Positions 1-64,000 of a stretch of 64,000 nt of DNA are shown here, piece after piece. The notes under the pieces are model-generated. The model was not told the DNA's origin. It searched no databases and saw only the letters and a program-made list of their open reading frames with translations. The position numbers and the translations under genes are program-made. Origin of the DNA: Selaginella moellendorffii. Taxonomy: Eukaryota > Plantae > Lycopodiophyta. The number at the start of each line of letters is the position of its first letter. Within the stretch, counting starts at the first letter, position 1. The stretch covers positions 72,537 to 136,536 of the forward strand of contig NW_003314418.1 in the NCBI RefSeq assembly GCF_000143415.4, written 5' to 3'.

Positions 1-84
1 TCGTTTTATCTCTGCGTATGCAACAAGACTAGTTGCCCAATCTCATTGGATAGTACTCGCCGAGACACATCCTCTTATACCAAA

Positions 85-2278
85 TGTAACGCACGTGGTT
101 TTTACCTTTTATCCTATGGTGATTTACCATAGGATAACACTATGAAGCAGAACCTAAATCCTCTATATGCCACATGTCATATGCCACGTGTCCATAAGAC
201 AGTGGTGTGGAACTTAAGGTTTAGGGCCTTGGGCCACTAAATGAAGGAACAGTGCCAAACTCCAAAGCATGGAGCTAAGGAGGGACGGAACTAGACCACG
301 GAGCAACTTCTGAGCATACAGCCCAAGGAGCGAAGGGACAAGAGCCCAGAGCGACTTGGAATAGTCCTAGAGCAACCAGCATCCCATTGCCAAGACCAGC
401 ATGCAAAACAGAGCCAAATGAAGACTAACGCTATTTTGGCATACTGGTGGCCTAATGCAAGGACATGGGTACTCCACTAGTTAGTATGGAATGGAACTTG
501 GGTTTAGACCCAAGCCGGATGCAAAACAAGGACAGGCATGCAAGTGGGAGCTAAACTATGCCTTAAGTTGGTCGGCCATGCCCAATNNNNNNNNNNNNNN
601 NNNNNNNNNNNNNNNNNNNNNNNNNNNNNNNNNNNNNNNNNNNNNNNNNNNNNNNNNNNNNNNNNNNNNNNNNNNNNNNNNNNNNNCATTGTGTTCAGGC
701 CAATCTTTACATTCCGTAGAAATGTCAAATGAGCAAATCTATATACTTTCCATAAATAGTATTTGGGACCAGAATGAGACTAACACAAAAGGCATGATAG
801 CGAGGGTGTGTGGGAGACATGGTAAAGTATCATCTAGCAATATTGAGTGTCGCAAATGTGACTTTAGGTATCAAAAGTTACCTGTCGGCTAGTCCTTTTG
901 GATACTCTTTCCTTACTGCTATGATGGTAGAAGGTCGGTATTACTGGACCCGTTATCAGTTTCCCACTTGAGCTAGTTGAGAAACTGGTCAATGACCATA
1001 TACTTAGATCGGATAAACATAAGGTAGGAACCCTATGTGAGCATACTCGGCCTGGTTTGAGAAACTCCTGTCATTAGCTTGCACTTGCTAGTATCAAGAA
1101 CCCCCGCGATATTGAGATTGGTCCCTCAATATCGTTGAATGATAGCTTACTATGTCTGCCAAACACCCTCGCTATCATGCCTTTTTGGTTAGTCTCATTT
1201 CGGTCCTAAATGCTATTTATGGAAAGTGTCCAGATTTGCTCATTTGGCATATCTATGGAATGTAGAGATTATCCTGAACACAATGGTGTTTGTCCCCGTA
1301 TCCAAATTTGCAATCTAAAGACATTCCATATTTAGTAAGTTTCAAGTTTGTCCCAGAGACTAACTCCTGATACTAAGGGAGGCGTGGGGTGAAAGCCCAA
1401 AGCGTGTGTTCCTCAAGGGGGGGGGGGGCTGTGAGGGGTTCTAAATGTATAGTAGAGATAGTGGGTAGGTCGGGCATGGCCGACCAACCTGAGGCATAGT
1501 TTAGCTCCCGCATGCATACCTGTCTTTGTTCTGCGTCCAGCTTGGGTCTAAGCCCAAGTTCCATTCCATGCTAGCTGGTGGAGTACCCATGTCTTTGCGT
1601 TACGCCACCGATATGCCGAAATAACACCAGACTTCGTTTGGCTCCGTTTTGCGTGCTGGTCCTGGCATTGGGATGCTGGTTGCTCTAGGACTGTTCCAAG
1701 TCACTCCGGGCTCCTATCCCTTCACTCCTTAGGCTGTAAGCTCGGGAGTTGCTTCATGGACCGGTTCCGTCACTCCTTGGCTCCATTCTTGGGAGTTTGG
1801 CACCATTCCTTCGTTTAGTGGCCCAAGGCCCTGAACCTTGGGTTCTGCACCATTGTCCTATGGACACATGGCATATGACATGTGGCATATGTCACGTGGC
1901 ATAAAGAGGGTTTAGGTTCTTCTTCATGGTGTTATCCTATGGTAAACCACCATAGGATAAAGTGTCAAAACCACGTGCGCTACATTGAGGGACTAATCTC
2001 AATACACGAGGGTTCTTGTCAAGCCAGTGCAAGATAGAGCAAAAGAGAACTAAAAAGCTAGGCCAAGTATGCTTGGCTAAATAGACACTTAGGAATTCCA
2101 TCCTTATGCTCATCCGACCAAGTACAGATGCTAAGCCTAGTTTACTAACATTTGAACAAAAGGGGCCAATAAAGAGAACTAGCAATACCGACCTCCTACC
2201 ATTCTAGCAGTAAGCAAAGAGTGTCCGTAAGGACTGGCCGACAGGTAACTTTTGATACCCGAAGTCACATTCGCGACA
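85..2278 (-). mobile_element. 5' LTR of non-autonomous LTR family A (~1.13 kb), split by a solo LTR of the same family
   Basis: TGTAACGCAC...TTCGCGACA termini. A reverse-complement tRNA-iMet PBS (ctcttatacca, 72-82) is adjacent. Colinear with the LTR at 46697-47825, and bases 1-84 match 52717-52801. Confidence 0.85.
848..1984 (+). mobile_element. Solo LTR of family A inserted in inverted orientation into another family-A LTR
   Basis: TGTCGCAAAT...GTGCGCTACA termini with 5-bp TSD TTGAG (843-847 and 1985-1989). The host LTR reads continuously when the insert is removed. Confidence 0.92.
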
Positions 2279-2282
2279 AGTG

Positions 2283-3088
2283 TATACTATAGCTACTCTT
2301 TTTACGAGTCCTTATTGTGTTAAATTGTTGCAAAGTAATTGTATCCTATCTTTAATTGTGTTGTATAAAGTCATGCGCATCCTCATTATGAGCGTTTGCA
2401 TTCTCCAGTTGATGGTGATATTCAAAAACTCTAAGCTGAGTAGTGGTTATATTCTAAGTGTTGTTATCCTCAAAGTTGTTATTGATACAAGTTTCTAAAT
2501 TCTTGATTCTTGTATTTTTTAATCTTGAATTGCTATCTATGCTTCGATTAATTGTTATTTTTATTCCCCATAGTCCCCAAGGGACCTCCACTTGTTAAAT
2601 CCTTAGTATTTGATTTCTATTTGCTTAGTTGCTTCTTAATAGCTCATCTGATAAATATATATTATTACAAAGGTCATTGCTCACCAACTTTGGGATCGAG
2701 CAGGACTGCATACTATTGCTACTCTTTTTATAAGTCCTTGTTGTGTTAAATTGTTGTAAAGTAATTGTGGCCTACCTTTAATTGTGTTGAATAAAGTCAT
2801 GTGCATCCTCATTATGAGCATTTCCGTTCTCCAATTGATGGTGATGTTCAAAAATTCTAAGCTGAGTAATGATTATATTATAAGTGTTGTTATTCTCAAG
2901 GTTGTTATTGATACAAGTTTCTAGATTCTTGATTCTTGTATTTTTTATCTTGAATTGCTATCCATGCTTCAATTAATTGTTATTTTTATTCCCCATCGTC
3001 CCCAAGGGACCTCCACTTGTTAAATCCTTAGTATTTGATTTCTATTTGCTTGGTTGCTTCTTAATAGCTCATCTAATAAGTGTATATT
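2283..3088. repeat. Tandem duplication of a ~380-430 bp AT-rich unit
   Basis: 2283-~2660 and ~2710-3088 share long near-identical blocks (e.g. ccccaagggacctccacttgttaaatccttagtatttgatttctatttgc). Confidence 0.85.
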
Positions 3089-3169
3089 TTCATTTTCAAT
3101 AATGTGAAGAAGAAATGCAAGTGCTTATTAGTATGTTAAATGGTATACTATTACCAAAAAGGGTTTGGG

Positions 3170-3755
3170 ATAATTTCCATCAAACTAGACTACCTATTTC
3201 CAACTTATTTGAAACATCAACAAAAGAAGAGATTGAGATTCCAATATAATCCTACACTAAAGTTATGTTGTTTAGAGCATCTTGAGCGTCTACAACAATA
3301 ACTAGTCCCTCAGCCACAATTGCATGTATAGCATCCACTATCTTCACAAGAGTTTTATACCATATACTACAAGCATTTATATCTATAAAAGAACAACTAG
3401 AATTAGGGATATTCTTGCATCCGGAAATATTTTTGCTCTCTATCTTCTGTGGAATAACATCTTTATCATTATTCCTTTGTGTTCCAATTGTATTTCTCTA
3501 AGAGATTTTGGTAGGAAATATCTCTATTGGAGACATTAGTTGATTCTGCTTCTATATAGAAAACCCACTAACATCCAACTCACCTATAAGGTGGGAGTAA
3601 TTCAAGTTAAACACCTTAATAATGCAAAGGAAAACACATCTAACTCTTAAAGAAGCACAGTGACAAATGCAAGTAGCATCTAAAGATTCTATTCTTCCTT
3701 TTGCAATTGATTCTCCATTATCCCAAACAATCTCTATTACATCTCCTTTAACTTG
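3170..3755 (-). pseudogene. Relic of the N-terminus of a diverged Sola-like transposase (two Tnp1/EnSpm-like repeats)
   Basis: Translates GDVIEIVWDNGESIAKGRIESLD and IVAEGLVIVVDAQDALNNITLV*DYIGISI...EIGSLV*WKL. These align by eye to GEKVYILNGGKRVAKGTLVSMD and VVAEGLATVVDPRDAVANQELGWDDIGVAI...TIGSIVRWKL of the ORF at 30557. Confidence 0.65.
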
Positions 3756-4072
3756 AGAAAAACAAAGAAAATTACAAATATCAAAACACAAATAGAAGGA
3801 AAAAAGTACAAAAAAAGACAAGCAAATAGGAAAATAAAAAACAAAGCTCCTTTTGTGAATATGAGAAAACAAAACATGAAAATATGTAGCAAAAATAATT
3901 AAAAATGCATAAAATAATCACATAAAGTCAAAGAATTTCTAGCATGCACTTGCACGCTAAAGACCCAATTTAATGTATTGATGAAAGAATATGAGCTCAC
4001 AATAAACCAAAGTCAAATTAAGAGAGAAACAGATTGGTAAGTGCAAGTTTGTAAAATGACCAGAGAAATGGC

Positions 4073-4860
4073 CTGAGAGTGGATATGAAGATGCTCTTCC
4101 AAGGCTATAGCCACTTCTTTGCACACATCAGCTGCATGGCTCGCTGTTTTCAATGTTTTCAACACCGCTTGGCAATACCTTCGAAGAGAAACCTTGTGTT
4201 AACGAAGCATACAGTTAAAAATCACTACCAACCTTAAAGCTTCATTTATCTTTCCCGCTTCAGCAAGCATCGACGCATAAATAGGCTTGTATGGCTGAAA
4301 AGGAAGTAAAATAAACTGGGAATTGCCGGTCACTCTTGCAAATTCGTACACTTCCATTCGCTGATGAAGAAAAGGTTAACAATTGTTAGGACAAACACAG
4401 CTTACCTGGATAGCTTCTGGACTAGTGTATGTGCGTGGATACTTACAATGGTCGGCACCTATAAGACAAAGATTGGCAGAAGAGGAGAAAGGCTCAAAAC
4501 TAGCATTTGCAACAAGATAGCAAATATGGGCTCCACATATCTGCAAGTTAAAACTATGAGAAACACCAACATGTGACCATGTATATACCTCATCTCAATG
4601 TCTCCAGAGAAAATCACCAAGATGCATAATCACTCTCTCGTCCCCATTAGTTTAGTTAGCTGCCATTATAGCTAGGTTTTCCTGCCATTCTTCGAGCATT
4701 CCTTCTACTGCGTCCTGCAAGTCAACATGTACTCCTTAAGCAAGAGAGTAGCTTGATAAAGTATTTCACCTGTGTTGCACCATCTACAATGGACGCTAGA
4801 ACCAGTTGAGGTTGAAGCACTATTGATCTACTAAATTGATTTGCTCAAGTGGTTGATCAC
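4073..4860 (-). pseudogene. SEC16: SEC16 (COPII scaffold) gene fragment with introns, copy 1
   Basis: Spliced reading AHICYLVANASFEPFSPSANLCLIGADH...SPEAIQ|RMEVYEFARVTGNSQFILLPFQPYKPIYASMLAEAGKINEAL|RYCQAVLKTLKT matches the conserved plant Sec16 C domain. Inverted copy of ~43640-44225. Confidence 0.85.
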
Positions 4861-5094
4861 AAGAAAACATGCGAAATATAGTTTCTTTGTTGATCAATTT
4901 TATTGGCAGATTTTCCTTTAAGGAAAAATCTTTTATATCCGAACCAATTTTTGGTTTAGGGGTTTCTTGTCTAGGTATTCCTTTGACTATTAAATAAAAA
5001 TTGACTTCTAAAATTAGCTGAATTTCAAAGAAATCTTTTAAGATTTGTTGTTCTTAGAAACCATCTAAGCCTTCATCCCAATTATAATTGTGTT

Positions 5095-6005
5095 TACGAA
5101 GTTGCTTGGGTAAATGATGATCAACCACAAAGTGGTTGATAGTGAAGCTAGTCTACTTGCAAGTAGTAACATTGTAATAGCTTTGACCAGATTCTTGTTG
5201 GTGGTCCATTATGCTAAGCTTATGTTGGTACCTTGTTTCCTTGGGTTTGCCCATAAAGTGTTGAAAAAGGGTTATAGCATTCATTTGCTATAGCTTAACA
5301 GTTGATCCGTTAGCACTCGGAGTAGATTGTTGGATGGAGAAGATGTGTAGTTGAGGCATTGACATCACTAGCACTTGTATTAGTGGAGATGATATTGTTA
5401 TGTTAAGTGATGAGGAATTTTCCTTAGAGTTTGATGTTTCATATCATTTTTTTTGTTAGTGTTTTAGCTTCATATTGGATCTTGAAGGTAATTGAAAAAG
5501 AGTGTTAGTGCAATGTGGATATCTAAAGATATAGTCTTTGTGATCAAGCCTTGGATATTCATTATGCATTTTTGCGAATGTCAGAAGTATGGGCAAAGAT
5601 GTTCAATGCTTAGACATATTGTTGGATCATGGGAATTTGTGTTGAGGTGAAACTATGTGAAGTTGTAGATAGGAGGAAGTTGGTTGAGTCTTGAAAGTTT
5701 GTATTCCTGGACTGAGAGTCATTCTTTCTCTAGGATGGAAATTTTCGACAAATTTTCTTAGACTTTTCTAATTGCTGATCTGTTGATCATTTTGCTCAAA
5801 AAACATTTCATTTTCATAAGCCAATACAAACTAGTGAATGGGTTGAAGTTGACTTTGGTTGGCTTAGATCTTAATAGGTAGTTTGTATGATGCGACCCGA
5901 AAGGGATGTTGACTTTTGGGGCTAAAGCAATTGAGTTGGATAGCGTCTGGAGTTGGTGTAGAAAAGTGGCCGTTGCACTTTTCTAAGAAGGGTGACCCTT
6001 GTGCC
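5095..6005 (+). mobile_element. Fragment of the family-A internal region
   Basis: Reverse complement of ~50760-51690 (e.g. tttctaagaagggtgacccttgtgcc vs ggcacaaaggtcacccttcttagaaa). Confidence 0.8.
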
Positions 6006-9000
6006 TGAAATTTAAGACGGAATAACAATGGGCCAAGATTAAATACAGTAACAAACTTCAACTTTGACACTGAGGTCCAACATCGAAACCCCAACCTAGA
6101 AATATATATCACTCGCAACCAACAAGGAAGAGTGCATTCAAGAAATCTCAACATTTTAAGAAGTATTTTAGGAGATCCTATGTCAAGATTACAAACTTAT
6201 AATGCAAGAATATTAATTGAGACTATACCTTGGGAAGTTTGCAAAGCGATTGACTCTGATCGTGAAAGAGAACATGTTATACGACAGAGGGAAGTAGAAC
6301 AAAACCGACAAGTACAGTATCAGGGAAATGCACCATCACAAAATCAACCATAGAGAAAAGCACGCTGGATAGATTTGTGCACACATAGGCTTAAAGCAAC
6401 AAGAATCTGTTGGAAACCATACTTTGATGTGTGGATGTCACTTGAGACAAGAAATATACAAGAATTAGGACATTAAAAATACAACCACTATTGTATTCAG
6501 CATTTTCAAATCTTACCAACGACTGGGAAACACAAAAGCTCATAGTGAGAGCTCGCATTCCAAAATAACCAACACATTGTAAGAGATCAAAACAATTTTT
6601 CAAGATTGGACTACTAAAGAGAATTGCAATCGTTTGCATACCTACTCAATCCCAAAGTTGGCGAGTAGTATCCAAATTTACTAGCGAACAGCTAAATCAA
6701 TCAATTTATGATAAAACAGACCTCCTTTCAACAAACAAAATCGTGCTTACTTACACCATCAGATTTTTCAAATACAAGACCTTTCCTAAGCTAGACTCAA
6801 GAAAGTAACCTTGGGACGAAACTCGGGAAGAATCGAGAAAGAAAAACTCGATTGAAGACTCAAGACACAAGAGTTTGACTTTGCATTTATAGTACAAAAC
6901 CAAACTTGCAGAAGACTCAAGACATAAGAGCTTGACTTTGCAATCTATGAAGAACAACAATTGACTCAAGATAACTTAAGCAAAACACAAATTTAGGAAA
7001 CTTACCTCGACATTCAAGTTGAGAAAACTCAGCAAACTCAATGTATAAATAGAAACTAGATCCAATCAAAATCCAGGAAAGAGATCTTTAACAAAATAAT
7101 TGAGAAGTGAAAAACATAGAGGTAATAAAAGAGAAATTAGAACAACAATAACAACAAATTTTAGAAATGATTATAAACAAGTACGACAAGGATAAATAAA
7201 TTCAAGTTGCCGAGTCGAGAAACCCAATCAAAGATAACAAAAAACTGAATATCAAAGACACCCCAAAGTTTGAGGCATTTGAAGAAGCAAAATACACAAC
7301 ACCAAAGTTTTACTCAAATCTGGACTCACTAGAACAACAACTCAACCAACAAAGTTTACAACCACCTATGGCAACCATCAACCCAATGAGTACAATTGGA
7401 AGTATGGTTATATATCCAATTTTCACAAGAAGTAAGTCAGAAGATTCAAAATTACATGTAAAACAATTTAACAAGATTGTCAAAATGAATAATCAAGAAC
7501 AGCATCAAGCTATACTTTTCCCATACACACTTAAAGGAAAAGCTCTTGAGTGGTATAATACACTAGAGGATTTTGTACCACATGACTAGAAACTTGAACA
7601 ATTCAAGGAACAATTCCCAGCCGGAGGAACACCAGAGGAGCATTATGAGAAAATTAAGAATATAAAATAGTGACCAAAGGAAGGAATTCAAGACTATAAT
7701 AGACGATTCAAATTACATGCAAAGAAATGTAAAGATCTCATCACCGACAAAGGCAAGAGTTTGTCTTATATACAAGGATTATGAGAAGCCTATTGCAATA
7801 TGATAGCCTTGGCTGATACATCTGATGAAGAAAGCGTTGATTCACTATCTCAAGGAATTTTAAAACTTGAGAAATAGTTTAAGCAATTCACTAAAGGTGA
7901 ATTTTCTCATGCTAATGATGACTCGGATGATGAAGAGGAAGAAATATTAATCAAAACCAAAAGAAACAGACACAGGGAAAAGACATTAGACATGTATTGA
8001 AGAAGTTAGCTTCAACTGAACTTAAACAAGGAGTCTTTTGTACAAAATGCAAAAATGAAGGACATTCTATTTCAGATTGTAAATTTCATTTACTCAAATG
8101 TCAGATTTGTGATAGGGAAGGATATATAGTCAAGAATTATCGATATAGAAATACCACCAAAGTTTCAAGAGTGGAAAATGTTCAATGAGGACCACCATGA
8201 CAAAATTATCAAGGAAACAACAACCAAGAACAAAGACCACCAAGAAACTATTATTACCAAGATAATCAACAATATAATCAAGGATATAACCATGGATATA
8301 ATCCCCCACGAAATTAAAACTATAGTCAAGGACAAAACAATTTTAGAGGCAATTACAACCAACAACGATACAATGGACAACTAAACAATTATTAATGTCC
8401 ACAAGGGAACAATTACAACCAAAACCAACAAAGGCAATATAATAATTACAACAATCAAGCATCGTAACAAAATTATCAACCAAGACAAAATCAACTACAA
8501 GAAAATCAAACTAGACAACAATACAATCCACAAAACCAAAGAGTCAATCAAGCTCCTGCTGGAAGACCACTAGCAGTATGAGTAGTTCAAGCAGAAATTG
8601 ATGTAAAAGATGAAGAACAACTAATGACTGAAGAACCAGAAGTTTTGGCAATCACAAGAACACAATATGAATGTTAACAATCTGATAATTATGAAGAACA
8701 AAAGGAAAGTGATCAAGCATTAGAAATCGGGAATACCGAGTGGAAAAAGAGTAAGAAAATACTTAACACCATTCAACAAAAGCTTTAAAACAAAGATCCC
8801 AAAATTATTAATAATCAAATACATAATCAAGACGACCAAACTCAAGTATTAAGCTTTACTCAAGATGAGCATACAACCATTGCCAAGCACATACTACAGT
8901 AGGGAATTACTTTAACCCTACAACAAATACTACAAATAACACCATATATGAAAGACCAAATCTTAAAGATATGTAATCGAAGGATCTTTGAAGCTCGCAC

Positions 9001-12000
9001 ACAAGGGAAACACCAATCTCAACCAACATGACAAAAACAACCTAAAAGAATCAAACCCGGTGATTATGATGATGATGTACCTTGTATCAACATACACATT
9101 GCACCATTCATTATATGTATGGTTGATTAAAGAGTTGTCAGACTAGTAGGCATCATCCATGATGTCTCTATGATAATCAAAAGACATAAATTTAAAGCTA
9201 ACTTTGTTGTGTTAAAAATGCCAATTGAAGAATCTTGTTAGGCAGACCTTAGCTTAACAAAGTTGTTTCTGCACAGTATTGGATAGAACATAAGATATGT
9301 ATCCAATCCCAACAAGGACAGACTAAAATATCAACATTGACAAGCAAGAAACTCTCAAGAAGTTTTTGACCAACACAAGTTCAAAAATACAATTGGCAAG
9401 AAGGCTTAGACGATCTTGAAGAAACTAAATTATTTGAAGTATATCTTGAACTTAAGGCAATCCAAGAAATTGACCTCAACAGGATCTTTCCTGTAACCAA
9501 GCGTCAAGACTATGAAGATTCAAAAATAACCCAATTTAAAGAAGACACATACAACAAAAACCACCATACAAAAAGCAAGACCAGCGATACAACCAAAATA
9601 ACTACAAACTACAGAATATCACCTAGATATACAAGATGAACCAGCTTTCACCATTGAAAATCAAGAATTCAAACTTCGCGTAAATATCAATGAAGATATT
9701 GAAGAATTAAATCTAGAGGTTCCCTCAAATCCACAAAATGTCTTAATAGTTACATAACTTGACAAACCTTTTAAACTTGACGCTACTGTGCTCCTTACTA
9801 AGTATAAAGATGTCTTTGCTTGGTTATATAAAGACCTCAAAGGTATACCACCTGATTTATGTGCATATTGAATCGAATTACTTTCAGGAATTCGACCCAT
9901 TAAACAAATTGCTTACCAAATGAATCCAATGTTCGCTGAAAAAGTAAAAGCTGAAATTAACAAACTCTTTGAAGCAGGATTTATATATCCAATACAAAAT
10001 GCCCAATGGCTATCACCTTTAGTCATTGTACCCAAGAAAAATGGGAAATTACGCATCTATATGAACTACAAGAAGTTAAATGATGCAACTACGAAAGATG
10101 CTTTTCCCATCCCATTTTCAGATGAAATACTTAATGCCATCGCCGGTCATGAGATGTACTCATTTCTTGACGATTTTTCAAGTTACAATCAAGTACTTAT
10201 AGCTGTTGAGGATCAACATAAAACAGCTTTCATAAGTCCATGGGGAGCATATGCATACATGCAAATGCCATTTGGATTAACCAATGCCCCATTTACATTT
10301 CAACAGATTACTACCGATACTTTCCAAGATTATCTCACAGATTTCATGTGAGTCTTTATGGATGACTTTAGTGTCTTTGGACCTAAAGACAAACACCTTG
10401 AATACCTCGGACGAAACCAAGTTGCTCTGAATCCTGAAAAATATACTTTCTTTGTTAAATCAGGAATACTCATATTGTTTCCACTCATAGCATTCAAATC
10501 GATAAAGTTAAAACCGACGTCATTATGAAAATGCAACCACCTTATGATCTCAAAAGTTTGTGAAGTTTTCTAGACAAGATGGGTTACTATAGAAGATTTA
10601 TCAAAGACTATACCAAAGTCGCTAAACCCTTAACTGATTTACTCAAGAAAGACAAATTCTATCACTGGACTCAAGAATGTCAATAAGCATTTTTGATACT
10701 CAAAGATAAACTTACACAGGCACCAATTCTTGTCTAACCAATTTGGACTCAAGAATTTCTTGTACAAGTTGATGCCTCTGACTATATGGTAGGAGCAATT
10801 CTTTGCCAAAAAAAAGATGATCATTGTGATCACCCCATATATTATTCAAGTCGACAACTTTCTCCACCTGAAATGAATTATACACCTACAAAAAAAGAAG
10901 CCTTAGGTATGATATATGCCTTAACCAAGTTTCGACACTATTTACTTTCCAACAAAGTAAAAATATTTGTCAATCATCAAGCATTGATTCATCTGCTCAA
11001 CAAATCCATCCTTAGCGGACGAATAGCAAGATGGTTTTTGTTATTATAGGAATTCAATTTTGAAATAGTTCACAAACATGGCAAATACCATGAACAAGTT
11101 GATCATCTCAATAGAATTACAACCGGGGAAAATATACAAGACCCCAACGATGACTTACCTGATTACATCTTTTTAAGATTACCACCCATGATACATTTCA
11201 AGAAATCTTTCCTTATTTAACTACTACAAAAGTTCCCACATCATGTACTACGCAAGATCAAAGGAAACAAGTCATCTTGAGGACATGAGGATACTCAATC
11301 GTCGGAGGAAGACTCTATAGAATTAGACATGATAATATATTAAGAAGATGTGTACGTTCACAAGGAGAGATACACGAGTTACTAGAAGAAGCCCATGCCT
11401 ATTGCTCTGGAGGTCATTTTGTAGAAGAAATTACAGCAAGGAAAATTTTGCAAGCAGGCTTATGGTGGCCTACATTATGGAAAGACACTTCACAGTTTTG
11501 TCAAACTTGTGATATTTTTCAACATACATAATTTCCACCCAAGAAACAAACACAAGAACTGAATCTGACTATAGCAATGGAACCTTTCCAAAGATGGGGC
11601 CTAGATTTTGTAGGACCCATATAAAAGAGCAGAAATGGAAATCAATATATTTTGGTGGCAACAAATTATATGACAAAATGGGTAGAAGCCCAACCACTCA
11701 AGAAAGTGATAGCAAAGGAAATTAATAAATCATAGTTTTATATTAAGTTTATGAAATGATTATCACAAGATATGGATTACCTCGAGAAATAGTAATGGAT
11801 AGAGGAACACATTTCCTCAATGAAACAATCAAGATTTTACTAGATGAATTTTTCATCAAACACAAGAAATCTACACCATATTATCCACAAGGTAACAGCC
11901 AAGCCGAATCCACAAACAAAACACTCAAGAATATACTGAAGAAAATAGTACAAACCAATCTTAAAGATTGGGATAATAGAGTTTATGATGCTCTTTGGGC

Positions 12001-12002
12001 TT

Positions 12003-12235
12003 TGTTAAGCACTAGCTTTGACCACGTGGTCAACGTCGGTCAAAGGGAGGCTCAAGGGTATATTAAGGCATGTTAGGGTAAGGGACTTGACCTACCCTAG
12101 GGCTCATAGTGGAGCAGTAGCGCAGTGGAGCTTTTGAGGTAGCTCAGGGGTGGTTGGGTGGTGAGGAACCTCAAGAGGTGGCGTAGTATAGTCTAGGGCG
12201 ACTAGATCTTTGTCTTTTTGCACTGGATCATAACA
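12003..12235 (+). repeat. 5' LTR of the nested Gypsy
   Basis: Direct repeat of 16205-16437, followed by the PBS. Confidence 0.93.
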
Positions 12236-15200
12236 TTGGTATAAGAGGAGTTGGTTGCGATGGCCGACCAAGTTGAACGCTGGAATCCTATTGTTGATGG
12301 TGGTGCCAACGATGGTGCCAACAAAGCTGCGGAGATTTGGACCATTCAAGATGTGGTTCATGAGCTGTGAGCCTTTCATCAAAATCAACAAGAATAATGG
12401 CCAATCTTCTTCTCATGGTAAGTCAGATACTAAAAAGTTGCAAACTTTGTAGCGTGAGGATGACGAAAACGACCATTCCGGTCGGAGGAAGAAACTTTTG
12501 ATCGTTGCTCATAAGCTCAACTGTGTGTGGAACAAGATGGAGCTCGAGGATACGCATAAATTAGCTTTAATGCTGAAGGGCGTGTTCTGTGGCGATCTAG
12601 TGCGGATTTTATTGGATAGTGGGAGCGATGACAACTTTGTTTTGGCAAAGTTTGTTGCGGAGCATGGCTTGGTCACACGCGGAGTTCTTCCATACATAGT
12701 GGAAGGTGTAGCTACCTCTGCTCAGCATTTCGATGCTTGTGTCAAGGGGTTGAAAATGTTGGTTGGCAAAACCACACTTGTGGAAACTTTTTATCTTCCG
12801 GATATCCATCGTGTGGATCTCATTCTTAGGATGCCATGGTTGATGAAGGTGGATCCAGAGATAAAGTGGAGTATTAAGCTTATCTCGTTGGAGTATAGTG
12901 GCATTAAAGATGTGTGGTTTGGCAAGGGCATTCAGCCACCAATTGTTATGCTCTTTACTACATCTTTGAAGCGGGCTTGTCATAATGGAAAAACACTTTC
13001 AAGTTACTTGCTATTTGTTCATGACTTGGGGTACCAAAGCACGTGTGGGGGAGAAGTAGCAGTACAGGATGTACTTGATGAGTTTTCTGATGTTTTTCCA
13101 TTTGAAATTCCTCATGGATTGCTTCCGTTACAAGTGTGGAGCATTTTATCTCGCGAAATTTTATCTCGCGGATATCCATCATGTGGATCTCATTTTTGGG
13201 ACACCATGGTTGGTGAAGGTGGATTCAGAGATAAAGTGGAGTATTAAGCGTATCTTGCTAAAGTATGGTGGCGTTAAAGATGTGTGGTTTAGCGAGGGCG
13301 TTCAACCATTAGTTGTTAGGCTCTCTACTACATCTTTGAATTGGGCTTGTCGTAATGGAAAAGCACTTTCGAATTACTGGCTATTTGTTCATGACTTGGG
13401 GGCCCAAGGCATGTGTGGGGAAGAAGCAGCAATATAGGATGTACGTAATAAGTTTTCTGATGTTTTTCCATCTAAACTTCCTAATGGGTTGCCTTTGTTA
13501 TGAGGTGTGGAGCATGGGATTACATTGGAGCCAGGGACACAACCAATTTACCGGCATCCATTTTAGTTAAGTTATGTGGAGGAGCAAGAAGTTCAACGAC
13601 AAGTTAAAGAGTTACTTGAGTTTGGATTTATTCAGCCAAGTAAGTCTCCATTTGGTGCTCCAGTCTTGCTTGTGAAGAAGGACAATTCAATGCAAATGTG
13701 TATTGACTACCACGCTTTGAACAAGAAGACAGTGAAGGATAAGATGCCGATGCCACGTATGGATGATATCCTAGACAAGCTTGGTGAAACACGAGTGTTT
13801 ACCAAGATTGATCTGAGGAGTGGATATCATAAGATTGCAATAGATGATGCATCTATCTCCAAGATGGCATTCAACACAAGCTTCAGACATTTTGAGTTTA
13901 CAGTTATGTCGTTTGGTTTGACGAATGCACCAGCCACATTTATTTGGTTGATAACGGAGGTATTTAGGCGTTATCTTCATGAGTTTGTGGAGATTTTCCT
14001 AGACGATATTCTTGTTTTTAGCAAAAATATGGAGGAGCATAAGGTGCATTTACGCAAGGTTCTTTTATTACTCCGAGATAGCAAACTTTATGCAAAGAAG
14101 AGCAAATATGAATTTGCAAAGTCAGAGGTGGATTATCTAGGCCATATTGTGACATCTAAAGGTGTCAAGATGGATCCAAGGAAGGTGGCTGTGGTGGAAA
14201 ACTTGCCTACACCGACTACAGTGGCCAAGTTGCGCAGTTTTCTTGGTATGGCTAGTTACTACTAACGATTCCAGCATAAGTTTGCAAAAGTGATTATTCC
14301 TTTGACACGGTTGTTACGCAAGAATGTGCCATTTGAGTGGAAGAAGCCACAAGAGGAGAGTTTTGTGGTGCTGAAACGATTGTTGAGCGAGACTTTAGTG
14401 CTTCGCATTGCTGATCCATTGAAACCTTATGAGGTGACATGCAATGCGAGTGGTTATGCATTAGGAGGAGTTCTCATGCAAGAGGGACAGCCTATTGCAT
14501 ATGAGAGTCGAACTTTAAATTCCACAGAGCAACACTATTCCATATATGAGCAAGAGTTACTCTCTATTGTTCATGCTTTGCAGACATGGCGGCACTATCT
14601 TTATGGTGTAGTGTTCGTAGTGTTGATAGATTACAAACCACTTGTGTATCTTTTCACATAGAAGGAGTTGAACACTAGGCAAGCTCGTTGGATGGTCAAA
14701 CTTATGGAATTTTGGGAGTTTCTTATTGAGCATTATTCAGGAAAATCAAATGTGGTGGCAAATGCTTTATCTCATGTTTGCCATGTGATGGCGTTACAAA
14801 CATAGTTTTGTCATCATTTGAGTAAGGTGGTTAGCAAGTTTGAGCAGTTGGTTGAGTATGCTCAGGCTCAAGATGTTGAGGTGGTCTCATTGCAAGCCCA
14901 AATGGAAGCACCTTTTTCATTGGTGAATGGGATTCTTTACTACAATGGCCATGTGTATTTGCCATGGATGGATGCATTAATTATTCAAGTTTTATTCCAC
15001 TATCATGATCGTCCAGAGGCTGATCATTTTGGGGGGAAGAAGACATATGAGTTGATTAAGCATAATTTCTATTGGAAGAATATGAAAGTTGATATCCTTG
15101 AGTACTGTAGGTCATATGAGCTCTATCAATGAGTAAAGGTGATATGGGAGAAGCCAAGGGGACTTTTGCAACCTTTATCTATTCCTCAAACCTATTGGTG

Positions 15201-16204
15201 TAGTATTTCTATGGACTTCATCACTTGTTTGCCACGAACACAGAGGGAAAAGGAGCAAATGTGGGTCATAGTGGATCGTTTGACGAAATATTGTTAGTTG
15301 TTGGCTCTTCGGAAGAGTGTCACTGCTTTAGACTTGGTTGTGGTTTACTTGGAGAAGGTTTTTCTTGATTTTGGTTTGCCAGAAGACATCATTAGTGATC
15401 GAGATTCAAAGTTCACCAGTGGATTTTGGAAAAGCTTTGCAAGGCTATGCAAGACAATTTGAACCTCTCGAGTGGAGATTATCCTTAGACGGATGGTCAA
15501 ACCGAGCGTGTGAATCAGATGGTGGAGGATATGCTATGTTGTAGCATTGGTCAAAGGCAAGGATAATGGGATTTATATCTTCCATTAGTGCAATTTCCTT
15601 ACAACAATAGCCAACACAATGGAACCAAGCTAAGTCTTTACTTTGCCATGTTTGGAAGGCATCCTCTAACAACAGTGGAGTTGGGATTGCATTTGAGTAA
15701 GGACGTTCAAGATAAGCTTGATTCCAAGGCAATTGATCTGGCCACAGAACTTGATGAGATTCTGATGGTGTGCAAATAGAATTTGCAAATAGCTCAGGAT
15801 AGAGCAAAGAAGTTTGCCAATGAGCATCACTAAGTCTAGGAATATAAGGTGGGTGATTTCATCTTTGTGTGATTTTTCCGTCAAGTAAGTGGCGGAAAAC
15901 CTTGGTGCCTTTACGGACAGGGAAGAGTGATAAACTTTCTCATCGATATGCTGGCCCATATGAAGTGCTAGAGCGGATCAGTAAGGCGGCTTATCGGGTG
16001 CGGCTGCCAGTTAGGGTGAAAATTCATCCGATATTTTATGTCAACCAGTTGAAAGGTGTACTACCTCGGAGTGACGGGCCTAATGCCTCCTTGATGTATA
16101 TGGATGTGGAAGATGGACCAAGAGCTTGACCAGGGTTCCCCAGAAAGGGTGATCACCGGTACAACTCGTCCTTGGGACAAGGACTTTGTTGGGGGGGGAA
16201 GAAT

Positions 16205-16437
16205 TGTTAGGTGCCAACTTTGACCACATGGTCAACGTCAGTCAAAGGGAGGCTCAAGGGTATAATAAGGCATGTTAGCGTAAGGGACTTGACCTACCCT
16301 AGGGCTCACAGTGGAGTGGCAGTGTAGTGGAGCTTTTGAGGTAGCTCGGGGGTGGTTGGGTGGTGAGGAACCTCAAGAGGTGGCATAGCATAGTCTAAGG
16401 CGACTAAATCTCTGTCTTTTTGTGCCGGATTATAACA
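16205..16437 (+). repeat. 3' LTR of the nested Gypsy
   Basis: Preceded by the polypurine tract ggggggggaagaa and followed by the TSD copy gactt. Confidence 0.93.
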
Positions 16438-16719
16438 GACTTATAGAATAGTATATAAAGTTTCAACAAATTCAACTCCATTCAAATTAGCTTATGGACT
16501 TGAAGCTTTGACACCACTAGAATATACTGTACCATCCTTGAGAATGGTAATTTAGCTGCAGATTAATCAAGAAGAATCAATCAAAAAAAGATTGGCTATG
16601 CTAGAAAAGTTAGATGAAGAAAGATTATATGCTTTATGGACAATTGAAGCCATACAAACAAGGAGAAAAGCTTATCACGATAGAAAACAGACTATAAAGA
16701 AAACTGATAGATTTGAAGT

Positions 16720-16743
16720 AAGCTCTATTTCGTTAAAGTGGGA
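16720..16743 (+). repeat. Left TIR (24 bp)
   Basis: Exact reverse complement of 34808-34831. Confidence 0.95.
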
Positions 16744-17161
16744 ATTGTCATTATCCCATTTGTAAAATAAGGTTTCCAAACCTTTATATAGTATATAAAT
16801 ATAACAAAATTCAACTGCATTGAGGCACATGCCATTTTATTTTAAACAAGGAAATGTCTACTCAATCACTTCTCCTCCCCCTGCCACTGCTTCACCTCTC
16901 TCTTCTCCTTGTCATCGTCATCCAATTTCTTTCCATCCTTTTAATATTGGCTCAGTTGCTCCGAGTCTAGGTGGAGCCCAAGTCCCCATTCAATCTTTAC
17001 TTTCCCCTTATTAATAAAACAACTTCGTAGACTTCCAATAACATGCTGTAACACTTCTAGTATAATGCAAATCCTCTCAAAGAATTGTCTTTTAATATTA
17101 ATACAATGGCATGGAACCCCATGCCATAATAAGTTACATTTTTAAATAAATACATGCCATC

Positions 17162-18039
17162 TCAGACTGTTATTTTTTGCCTCCAACGCCTATACAATAA
17201 TCTTGGAATTTCATCACTCTCCACACTATCAGGATTTAAACCCAATAGTAATGCCATCTCTTCTCTAATACGTCCACGCTCATGTTCAGTGGTCGAAGAA
17301 CCTATCCGGTTGAGCAGATTATGGAGATGCGGATAGTGCTTGGCTAGACAATATACATGCCATAAATGATGACTGGTGTCTGTCCGATCAAATGGCTTCT
17401 GATATACCGTTCCATCTGCCATTTGGTTGATTTCTGCAGCCACCTCCTGGACTGGCCGGTTCTCTATCACCATCGCTTCAAGCCGTTTTGCAAGGTCCCC
17501 CAGAACATACGGTTTCTTCTCCCTAGTTTCCATACTGCAAGAGATGGGGTGCACTGCATATGTGTGCGTGTTCGCTGCAGTTTTAATTGGTGAGTCATCG
17601 ATGATGAGGATTTCACTTGACCTAGCAGTCCAGTTCATCACTACAGCCTCTGGCTTGACGAAGATGGGCTTGCTACCCCTCACATGGACCATAGTCAAGC
17701 AATCCTCCTGCGTTAGGAGAAAGTCAAATGATAATATTACTCGCGTCTGATCGTCTGTAGCAACGTTAATGCATTGTGGCGCATCATGGATGTCCAAACT
17801 CCCAATTGCAAATTGAACCCGGCCCTCTGTTTTAAGTGTCACATGGTCATTATTAGATCACGCAGTTTCTCCCGTGTGATTAATGTGAATCTGTCTCTTT
17901 TGACCAACTTGCGACTGTAGGCTTTGGAGGGTGCAGTGACATTCGAGGACGAGCCACGCTCATGGGAGAAAAGGACACCGTTCAGATCAAAAACGATACA
18001 GTACTTTCGCCGTGACTCTGAAATGAAATGCGTCAGCAT
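17162..18039 (-). pseudogene. FCP1/NIF-homology HAD-superfamily domain inside the transposon (one stop plus one frameshift)
   Basis: Motifs in order: CIVFDLNGVLF, GVWTSMMRHNA (read through the TGA at 17839-17841), FLLTQEDC...KPIFVK, ILIIDDSPIKTAAN..YAVHP. This is typical of the DLNG-type FCP1-homology family. Confidence 0.8.
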
Positions 18040-18067
18040 AAAAAATGGTACAAGTCAATTTTACCAT

Positions 18068-21000
18068 CTACAATATTAGCAAATGGTGCTCCCGATGGTT
18101 GCTCAGAGGGTTTTGGTTGAGGAAACGTGAAGGGCGGAAATATCTCCTTTGCAATGTGGGGTCAATCGCATCCGATGGCGTGTGGGCACATGCCATTTCA
18201 GCTGTAGACTCTGGTACAACTGGCTCAACAGTGGCATGGGGTGGTTCTGATGGCGTGTGATCACACGCCATTTCAGCTGGTGCCTCCGTTGGCAAAGTGG
18301 ACATGACCGAACAGGCAGCAAGGGCGGTGTAGGGAGGTTCCAACGGCACGTAGTCAGACGATTGGGCACATGTTGAGTCCATTGGAAATGAGGATACGAC
18401 CGGCTCGGCGGCTGGGGCGGCCTCATGCGGGTCCAATGGCACTTGGTCACCGTCAGTTGGATACGTGGACAAGATTGACTCAGTGGTATAGGCAGCATCA
18501 AGTGGAGCGTGGTCAGCTTGCTTGGCGTTGATATGGATAGTAGCCTCCACCAGCTTTGATGACTCTTGCAGGCAAGTAGAGTCCACTGGCGGATCCATAT
18601 GCATGTCCAAATATCTCCCTTCGATTGAGATGGTATCCTCCCTACTGGCTACTAAAAACAAACTCATTAGCACATTGAATCGACTATACTGTATTTACCA
18701 TAAACTGCTATTGGGCGCATTGCTGATTCTGAAGGATTGGACATACGTTTCGACCCTTGCTTGGCACTATCCTTCCTCGACACTAAAGGCTAGAGTTTGT
18801 ATCTTAATTCAACTGAATAATCTCTACTTACCATTTCTTCTGCGACCTACATGAACAATGTTAGAAATGGTAAAAGGTTAGGAATGGATGTACTATTATT
18901 TACCTGATGGTTTGTCTTGTATGACCTTCCTCCGCTGCTCTTTGGCCACCTCAGGCTGGCCATCGTCATCATCATCGTCATCGTTGTTATTGTGATCGTC
19001 ACCATTGTGAGGACCATCCAAGTCCTCTTCGTCCTCCTCTTCTTCATCCTCCTCTTCTTCGTCCTCCTCTTCTTCGTCCTCCTCTTCTTTGTCCTCCTCT
19101 TCGTCCTTCTGCTCTTCCTGCTCATTATCTTTCTCTGGCTCCTCATCCCCCTCCTGCATTTCTTCCATAGGCTGCTCAGGCTGGATGGCTTGTTTTTCCA
19201 GGACCATCTTGGGAAAATCATCTAGCCGAGTCTCCATCTCAAAATACAAGACATCCATAGCCTGCTTCAGTGCTTGACCTAGGACCGTATCCTCACCCGA
19301 CTGTCTTAACATGGTTTCTGCACGTTCTTGCACCCTTCGAAGACGACGAGATGAGAAAAACGTGGCCCTGACTTGAAAAGCATCCCTCATCCATTGTACC
19401 TCTCCATTGAGATTGGGGAAGGGGAGTCCGCCATAGGAATCTGAGTCAGGAGGTGGTGATTGGCTCCTTTCACTCAGCCCTTGATCTGCAATGAATGGCA
19501 TGAGCACACACGCCATAACCGCGAGGCATTACCTATCATCTTTTCGTTGCCCTTCTTCCTTTTCGAATCAAATGCCTCTGATCCCGACGACTGTCCAACG
19601 TGCTTTCGCTTTTTATGACCACTGTCAGTTTGAGCTTGATTGGTGATTGCCTGTTTTGCCTTTGAAGAAGTGTCTCTTGCAAGGAATGGCACGAGACCAC
19701 ACGCCATTGCAAATATAATTTGTACCTCCTTTTTTCCTATTGCTTGTCTGTTTGTCCTTCTTCGACGCGCCACCAGTGCGCTTTTCAGTCCTCATGTCTG
19801 AATATTCACAACGATCTATAATCAAAATGGCGTGAGGCCTCACGTGACCTTACCTTGTGCAGGTTGTGAGCTCGGCCTAACATCAGTAGCTGTTAACGCC
19901 GTTTTAGCATCTGGGGGTGGCCACGCTCCTGCATACAGAGCTTGTGAGATAACATTTAAACTTAAAGTGCATACTCACCAGGTTCGCAGAAAAGATACTG
20001 TTTTTCTTTGGCAACTGTAATTATATGCTCCATTGAAGTCACCTCTTCAATGGAGTTTGTCACCGCAACACACGGGACACCCTTGAGTAGTGCGGCTCGA
20101 AAGAATAGTCCGCCGCAGTTGTACTCAACAATGCATTTGCCCTTGGTGTCACCCGCTATTGCGTTGAAGACCCAGCTGAGCATTTCCCATGCTGCACCTG
20201 GAGCTTTCTTTGGATTCGAAAGCTCCATAGCCGTCTTCAGTTCCTCAGGCACGAGTAAATTGACCTCCCTCAGATCAATTCGATCGGCCTTGTCGAACGA
20301 AGCTGGGAAGTCACTCCAGTCCCACTCTGCTGCAGGACCAATAACAAGGGTGAGTGTGAAGATGCGGACATTCGTCGGTATCTTCTTCTTAGCCATTATC
20401 CCATGTATCTCCCGCATCTCCTTGCCTTTCAACCGAGCCTTCACCTCGTTCAAGGCCTTCCAGAACTTGTGATAGAATTCGGAGTCGTAGATCATATAGT
20501 GGACTGAAGATTCCACCTCCGCAAGTCCCACCATTAAGTCAATGATGGAGTTGACTTCGTCTGCATGAGTAATCTCTTCGTTTGTGAAGTCCATCACACA
20601 AAAGATGTTCTTGACCTGCTCATCTCCGCGGGAAACGATGCTCCTCCACCTTTGATCCTCATCCGAATTCACGTATACCCGGTAAGGTTCTCGATAGGCC
20701 TCTGCTGCGGGGTCGAGCTGTTTCTGAAGCCGACGGTCGACATCCCTCTTAATGAAATTTGGATACTGATCCAACTTCTCAGCTTTACTTTTCGTGGCAT
20801 CCCGCAGCAGATCAATGAACTTGGGGGCCCCCTTCACGTACTCGTCGATCTCTTCATTTGACAAGTCCAGCTCTTCCATCATCTCTTGCGTGGTGTCGAT
20901 GCTCACCCTCTCCACGGCCACTTGCTCGAAGATCCAATCCTTCAATAGCGCATGAGCTCTCAGAGTCGTGCACAAGTAGTCGTATGTCACAATATGGCCG

Positions 21001-22761
21001 GGAGTCATTTTGGTCTTGTTGAAGACTACCTCACCACGTAGAAGAGCATTAGCCACTGTCAGAAGGTCGTCGTCGTCTAGAGACCGCGAGAAACGCAAGG
21101 CGTTGAGCTTCAAATCATTGGGCTTCCGGCTGTCCTCCACACCCATTGAGTTTAGCAACTCCCCGTCATGGTACCTCCTCAGCACATCTACCCATTTGTC
21201 AAAAACAACTTTTGTCGCGAGTAGAATGTTATGGATGCTGAGTGTGTCATTGACCCCCAGTGTTTTCGAGAGAAGACTCGAGAATTCCTGCAATGGAAAT
21301 GGCGTGAGGCCACATGCTATGCCACATGCAACGAGGCTTACCTACCAGGCGCTAGTTGCTAGTGCACGTCCTTGTCCTGGTTTTTGTGGCTTCTTCAGTT
21401 GAACCCAGAGCTTTCGTGTTCGTGCCAATGTCTCGTGCAGACCCGATTTGTAGCACGTTTCTTGCTTGACATTCTGCGCGTGGGAGATGGATATGATAGA
21501 TCGGAGGGGCGAGTTGCCTTTTATCAGCGGACAACTCTTGTCTTGAAGACTTTCTTCACCTCCTCGCCCACCATAATATCCAGAACTATCTCTTGCATCG
21601 CCAAGCTAGAATGCTGCCCGGAGACGGCATAGAACCGGATGTTCTGATCGTCCAACACCTTCCTATTGATCAAGTTTGGAAACCTCGTCTCGCCCTTCAT
21701 TGTTTGGTAGTAGGGGATCACGTCTGCGATGTCGGGTGTTACTGGACTTGCCAGCATCTTCTGCTTCAGTTTCTCCACCCACTCATCAGATACTAGCCTG
21801 TGGTTGTATTTGCTTTGGATGTCGATACGGCTCACGTCGATTGTATATACTTTGTTGGAATAGTAACAAGTACTATTATCTGCGACGATTTTTGCTGCCT
21901 CTTCTTGCTCTTTCTGCTCTTTGCGGCTCTTCTTTTTGGTGGGTGTAGTGTTCGAACTCGAGGCAATGGCATCACCGAGTAGCTTCTTTTTTGGAGCAGC
22001 AGAGTCGGACGTCGGCTTGAGCTTGACCACCCTTTTCTGCTTCGGGGTAGTTTCCAGATCGACCCCCTTCCCCTTCGCTTCGCGAACTGGAGGCACTCTC
22101 AACGGCTCAATGTTGGAATATAGTTTTTGAACATCGCCGTAGGTGAGGTCTGTGGATTCCATGTGATCTTCATAGACCCGCAGCGTCTTTGAAATTGTGG
22201 GCCTCCTGGACAACCTCTCCCTAGCTCCCTCTAGGAATTCCTCATAGCCGCTGCCCCTCTCCGGGAAGCCGCTAGGATGTGCAAGGTGGATCTTGAAGGC
22301 GGATGCTGTCTCTACCACAAGTGCCAGTCCATATTCTTGCATGGAATTGCATGGAGTGTCTGTCACTTGGATGAGGATCCCCATGCATTCTTTTCTCCCA
22401 CCATCTGTGTTGTACAGCATCAGATCCTCGCCTTCCATCCCGAAATTCCAACTGGTGAGCTCCTCCCCCTTCTCTGCATCCACATTGACAGTGGCTGGAA
22501 GAAGAACGCAATTCCTCGCCTGTTCAGAAATGCACAACAATTAGAGCTGACAGATGAAAAGCTAGCAGCTGGAAATAACGTGAGGCCACACGCCATTCAC
22601 CACTGCATCAGATGTCTTGAGGCTGCATCCTAAGATGGCGTGAGGCTACACGCCATCTGTAACCGGACTGCACTCGAGAGCCCAATCGGTGCATGCCAAT
22701 GTTGCTACTGAATGGCATGTGGCCTCATGCCATTTTCTACTTGGCCTAAAAGACTTACCAT
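18068..22761 (-). pseudogene. Multi-exon transposon accessory gene: ParB/DGQHR-like domain, degenerate MTase-like segment, acidic low-complexity tract; may continue into the FCP1-like exon
   Basis: ATG at 22759-22761 directly precedes a GTAAGT donor. GT-AG introns join the ORFs at 21524-22540, 19962-21293 and 18896-19516 in frame, with small exons between. There is a 1-bp frameshift near 21526 and a probable CAG>TAG at the donor near 21344. Confidence 0.7.
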
Positions 22762-23149
22762 TTGAAGCCGAATGGAGACCGTGACAATCGAGGCCGGACT
22801 CGCTGGCGAATGTGCACTGTGTGTGCAGCGGATCGTAGCAGCAAGGCTACTCTACCACTTACAGTTGGAGAGTGGCACTGAAATCTCCCGGGACGCCAAG
22901 TGGGCTGCGTGTGGGTGGCGGAGTGGGTGGCGGAGTTGGCGGCGAAGTTACAAACTGGGTGTGTCTTGAAGTGGACGCCGATGCACACGAGCGCGATGCG
23001 AGCGCGAGTGTGATGCAAGCGCGAGTGGACGCCGATGCACACGAGAAACCTGTAGAGAAGTGAGCGTGATCGCGAGTGGGAGCGCGAGTGTGATGCGAGC
23101 GCGAGCGCGAGTACGAAGCAAAATGCAAAACCTAACCTCACACGCGCGA

Positions 23150-25070
23150 AATGTCACAACGGTTGGTAATCCCGCCACGTCATCATTCCTCGGACTTGGG
23201 CGCCACCATTAATTTCTGGATTGCCGCGCGCATGCAAGCACGCAAAATCCAAAAGAAATCCACAACGTCATCATTCCTCGGACTGCATGCACGCGAAATC
23301 CAAAAGAAAGATCATGATTGGGATATCATTTAATACCCTTGCTATATTTATACCATGCATGATTGGATATTCCAAAGCATCTTGTATTTCCAAAAATGGC
23401 AGATGTTCAGCTAAATAAAGAAATTCTATCTGTTTCTATTTTTCTCTCAAATCAATATTATAGCGTGTGGGCTCATGCAATTTTGAACCAAAGAAACCCA
23501 AAAAACGTTGAACCCAAAATATTTTGAAAAAACCCAAAAAACCCTAAACATTTTAAACCCAAAAATCCAGGCGTCTTGTGGCGTTATTCCTTGAATGGCG
23601 TGTGGGCGCATGCCATTTTCAGGGCCAAATGCTGAATGGAGAAAAATTCCCTTTCAGTGCAAATGCTGCAAGAGGCAGATGCCGAGCACAAAGGACTGTA
23701 ACTACCTCACATGACACAGATAAACTTTTCTCTATTTGGCAAAGATAAACTTTATAGCGTGTGGGCTCATGCAATTTTGAACCCAAAAAATGCACCAAAA
23801 AATTCTCGGCGTCATCTGGCGTTATCTCTTGAATGGCGTGGGGCCGCATGCCATTTTCAGGGGCACATAGGAGTATATTCCTAGGATATTCTGACACGCA
23901 CGAGATTTTTTTGAGTTTTTTGGAGATCCAACCGTTAGATCGCAACTAGATTTTACAGAATGGTATACAATGTCTTTCTTGATGACCCTGCAAAGAAGCA
24001 TCTCGATCGGACACCACATGAGACCACACGAGCCTTACAATGTTTCAGGGGCATTTGCCATAGATCCGACTGTTATTTTGCTCCAAGATTTTACAGTTTG
24101 GTGTGCATTGACCTTTCCATCGACACTGCAAAGGGACATCACAATCAGATGTGGGATCACAAGAAACTAACTTCACTAACTCTGGTTTCACCAAGATGTA
24201 CGTAAGGAGTTATGAAATGAAAGGACCCTCTCTATTGAAATATGTTTATGGTCCTAGGGGCATTGTGACATATCAAAGGATTTTGCATCAAGTTCTGTAT
24301 TTGCATGTTTATCAAGCTACTGAATTGCTAAACCCTAAACCCTAAACCCTAAACCCTAAACATGTGGCAAATGCTGCGTGAAGAAAGATGCCCCTTCTGG
24401 GCAAATGCTGTAAGACGCAGATGCCGAGCAGATGTATCTCAGGCTAGCGAAGGGGACAAATGAAAGCTAGCTATAAACATGATGGGATGCAAATAGATTA
24501 TTAGGCTGGTCCTACGAAAATCAAAAACCATAATTGAAAACATTGAAAATGCAAAAAGAAAGGTTTATAATATTTTTGAATTTTAAGCAACCAAAGGAAT
24601 GTAAGTAGGGCATGTGTTTGTAAGTTTAAAAATGCCTCAACCACTTAAATTCAGAAGTAAATAAAGCTGTTTCTATTTTTGGTACAGGTAAACTTTATAG
24701 CATGTGGGCTCATGCAATTTTGAACCCAAAAATGCACCAAAAAATGCTCGACTAGCATTATTCTTTGAATGGCGTGTGGCCTTATATTGCCATAAATGGA
24801 CGTACACACAGAGCATAATTATTCCTTTACACGGCGAATAATCTTGGCGCGGATCGCTGACATGGTATGGCAAAGTTCGAATCACTGACATGGCACAGCT
24901 GGATCGAGGCAAGGACATGATGTGACAAAGTTCAACCTCCGACAGCAAAGTCTAGAAGCTACTCAGTTTGAAATTTGTCAAAGGAGTCATAAGATCTGGT
25001 TTGTCAGAGGATTTGATGTGACATTCAAGCGTGTGTTATTTTTGAATTCTCGAACTCATTCCTAGGTCTA
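23150..25070. promoter_or_regulatory. Putative bidirectional control region between the divergent accessory and transposase genes
   Basis: Flanked by GC-rich low-complexity leaders (~22890-23150 and ~25080-25300). Contains three related ~100-160 bp blocks (~23455, ~23750, ~24690), each with paired palindromes, plus cgtcatcattcctcggact twice and a telomeric tract. Confidence 0.45.
24328..24360 (+). repeat. Interstitial plant telomeric repeat (CCCTAAA)4
   Basis: ctaaa followed by 4 x ccctaaa. The duplicate at 29068-29086 has 2 units. Confidence 0.9.
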
Positions 25071-25862
25071 TCATTTTTGTGCGCCGTGTTCTTGGTTCCG
25101 CTGAGCGCAGTGAGCGCTGCTTGTGTAAGCGGCGTTGTGGGCTGTGGTTTATTCGTCTACGAGCGGTTGCGGCATTGCGAGCGCCATTGCGGGCGGCAGT
25201 TTATGTGAGTGGCAGTTTGTGCGAGCGGCGCTACGAGCAGTTGCGGTGTTGTGAGCGGCGCTACGAGCAGTTGCGGTGTTGCGAGCGGCACTGTCTTTGG
25301 TGTGGCTACCGCTTCCTCTTGATATTCGGCACTTGTGCTTCTTGGTATGTTCACCATGGAATGGCTTAGGACCACATTTAGAAATGGCATGAGGCCACAT
25401 GCCATCTTGGGCCCTTGCAATTTCATGGCTAGCGTATTGTCATGTATGTTTTTACTTGCCTGCAGCTGTGTGTATATCAAGATGGCATGAGGCCTCATTG
25501 CATCTTTGGCCCCTGCTAGCCTATTGCCATATTCCTTTTGCCTTGCTGCAACTGTATATATTTTTGTATGGGTGACTAGTCACGCACACAAAAATATATA
25601 CAGTTGCAGCAAGGCAGGTTTACATTTTGAAACAGGCTAGCAGGGGCCAAAGATAGCGTGAGGCCTCATGCCATTAGTGGTACCACTAATGGCATGAGGG
25701 CTCATGCCAATTTTGTGAATGCAAAATTTCACGTGGGTGTCAATAGCATGTTTGAATAATGGCATGTGGCCTCATGCTATTGAGGTTGTTTGGTATGTTA
25801 TGATTTAGGCCATTCTCCAATCATTTTTTGTATGGTCTTAACTTCTTTTCTGCACTTTTAGA

Positions 25863-27780
25863 ATGGCCTTCAGGGTTGGGGAAAAAGTTTACATTTTGAA
25901 TGGTGGGAAGAGAGTTGCAAAAGGGACCCTTGTGTCTATGGATCGGAACTTTGTTATACACTGTCAAAGGCTTGGGGAAGGCAATGCTGCTGTATCAGTA
26001 GAGACTGTCTTCAATGGGAATGTGGTCGCTATTGAACGAGGAGAGATGGTCGTCGGGGTAAATGTTGTTGTTGCCTTGAAAAATCTTCAGAAGAAAGCAG
26101 ATGTTGGGGACAGCGCAAGTGCGACGCATGTTCCCTCCGTGGATCTTAAGAACCGTGCTACATGGATTCAGGCAAAGGTGTTTCTAAACAACCCCGAGGG
26201 GGAGGTGGTAGCTGAGGGCTTAGCCACAGTTGTCGATCCAAGAGATGCGGTTGCTAACCAAGAATTGGGCTGGGATGATATTGGAGTTGCAATTTTAGAG
26301 GTTGTTGACACAGAAGAAAACAGTCTGACTATTGGAAGCATTGTGCGGTGGAAATTGAGGCACTTAGTGTTTGAGAATGTGAAGGATTCACAATCAAACA
26401 CCACTACAACTGATGACAGAACATCTCTTCATGGGAAAAGAAAGTACACCTTCCTAAAGCGCAGCCAAAGGGATCTGAGCAACGAACCGAAAAGGCAAAA
26501 AATGGCGATGGAGGTTCGAATGGTCTCGACAGTTGCTTGTTGCAAGAGGAGGTGCTGTCAACATGCTGATTGGGATGCTATTGAAGAGGAGAGAGCAAGA
26601 TACAAGACATTATCCTGGAAGGCAGCTCGCAATTTTGTGTATGAGGCATTACGGTCATCTGTTGATGCTTCAGAACATCAGGTGGGGGGCATGGTCTTCC
26701 AGAGGGGTTTGGTTTGCATGAAGGCATGGAGAATCATTTATGAAGTCCCTCGAACCACATTCTACAGAATCAAAACTGAGTTCGAGGAACAAAGGGTTCA
26801 ACAGGCAGTCCAATGTCCTCACCCTCCCACAACTCTACGATGAATTCCAAAATTGCATCAAAGGCACTGTTGAAGCTGCACTTCTGACAGAGGTTCCAGA
26901 CTTTAAGGGGTTTGTAAGAGGCTATATCAGGGACGGATCCGAAACGCTGATTGGCCACTCCAAGCCTCTTCAGTTTCATTTCAGCATGCGTGACGATGCT
27001 CCAGTGATGAGGTACAAGATGAGAGAATGGGGCACAGTGTGGCTGCCAGTGGACGGCATTGAACTCTTCAAGAGAGATCCCATAACTGGGGAACCTATGA
27101 TTCCTCAGGGTTCCCCACGACTGATGCACCCGGATGGACTCAAAGACCAGGAAACTATAGTGGCCGGGATTAGACAGCATATTGCCTTCTGGAAGAGGGG
27201 GTTGGTGTTTGGTGGAGAATCCTATTTTCAGAGGTGCAAGCCTTTGCTCGAATACTGGGAGAAGATTATATCTGCTATCCAAAATGGGCCGGTTGTATAT
27301 GAAGAATTGGAAGAGTCCTTTTGGCCAGAACCCAGAGCACCAGATAGTAGTGGAACAATGTCCTCTGGAAATGCAGTGACAGATAACGATGTTGAGGATC
27401 ACTATTGTGGGCCGAGGAACAAGAAGCCGGATTCAGCATTCAATCCAGTACAGGTCTGCAAAGGAATGGTCATGCTTGTCAGACCCAGTAATAAAAAACA
27501 AATGATATGGGTGGGGCGCTGCATCATTGATGCAGAGGAGGACGCGGAAACTAACTCCTTCAATGTAACTGTGGAGTGGTTCAAGCCAAGTTCCGGATAT
27601 ACAAAGGATTGCCTAGAAAAGAGATGGGTGCTGAATCCAAGGGATCCCAGCATGAGCATATCGGTGGATAATGTTGTGCATGGTTGGATGCGGAAGCAGA
27701 GTGCCACCATCACCTTGCCAGACCATGCAAGAGATGCAGCAAGAGCATTCATAACCCGGGTTCAAGGTGAGATTCATTAA
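25863..27780 (+). pseudogene. Sola-like transposase copy 1, catalytic core deleted
   Basis: Near-identical to 30557-33625 but lacks the 1151 bp equivalent to 31507-32657. The junction lies at a TCCA microhomology near 26810 and causes a frameshift. Confidence 0.88.
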
Positions 27781-30177
27781 TATTCCTTTACTAAGTTTCT
27801 AATGTATTTTATTTCAAGGTGAACAATCCGAATCTGAATCAGAGGAGGCGTGATGGCATGTGGCCTGAGATGATGTGACATATGCATTTACCAATCACAC
27901 GTGCATAAATCTAATAATATGGCGTGTGGCCCATATTAATGGCACATAAACCCATATTGTGGGCTTACGTGCTTTATGTACCATCATTCCCTTGCAGCGT
28001 GTGTGTTGGTTTCCTTTTATAACACAACGAACTCCATATTTTAGGGTGAAGAGCGTTCTCATGGCAAGCACAAAATCTGTAAGTGAGGCAGAAAAGGAGA
28101 CAGAGAAGGAGATAGGTGAAGATGTAGAATATATAAGTCTTCCAAACTCCCCGTACTATACTCCAGGTGATCATTTTTCTGAACAAACGGCAACATTAAC
28201 AACTATCGAGAACGCCCCAGTAACGTCAGAGACAACAATCCAAAGCAAAACAATTGACCCGGAGAAGGATGATAGTACCGCTGAGAGTACCAAAAAGGAG
28301 GTGTCCACTAGCGCTTAGGCTTATAATGGCGTGTGCCCTCATGCCATTTACTTGATCACCAAATACCTTTTTCCCTTTGCACTAGTATATCTTAATACCG
28401 GTCTGAGAAATAGAATGGCATGTGCCCTCAGGCCTTTTACTAAATCACCTTGAAAGAAATGCAAGCCTCTATGTCGTAAAAAAAAGGTACTGAGAGAAAT
28501 TCCTTAAGCAAGACGTACGGCCTCTTNNNNNNNNNNNNNNNNNNNNNNNNNNNNNNNNNNNNNNNNNNNNNNNNNNNNNNNNNNNNNNNNNNNNNNNNNN
28601 NNNNNNNNNNNNNNNNNNNNNNNNNNCGTAGCGGGCTTCCACGAGATTACATTGAGTTTTTTGGAGATCCAACCGTTAGATCGCAACTAGATTTTACAGA
28701 ATGGTATACAATGTCTTTCTTGATGACCCTGCAAAGAAGCATCTCGATCGGACACCACATGAGACCACACGAGCCTTACAATGTTTCAGGGGCATTTGCC
28801 ATAGATCCGACCGTTATTTGCTCCAAGATTTTACAGTTTGGTGTGCATTGACCTTTCCATCGACACTGCAACGGGACATCACAATCAGATGTGGGATCAC
28901 AAGAAACTAACTTCACTAACTTTGGTTTCACCAAGATCTACGTAAGGAGTTATGAAATGAAAGGACCCTCTCTATTGAAATGTGTTTATGGTCCTAGGGG
29001 CATTGTGACATATCAAAGGATTTTGCATCAAGGTCTGTATTTGCATGTTTATCAAGCTACTGAATTGCTAAACCCTAAACCCTAAACATGTGGCAAATGC
29101 TGCGTGAAGAAAGATGCCCTTTCTGGGCAAATGCTGTAAGAGGCAGATGCCGAGCAGATGTATCTCATGCTAGCGAAGGGGACAAACGAAAGCTAGCTAT
29201 AAACATGACGGGATGCAAATAGATTACTAGGCTGGTCCTGCAAAAATCAGAAACCATAATTGAAAACATTGAAAATGCAAAAAGAAAGGTTTATAATATT
29301 TTTAAATTTTAAGCAACCAAAGGAATGTAAGTAGGGCATGTGTTTGTAAGTTTAAAAATGCCTCAACCACTTAAATTCCCAAGTAAATAAAGCTGTTTCT
29401 ATTTTTGGTACAGGTAAACTTTATAGCGTGTGGGCTCATGCAATTTTAAACCCAAAAATGCACCAAAAAATGCTCGACTAGCATTATTCTTTGAATGGCA
29501 TGTGGCCTTATATTGCCATAAATGGACGTACACACACAGCATAATTATTCCTTTACACGGCGAATAATCTTGGCGCGGATCGCTGACATGGCATGGCAAA
29601 GTTCGAATCACTGACATGGCACAGCTGGATCGAGGCAAGGACATGATGTGACAAAGTTCAACCTCCGACAGCAAAGTCTAGAAGCTACTCAGTTTGAAAT
29701 TTGTCAGAGGAGTCATAAGATCTGGTTTGTCAGAGGATTTGATGTGACATTCAAGCGTGTGTTATTTTTGAATTCTCGAACTCATTCCTAGGTCTATCAT
29801 TTTTGTGCGCCGTGTTCTTGGTTCCGCTGAGCGCAGTGAGCGCTGCTTGTGTAAGCGGCGTTGTGGGCTGTGGTTTATGCGTCTACGAGCGGTTGCGGCA
29901 TTGCGAGCGCCATTGCGGGCGGCAGTTTATGCGAGTGGCAGTTTGTGCGAGCGGCGCTACCAGCAGTTGCGGTGTTGCGAGCGGCACTGTCTTTGGTGTG
30001 GCTACCACTTCCTCTTGATATTCGGCACTTGTGCTTCCTGGTATGTTCACCATGGAATGGCTTAGGACCACATTTAGAAATGGCATAAGGCCACATGCCA
30101 TCTTGGGCCCTTGCAATTTCATGGCTAGCGTATTGTCATGTATGTTTTTACTTGCCTGCAGCTGTGTGTATATCAAG

Positions 30178-30368
30178 ATGGCATGAGGCCTCATGCCATC
30201 TTTGGCCCCTGCTAGCCTATTGCCATATTCCTTTTGCCTTGCTGCAACTGTATATATTTCTGTATGGGTGAAAAATATATACACAAAAATATATACAGTT
30301 GCAGCAAGGCAAAAGGAATATAGCAACAGGCTAGTAGGGGCCAAAGATAGCGTGAGGCCTCATGCCAT
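30178..30368. repeat. ~190-bp inverted repeat capped by two 22-bp palindromes, upstream of the transposase
   Basis: Arms of ~85 bp (...ttttgccttgctgcaactgtatatattt / aaatatatacagttgcagcaaggcaaaagg...). A partly altered counterpart lies at ~25482-25675. Confidence 0.88.
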
Positions 30369-30556
30369 TAGTGGTACCACTAATGGCATGAGGGCTTATG
30401 CCAATTTTGTGAATACAAAATTTCACGTGGGTGTCAATAGCATGTTTGAATAATGGCATGTGGCCTCATGCTATTGAGGTTGTTTGGTATGTTATGATTT
30501 AGGCCATTCTCCAATCATTTTTTGTATGGTCTTAACTTCTTTTCTACACTTTCAGA

Positions 30557-33500
30557 ATGGCCTTCAGGGTTGGGGAAAAAGTTTACATTTTGAATGGTGG
30601 GAAGAGAGTTGCAAAAGGGACCCTTGTGTCTATGGATCGGAACTTTGTTATACACTGTCAAAGGCTTGGGGAAGGCAATGCTGCTGTATCAGTAGAGACT
30701 GTCTTCAATGGGAATGTGGTTGCTATTGAACGAGGAGAGATGGTCGTCGGGGTAAATGTTGTTGTTGCCTTGAAAAATCTTCAGAAGAAAGCAGATGTTG
30801 GGGACAGCGCAAGTGCGACGCATGTTCCCTCCGTGGATCTTAAGAACCGTGCTACATGGATTCAGGCGAAGGTGTTTCTAAACAACCCCGAGGGGGAGGT
30901 GGTAGCTGAGGGCTTAGCCACAGTTGTCGATCCAAGAGATGCGGTTGCTAACCAAGAATTGGGCTGGGATGATATTGGAGTTGCGATTTTAGAGGTTGTT
31001 GACACAGAAGAAAACAGTCTGACTATTGGAAGCATTGTGCGGTGGAAATTGAGGCACTTAGTGTTTGAGAATGTGAAGGATTCACAATCAAACACCACTA
31101 CAACTGATGACAGAACATCTCTTCATGGGAAAAGAAAGTACACCTTCCTAAAGCGCAGCCAAAGGGATCTGAGCAACGAACCGAAAAGGCAGAAAATGGC
31201 GATGGAGGTTTGAATGGTCTCGACAGTTGCTTGTTGCAAGAGGAGGTGCTGTCAACATGCTGATTGGGATGCTATTGAAGAGGAGAGAGCAAGATACAAG
31301 ACATTGTCCTGGAAGGCAGCTCGCAATTTTGTGTATGAGGCATTACAATCATCTGTTGATGCTTCAGAACATCAGGTGGGGGGCATGGTCTTCCAGAGGG
31401 GTTTGGTCTGCATGAAGGCATGGAGAATCATTTATGGAGTCCCTCAAACCACATTCTACAGAATCAAAACTGAGTTCGAGGAACAAAGGGTTCAACAGGT
31501 AGTCCATGGGAACGATGGTACGCACAAAACCAGGGGTCATGTTGTATATGGAGAGGCAATCTTCAAGAGGTTTGTCGAGACATGTAGCGAGCAGCAACCA
31601 CATAAAACCCGCCTCTTGGAAGATGGAACACGAGACACCCAACGAGTTCTCCCTTCCATGTATACCAAGGGGGCCATATTGGAAGATGTGAATCGGGAAC
31701 TCTAAAGTAATGGCTACAGGAAGCTGAGCCAATCTAGATTTAGTAGATTGTGGAGCAACAGGTTCAGGGATGTGAGTATAGGAAAGTACTCCAGCTTTTC
31801 AAAGTGTGACGAGTGCACTGCTATCAAAATGGCTTTGTCGAAGAATTCTTGCAGCGCTCAAGAGCGAGAGACGTTGGTTAGAAGGCGGCTCGACCACAAC
31901 ATCGAGCAGAGAAGTTGCAGGACTGCATATTATCATAATAGGATTCTCTCCATGGAGAGACCTGACTCTTACCTCTGCATCATCCACGACAAAATGGACC
32001 AGAAAAAGACGTGCTTACCTCGACTCAATCCTGCCCCCAAGGCAATCTCTTCATCCATGCAGCTGCCTGTGTCTCTGTTTGGCATAATCGCTCATGGGCA
32101 TGGTGCCCAGAACTATGGGAACTTCTTTGTACCTCTATGGGGTGGCGGGGGTGCAAACATGATGATTGCGTCCCTAGCAAAACACTTAAGGTCTCTGCAA
32201 AGTGCGCAGACTGAGCTGAACGGCCAACCCTTGCATAAGGCCCTTGTCGATCGAACCCCATACAGGGTTCAACTGGAGGAGGAGCAAAGGCTTGCAGTAT
32301 CGCGTGGGGCCCCATGCCATCCCAGTGAATATGTTGGCCGTCAGATTGTAGGGTTATCACGTGAGGCCTCATGCCATTCCGACGAGGCTGGTCGCCCGGT
32401 GAATGCACAGCCTCATCCAAACGAAGCAGAATCTCAAGGAAGTTCTTGCGGCCGATGTGGCCTTCCACCCCATCTTCTGCTCCAAACAGACAATGCTGGC
32501 AGTGAGAACAAAAACATGTACGTCTTCGCGTACTTGGCGATGCTTGTTGCCAAAGGCATATTTGAAACGGTTACACTTGGCTTTCTCATGGTTGGGCACA
32601 CTCATGAAGACGTCGATGCCATGTTCAGTCACCTGGCAGAGTCCCTCCGGCGATCCAATGTCCTCACCCTCCCACAACTCTACGATGAATTCCAAAATTG
32701 CATCAAAGGCACTGTTGAAGCTGCACTTCTGACAGAGGTTCCAGACTTTATGGGGTTTGTAAGAGGCTACATCAGGGACGGATCCGAAACGCTGATTGGC
32801 CACTCCAAGCCTCTTCAGTTTCATTTCAGCATGTGTGACGGTGCTCTAGTGATGAGGTACAAGATGAGAGAATGGGACACAGTGTGGCTGCCAGTGGACG
32901 GCATTGAACTCTTCAAGAGAGATCCCATAACTGGGGAACCTATGATTCCTCAGGGTTCCCCACGGCCGATGCACCCGGATGGACTCAAAGACCAAGAAAG
33001 TATAGTGGCCGGGATTAGACAGCATATTGCCTTCTGGAAGAGGGGGTTGGTGTTTGGTGGAGAATCCTATTTTCAGAGGTGCAAGCCTTTGCTCGAATAC
33101 TGGGAGAAGATTATATCTGCTATCCAAAATGGGCCGGTTGTATATGAAGAATTGGAAGAGTCCTTTTGGCCAGAACCCAGAGCACCAGATAGTAGCGGAA
33201 CAATGTCCTCTGGAAATGCAATGACAGATAACGATGTTGAGGATCACTATTGTGGGCCGAGGAACAAGAAGCCGGATTCAGCATTCAATCCAGTACAGGT
33301 CTGCAAAGGAATGGTCATGCTTGTCAGACCCAGTAATAAAAAACAAATGATATGGGTGGGGCGCTGTATCACTGATGCAGAGGTGGACGCGGAAACTAAC
33401 TCCTTCAATGTAACTGTGGAGTGGTTCAAGCCAAGTTCCGGATATACGAAGGATTGCCTAGAAAAGAGATGGGTGCTGAATCCAAGGGATCCCAGCATGA

Positions 33501-33625
33501 GCATATCGGTGGATAATGTTGTGCATGGTTGGATGCGGAAGCAGAGTGCCACCATCACCTTGCCAGACCATGCAAGAGATGCAGCAAGAGCATTCATAAC
33601 CCGGGTTCAAGGTGAGATTCATTAA
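30557..33625 (+). pseudogene. Sola-like DDD transposase copy 2, ~1022 aa with two in-frame nonsense codons
   Basis: The ORFs at 30557, 31214 and 31748 share one frame, broken by TGA 31211-31213 (CGA in copy 1) and TAA 31703-31705. Motifs: FSKCDEC, CIIHDKMD, LQTDNAGSENKN, FLMVGHTHEDVDAMFS. Confidence 0.85.
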
Positions 33626-34807
33626 TATTCCTTTACTAAGTTTCTAATGTATTTTATTTCAAGGTGAACAATCCGAATCTGAATCAGAGGAGGCTTGATA
33701 TAGTGTGTGAGGTAAAACAAAGATGATGTGACATATGCATTTACCAATCACACGTGCATAAATCTAATAATATGGCGTGTGGCCCATATTAATGGCACAT
33801 AAACCCATATTGTGGGCTTACGTGCTTTATGTACCATCATTCCCTTGCAGCGTGTGTGTTGGTTTCCTTTTATAACACAACGAACTCCATATTTTAGGGT
33901 GAAGAGCGTTCTCATGGCAAGCACAAAATCTGTAAGTGAGGCAGAAAAGGAGACGGAGAAGGAGATAGGTGAAGATGTAGAATATATAAGTCTTCCAAAC
34001 TCCCCGTACTATACTCCAGGTGACCATTTTTCTGAACAAATGGCAACATTAACAACTATCGAGAACGCCCCAGTAACGTCAAAGACAACAATCCAAAGCA
34101 AAACAACTGACCCAGAGAAGGATGATAGTACCGCTGAGAATACCAAAAAGGAGGTGTCCACTAGCACTTAGGCTTATAATGGCGTGTGCCCTCATGCCAT
34201 TTACTTGATCACCAAATACCTTTTTCCCTTTGCACTAGTATATCTTAATACCGGTCTGAGAAATAGAATGGCATGTGCCCTCAGGCCTTTTACTAAATCA
34301 CCTTTGAAAGAAATGCAAGCCTCTATGTCGTAAAAAAAAGGTACTAGAGAAATTCCTTAATAATATGAATGTTATTTAGTTTCATGAAAATACACTAAGG
34401 GTCAAATGAGTTAAATGACTTCTCCAGACTAGCAATGCCTCTTGCTACACCTTCACAATTAAATTCGTTAGAAAAAGATAACATTGAATAATATCTAAAT
34501 GTTCTCACCATTAAGTGATATGTCTGGCTAATAGGAATGACGTTCATCTTGGAAAGCTCACCACACGCTCAATGAACAAACAAATAGTGTGTGCACGCAT
34601 GCCATCGCTCTTCTTTAGCTTCAGATTCGGCTTGTTCACCTTGACAATGAGATTTATTATACAACCAAATGGACTCAGTCTGGACATAAAATCACCGCGC
34701 TAGTCACCATGCCCCAGATATGTCTAGCCCCTGGACAAAAAACATATAATTTCACGTCATTTTCAAATACTTGAAAATTTGTACCTAGTCCCATTTTACT
34801 GAATAAA

Positions 34808-34831
34808 TCCCACTTTAACGAAATAGAGCTT
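34808..34831 (-). repeat. Right TIR (24 bp)
   Basis: tcccactttaacgaaatagagctt followed by the TSD aagt. Confidence 0.95.
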
Positions 34832-35579
34832 AAGTTGGAAATTTGTTCTATGGTATAGAGGAAATGTCAACAAAATCGGAGGCAAATTGGTACATCAATG
34901 GGAAGGACCATTCAAGATCACAAGTATGCAAACACCCGGCACAACTCACTTAGTGACACTTGATGATGAAGAAATTCAAATAGTCAATCTCAACAAATTG
35001 AGAAAATATCAAGAACCAAGTATAGCGTATATGCAAGCCAAGCACACCATGCTGGAATTGACTACCAATGAAACCAATACAACTCACGTTGTCCACAAAA
35101 TAGGTCCACAACAATTACAAACAACTCTACTCAAGCAAAAACTTAGTGAAAATGCAAGAACACCATATGAATGAAACAATAAAACAGAGTTAGCCCTAAC
35201 CCTGACAGTGAGGTAGTGCGCGCTGGAACATCACAAGGGTAAGCTTGAGTGGCAAGGAAATTTTGAGATCACAAGTGCGCTAGAGAGTGATCGTCAGCTA
35301 AGCGCTCTCACCCATCTCAAATGAGTGCATCAAATTCTAAGAAACACACCAATCGAGAGAAACAAGAAGAAAGCAAGTAGAAAAGAGAGTGCCCACAAAA
35401 GAAGCAAGAAGAGTGTGTTCACGAGTATAGAAAGAGCGCTCATATCTTTTCCTCTATTTGCATCACAGGTACAAGTGCATTCTCAACAGCACTGAAAAGT
35501 CGATACAATGTGAACCAGGCAAACACCCAAGACAGATATTGTCATCCTTTCTCAAAATCTTGAGTGGCAATTCAATGCC

Positions 35580-37400
35580 AATGTTAAGCGTTGGACTCGC
35601 ATTCACAGCCTCTTCAACTTTGCAGAACGAATGGCGGGATATCTCATGAATCAAGTGAGCAACGAGAAGGCTCACTTGATGGATCTCGCCACCGGCCAGG
35701 TTGAACTTGAAGATTCGGAGTTGGCAGCAGCTCTATGTCTCCCAGCCGAAGGCGAGCCAGACTCTACTCCACACACACGGGCTTTAAGTCATGACATCAT
35801 GAAAGATCCCAAGAGCTACATCTCGGCGCTTAGTTTGCAATTCTCCAACGTCAAGGACGAGCTCTACAAAATCTTCAAGTTCCTTGTTCTCAACCTGGAG
35901 TTTTGGAAGACTGCCACAACAGTGAGCAGATCCGTGGCCTTCATCTACAAGGATCTTCAAGCTAGGAAGAAAGTGGATTTAGCAGGATATGTGATCCCAA
36001 AGTTTTGCAGGGATCTTAAGAAGGTGACAGCAGATCTCAACATGAGGAGATGTGTGAAGACACTAATACTACCATATGTCCGAGCCATCATCATGCATAG
36101 AAGTCAAGCCATGGTGATCTACAGTCCACCACCTCTACCTCTGCAGCACGCAGCCACAAAAAGTTCAAAGCGCCAAGCTTAAGACCACTTGATGAACACT
36201 GAGGAGAAAAAGGTCCAGGAAAAGACAGCAGCAACTCCATGAAGAAAGACATGGGGACAAGGCTGAAGAAACGTTGTGCCTCCATAGATTGATAGTGATG
36301 ACAGTGATGTGCAAACAATCCAACACAAGGTGCCGAAATGGCAACAACCAACGAGAACCTCTAGCTCCAAAACAAAACGGCAGCAGAGTTTGGCACCTAC
36401 TCAGCCATCAACGAAGAGCTTGCAGCCTTCAAGCTCACCACAGCTGGATTTGCCACCATCACCACTACATGAACTGGCACCATCTCCATCTCCAACGACA
36501 ACAATTCCAGTGGACAATCACGTTTCGCTGACGCAGGATATTCTTGAAAATCTTAAGATAGTTACAATTCCACCATCCATTGTGCAAGGGCACAACACTC
36601 TTCACGAACCACCCGTGCAGCAGGAGCAGTCCATTGAGCAACACCAGCCTCAGTAGCAGCAGCCTCCACCGCAGCAGCCCGTCGAGCAGCACCAACCTTC
36701 GCTGCCACAGCCTATTGAGCAGCCGTCTCCACCACACCAGCAAGCTGAGGAGCAGCCATCTTTGCCGCAGCAACCAACCGAGCTACAGCAGCCTGCTGAG
36801 CCGCACCAGACATTTGCTCTAGACACCACTGCCGATGACATGTGCAGCCGCCTCATTCAGCAATTCAACGCCAGTTTCATCACGAACGCATGAGCAACAA
36901 GCACCATCATTATGATAAATATGCCACCAACAACGTTCCAATCAAGACAGAGGAGCAACAGCAACCGAAAGTGATCCATCCCATGCCTACAAACTTCTTG
37001 GAGCAATACCATAACTCCAACATGGTGGTGTACACATGGGATGGTATGGAGAGTTTCTTTTGCAACGTTTTTGTATGACCACATGAGGAGAAGATGGCAA
37101 GCATGGCTCAAGAACTCGATTAGGTAAAGGGAATCCTTTGCACTATACAACCTCATGGACTCCCAACACCAAACACCTGCCGAGAATCTTTTGAGTTAGC
37201 ACAGTAGTACCAACTTGAGAATGCCCGCATCACCAAAGAAAACATGGAGCTCAAGGCCAGACTTCAAGTTCTCAAGTCTGCCATTAAGAACTACACTCGT
37301 GACGAGCTCAAAGACTATGAGGAAGAACCAGAGGCTAACACCACAACTGCTACTATTACCACAATGGTTGCTTGAGCCGTAGGAGCTGCTCAACTCTAGT
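35580..37400 (+). pseudogene. Extra 3' ORF of the host Gypsy (P/Q-rich middle, coiled-coil-like end)
   Basis: Consecutive broken frames (35631-36182, 36309-36656 and onward) lie downstream of the integrase on the same strand. Function not recognisable. Confidence 0.5.
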
Positions 37401-39260
37401 CGTTGGAGAGTAGAGGTACATGCATTTTGCATCGTGATTTAGGCACAGAGGCATTTCTTAAGTTAGGAATTGAGATTAGGATTTCTCCCAGTCTAAATTC
37501 CTAACTTGGATGACTGGGCATGCAGTGGTTATATAGGTTGGTGATAGCATGCCAAACCTATCCCTTTTCTGTCTTTTATATCCTTGGCCATAATAACATA
37601 TACTCCACTTGCTTAACATCTACTCTTCTCTTCCATACCTATCTTACTCACTGCCTTTTGGGGATCAAAGCTGTGAGATGTAGATCAATCTCAACATCAA
37701 CATCTTTGTAACAACACATGGCTAAGTATTTCTTTCCTTTTTATGTTTGGATCTAGTTTAGATTAAAGAGGATTCACAAGATCATTGTAGAGGTGATTTT
37801 GTAGTTCTCCAGCCTCTCATCCTCAAGATCTTTTCTAAGATGCCTTCTAGATCTTCTATAAGTAACAACCAATTAATCAATTACAACAGCAGCCACAACC
37901 ATAGAAACCACAACCATTGCCCTATTCATCCCATATGAACCCTAATGATGTGGCATTAATCAATGACAAATCAGCACTAACTCAATGGTAACTTGATTTT
38001 GGAATATTCTAGAATAATCTGATGTGGATGATGGTTACATGTACAGCATTTTATCACTGTCACCGCATAGAAAATGACAGTGATGGTCACATAGTGTCTC
38101 TAAGCAAACCAACATAGGATATACCTGGGTATTCTTGAATATTCTATAATCTAATTGTTCATATTTATTTAGACTAATCTTGTGTTTATAAATTCAAAAC
38201 ATTTTAATAATGGATATCACATTGACTACAAAGAGTTGACTATATAGTTGACTGATGGTTTTGGCAAAAAGATGTTGTTTTGAGAACTACATTGTAATTC
38301 AATGTTTGGACATGTGTTTGTAGGTGTGATTTTGTGGCAAGGAAACAAAAGCAACAGGAGGTCCTCTAGACAAGCTAACTTCTGAAGTTTAACCAGCTGC
38401 CACCTCCATGCAAGGGTACTTTCCATGAGCTCAAAGTGTAGAGGGCTAGCTTTTGATTTTTTTTTTGTTGTTCTCTAGGCTCCAATCTGTTAGGAGTGAT
38501 GCAAAGAGACTGTTATTGATTAGGCTAGGGATTTCCAACCCAAAGCTATGTTTCTCATACCTAAAAAGTGTATCCATGAAATATATATATCCTCTTGTGG
38601 TTTCTCTTCTAAATAGAAGATGAGTGCGTGAGGTTGTACATATCGAAGTACAAATCAAAGAAGCAGATCAATGGATTTCCCTACAATGGGTCAATCATCA
38701 GTTGAACGAGGCAAGCAGCACATACTTGATCCTCTTCTAGTCAATTTGCTTTGAAAAGAAATTTTTGTCTAGATCTGAAGCAAATTCTTCAACAAATTAG
38801 CTATCATATGTTTGAAAAGCTATTTAACGTCATTCCATAAGCAAATTGATCTATAACAGGCTATCATATGCTAAATAATTTGACTTTTGTATTGATTCCA
38901 TAAGGCAATTTCATGGAATGATCTCCACGCCATATTCAAATTAGTCTTTAGTGTTGATCTAGTTTGCCCAAAATTTACCAAGAGCAATAAGCCACTCTTT
39001 CTAATTCCACAGTTGTAAGGGCAAGGTTGGCTATAAGCTACTAAGCATGGGCAGAAAGGAAAGATCCTCATACACACCTAAGTAGAGAGATTAAAGATTG
39101 ACAACCCTTCACATTCCTGATAGAAGTTGAATAGGGAATTGGGGTAGATAAAATAAAAATATTTATCAGCAATCCCTCACACATATTAGAAGATGTATTT
39201 TTCTTATAGACTCAGACAAAAGTTGGTTAATCCCCACTCTGTGTGACTAAGCAAAAGTAT

Positions 39261-39805
39261 TGTAAGCAACTAAAGAGAACGACTTAAGAGACAATCCATA
39301 GGGTTCAAATATAGAGGGATTGGTTAAGGGTCTTGGGATATTTGGGGTTAAGCGTCTTTGGGTTCGAATAATATTGGGCTGAGTGACCTCTCGGGAAAAC
39401 CAAATTTAGGAGCTTACATTTGTTTTAGGTCCGACTTTGTTAGTTGACTGGGGGAATCACACCACATGTTGATTGACATCTGGCTAGTCTAGTTTGCTCA
39501 TGCTGGACTCGACTTGAGGGGTAGGGTGTCAAGAGAGCAGGGCTCTTAGGAGAGCTGCGGCTCTCAACTTCCATTCAGGAGGGCATGAACTTGCAGGGAA
39601 GCATGGTGAATTATAAACAACCAAAGAAGACAACTCAAAAGATAATCCATAGGGTTCAAATATAAAGGGAAATGGCCCATGAACAAGAATGCACCCCCTT
39701 TTTCAATCGGTTAAGAGTCTTGGAGTAATTGGGGTTAATTATCTTTGGGTTTGAATAGTATTGGGCTGGGTGACTTCCTGGGAAGACCAAATTCAGGAGT
39801 TTACA
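39261..39805 (+). mobile_element. Cassandra TRIM (LTRs carrying a 5S rDNA-derived domain)
   Basis: LTRs at 39261-39418 and 39612-39805 with TSD AGTAT. The LTR core gttaagcgtctttgggttcgaataatattgggctgagtgacctctcgggaa resembles the 5S internal promoter region. The ~190 bp interior is non-coding. Confidence 0.88.
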
Positions 39806-40625
39806 AGTATAAGAAAGGGAAAACTATTTTATGTGCCTAATTAGGCCAGCGAATGATAAATTTAATGAAATTACTTAAATAGCTCGACAAATTACAGAGC
39901 AAAATACCTGATAATATTCTACTCAAGGTATACAGAAGTCTGACTCCTTGTATCTTTACTATTGTCAAAGAAAGTGTGATAAAACTTTATAGGTACATAG
40001 AATAAATGAGTCTTATATCTGTGGAGTTACCTATACAAAAAGAAAATAAGATTAGAATTCTTCCTAGATAGAAAGATAGTTTGCTTATCCGAGCTAGATG
40101 CAAATCCTAAATATTATAACCTGCAAAGGATTTATAAAATTCTGCCTACTAGACAATTGCTAAATTTTATGCAATTTTTAGGTAAAAAAGCTATTGTGAG
40201 AACTTTAATGGTTAACAATAAAACTTAGATACCCATAGGCAAAAATACACTTGGTGATAATTGGGTTAATAGACATTGGATCAATTCTAAATTTGAATTG
40301 GTAGGCAACAAAATTTTGTAAAGTAAAAATCTTTTAAAGTGAACCACATTTGAGCAAAATAGATATGCTTTGAAAAACAATTTTTGTTGCTCAAGAAATT
40401 TTTGGAACTTTTGTATAAAAAATGCTCTAAACATTTTGCCTCTAGAGGAAAGCTATCCCTATTTCAAAATAGGTTGGAAAGCTAAATACTTGCTCCTAAG
40501 AGTGACTAATAGGGCAATTTACAAGAGGGATACATTGTATAAAAAAGCCTCGTACCACTCATTCCATAAATGAGGCATAATAACTAAGCTTGCCATAGTA
40601 GCAACACCAACATGCTTCAAAATAT

Positions 40626-40787
40626 TGTAGCGCATGTGATCATAGAATGAAATTTAAATATATTGTTATCATAGATTTTTGGAACGTTGGGGGATAAATG
40701 GGGATAAAATAGCCACTAAGGGCTCTCTCATAAAGCAATTACCCCTTTGCCAATTGGTTTAAGGGGAGAGAGATAGAGTGCGTTACA
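40626..40787 (+). mobile_element. Solo LTR (162 bp) of TRIM family B
   Basis: TGTAGCGC...GCGTTACA termini, TSD AATAT, and homology to 56467-56628. Confidence 0.88.
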
Positions 40788-41379
40788 AATATATAGGTAT
40801 AGACCAATAATTGATCGTACCTATAAAGTTTAAATGACATAATCTCTATGTATAAAATTGTCATTGTCTATACCAAACAAAGTAATAAATATATAATATT
40901 TCTCTCACAATCTGATAATCAAAAGGCAATCTGAAAAGAAGTATTCACAAAATCTAAAATGAAATTACAAGGCACTTGCTCGTAATATTTGTGATCTTAA
41001 CCTCCTTTTAGAAAAGACTAAATCATTGCTCAATCAAGCTAAAAAAAAATTTGAAAGAGAGCGAGCTAAAAACATATTAAGTACACTTCAACGAAGAGGA
41101 GATCAAAAATCCAAATACGACTTTGATGGTCATTTAAAATATGTGAATCCATACACTACTCCTCTTTAGCAACATCAGCACATAGAAAATGCCTCTACTT
41201 CAATTGAGAGTAGTGGAACACAAAACAATTAGAGTGATTCCCCACGAGAGAAAAAAGTGTTAAATTTATAACCCTTACCCTTTGACGGTAATCCAGATTC
41301 CCCTACAAATTAAACATTTGTTTTGCCTATATTATTTACAAAATAAAGCATTTTCTATCAAATTGCACTAAGCATAATA

Positions 41380-43585
41380 GCAATTGCAGGAACAACAATA
41401 GGCACCGTCATTACATATCCATCCTTTTCTGAAATTAAAAGAGAGGACCTACAACTACATATTAAGCAATATAGAAGCAATTAAGCTCAATCAAGCAGAT
41501 AGGCAAAAAAAGAATTTTTCCCCTATACGCTCAAAAACAAAGTCAAAGATTGTTACTATGACAATGATGTAAAAAATCTTGGCATATTTGATGAGTAGAC
41601 AAAGTTTTTCCTAAAAGTTTTCTCCATAAAAACAAACCTAAAAGAAAATTTATGATGAGTTGCAAAAGCTTCATCAAAGAAAATTTGAGACAATCGAGGA
41701 ATATACAACTCAATTTAACAAGAGTTATAAATATTAGTGCTAGATAAAATATGCCTATGCCTATACATATAGAGCCTCAAGAAAATTTATCATGAACATG
41801 TGATAAAGAGAGCTCATGTAGATTTCAATGATTTGAAAAAAGAAATGTTTGCTTACTAAGATATTATAAAATAATATGACATAGTAGATATAGTGAAGTT
41901 AGACAAAAAGATAACTTCTATAGATAAGGAAACTAGTCGTTTAAGGAGTCTCAAATTGCAAACCAATCTCATATAAGGGATTTGGTGTACTAAATGCAAA
42001 AATAAAGGCCATAGCAAAGAAAAATGCAAAATTCAATTAATAAAGTGCTAATTTTGTGAAAAATAAAGGCATTCAGATAAGGAGTGTAAAACCTTATTTA
42101 AACAATCAGGAAGCCAACAAGCAACCTAAGTTAATAAAACATCATGTAGGCAAAACTATCCATTTGATGATAAAAGTTATTGTAGAAAAAATGATTATAA
42201 TGATAATCGAAGTGCCAAACGTGAATACTCATGTGTTAAAAGGTTAGATGACCATTAGGATTATCCACCTAGGGGTAATTTTCAGTATTATCCACCTAGC
42301 CATGAGGAAAATAGGCCTAAAGAGTATAATCAACCTAGAGAATATGGTTAACTTAGAGGTTACAATAGGCCTAGAGAATATAAAAGGCTAAAAGAGTATA
42401 ATCAACCTAAAACTCTTATTTGCTATCTTATGCTAATACAATCAAACTGAATCATCAAGCAAAAATGTTAGGCCTCATAAAGATACACAACCTGCAGCTA
42501 GGCACATTGAAGTAGTATGGTTAGATATAGAAAAGCTACCTCACTCTCTTTATCTTTGCCTTCAGATTCACCCCTTCTTCATTAGGCTCTAATCATGATA
42601 TAGATGCTAAGTAGTAAAAATCATCCCCAACTCTCAATAGCACCAAAAGAAAAATATCAATACAGAAATCACTCAATAATTCCAAGACTTGTAACCACAA
42701 GTCGATTTAAAGAATGGTGATTTTAACACAAAGAATCTCACACCTTTACAAGCTGATACGAATTTATCATTAGCGCAAAAGGAAAATCCTATACTAAAGC
42801 TAGATGGCAAGGATGAAAAGAAGGCAGTGAAAAGCACTTTGAATGCCGGAATTACTCTTACTCTAAGCCAACTTTTCACTATAACACTTTACCTTAGAGC
42901 TACATTGTTTAGAGAGTTCTTGCCTAAGAAGGAAGAAATTTTAATCCCATTTATGGCCATTGTAATTAAGTTAGAAGATTGTGATGATAAAGTTCCTACA
43001 ATCGATATAAACATTGATAAGAATCTATTATGTGGAACTCTTATTGATAGTGGCTTAAGCATAAATATTCTAGAAGAGAGTATTTGCAAAGAATTATTCC
43101 TAACCCCAATTCACAACCCATTTAATATACAAATAGCTGATAATTGAAGTATTAAGCCCATTGGAATTATTAGAAATGTCTTAACCAATGTGGTTGGCCT
43201 AAAATACAAACTTAATTTTGTCATGCTTAAAATAACCCAACAAGATTATGCCTACAAAACTCTATAGACCTTGGATAAAAATTTCTTACACAAACCAAGA
43301 CTGGAAAAATAGTTTCTTATATATAAAGCAAGGCAACCAAAAAAGGTATGTGCTCATTACTTCCACCATACAATTGGAAAGAAAGATTGACCTCAAAACT
43401 CAATTTTATGATTGGGAGGAAGGCTTAGACGGTTTCCAAGAATAACAAATCTTAAAAGATTTCCCTGAAATTCAGCCAATTTCAGAAATTCATCTTTATT
43501 CAATACTTAAAAGAATACTTAGACAAGAAACCCCTAAACCAAAAATCAGTTCGGATATAAAAGATTTTTCCTTAAAGAAGGATCC
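41380..43585 (+). mobile_element. Decayed Gypsy gag-protease fragment related to the 6-37 kb host element
   Basis: FPYTLKNK, zinc knuckle WCTKCKNKGH, LIDSGLSINIL protease motif and YDWEEGLD linker. Many stops. Confidence 0.75.
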
Positions 43586-43599
43586 TGCTTATAAAATTG

Positions 43600-45818
43600 A
43601 TCAACAGAGAAATTATGTTTTGCATGTTTCTTCTGATTGATCATTTGAGCAAATTAATTTAGTAGATCAACAGCACTTCAACCTCAACTGGTTCTAGCAT
43701 CTGCTATAGATGGTGCAACACAGGTGAAATACTTTTATCAAGCTACTCACTTGCTTAAGGAGTGCATGTTAACTTTCAAGACGTAGTAGAAGGAATGCTC
43801 AAAGAATGGCATGACAACCTGGCTATAATGGCAGCTAACCGAACTAATGGGGACAAGAGAGTGATTATGCATCTTGGTGATTGTCTCTGGAGACATCGTG
43901 ATGAGGTATATACATGGTCACACATTGATGTTTCTCATAGTTTTAACTTGCAGATATGTGGAGCCCATATTTGCTATCTTGTTGCAAATGCTAGTTTTGA
44001 GCCTTTCTCCCCTTCTGCCAGACTTTGTCTTATAGGTGCCGACCATTGTAAGTATCCATGTACGTATGATAGTCCAGAAGCTATCCAGGTAAGCTGTGTT
44101 TGTCCTAACAATTGTTAACTTTTTCTTCATCAGCGAACAGAAGTGTATGAATTTGCAAGAGTGACTGGCAATTCCCAGTTTATTTTACTTCCTTTCCAGC
44201 CATACAAGCTTATTTATGCATCGATNNNNNNNNNNNNNNNNNNNNNNNNNNNNNNNNNNNNNNNNNNNNNNNNNNNNNNNNNNNNNNNNNNNNNNNNNNN
44301 NNNNNNNNNNNNNNNNNNNNNNNNNNNNNNNNNNNNNNNNNNNNNNNNNNNNNNNNNNNNNNNNNNNNNNNNNNNNNNNNNNNNNNNNNNNNNNNNNNNN
44401 NNNNNNNNNNNNNNNNNNNNNNNNNNNNNNNNNNNNNNNNNNNNNNNNNNNNNNNNNNNNNNNNNNNNNNNNNNNNNNNNNNNNNNNNNNNNNNNNNNNN
44501 NNNNNNNNNNNNNNNNNNNNNNNNNNNNNNNNNNNNNNNNNNNNNNNNNNNNNNNNNNNNNNNNNNNNNNCTTTGCCCCCGAAAGCTTCTGATAATGCTG
44601 ATATTAATAACCGTCCTGCAACAGCTTCTAGCAGAAGCAGTGTATCACTTGCCTCATCGGCATCAATGGAACCCATAAGTGATAATACGAGAAGATCCAA
44701 CATGCCAGCAAGAAGCATTTCTGAGCCTGACTTTAGGCCTGCACAGGTAACTTGACTTGCTCTTGTGTACCTTCGATTAAGACTTGTATTCTTTCATCAG
44801 ATCATTAGTCCAGCAAAAGGAACACCAAACAGAGGTGTCTTTACTTCTTTTATGCAAAGAGCGATGGGCTTGATAAAAACACCTTCGAAGGAGGTTTGTA
44901 GAAGCTTTGGAAAGAGCACTAGCTGATTGATGGTTGGTACGTGATGCAGGCAAAGCTTGGTGACAGCAACAAGTTCAGATAGGGTTGGAGAAGGAGCCGA
45001 GGCACAAGTGCCAGAGCTTCCGTTAGCTCCTCCTCCCACGGCAAACAAGCTCGTCTTGTGTGTGGAGGAGAATGGCGCTCCTATTTCCATGTCTCCGGAG
45101 AGACCACAGCCAACTCCAGAAAGGCCACAACCGGTTGTGAGTGGAATCCCACCAATGCCTCCGAGCAGTAACCAGTATGCAGCTCGCGCATGTCAAAACG
45201 TTAGATCAAGGTACCGTTTTGGTCATTCCCAGCACTCCAATCTCATGAGGTTTTTGCAGATATGTCGATACTTTCAACAAAGGTAGCATAACACCATCCA
45301 AGACATCATCAGACTCTCCTCCACTGTTTGGCGTGGTGCCAAAGGCAAGCGCAAAGCCTTTGGCTCCAGCGAGATTTTTCGTGCCTGCGGCTGCTGCTGC
45401 CGCTGCTCCAGATATCAACAGCAACCATTCGGTGGATCCTTCCTCAGCACCAGCCTTTGTCTCTGACACTGCATTCTCAAACGGGAATGGAGCATTCGCT
45501 CAGCCGGTTGTACAGGATATGAGAAACAATCCGGGGCCAATGCCTGATCATCTCTCGAGCAGCTCTTCACCAGCAATTTTCTATTCGAATCACTATCCAG
45601 CAGCACTGTCGACCGTCTCGTTGCTGCCACCTCCAGCTCTGGAAGTCACTCCACCAGTGATGGTCGAGCAGCAGCAGCAAAACCAACACCAGGAAAGTTC
45701 GATTCATCGGCACCACCATCAACAGTCCGGCACAGTGGGATTCGAAGCTGCCAGTTCCTCCGGAGTGTTTGCCACTTGCAAGAGGTGGAATTGTAAATCA
45801 CACTCCACAAGTAAGTAG
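43600..45818 (+). pseudogene. SEC16: SEC16 3' half with introns, copy 2 (spans the N-gap 44226-44570)
   Basis: Exons: MLKEWHDNLAIMAANRT...HLGDCLW; AHICYLVA...ARLCLIGADH...SPEAIQ; RTEVYE...GNSQFILLPFQPYKLIYA; SASMEPIS...RSISEPDF; AKLGDSNKF; SGIPPMPPSSNQ...VRSR|YVDTFN; ARFFVP. The conserved YYDEKLKRW stretch is deleted or frameshifted near 44976 and the 5' half is absent. Confidence 0.9.
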
Positions 45819-48800
45819 TAGTGACTGTTGCTGGGTGGATTTTGGTAGAGCAGTGTAGCAAAGTAGTAGTCGTGGAAGGAGGAATTTGGTTTGGCTGGGG
45901 TGATTCTTTGGAGCCCACAAGCGAAGCAAGGAAGCAAGATAAATAAAATGGATCAAACAATATAATTCAGGAATTAAATTCTATAAAAAATTAAAATTTA
46001 AAATAAAAACAGTAAAATATAACATAGAATATAAATAGAATAAAATAGAGTAATAAACTACAACATATGCAGCATATACTCTTCAATAATAAATTTCAAG
46101 CCATGATTCTCATTATATAATCTTGTAAACAAATTTTCAATAAATACTAAAAAATTCTAGTTATCTCATTTTTTGAAAAACATTTTTATGGAGTCTCTTC
46201 TTGAACTATATGACAACATTAAATATCTGTACTACATTATTTAATAATCCTGCCTAAATTCAAACAAAACTGATACAAGCTATTAGTATCATAACACCAC
46301 CCTTGCATTTCAAATTCTTTGTCAAGCTTGCATTTCAAATTTTCCCCCTCTTAGCCTTATGGTTTTTTCTTAGGTTTTATTATTTGGGTTCTCTAAGGTC
46401 GCCACTACTGGTTCATGGATCACATCTTAGGAGGCATTTTTGCTTCCTCTCTAGCACATCATAAGCACAAATCTCTCCCACACTGTTTTGGTTTGTTTAT
46501 GGCCATGGTAAGTTTTTCTTTCCTCAAAACATATGGTTTCCATTATTATAAAGAATATACATTTGTACTTTAGTATTGCTTGGCGTGAGATTATATGATA
46601 GTGTAGTGTATTTACAAGAGAGTCATCCCATACTTGTGTATAGGCATGAGAGTGCATGCCTAGAAATCTCAAAACAAAAGAATAAAGATTTATAAGTGTA
46701 GTGCATGTGGTTTTAACTTTTTATCCTATAGTGATTTACCATAGGATAACCACAAAGTGGAACCTAAACCCTCCATATGCCACGTGTCCAAAGGACAGTG
46801 GTGTGGAACTCGAGTTTCAGGGCCTTGGGCCATTGAACGAAGGAATGGTGCCAAACTCCCAAGCATGGAGCCAAAAAGCAATAGCACTGGAGCACAGAAT
46901 GACTCCCGAGCATATAGCCCAAGGAGTGAAGGGACAGGAGCAGGGAACGACTTAAATCAGTCCTAGAGCAAAAAGCATCCCAATGCCAGGACTAACACGC
47001 AAAATGGAGCCAAATGGAGTCTAGTGCTATTTCGGCATATCGGTGGCCTAACATGAGGATATGGGTACTCCACCAGTTGGCATGGAATGGAACTTAAGGT
47101 TCGACATAAGCTGGACGTAGAACAAAGACAGACACATAAGCGGGAGCTAAACTATACCTCAGGTTGGTCTGCCATGCCCAACCTACCCACTATCCCTACT
47201 ATACATTTAGAACCCCCATATCCCCCCCCCCCCCCCCCCCCCCCCTTGAGGAACATATGCTTTGGGCTTTCACCCCAAGCCTCCCTTAGTATCAGGAGTT
47301 AATCTCTGGGACAAACTTGAAACTTATTAAATATGGAATGTCTCTAGATTGCGAATTTGGACATGAGACAAACACCATTGTGTTCAGAACAATCTCTACA
47401 TTCCGTAGATATGCCAAATGAGCAAATCTAGACACTTTCCATAAATAGCATTTAGGACCAAAATGAGACTAACACAAAGGGCATGATAGCGAGGGTATCT
47501 GGTAGACACAGTAAACTATCATTTAGCAATATTGAGGGACTAGTCTCAATATATGAGGGTTTTTGTCAAGCCAATGCAAAACAAAGCAAAAGAGAACTAA
47601 AAAGCCAGGCCAAGTATGCTTGGCTAAATAGACACTTAAGAAATTCTGTCCTTATGCTCATCTGGCCAAGTACATATGCAAAGTCCAGTTTACTAACACT
47701 TGAACAAGAGGGACTAATAAAGGGTCCAGCAATACCAACCTCCTACTATCGTGGCAATAAGGAAAGAGTGTTCGTAAGGACTATCTGACAGGTAACATTC
47801 GATACCCGAAGTCACATTTGCGACACTCTCCCCCCCTAGGGAAGATCGACGTCCTCGTCGATGCATATTCGAATTTAGACCACCGCAAAAGAAACAACTC
47901 CAGAAAAAGTTCATGGTGATCACACTATGTGAGAAATGCACCAACTTAAATGAGTTAAGAGGCAACCTCTTTGCCTAACACGGATGCACTACCAGCTCAG
48001 ACACCTTTCGGTCATCGCCGACAAAGAAATGACCAATGGAGTTAGCCACCCTTGCTACTCTAGGTGTCACCCAGCTTACAAAAGTGTGATACGCCCTTGC
48101 CTGCAAGAACATAGAGAGAGAAGCTAGAGGCACCAACCCTCATGAACAAAGAAACCAAACTCGTCAGTAAGGTTTAGATAGACTACTATAAACAGGCAGT
48201 TATAGTTGTTTACACGGTCACGCCCTTTTAACGGAATAAAGAACATCGACAGAGAGGCGGGTGATGTGACCAGTCGTCAATAGCTACCCCATGACTAAAG
48301 ATTTCACCATGCACATGAAGTGCCGAAGCCAATCTGCTTATACTGACCCAAACTCAAAGATTAATAGATGGACAATATCAAAGTTATAGACAATGATAGC
48401 TTAGAAACTTAATTATCAGTGAGTATATCTTAGATTAGAACATAAAAGTATTCTAAGTAATTTATCATCTGATAAACTAGTATTATAGGATAGAAACCAC
48501 CAAGAGCACTATAGTTGGAAAACATAGGATTTACTATCTAAAAAAATTCAATAATCAGTGTATCATCAAGGAAACTTAATGATAAAATTTAACTATCAAA
48601 TATTGTAGATAGCATGCTAAACAACTTACAAAAGATAATTGAAAGAACACAAAGTATCATGAACCGACAAGCACAATGCTCACGAATGTATCACCCGAAG
48701 GAAATAACATCCTAATCTATCAGAACTAACTCGAGCAATAATCAATAAAACAGAATGAATGTGGGAAAACCAACAAACACTCATTCATGCTAACTATCGC

Positions 48801-51800
48801 ACCAGCTAATTTGACTAAATCCTGATCAATAATACAAAGGAACTAGAGTTGTTTAAACAAGTGTTAACAATGTCCTACTAATGTTTCAAACCCAAAAGAC
48901 CAATCCAAGGCAAACCACAAAGAACATGTGGTATTGTGAAAAGCCATAAACCATCAAAGAGAACAACTAACTATCATGAAAGAACACCAATCATCCTATC
49001 AATGAAGATATGCATAATCATCGTCGAAAAAAGAATCTACCATCCCGAAGAACAGTGGATCATTCTATATCAACAATAATCAAGCAAAACCAGGATAATG
49101 AACTATCCTAAATGATAGTCAATCATCACCAATGATTGCTAGATGCAAAAATTAACTTCAATATTGAAACTAACAAGCCAAAATGCCTTCCGCAACAACT
49201 TCTAACAAATAAAGCAATGAGTATAAAACTCAAAGAACCAAAAGCTTAAAAAAGTTTATAGCCAAGTCTTGCTTAATAATGATCACAAATCTTGCATGAA
49301 CCAACTTCAATGCTAAAAATGAAATCATGGTACAACCCACAATATCCTCTTTAACACTTCTATAAGCTAAACTTCATAATGCCAAAGCTAATGAAGAGCA
49401 TGTCTGCATCAATCCAAAAGCCAAACACAATGAAGTTATGCTCAACAAGTGATCATGAAACAATCCTCCATAAATCCATTTATAGCAAGACGTAACTCAC
49501 TTCATAATAAATACAAGAAAAATTATCAATGATCAATATATCTTAATTGAAATCCAACAAGGATTCAATCACTTCAATATTGATCACTAACTCTTCTTTT
49601 TATAAAGATACCATAATCCACGACTAAATCACTTTTCAAGGAAAAGCTCAAAGTTCAACCCCTACTAAATAATCTCATCTAGAACATAATTAACTTAAAC
49701 TTGCCACTCAGTTCATTTGAACATTAATACAGTTGCTAACTAGCAAATGCACGAATGCCAATAACATGAAACTATATGCAAATCATCAACACTATCTTCA
49801 TCAAGACTAATGAAACTCAATATCAAGCCTTTTGAAGAGACATTTCATTTCACTCAAATCTTAACATCAATAATGTCAATGACAAAGCATCACTTCAATG
49901 CCATCAACAACAAAGCTAGAAGAAAGCACGAGTGAATCACCACTCAAAGCTCTCTAGCATTTAAGCTAACCAAAGTCAAAGATACCTTAGTCAGTATCCG
50001 AGATTAATCCTCCAGCAAAACTCAGTTACAAATAACACTTCATCAAGGAATGAATCACCACATCCAAGACTCAATGAAATCTAACACTATGGACTAAACA
50101 TAACTAAATGATATCAATAGAGGGAGACTTGACATGCCAACATGGAAAACCCATGTAAGTCTAACGACACGATCCTCCACAACACCATTCTGGTAAAGCA
50201 AACTCATCACTGATAAATCTTTATTGAGTGAAGCAAGTTTCAACAGTCTTCGACAAAGTTTACAAGCAATCACTAGTCGCAAGCAACTAACAATCATTGT
50301 TTCAACTTGCCTTCACAAGACCCAACACTAAACTTATGCCATCAAGTCATATACTTGTCCAATATGAATGTAATACCCCAGATATGAGATATTGGTTCAT
50401 GAACAAGCACAAACTAAATGATCACTCGAATCCAACTCAGTCGCAATAAGTTCACCAACTTGTTTAGCCAATAGCTCTAAGCATGCCTTGAAGAGGCTAG
50501 CTATGTGTGATCAACATTTAGTCAAAACTAAAGTGAAAACCATGAGATGGACTCATATTGATACACAACCTCCTCATAGACAAAGCTATAATACAGGTAC
50601 CAACATCTCAACCTCAAACAACTAAGTTGAATATCACTATCTTTAACCAAGGGATAGGGCTACCAAGCCAAGGTAAGATTAGTGAGAGTTCACTATTCTC
50701 ATAGAGTATAACGAAATGCAAAGTGCAACCTACAACCAAACATAATACTATAGAAGAAAGGCACAAAGGTCACCCTTCTTAGAAAAGCGCAATGGCCAAT
50801 TTTTTACACCAACTCCAGACTCTATCCCACTCAATTGCTTTAGCCCCTAAAGTCAGGATCCCTTTTGGGCACATCATATAAACTACCTACTAAGGTCTAA
50901 ACCATCTAAAGTCAATTCCAACCCCTTCACTAGTTTGTATTAGCTTACAAAAATAGAATGGTTTTCGAACAAAGTGATCAATAGATCAGCCATTGGAAAA
51001 GTTTAAAAAAATTTGGGGAAAATTTTCCATCCTAAAGAAAGAATGACTCTCAATCCAGAAATGCAAATTTTCAAGACTCAACCAACTTCTTCTTACCTAC
51101 AATTTTACATAAGTTCACCTCAACACCAATTTTTATGACCCATAGTATACTTAAGCCTCGAATATCTTTTGCCCACATTTCCAACATTTAACACCGAGAT
51201 CCATAAATGCAAAATGAACATTTAAAGCTTGATCATGAAGACTATATCTTCAAATATCCACATCGCACTAACACTCTTCTTCAACCACCTTCAAGATCCA
51301 ATGTGAAGCCAAAACATTAATAAGAAAAATGACATGGAAAATCAAGTTTTAAGGAAAATCTTCATTACTTAAATTAACAATGCCACTTCCACTAACACAA
51401 GTGTTAACGATGTCAATGCCTCAACTACACACCTTCTCCATTCAACAATCTATTCCAAGTGCTAACGGATTAACCAACAAGCTATAGCAAATGAATGCTA
51501 TAACCCATTTTCCAACACCTTATGGGCAAACCCTCAAGGAAACAACATACCAACTCAAGCTTAACATAATGGACCACCATCGAGAATGCAGTCAAAGCTA
51601 CTATAATGCTACTATATGTAAGTAGACTAACTTTTCCATCAACCACTTTGGGGTTGATCATCATTTAACCAAGCAACTTTGTAAACATATTGCTCATTAT
51701 CACATGGATATGACATAAAATCACAATGACTTAATCATTAATCAAGCAACACCACAAGCAATGCCAATGTCACTACTACAAAGGTTTACATAAGTATCAA

Positions 51801-54800
51801 GTGTTAACTCGACTCGACAAAATGCAACATAAATGCCACACCCCACCAATAGAGACTTACAACACTCAACACCACTAACTTTTATTCACAACACGAACAA
51901 ACTCATGCCACTCCCTTTCCAACCAAACTTAAAACTAATCCAACACCAAGCTACTCAAGGAGCAATAACAAGGTTCCTCGGAAAAGAATTAAGCATTGTA
52001 ACATAAGTCTTCAATAGCAAGCCTAGACAAAATGGCTTAATGCTTCACCGCTATCCATCCCATGACTCACCACTTACAAGACCGTCATTTCCAACATGCA
52101 TCAAGGTAGGGACTCTTGATTGCATGATGTAAACACAAGCAATGAGTTGCACTTCATTGCAAATCATTTCTCCAAGAGGAGAAAATGATTTACGTGTTTG
52201 ATCTTTCGTCCTTGACGACTTTCTTTTCGGTTTCTACTTTGACCAAACCTCAAGCTTGCTTTTGCACTGCCTTCAGTCTAATCCAAGAAAATTTTATGAA
52301 AAAGCACAGTAAGTATTACCTGAACCAATAGACTAATCCCTATAATCTTGGTTGATCCACTTGTAATCATACCTAGGAAGGATCCACTAATGCCGTGCTA
52401 AACAACTATGGACCAGCCTATTTGCCACTCATAGCAAACCCAGGGAAGGTTTACTTTCACCTATGGTACATGGAATAACTCATGGAACCACTGATAGGCT
52501 AACATTAATCTTGCCAACTCAAAGCATAACCTCGAGTTGCTAATGTGCTTCACTCACAAGCCCAAGCACAAACTCATGCAAACGGAACAACTCAGTCTAT
52601 CCTATGAGCCCAAGAGCAAGCTCACATGATATTGTATAAAAAGGTAACCAAAATCCATAACCAAGGAACCAATGCGAAATCAATTTTAGCACCCAAATGT
52701 GTACTTACTCGGATTATCGTTTTCATCTCTGTGTATGCAACGAGATTAGTTGCCCAATCTCATTGAATACTACTCACTAAGACTCTTTCTCTGATACCAA
52801 ATGTAGCGCATGTGGTTTTGACCCTTTATTCTATAGTGACTTCCCATAGCATAACCACGAAGTAGAACCTAAACCCTCCATATGCCACATGTCACATACC
52901 ACATGTCCAAAGGACAGTGGTGTGGAACCTGAGTTTCAGAGCCTTAAGCCACTGAACGAAGGAATAGTGTCAAACTCCCAAGTATGGAGCCAAGGAGTGA
53001 CGGAACCAGTCCACAGAGCAACTCCTAAGCATACAACCCAAGGAGCGAAGGGACAGGAGCCCAGAGCAACTTAGAACAATCCTAGAGTAACTAGTGTCCC
53101 AATGTGTCACAAATGTGACTTCGGGTATCAAAAGTTACCTATCTACTAGTTCTTTTGGATATTCTTTCCTTACTACCACGACGGCAGGAGGTCAGTATTG
53201 CTGGATCCTTTATTAGTCTCCACCTAAGCTAGTTGAGAAACTGGTCATCACATGTGCACTTAGACCGGAAGGGCACTAAGGAAGGAAATCCTACGTTATC
53301 ATTTAGTCAAGCATATTTGACATGGTGATGAGAAAGGCATGTGTTACGTGGCATAAAGAGGGTTTAGGTTCCGCTTCGTGGTGTTATCCTATGGTAAATC
53401 ACCATAGGATAAAGGGTAAAAACCACTTGCGCTACATTTGGTATCAGAGGATGAGTCTCAGTGAGTACTATATAATGAGATTGGGCAACTAGTTTCGTTG
53501 CATACACAGAGATGAAAACAATGATCCGAGTGGGTACACGTTTGGGTGCAAAGACTTCGCAATTGTTCCTTGGGTATGGATTTTGGTTACCATTTTTATC
53601 ATAATATGTGAGCTTGCTTGTGGGCTCATAAGAGGGATTGAATTGTCCAGTTGCACGAGTTTGAACTTAGGCTCGTCAGTGAGGCACATTAGCAACTCAA
53701 GGTTATACTTTGAGTTGGCAGGATTAATGTTTGCCTATCAGTGGTTCCATGAGTTTTTCCATGTACCATGGGTAAAGGCAAACTTCTCTGGGTTTGCTAT
53801 AAGTGGCAAATAGGTTGGTCTGTAGTTGTTTTATTAGTTTCAATGTTGAAGTTGGCTTTTGCATTTAGCAATCATTGGTGATAATTAACTATCATTTAAA
53901 ATAGTTGATTATCCTTATCAAAAGGTTTTGCTTGATTGTTGTTGATGTAGAATGATTCGCTGTTCTTTGGGATGGTAGATTCTTTCTTCGACAGTGATTA
54001 TGCATCTCTTTATTGATAGGATGATTGATGTTCTTTTATGATAGTTACTTATTCTCTTTTATCGCTTATGGCTTTTTGCAATACCACATATCCTTTGTGG
54101 TTTGCTCTGGCTTGGTCTCTTGGGTTTGAGACATCAATAAGATGTTGCTGACACTTGCTTAGGCAACTTGAATTCCTTGGTATTGTTTGTTGGGATATAT
54201 TCAAATTGGCTTATTGCGATAGTTGACATGAATAAGTGTTTGTTGGTCTTACCACATTCATTCTATTCTGTTGATTGTTGCTCAAGTTAGTTTTGATAGA
54301 TTTGAATATTATTTCCTTTGAGTGATACATTTGCGAGTATTCTACTTGCCAGTCAATGATATTTTGTGTTCTTTGAGTTATCTTTCGTAAGTTGTTTAGC
54401 ATGCTATCTATAATCTTTAGTAGTTTAGTTTTCTCATTGAGTTTTCTTGATGATACATTGGCTATTGAATTTTGTTGGATGGTGAATTCTATGTTTCCAA
54501 ACATATGATGATCTTGGTGGTTCCTATACTATAATATTGGTTTATCGGATGATAACTTACTTGGAATACTTTTGTGTTCTAATCTAAGATTTATTCACTG
54601 ATAATTAAGTCTCTCAAATATCATTGTCTCTGACTTTGATATTATCCATCTATTGATCTTTGAGTTTGGGCCAGTATAGGTAGACTAGCTTTAGCACTTC
54701 ATGTGCATGGTGAAATCTTTGGTCATGGGGTAGCTACTATCGATTGGTCACATAACCCGCCTCTCTATCGATGTTCCTTATTCCGTTAAAAGGGTATAAC

Positions 54801-56048
54801 CGTGTAAACAACTCTAACTACCTGTTTACAGTAGTCTATCTAAACCTTACCGACAGGTTTAGTTTCTTTGTTCAAGAGAGTTGGGGCCTCTGACTTCTCT
54901 TTCTATGTCCCTGTGGGAAGGGGCGTATCACACTTTTGTAAGCTGGGTGACACCTAGAGTAGCAAGGGTGGCTAACTCCGTTGGTCATTTCCTTGTCGGT
55001 GACGGCCGAAAAGTGTCTGAGCTGGTAGCACATCCACGTTAGACACAGAGGTTACCCCTAACTCATTTAAGTTGGTGCATTTCTCACAAAGTGTGAGTTT
55101 TTCTAGAGTTGTTTCCTTGGGAGTATTCTAGACTTGAGTATGCATTGACGAGGATGTCGATCTTCCCTAGGGGGGGAGAGTGTCGTGAATGTGACTTCGG
55201 GTATCAAAAGTTACCTGTCAGCTAGTCCTTTCGGATATTCTTTCTTTACTGCCACAATGGCAGGAGGTCGGTATTGCTGGATCCTTTATTAGTCTCCACC
55301 TAAGCTAGTTGAGAAACTGGTCATCACATGTGCACTTCAACCGGAAGGGCACTAAGGAAGGAATCCTACATTGTCATTTAGTCAAGCATACTTGACATGG
55401 TGACAAGAAACTCATGTTGTTGACTTGCACTTACTAATGTTAGGAACCCCTACGATATTGAGCTTGGTCCCTCAATATTCGCTAAATAATAGCTTACCGT
55501 GTTTGCCAAACACCCTCGCTATCATGCTCTTTGTGTTAGTCTCATTTTGGTCTCAAATACTATTTATGGAAAGTGTCTAGATTTGCTCATTTGGCATATC
55601 TACAGAATGTAGAGATTGGCCTGAACACGATGGTATTCGTCCTGTGTCCAAATTTGCAATCTAGCACCATTCCATATTTGTAAGTTTCGAGCTTGTCCTA
55701 GAGACTAACTCCTGATACTAAGGGAGGCTTGGGGTNNNNNNNNNNNNNNNNNNNNNNNNNNNNNNNNNNNNNNNNNNNNNNNNNNNNNNNNNNNNNNNNN
55801 NNNNNNNNNNNNNNNNNNNNNNNNNNNNNNNNNNNNNNNNNNNNNNNNNNNNNNNNNNNNNNNNNNNNNNNNNNNNNNNNNNNNNNNNNNNNNNNNNNNN
55901 NNNNNNNNNNNNNNNNNNNNNNNNNNNNNNNNNNNNNNNNNNNNNNNNNNNNNNNNNNNNNNNNNNNNNNNNNNNNNNNNNNNNNNNNNNNNNNNNNNNN
56001 NNNNNNNNNNNNNNNNNNNNNNNNNNNNNNNNNNNNNNNNNNNNNNNA

Positions 56049-56628
56049 TCCCCCAAGGTTCAAGGCACCACGGTGACAGTATATCCAAATCTCATCCCAT
56101 GATCACATGCGCTACACTCACCCCCCCTTCAGAGATGTCAATGTCCTCATTGACTATTGACTAGCAACCCCTACTGAGCCAAGGGGAACCAGCACCTCCA
56201 TTTCCGCACTCAATCTAACAATCCTTCCATTGTGTAGACCAGCTATTCCATGTGAGGCAACTAGTCATCCACCCGTACCGCAGTCCCACGGTGGATACCT
56301 TCGTCCGTGGATACTCCACACAAGAGGAAGGACGTACGCATGGATGCCCAATACGTACGATTTCAAATTTAGGGGTAGGAATATACCTTGCTCAAGGGTA
56401 TATTATACTTTTAAGTAGCCACTAATCAATGGGAATCGAACCCGTGCCATTTGCTCCGATACCAACTGTAGCGCACCTTATCTCTCTCCCCTTAAGCCAA
56501 CTGGAAAAGGGGCAATTGCTTGATGAGAGAGCCCTTAGTGGCTATTTTATCCCCATTTATCCCCTAAGGTTCCAAGGATCCACGGTGACAGTATATCCAA
56601 ATCTCATCCCATGATCACATGTGCTACA
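56049..56628 (-). mobile_element. TRIM family B element (left end in gap)
   Basis: LTR end at 56116, PPT at 56117-56128, ~325 bp interior, PBS at 56453-56464 and a 162-bp LTR at 56467-56628. The family-A LTR resumes at 56629. Confidence 0.88.
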
Positions 56629-56779
56629 CTCCCGCTTGTGTGCCTGTCCTTGTTCTGCATCCGGCTTGAGTCTAAGCCCAAGTTCCATATCATGCTAGCT
56701 GGTGGAGTACCCATGTCCTTGCGTTAGGCCACTAGTATATTGAAATAGCGCCAAACTTTGTTTGGCTCCGTTTTGCGTG

Positions 56780-56895
56780 TGTAAGCTCCTGAATTTGGAC
56801 TTCCCGAGAGGTCACCCAACCCAATACTATTCAAACCCAAGGACGCTTAACCTCAAGTATCCCAAGACCCTTAACTGATTGGAAAAGGGGGTGCA
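56780..56895 (-). mobile_element. Truncated Cassandra LTR
   Basis: Reverse complement of ~39690-39805, including the 5S-like domain. Confidence 0.85.
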
Positions 56896-57910
56896 CTATA
56901 GGATAAAGGGTAAAAACCACGTGCGCTACACAATGCTAGGACCAGCATGCAAAACAGAGCCAAATAGAGTCTAGCGCTATTTTGGCATACCGGTGGCCTA
57001 ACACAAGGACATAGGTACTCCATCAGCTAGCATGGAATGGAACTTGGGCTTAGACCCAAGCCGAACGTAGAATAAAGATAGGCATGCAAGTGGGAGCTAG
57101 ACTATGCCTCAGGTTAGTTGGAACACATGCTTTGGGCTTTCATCCCAAACCTCCCTTAGTATTAGAAGTTAGTCTCTAAGACAAGCTTAAAACTTACTAA
57201 ATATGGAATGTCCCTAGATTGCAAATTTGGACACCGGACGATCACCATTGTGTTCAGAACAATCTCTATATTTGATAAATATGCCAAATGAGCGAATCTA
57301 GATACTTACCATAAATAGCATTTAAAACCAAAATGAGACTAACACAAAAGGCATGATAGCGAGGGTGTTTGGCAGACACGGTAAGCTATCATCTAGCAAT
57401 AATGAGGAACTAGTCTCAATACGCGAGGGTTTTTGTCAAGCCAGTGCAAGATAGAGCAAAAGAGAATAAAAAAGCCGGGCCAAGTATGCTTGGCTAAATA
57501 GACACTTAGGAATTCCGTCCTTATGCTCATTTGGTCAAGTACAAATGCAAATTCCAATTTACTAACACTTGAACAAGAGGGACTATAATAAAGGGTCCAG
57601 TAATACCAACCTCTTATCATCATGGTAATAAGGAAAGAGTGTCCATAAGGACTAGCCGACAAGTAACTTTCGATACCCAAAGTCACATTCGCGACAACAA
57701 AAGAGAGTCATCCAAAACTGATCTATAGGTGTACAAGTGCACGCCAAGAAATCTCAAGCTTCTTTCGAGAAACTTAAATTTGAATTTGGCTAAGCATAAG
57801 CCCACACACTAGCTTAAAAAAACAAGAGACCATGAGAGAGAGTGTGTTAGAAATCCTTACATTTTTGAAAAATGAATGTGAGACCATGCTTGTTCAAAGT
57901 TAAGTAACCC

Positions 57911-58803
57911 CCATTTCTCTGGTCATTTTACAAACTTGCACTTACCAATCTGTTTCTCTCTTAATTTGAATTTGGTTTATTGTGAGCTTATATTCTTTCA
58001 TCAATACATTAAATTGGGTCTTTAGTATGCAAGTGCATGCTAGAAATTCTTTGACTTTGTGTGCGCTTATTTTATGCATTTTTAATTATTTTCACTATAT
58101 ATTTTCATATTTTGTTTTCTCATATTCACAAAAGGAGCTTTGTTTTTTAATTTCCTATTTTCTTGTCTTTTTTTGTACTTTTTTCCTTCTATTTATGTTT
58201 TGATATTTATAATTTTCTTTGTTTTCTTAAGTTGTTAAAGGAGATGTAGTAGAGATTGTTTGGGATAATGGAGAATCAATTGCAAAGGGAAGAATAGAAT
58301 CTTTAGATGCTACTTGCATTTATCACTGTGCTTCTTTAAGAGTTAGATGTGTTTTGCTTTGCATTATTAAGGTGCTTAACTCGAATTACTCCCCCCTTAC
58401 AGGTGAGTTGGATGTTAGTGGGTTTTCTATATAGAAGTAGAATCAACTGATATCTCTAATAGAGATATTTCCTACCAAAATCTCTTAAGGAAATACAATT
58501 GGAACACAAAGGAATAATGATGAAGATGTTATTCCACAGAAGATAGAGAGTAAAAATTATTTCCAAAGGCAAGAATATCCCTAATTCTGGTTATTCTTTT
58601 ATAGATATAAATACTTGTAGTATATGGTATAAAGCTCTTGTGAAGATAGTGGATGCTATACATGCAGCTGTGGCTGAGGGACTAATTATTGTTGTATGCC
58701 CTCAAGATGCTCTACACAACATAACTTTATGGTGGGATTATATTGGAATCTCAATCTCTTTTTTTGTTGATGTTTCAAGTAAGTTGGAAATAGGTAGTCT
58801 AGT
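57911..58803 (+). pseudogene. Second copy of the diverged Sola-like transposase N-terminal relic with its upstream AT-rich flank
   Basis: Inverted copy of ~3183-4071. The ORF at 58640 reads AAVAEGLIIVVCPQDALHNITLWWDYIGISI...EIGSLV. Confidence 0.7.
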
Positions 58804-59099
58804 TGAGAAGAACACAACAAACCAAAGACAACAACAACAAAACCATGAAAGCAAATTCAAGAAAATGATAACTAAAAAAAACTCTAGCACAACATTGAAT
58901 GTACATACACAACCCTGATCCACTCAAGAAACAAGAGCGAGATCAGATGCAACAAATATGAGAAGAGAAGAAACAATTCCAACAAAAATTATAAGTAAAC
59001 AAGCAATAGAAAACTCAAGTTTAAATCAAAATCCTTGAGACTATATTCAAGACTTTTGATAAAATGACTTAATCCACATAAGTTGGCAAACCAAGCAAC

Positions 59100-59316
59100 T
59101 ATAGCATATGTGATCATGGGATAAGATTTGGATATGCCGTCACTATGGATCCTTGGAACCTTGGGGATAAATGGGGATAAAATAACCACTAAAAACTCTC
59201 TCATCAAGCAATTGCCCATTTTCCAGTTGGTTTAAAGGAAGAGAAATAAGGTGTTTTATATATGGTATCGGAGCAAATGGCACAGATTCGATTCCTATTG
59301 ATTAGTGGCTACTTAA
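59100..59316 (+). mobile_element. Truncated TRIM family B (LTR, PBS and start of interior)
   Basis: Homologous to the reverse complement of 56410-56628, with tggtatcggagc at 59263. Confidence 0.8.
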
Positions 59317-59399
59317 GTACTCTTCTAACAAACTTGGCTCAAGAAAATATACATTATCACATACTAGAGGAACAATACCATCACTCTTGGAGGACACAG

Positions 59400-62300
59400 A
59401 GATACTCCACAACTATCTACTAGTATTGTAAAGAAGATCACAAAGAAATTTTAACTAACCATAATCAAACAATATGACTAGAATGAAGGACTTGACAGCT
59501 ATGAAGAAGCTCAAATTCTCAAGGCATACCCCAAATTAAAAACACTAATCTAAGTCAATCTCAACCAAATCATCTTGAAGAAAACATGCAATCAAGATCC
59601 TCAACTTCAAAATGAAGATTTCCAATACCAAGATTTGAAAGAAAAGACAACACCGGCACACATGAAAAAACAACGAGAACATTCAAGCATCAAACTTGAA
59701 TAGTTTAAACTGACGCATCAACAAATTCCACTCCAAGAACAACCAGATCTATGACAAGAAGGATCACAATTTACACCAATACTCAACCTTGAAGAACCAG
59801 CTCAAGAAATTAACCTTGGAACACCTGAAGAACCAAAAGAACTTCACATTGCCCAAGAGTTTGACGAAGATTTTAAAGCAAAAGCAACGACACTTATCAA
59901 GATGTTTTCACCTGGTCCTAGACCGACTTACGAGGAATTCCACTTGAACTCTACACACATTGGATTGAACTTCTATCACAAGTGGTACCAACAAAGCAAT
60001 CAGCCTACCGAATGAATCCCAATATACAAACCAAAGTCAAGGAAGAGCTTGATGAACTTTCTCCTTCTGGCAATTCTCTTCTAGGACTACATGAAGCCAT
60101 TGTCAGCAGTGTCCTATCAATGGGTCTTGAAAATGTTGGATTCATCTTCCCAATACAAAATCCAATATAGTTATCATCACTAGTCATTGTCCCCAAAAAG
60201 AACAACAAGCTTAGGATTTGTGTCAACTATAAAAAGCTCAACAATACAATTCAAATGGACACCTTTTCAATTCCATTCTCTGATGAAATTCTTGATGCAA
60301 TTGTAGGATATGAGATATACTCCTTTCTCAACGGCTTCAGGAGACACAATCAAGTACATATTGCGCTTGAAGATCAACACAAGATGGCTTTCATCAATCC
60401 ATAGGGAGCATATGCCTATCTTTGCATGCCTTTCAGTCTCTCCAATGCATTATTCATGTTTCAATGGATCATCACTGACACTTTTCGAGAATACCTCACC
60501 GAATTTATGCGAGTATTTATGGATGACTTCAGTGTCTTTAGCAACAAAGAAGATCATCTCCAATGCTTAGAGAAATGCTTCATCAAATGCCATGAACACA
60601 ATATCATATTGAACCCTGACAAGTGCATTTTCTACGTCAAATCAGGAATTCTACTCGAACATGTAGTTTCCAAAGAAGGAATCCTCATTAACAAGGACAA
60701 GACCCTCATAATCACCAACATACAACATCCATTCAACATTTCAAGCCTTTGATCATTCCTCAGTAAAATGGGATACCATTGAACATTCATCAAAGATTAC
60801 ACTAAGATTGCAAAACCCATCACTGAACTCCTCAAGAAGAATCAAGCTTACAACTGGACTCAAGATTGTCAAAACGCCTTCATCAACCTCAAGAATTCCC
60901 TCACCCAAGCTCCAATACTTGCTCAACCAAACTGGAACAAAGACTTCAACATCTAAGTTGATGCCTCTAACTACACCCTCAAAGCAATCCTTTTGCAACA
61001 ATAAGATCATAAAGACCAATCAATCTACTATGCAAGTCAAAGACTCAACTCAACCGAAATGAACTACACTACAACTGAGAAAGAAGCTCTAGCAATGATC
61101 TACGCACTCTAGAAGTTTCAACACTACCTACTTAGTAACTTCCTCCACCTTCTCAACAAAATGATCCTCATTGGCAGAATTGCACGATGGTTTTTATTAC
61201 TTCAAGAATACAACTTTAAGATCATCTACAAGCCTGGAAAAGAACATGAACAAGCCAACCACCTAAGCTGCATTACAACCAATGAACAACCCAAACACAA
61301 CATGGACAACTTTCTTGACTCCAATATCCTTCGATTCCACATATCACCAACCTAGATAGACAACATCTACTACTACCTCATAACAGTAAGGAGCTAGCAA
61401 GGAGATGATCAGGAAATTGTGACTAAAACTCTGTCAAGAAAATAGGAATAACCAAAGCTCATCATCAACATTTTTCAACAAGATATCACACTCACCCTTT
61501 TAAAACTTTTACAGGTAGTTTCATACTTGAGAAAACAACTTCTCAAGATATGTTAAGCTTCTCCACCAAAAAACTTTAGCTCAAGTCAAGAAAAAAACCA
61601 ACAACTCATCCCATAAGGCAAACATCCAACCTAGCGACTATGATGAAGATGTACCATGCATCCCAATCACGATAGGAAAGAACAAAGTTATATAAGTAAT
61701 CATCAAAGGCAAAGCAAATGTCAACATTATCGAGTATTCAACTTGCAAAGCAATGGGACTTGAACCAATCCACTCTACACCCTTCAATGTCAAGATGGCT
61801 AACGATTGGAGTGTACAACCATTAGGAATCATGCACAACATTTCTATCAAGATTAAAGATCAAGAATTTAAGGTAACTTTTCATTGTACTCAAGATGGCA
61901 AAAGACAAAAGCTGCTACGAAGTACTTGTCTTGTGCAACAATACCAAGTCGATATTCAACCTTTCGACAAGTGCCAGAAATTTGTCTTGAGGACCAGAAC
62001 CTTTTCCATCATGGGACGAAACTTGTACNNNNNNNNNNNNNNNNNNNNNNNNNNNNNNNNNNNNNNNNNNNNNNNNNNNNNNNNNNNNNNNNNNNNNNNN
62101 NNNNNNNNNNNNNNNNNNNNNNNNNNNNGCACAAGGCTTCAACCATACTACCCTCAAGGCAATAATGAAGCAGAGTCTACAAACAAGACACTTAAAAACA
62201 TCCTTATGAAAATTGTGAAAATAAATTAGAAAGACTAGGACAATCACATCTACAATACCCTATAGGCATATCAAACTACACATAAGGTTTTAACAAATTT

Positions 62301-62410
62301 GACACCATTTAAGCTCACCTACGGCCTTGAAGCTTTAACACCACTCGAGTACATTATTCCATCACTACGAATGGCAATATAATACGAAATCAACCAAGAA
62401 GAATTGATCT
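59400..62410 (+). mobile_element. Rearranged Gypsy pol relic of the host-element family
   Basis: RT (FMRVFMDDFSV) at ~59980-60750, RNase H to ~61300, a protease-like block at ~61400-61890 and an integrase end (YYPQGN.EAESTNKTL) to ~62400. Confidence 0.8.
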
Positions 62411-62439
62411 TCATATGATGGCCAAGACTAACTATTATC

Positions 62440-63490
62440 AAACAATTCTTTTGATAGAGTTATGCAATCTTATGTGCTAGGTGCTACTTTGATGATGTCC
62501 TATGACTAAGGAGGAACATGAGATGCATGTGCCGCTATTGAGGGAGAACAAACTGTATTCTAAACTGTCAAACCGTGAGTTCTTCTTGGAGGAGATCACC
62601 TATCTCAGACATGTGGTGCCACGAGATGGTGTGCAGGAAGATCTTCAAAAGACTCAGATAGTCATTGACTAGCTTGTTCCCCCTACTGTGCATGGGTTTC
62701 CTTGGTATGGTGGGAGTCTTTTGCCGGTTTGTGAAGGACTTCTCCTTGATTGCTGCTCCTTTGATGGATATTCTTTGAAACACCACCAAGCATGCTTAGT
62801 TGGTGTGGGGTGAAAGCGTCAAGAAGCATTTGAGCAGTTAAAGCAATCATGTATATTCTACAGATATTTGCTTGTGATAAGCCACTTGTGGCTTATCACA
62901 ACCAAATATCTGTAGAATATACATGATTGCATATATTCCATAGCTCATGCTATGGAGTCTATGCATTCAGAGGGTATGGCTCATGAGTCCTTTTCTCTTT
63001 CTGATCCTAGTGAGGCCATGGGTGTCAGTGTGGACCAAGGAGAGAATGTATCTACTCGTGTTCTAGCTGACACTGCTGTCACTAAGCTTTCTGAAGGAGT
63101 GAAGAAGAATTTTATCAACTCATCTAAGCTGTACAGTTGTTTGTGCAATGAGTTGTGCATAGCCAAGTGCTCAGTGTCCTCTGCTATGCATACTTTCATT
63201 AACAAGGCTAGTGATGAGGGTATAGGAGCTGTCTTGGTGCAAGACTGCTGTCCTATTGCCTACATAAGCCACAAGTTTGACACAACTTAGCTGAAATGCC
63301 AACTCGGGATAGGAAGTTGTATGTTGTAGTTGTTGGAGTCAAAGAATGGAGGCATTATCTGTATGGTTTGGATTTTTCATGTGGATAACTTTACCACTTG
63401 TCACTCTTTTTACTCACCAGATGGAGCTTCGAGGCCGGCTAGCTCATTGACTGGAGTTTTTGCAGGAAATGGAACCAGAGTTTAGCTATG
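62440..63490 (+). mobile_element. Highly decayed chromovirus-type RT/RNase H relic interrupted by unrelated DNA
   Basis: Residual GFLGMVGVFCRFVKDFSLIAAPL and ASDEGIGAVLVQDCCPIAYISHK. Confidence 0.6.
62843..62930. repeat. 88-bp fold-back palindrome
   Basis: 43-bp arms with one mismatch and a 2-nt centre (tt). Confidence 0.93.
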
Positions 63491-64000
63491 GGGTTTAAGG
63501 TGACGAAAACCGGGGATTCCCAAGTAAAAGTCAAAGGGTAATTTTGACCGCAGATTACTCGTGAATTCGAAAGATGATTTTTAAAGCAAAGTTGCTAGGT
63601 TTTCCAAGACAATTTTCCTGTTTCTAAAAGGAGTAGACGGTAAAGGTAGTTGTTTCTCCATTGTCTAGGATGGTGAACTCTATTTCATTTGGGAAGCTCT
63701 CCAATGGTTTGCTACATGAAATTAAGGAGCTTGTTGACTTTGACTCCTTTGTAGTGAAGGCACATGCAGTTGTTTTGAAGCGGGACACCTCTTCCAATGC
63801 AATTGTGCTTCCTTTGATGTACAAGATGGTTTCCTAGTCAAGAGGAATTGGGCTATGGTTCCTAGAGATGATGTTCTTTTACAGTGGATTCTGTAAGAGT
63901 GTCCATTGCACCAAGTGCAGGACATCGAGGACATGTGTTCTGGTAGAGATGCATTTATTTTTGCCTGGAATGACGTCAAGTGTTGATAAGTATGTGCATA

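What the first reader, a model, noticed from the sequence alone, without database searches (positions are those of the whole stretch)
16720..34831. Giant Sola-like transposon pairing a ParB-like/MTase-like/FCP1-like accessory gene with ~35 copies of its own 22-bp palindrome: candidate TE-encoded protein plus binding-site system
Seen: exact TIR/TSD boundaries, two divergent genes, and the dyad ATGGCRTG-N6-CAYGCCAT scattered end to end. By eye there are ~26 copies excluding the duplicated half and ~37 in total, and I noticed none outside the TIRs. Established: ParB-family proteins load at palindromic parS sites, and VANDAL (Mutator-like) elements encode VANC proteins that bind motifs accumulated in their own non-coding DNA to counter silencing. 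Inference: this element may encode an analogous but unrelated self-recognition module for anti-silencing, for bridging the ends of a very long element, or for self-marking. I am not aware of a described equivalent but cannot check the literature.
Basis: partly seen in the sequence, partly recalled or inferred. Interest (0 to 1): 0.93.

Follow-up and report, generated by a model that had tools for sequence, protein, structure and literature searches.

The report
Giant Sola1 transposon with own palindromes
This is a decayed copy of a giant Sola1-type DNA transposon that carries, next to its transposase, a conserved accessory gene and about 26 copies of a private 22-24-bp palindrome in its non-coding DNA; related transposons carry different private palindromes, which fits a transposon-encoded protein recognising its own element.

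Summary
A perfect 22-bp terminal inverted repeat bounds 16722-34829. The dyad ATGGCRTG-N6-CAYGCCAT occurs 34 times inside (up to 3 mismatches; 26 after removing an internal duplication) and never in the other 46 kb.

The transposase (Pfam DUF7869) shows the Sola1 catalytic signature. The divergent accessory locus is homologous to genes beside related transposases in the liverwort Riccia sorocarpa. Those relatives give sub-threshold N6/N4 DNA-methylase hits and above-threshold FCP1/NIF hits. "ParB-like" rests on a motif only.

The new result is comparative. Each of five related lineages has its own dense palindrome. In Riccia, 0 of 39 sites lie in exons, and introns hold several.

The best reading is cognate binding sites for an element-encoded dimeric DNA-binding protein, probably the accessory protein, that marks the whole element. 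Which protein binds is not shown.

The concept is not new. Sola1 with a ParB-like/methylase accessory gene is published for Ectocarpus. ParB-like accessory genes beside inverted-repeat arrays are published for red-algal Plavaka elements. VANC/VANDAL is a proven analogue.

This copy is dead: two stop codons in the transposase. Half of it may be a scaffolding artefact at the N gap.

The parts
16722..16743 (+). Left terminal inverted repeat (22 bp, perfect), preceded by GTAA
34808..34829 (-). Right terminal inverted repeat (22 bp, perfect), followed by TTAA
21527..22540 (-). Accessory locus, first ORF (338 aa). Its last ~110 aa hold the 'VSGQHSS' domain (ParB/Srx-like by pattern only), 32% identical to Riccia P0076 residues 105-235
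19979..21288 (-). Accessory locus, second exon. It holds a conserved helical domain (aa 1-143; AlphaFold pLDDT 83.5) and, near its end, the methylase motif-I-like 'IVEYNCGG' strand-helix
19486..19978 (-). Zone of four very short GT..AG introns: 19978-19929, 19853-19816, 19725-19676 and 19532-19486. Three carry the palindrome. The reading frame ends at TGA TAG (19538-19533)
21288..21345 (-). Short intron-like segment (GTAGGTAAGC ... palindrome ... TTCCATTGCAG) before the second exon
17165..19485 (-). Distal accessory ORFs: an acidic low-complexity ORF (18899-19485), a low-complexity ORF with two in-frame palindromes (18071-18694), and FCP1/NIF-like pieces (18054-17842 with 'VFDLNGVL'; 17857-17165 with 'ILIIDDSP'). 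The pieces are in different frames
22541..25862 (.). Divergent intergenic region with 13 palindromes, the highest density in the element
25863..27780 (+). Transposase copy A, with a ~1.15-kb internal deletion and a frameshift
28527..28626 (.). Assembly gap at the junction of the internal duplication (23899-28507 ~ 28640-34360)
30557..33625 (+). Transposase copy B. One frame of ~1022 codons, with premature stops TGA 31211-31213 and TAA 31703-31705. DUF7869 / Sola1-type DDE core. Two in-frame palindromes (32299, 32356) lie in the variable linker before the second catalytic Asp
16814..34605 (.). The 34 palindrome sites, by start position: 16814, 17106, 18175, 18250, 19495, 19686, 19827, 21299, 22575, 22635, 22712, 23460, 23595, 23754, 23833, 24697, 25384, 25482, 25653, 25689, 25759, 28326, 28415, 29423, 30080, 30178, 30347, 30383, 30453, 32299, 32356, 34179, 34268, 34584

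Best explanation
The region is a dead copy of a giant Sola1-superfamily cut-and-paste transposon, inserted into the integrase region of an LTR retrotransposon. It carries a divergent gene pair. One gene is a ~1020-aa DDE transposase. The other is an accessory locus with four parts: an N-terminal 'SGQHSS' domain, a conserved helical domain, a degenerate beta-class N6/N4-methylase-like module and an FCP1/NIF-like module.

The 26 unique 22-24-bp palindromes are most likely cognate binding sites for a dimeric, sequence-specific DNA-binding protein made by the element itself. The accessory protein is the more probable binder. The sites lie in every non-coding stretch (intergenic promoter region, introns, 3' regions), roughly one per 0.5-0.7 kb. 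A bound protein would therefore mark the element along its whole length and separate it from all other DNA, including sister families.

The inferred purpose is control of the element's own chromatin or transcription. This could be anti-silencing as with VANC, or self-modification as proposed for algal ParB-methylase proteins.

Shown here: the architecture, confinement of the motif, conservation of the accessory gene, family-specific palindromes, and exclusion from exons. Inferred: that a protein binds, which protein binds, and what binding does.
For: Motif confinement: 34 sites inside the element and 0 outside, with 0 expected by chance. Half-sites are conserved while spacer and flanks vary. 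At the CpG in each half-site only one of the two deamination outcomes is seen (16-26 of 34 against 0-1 of 34). That points to constraint on neighbouring bases rather than free decay.

Relatives of the transposase each carry their own dense dyad:
- Riccia L004: 39 copies of TTCGGGACGCGTCCCGAA.
- Riccia L006 and L008: a GCGAC variant of that motif.
- Riccia L007: 14 copies of ATGTTGGCACG-NN-CGTGCCAACAT.
- Contig L003: 21 copies of CCCTATGGC-N6-GCCATAGGG.
- Contig L005: 9 copies of TTGGCCATATGGCCAA.
These counts of 7-20 exact dyads compare with 1-2 in shuffled sequence.

In Riccia L004, 0 of 39 sites fall in exons although exons make up 40% of the span (P about 2e-9). Introns of both genes hold 2-5 sites, and there are none in the 9 kb beyond the element.

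The accessory gene is conserved and in the same divergent position. hhalign of the window/Selaginella profile against a Riccia exon gives E 1.9e-10. A profile search returns 33 Riccia paralogues. The SGQHSS domain aligns at 32% identity. A profile hit (E 0.004) lies at the edge of L007, beyond its palindrome array.

The three closest lineages share the half-site core ATGGC with different spacing or orientation. This is what an altered dimer geometry would produce. The TIR does not resemble the palindrome, so the transposase's end-binding specificity does not explain it.

Literature: the VANC precedent (PMC5735166), the Sola1 ParB-like/methylase gene (PMC12477816), and ParB-like PAG3 next to inverted-repeat arrays (10.1101/2025.02.11.637652).
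Against: There are no binding data. ParB-likeness is unsupported by Pfam, NCBIfam, a PDB profile search or Foldseek. The conserved helical domain has no structural match.

No DPPY-type catalytic motif was found in any paralogue. The phosphatase motif reads DxNxV in the window and DxExL in Riccia, not DxDxT. The enzymatic outputs may therefore be absent.

Transposase and accessory gene travel together, so co-variation with the palindrome cannot separate them. In contigs L003 and L005 no accessory gene was detected within the sequence available. A Mytilus relative has a weakly similar divergent gene but no dyad enrichment.

The window copy itself is non-functional.
Confidence: 0.5

Rival explanations
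1. The palindromes are bound by the transposase. They would act as internal enhancers of synapsis or transposition, or as autoregulatory promoter elements of the divergent gene pair, with the accessory protein doing something else.
For: The highest site density lies between the two divergent genes. The transposase has a long N-terminal region with a Cys-rich segment and an HTH-like segment. L003 and L005 show palindromes upstream of the transposase with no detectable accessory gene in the contig. Transposases can act as sequence-specific activators of cognate copies (bioRxiv 10.64898/2026.08.24.746577, abstract).
Against: The TIR and the palindrome are unrelated. Sites are spread through the interior and through introns rather than concentrated at the ends. 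L003 and L005 are short contigs that may simply not reach the accessory gene. In L007 the accessory ORF lies ~9.7 kb upstream, beyond the array.
Confidence: 0.25
2. The palindromes act at the nucleic-acid level, as RNA or DNA hairpins. They could be small-RNA precursors, splicing aids in very short introns, or recombination hot spots.
For: Three of the four window mini-introns carry the palindrome 9-12 nt upstream of the 3' splice site. The Riccia L007 family shows two variants with matched changes in both arms.
Against: In the window the half-site sequence is conserved while the central 6 bases are variable and often not self-complementary. That is the reverse of what a hairpin requires. Most sites are intergenic. 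A palindrome-free 50-nt intron sits next to the others, so short introns are the local norm. Related lineages keep the half-site core but change spacing and orientation.
Confidence: 0.1
3. The sites have no function for the element. They are host transcription-factor sites, or neutral products of local duplication, that hitch-hiked as the family amplified.
For: Some sites arise by local or tandem duplication: window repeat families D8, D10 and D12, 27-28-bp arrays in Riccia, and a 153-bp array in L003.
Against: Sites with unrelated flanks dominate in the window. At least five lineages in different hosts each evolved a different dense palindrome. The exon exclusion, combined with the presence of sites in nearly every intron, points to selection for density.
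Confidence: 0.1

Closest known systems
Sola1-1_Ec32 of Ectocarpus (Dinatale, Craig et al. 2025, PMC12477816)
   Same: [quoted passage not shown] The authors propose binding and modification of the element's own DNA.
   Different: That paper mentions no palindrome or inverted-repeat array for the Sola1 element. Here the methylase-like part is degenerate, an FCP1/NIF-like module is added, and ParB-likeness is not demonstrable.
Plavaka PAG3 of Bostrychia moritziana (Petroll et al. 2025, bioRxiv 10.1101/2025.02.11.637652)
   Same: A transposon accessory protein with a ParB-like N-terminus, with tandem arrays of inverted repeats next to the gene across families. The authors propose binding and modification of the element's own DNA.
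   Different: It belongs to a different transposon superfamily (Plavaka/CACTA-type). Its effector domain is different (2OG oxygenase). Its arrays lie adjacent to the gene, rather than being spread through every intron and intergenic stretch.
VANC / VANDAL21 of Arabidopsis (Hosaka et al. 2017, PMC5735166)
   Same: An element-encoded protein binds a short motif that is dense only in its own family. The motif lies in non-coding regions including introns, evolves by tandem duplication, and differs between sister families. The effect spreads over the whole element.
   Different: The element is Mutator-like, the protein is unrelated, the motif is 9 bp and non-palindromic in direct arrays, and the function is experimentally shown.
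Bacterial ParB-parS and phage/plasmid ParB-methylase fusions (established knowledge; Iyer et al. 2016, PMC4738411)
   Same: Dimeric binding to palindromic sites present in several copies. ParB-type domains are fused to N6/N4 methylases in phages and are found in some eukaryotic lineages.
   Different: No CTP-binding or arginine-patch motif was recognisable here. The context is eukaryotic chromatin, and there are dozens of sites per element.

Membership tests
Sola1 superfamily of DNA transposons | Transposase with the Sola1 RNase H-like catalytic core (D ... DNCGxQN[RK]N ... GHT) | tested here: met
   The window has DKMDQ, LLLQTDNAGSENKN and MVGHTHEDVD. hhalign of the DUF7869 alignment A2 against the Sola1-1_AP core from Majorek et al. 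2014 (supplement, PMC3985635) gives E 1.7e-4 over 41 columns spanning the second Asp and GHT. The template is short, so support is moderate.
Sola1 superfamily of DNA transposons | Terminal inverted repeats and a 4-bp target-site duplication (Bao et al. 2009; recalled from memory, paper not held) | tested here: inconclusive
   A perfect 22-bp TIR is present. The flanks are GTAA and TTAA. A second copy also has TTAA at the right end. This fits TTAA with one substitution, or a TA duplication.
Transposon ParB-like/N4-N6 methylase accessory proteins (Ectocarpus Sola1 type) | ParB-like DNA-binding domain | tested here: inconclusive
   Only a pattern was found: a beta-strand segment, TPxIAD(V/L)(I/L)P(Y/F), then SGQHSS. 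It is conserved between the window and Riccia. There is no hit in Pfam, NCBIfam or PDB profiles, and the AlphaFold model of this part has low confidence.
Transposon ParB-like/N4-N6 methylase accessory proteins (Ectocarpus Sola1 type) | N6_N4 DNA methylase domain (PF01555) with SAM-binding motif I and catalytic (D/S/N)PP(Y/F/W/H) motif | tested here: not met
   Motif I region: six of ten Riccia paralogues give sub-threshold PF01555 hits (E 2.7e-5 to 6e-3, below the 26.7-bit cut-off). The top Foldseek hits are beta-class N6A methylases but are not significant (E ~2). No catalytic motif IV was found in any of the 33 paralogues, and by eye none was seen in the window's second-exon translation (printed). 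The window ORF alone gives no hit. The domain is methylase-derived at best and probably not a working methylase.
Transposon ParB-like/N4-N6 methylase accessory proteins (Ectocarpus Sola1 type) | Encoded on the opposite strand next to a Sola1 transposase | tested here: met
   Window. Riccia L004 and L006. Edge of L007.
FCP1/SCP (NIF, PF03031) phosphatases | NIF domain with the DxDx(T/V) motif | tested here: inconclusive
   Riccia P0073 scores 25.3 bits against a cut-off of 21.8. P0067 carries both methylase-like and NIF hits in one protein. The gene next to L004 is annotated NIF. The window pieces give no Pfam hit, and hhalign to the Riccia NIF start gives E 0.065. The motif reads DLNGV in the window and DVEGL in Riccia, not DxDxT.
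VANC-type self-recognition system (functional analogy, not homology) | Motif dense in its own family only, in non-coding parts, and differing between sister families | tested here: met
VANC-type self-recognition system (functional analogy, not homology) | The element-encoded protein binds the motif and relieves silencing | not testable with these tools
   This needs EMSA, DAP-seq or ChIP, plus methylome data.

The most novel reading that the evidence does not exclude
One clade of Sola1 transposons, found in the liverwort Riccia, the window's unidentified host and several unidentified contigs, runs a eukaryotic parS-like system. A fusion protein of prokaryotic ancestry (SGQHSS domain, helical domain, methylase-like fold, FCP1-like phosphatase) loads as a dimer on dozens of private palindromes kept in every intron and intergenic stretch. 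It thereby brings a (pseudo)enzymatic effector, for example one acting on the polymerase CTD, to the whole element. Protein and palindrome co-evolve quickly enough that sister families in one genome no longer cross-react. This would be a second, independent invention of VANC-like self-recognition, with a dyad-symmetric and easily reprogrammed code.
Probability: 0.3. Interest if true: 0.8.

Novelty: new variant of a known kind. Interest (0 to 1): 0.62.

Why it matters
How a transposon tells itself apart from the rest of the genome has been shown experimentally for only one system, VANC. For the ParB-like accessory proteins of giant algal transposons, self-binding is so far only a suggestion in two genome papers.

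This family supplies the missing cis side of that idea:
- long, unambiguous palindromes;
- a different palindrome in each of at least five related lineages;
- exclusion from exons, but presence in nearly every intron;
- several diverged, seemingly intact protein/palindrome pairs within one sequenced liverwort genome.

Together these turn the proposal into a direct binding and specificity-swap experiment. If it holds, it would provide natural pairs of orthogonal DNA-binding proteins and 18-24-bp sites. It would also show what the unusual methylase-like and CTD-phosphatase-like modules do on chromatin.

Tried and rejected
- Pfam, NCBIfam and PDB sequence searches of all window accessory ORFs found nothing relevant.
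- The word-indexed homologue search with the 338-aa ORF found nothing.
- The exhaustive representative search with the 443-aa ORF gave only three weak hits, the best from Selaginella at E 1e-8.
- AlphaFold of Riccia P0076 with 38 rows gave mean pLDDT 47. Foldseek against PDB found nothing significant.
- AlphaFold of the window's helical domain gave pLDDT 83.5, but there was no PDB match below E 1.
- The profile of the SGQHSS domain against PDB sequences gave no ParB, Srx or DndB hit.
- The palindrome as a tiny element made of the TIRs was rejected, because the sequences are unrelated.
- The palindromes as chance or low-complexity sequence was rejected.
- The host could not be identified. Rfam found nothing. 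Cluster look-ups gave only a UniParc number. A plant-type telomere-like repeat inside the element is the only hint.
- Papers by Bao et al. 2009 and Yuan & Wessler 2011 are not held. The Sola TSD rule is therefore quoted from memory.
- Pfam on the divergent gene of the Tribonema locus gave nothing useful.

Full report
**1. The observation**

The pattern ATGGCRTG-N6-CAYGCCAT has 12 exact matches in the window, against none in 100 shuffles. With up to 1, 2 and 3 mismatches there are 21, 32 and 34 matches. All lie between 16814 and 34605, and none in the other ~46 kb.

Aligning the sites gives a 24-bp perfect palindrome as consensus, A-ATGGCGTGAGGCCTCACGCCAT-T. The half-sites are well conserved, the central six bases are more variable, and the flanks are unrelated. 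These are therefore independent sites and not copies of a longer repeat.

At the CpG of each half-site only one deamination product is common: G to A in 16 of 34 on the left, and the mirror C to T in 26 of 34 on the right. The other product occurs 0-1 times. The neighbouring base is thus kept, and the R/Y position is tolerated variation rather than free decay.

**2. Ends, insertion site and the gap**

The 22-bp sequence GCTCTATTTCGTTAAAGTGGGA occurs exactly twice, in inverted orientation, at 16722-16743 and 34808-34829.

The flanks together read through as the C-terminal integrase region of an LTR retrotransposon. Its protease and reverse transcriptase lie at 12.5-14.3 kb. Both ends therefore belong to one insertion.

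The target duplication is not exact: GTAA on the left and TTAA on the right. An internally deleted copy of the same family, from an independent public read assembly (L001, 97-98% identical), also has TTAA after its right end. The duplication is either TTAA with one substitution, or TA with the TIR one base longer.

Positions 23899-28507 are a 96-97.6% copy of 28640-34360. The junction falls in the N run 28527-28626. Copy A of the transposase carries a 1.15-kb deletion. Whether this is a true tandem duplication or a scaffolding artefact cannot be decided from the sequence.

**3. The transposase**

Positions 30557-33625 form one reading frame of ~1022 codons, broken by TGA at 31211 and TAA at 31703. 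It matches Pfam DUF7869 at E 2e-42.

Full-length relatives at 37-42% identity come from unnamed assemblies. More distant relatives occur in the liverwort Riccia sorocarpa, Mytilus, Branchiostoma, Exaiptasia and Tribonema.

The catalytic signature is DKMDQ, then LLLQTDNAGSENKN, then MVGHTHEDVD. It matches the Sola1-1_AP core printed in the supplement of Majorek et al. 2014 (PMC3985635). hhalign gives E 1.7e-4 over the block with the second Asp and GHT. "Sola-like" is therefore right, and more precisely the element is Sola1.

**4. The accessory locus**

On the minus strand there are these ORFs:
- 22540-21527 (338 aa);
- 21341-19965 (459 aa stop-to-stop; 443 aa from the first start codon at 21293);
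- an acidic ORF and a low-complexity ORF (19528-18071);
- two pieces at 18054-17165.

None gives a Pfam, NCBIfam or PDB hit on its own.

Homology appears through relatives. In Riccia, the locus of transposase P0023 has, in the same divergent position, an 805-aa gene followed by a gene with a NIF (FCP1-like) domain. The window's second ORF, together with a Selaginella homologue, matches a Riccia exon at hhalign E 1.9e-10. The end of the first ORF aligns at 32% identity with Riccia P0076 across a segment containing TPxIADxxP(Y/F) and SGQHSS.

A profile search returned 33 Riccia paralogues. Six of the ten scanned gave sub-threshold hits to the motif-I end of the N6_N4 DNA methylase family. One protein (P0073) passed the NIF threshold, and one (P0067) carried both methylase-like and NIF hits.

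No (D/S/N)PP(Y/F/W/H) motif was found in any paralogue. The phosphatase motif reads DLNGV in the window and DVEGL in Riccia. Both "enzymes" may therefore be degenerate.

"ParB-like" has only pattern-level support here. Profile searches and two AlphaFold/Foldseek attempts did not confirm it. The well-folded helical domain (pLDDT 83.5) has no structural match.

**5. The decisive comparison**

Every related locus I could fetch from the green-lineage clade has its own dense dyad:
- Riccia L004: 39 copies of TTCGGGACGCGTCCCGAA.
- Riccia L006 and L008: a GCGAC variant of the same motif.
- Riccia L007: a second family with 14 copies of ATGTTGGCACG-NN-CGTGCCAACAT, extended to about 44 bp.
- Contig L003: 21 copies of CCCTATGGC-N6-GCCATAGGG.
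- Contig L005: 9 copies of TTGGCCATATGGCCAA.

Exact-dyad counts of 7-20 compare with 1-2 in shuffled sequence.

In Riccia L004, none of the 39 sites lies in an exon of either gene, although exons are 40% of the span (P about 2e-9). Individual introns hold 2-5 sites, and there are none in the 9 kb beyond the element.

Some sites sit in 27-28-bp or 153-bp tandem arrays. This is the same growth mode as described for VANC targets (PMC5735166).

The window, L003 and L005 share the half-site core ATGGC with different spacing or orientation.

A Tribonema locus has a dyad-bearing ~280-bp array between a divergent gene and the transposase. A Mytilus locus shows no enrichment.

**6. Placement in the window**

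- Thirteen sites lie in the divergent intergenic region.
- Two lie near the left end, downstream of the accessory genes.
- Three lie 3' of transposase copy B, and copy A has duplicates of two of them.
- Four lie in very short GT..AG introns of the accessory gene.
- Two lie in frame in a low-complexity ORF.
- Two lie in frame in the variable linker of the transposase. This is the position where the Riccia gene has a palindrome-bearing intron.

Removing three of the predicted mini-introns in turn lengthens the ORF from 443 to 467, 526 and 539 codons.

**7. Interpretation**

Several features point to recognition by a dimeric protein encoded by the element:
- the motif is long and dyad-symmetric, with conserved half-sites;
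- it is private to each lineage;
- it is excluded from exons but kept in nearly every non-coding segment;
- it travels with a conserved accessory gene.

I favour the accessory protein (about 0.5) over the transposase (about 0.25), for three reasons. The TIR and the palindrome are unrelated. The sites are not concentrated at the ends. The literature on related accessory proteins points the same way. No result here separates the two proteins, because they are always linked.

Hairpin-based roles and neutral hitch-hiking are less likely. The half-site sequence, not complementarity, is what is conserved in the window. Five lineages also evolved different dense palindromes independently.

**8. What is known**

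- Dinatale et al. 2025 (PMC12477816) describe the 21.5-kb Sola1-1_Ec32 element. It has a divergent 1104-aa ParB-like/N4-N6 methylase gene, and the authors suggest such proteins bind and modify their own transposon. The paper does not mention palindromes in that element.
- Petroll et al. 2025 (bioRxiv 10.1101/2025.02.11.637652) report arrays of inverted repeats next to a ParB-like accessory gene in red-algal Plavaka elements, with the same suggestion.
- Iyer et al. 2016 (PMC4738411) list ParB-HTH/methylase fusions in chlorophytes and chytrids.
- VANC/VANDAL is the experimentally proven analogue.

The finding is therefore a new variant of a known kind. What is new is the liverwort-related clade, the FCP1-like module, the degenerate catalytic motifs, the element-wide and intron-filling distribution, and the documented change of palindrome between sister lineages.

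**9. Limits**

- The host species is unknown.
- The window copy is dead.
- The duplication may be an artefact.
- Homology to the Ectocarpus protein was not tested.
- All functional statements are inference.

Noticed in passing
window 19486-19978 and 21288-21345 (minus strand): There are five GT..AG introns or intron-like segments of only 38-58 nt. Four carry the palindrome 9-12 nt before the 3' splice site. Removing three of them in turn extends the ORF from 443 to 539 codons. Introns this short say something about the host's splicing.
   Followed up: partly
window 24328-24361: A plant-type telomere-like repeat, (CCCTAAA) x 4.9, lies inside the element's intergenic region. It is the only hint to the host lineage found in the window.
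   Followed up: no
L007:2075-7852 (Riccia sorocarpa CM100795.1): The ~44-bp palindrome family has two variants whose differences are mirrored in both arms: GGCACG/CGTGCC with GGCGGAA/TTCCGCC, against GGAACG/CGTTCC with GGAGGAA/TTCCTCC. They are partly arranged in a ~335-bp tandem array. Symmetry is maintained through change.
   Followed up: partly
L002:10001-11425 (Selaginella moellendorffii GL377575.1): P0051 (451 aa) is a stand-alone homologue of the middle and methylase-like part of the accessory protein. It sits among ordinary host genes, with no transposase and no dyad enrichment nearby. It may be a domesticated copy.
   Followed up: partly
L009:856-5481 (Mytilus edulis OY782961.1): A divergent 487-aa gene upstream of a Sola1 transposase gives a weak match (E 0.039) to the helical-domain profile, but the locus has no palindrome enrichment. 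The gene pair may be older than the palindrome system.
   Followed up: partly
L010:5617-7896 (Tribonema minus JAFCMP010000279.1): A ~280-bp tandem array, each unit with a GTGAC...GTCAC dyad, lies between a divergent 921-aa gene and a DUF7869 transposase.
   Followed up: partly
window 28504-28526 against 34357-34380: Copy A of the duplication stops matching copy B exactly at a TTAA, 19 bases before the N gap. Either something else is inserted there, or the contig end is chimeric.
   Followed up: no
window 12498-16719 and 34834-36200: The host sequence of the insertion is a degenerate LTR retrotransposon (protease, reverse transcriptase, integrase C-terminus). The window also contains four further N gaps (587-686, 44226-44570, 55736-56047, 62029-62128).
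   Followed up: partly
window 18993-19170: A 12-15-bp tandem repeat encodes a long Asp/Glu-rich tract in the accessory locus.
   Followed up: no
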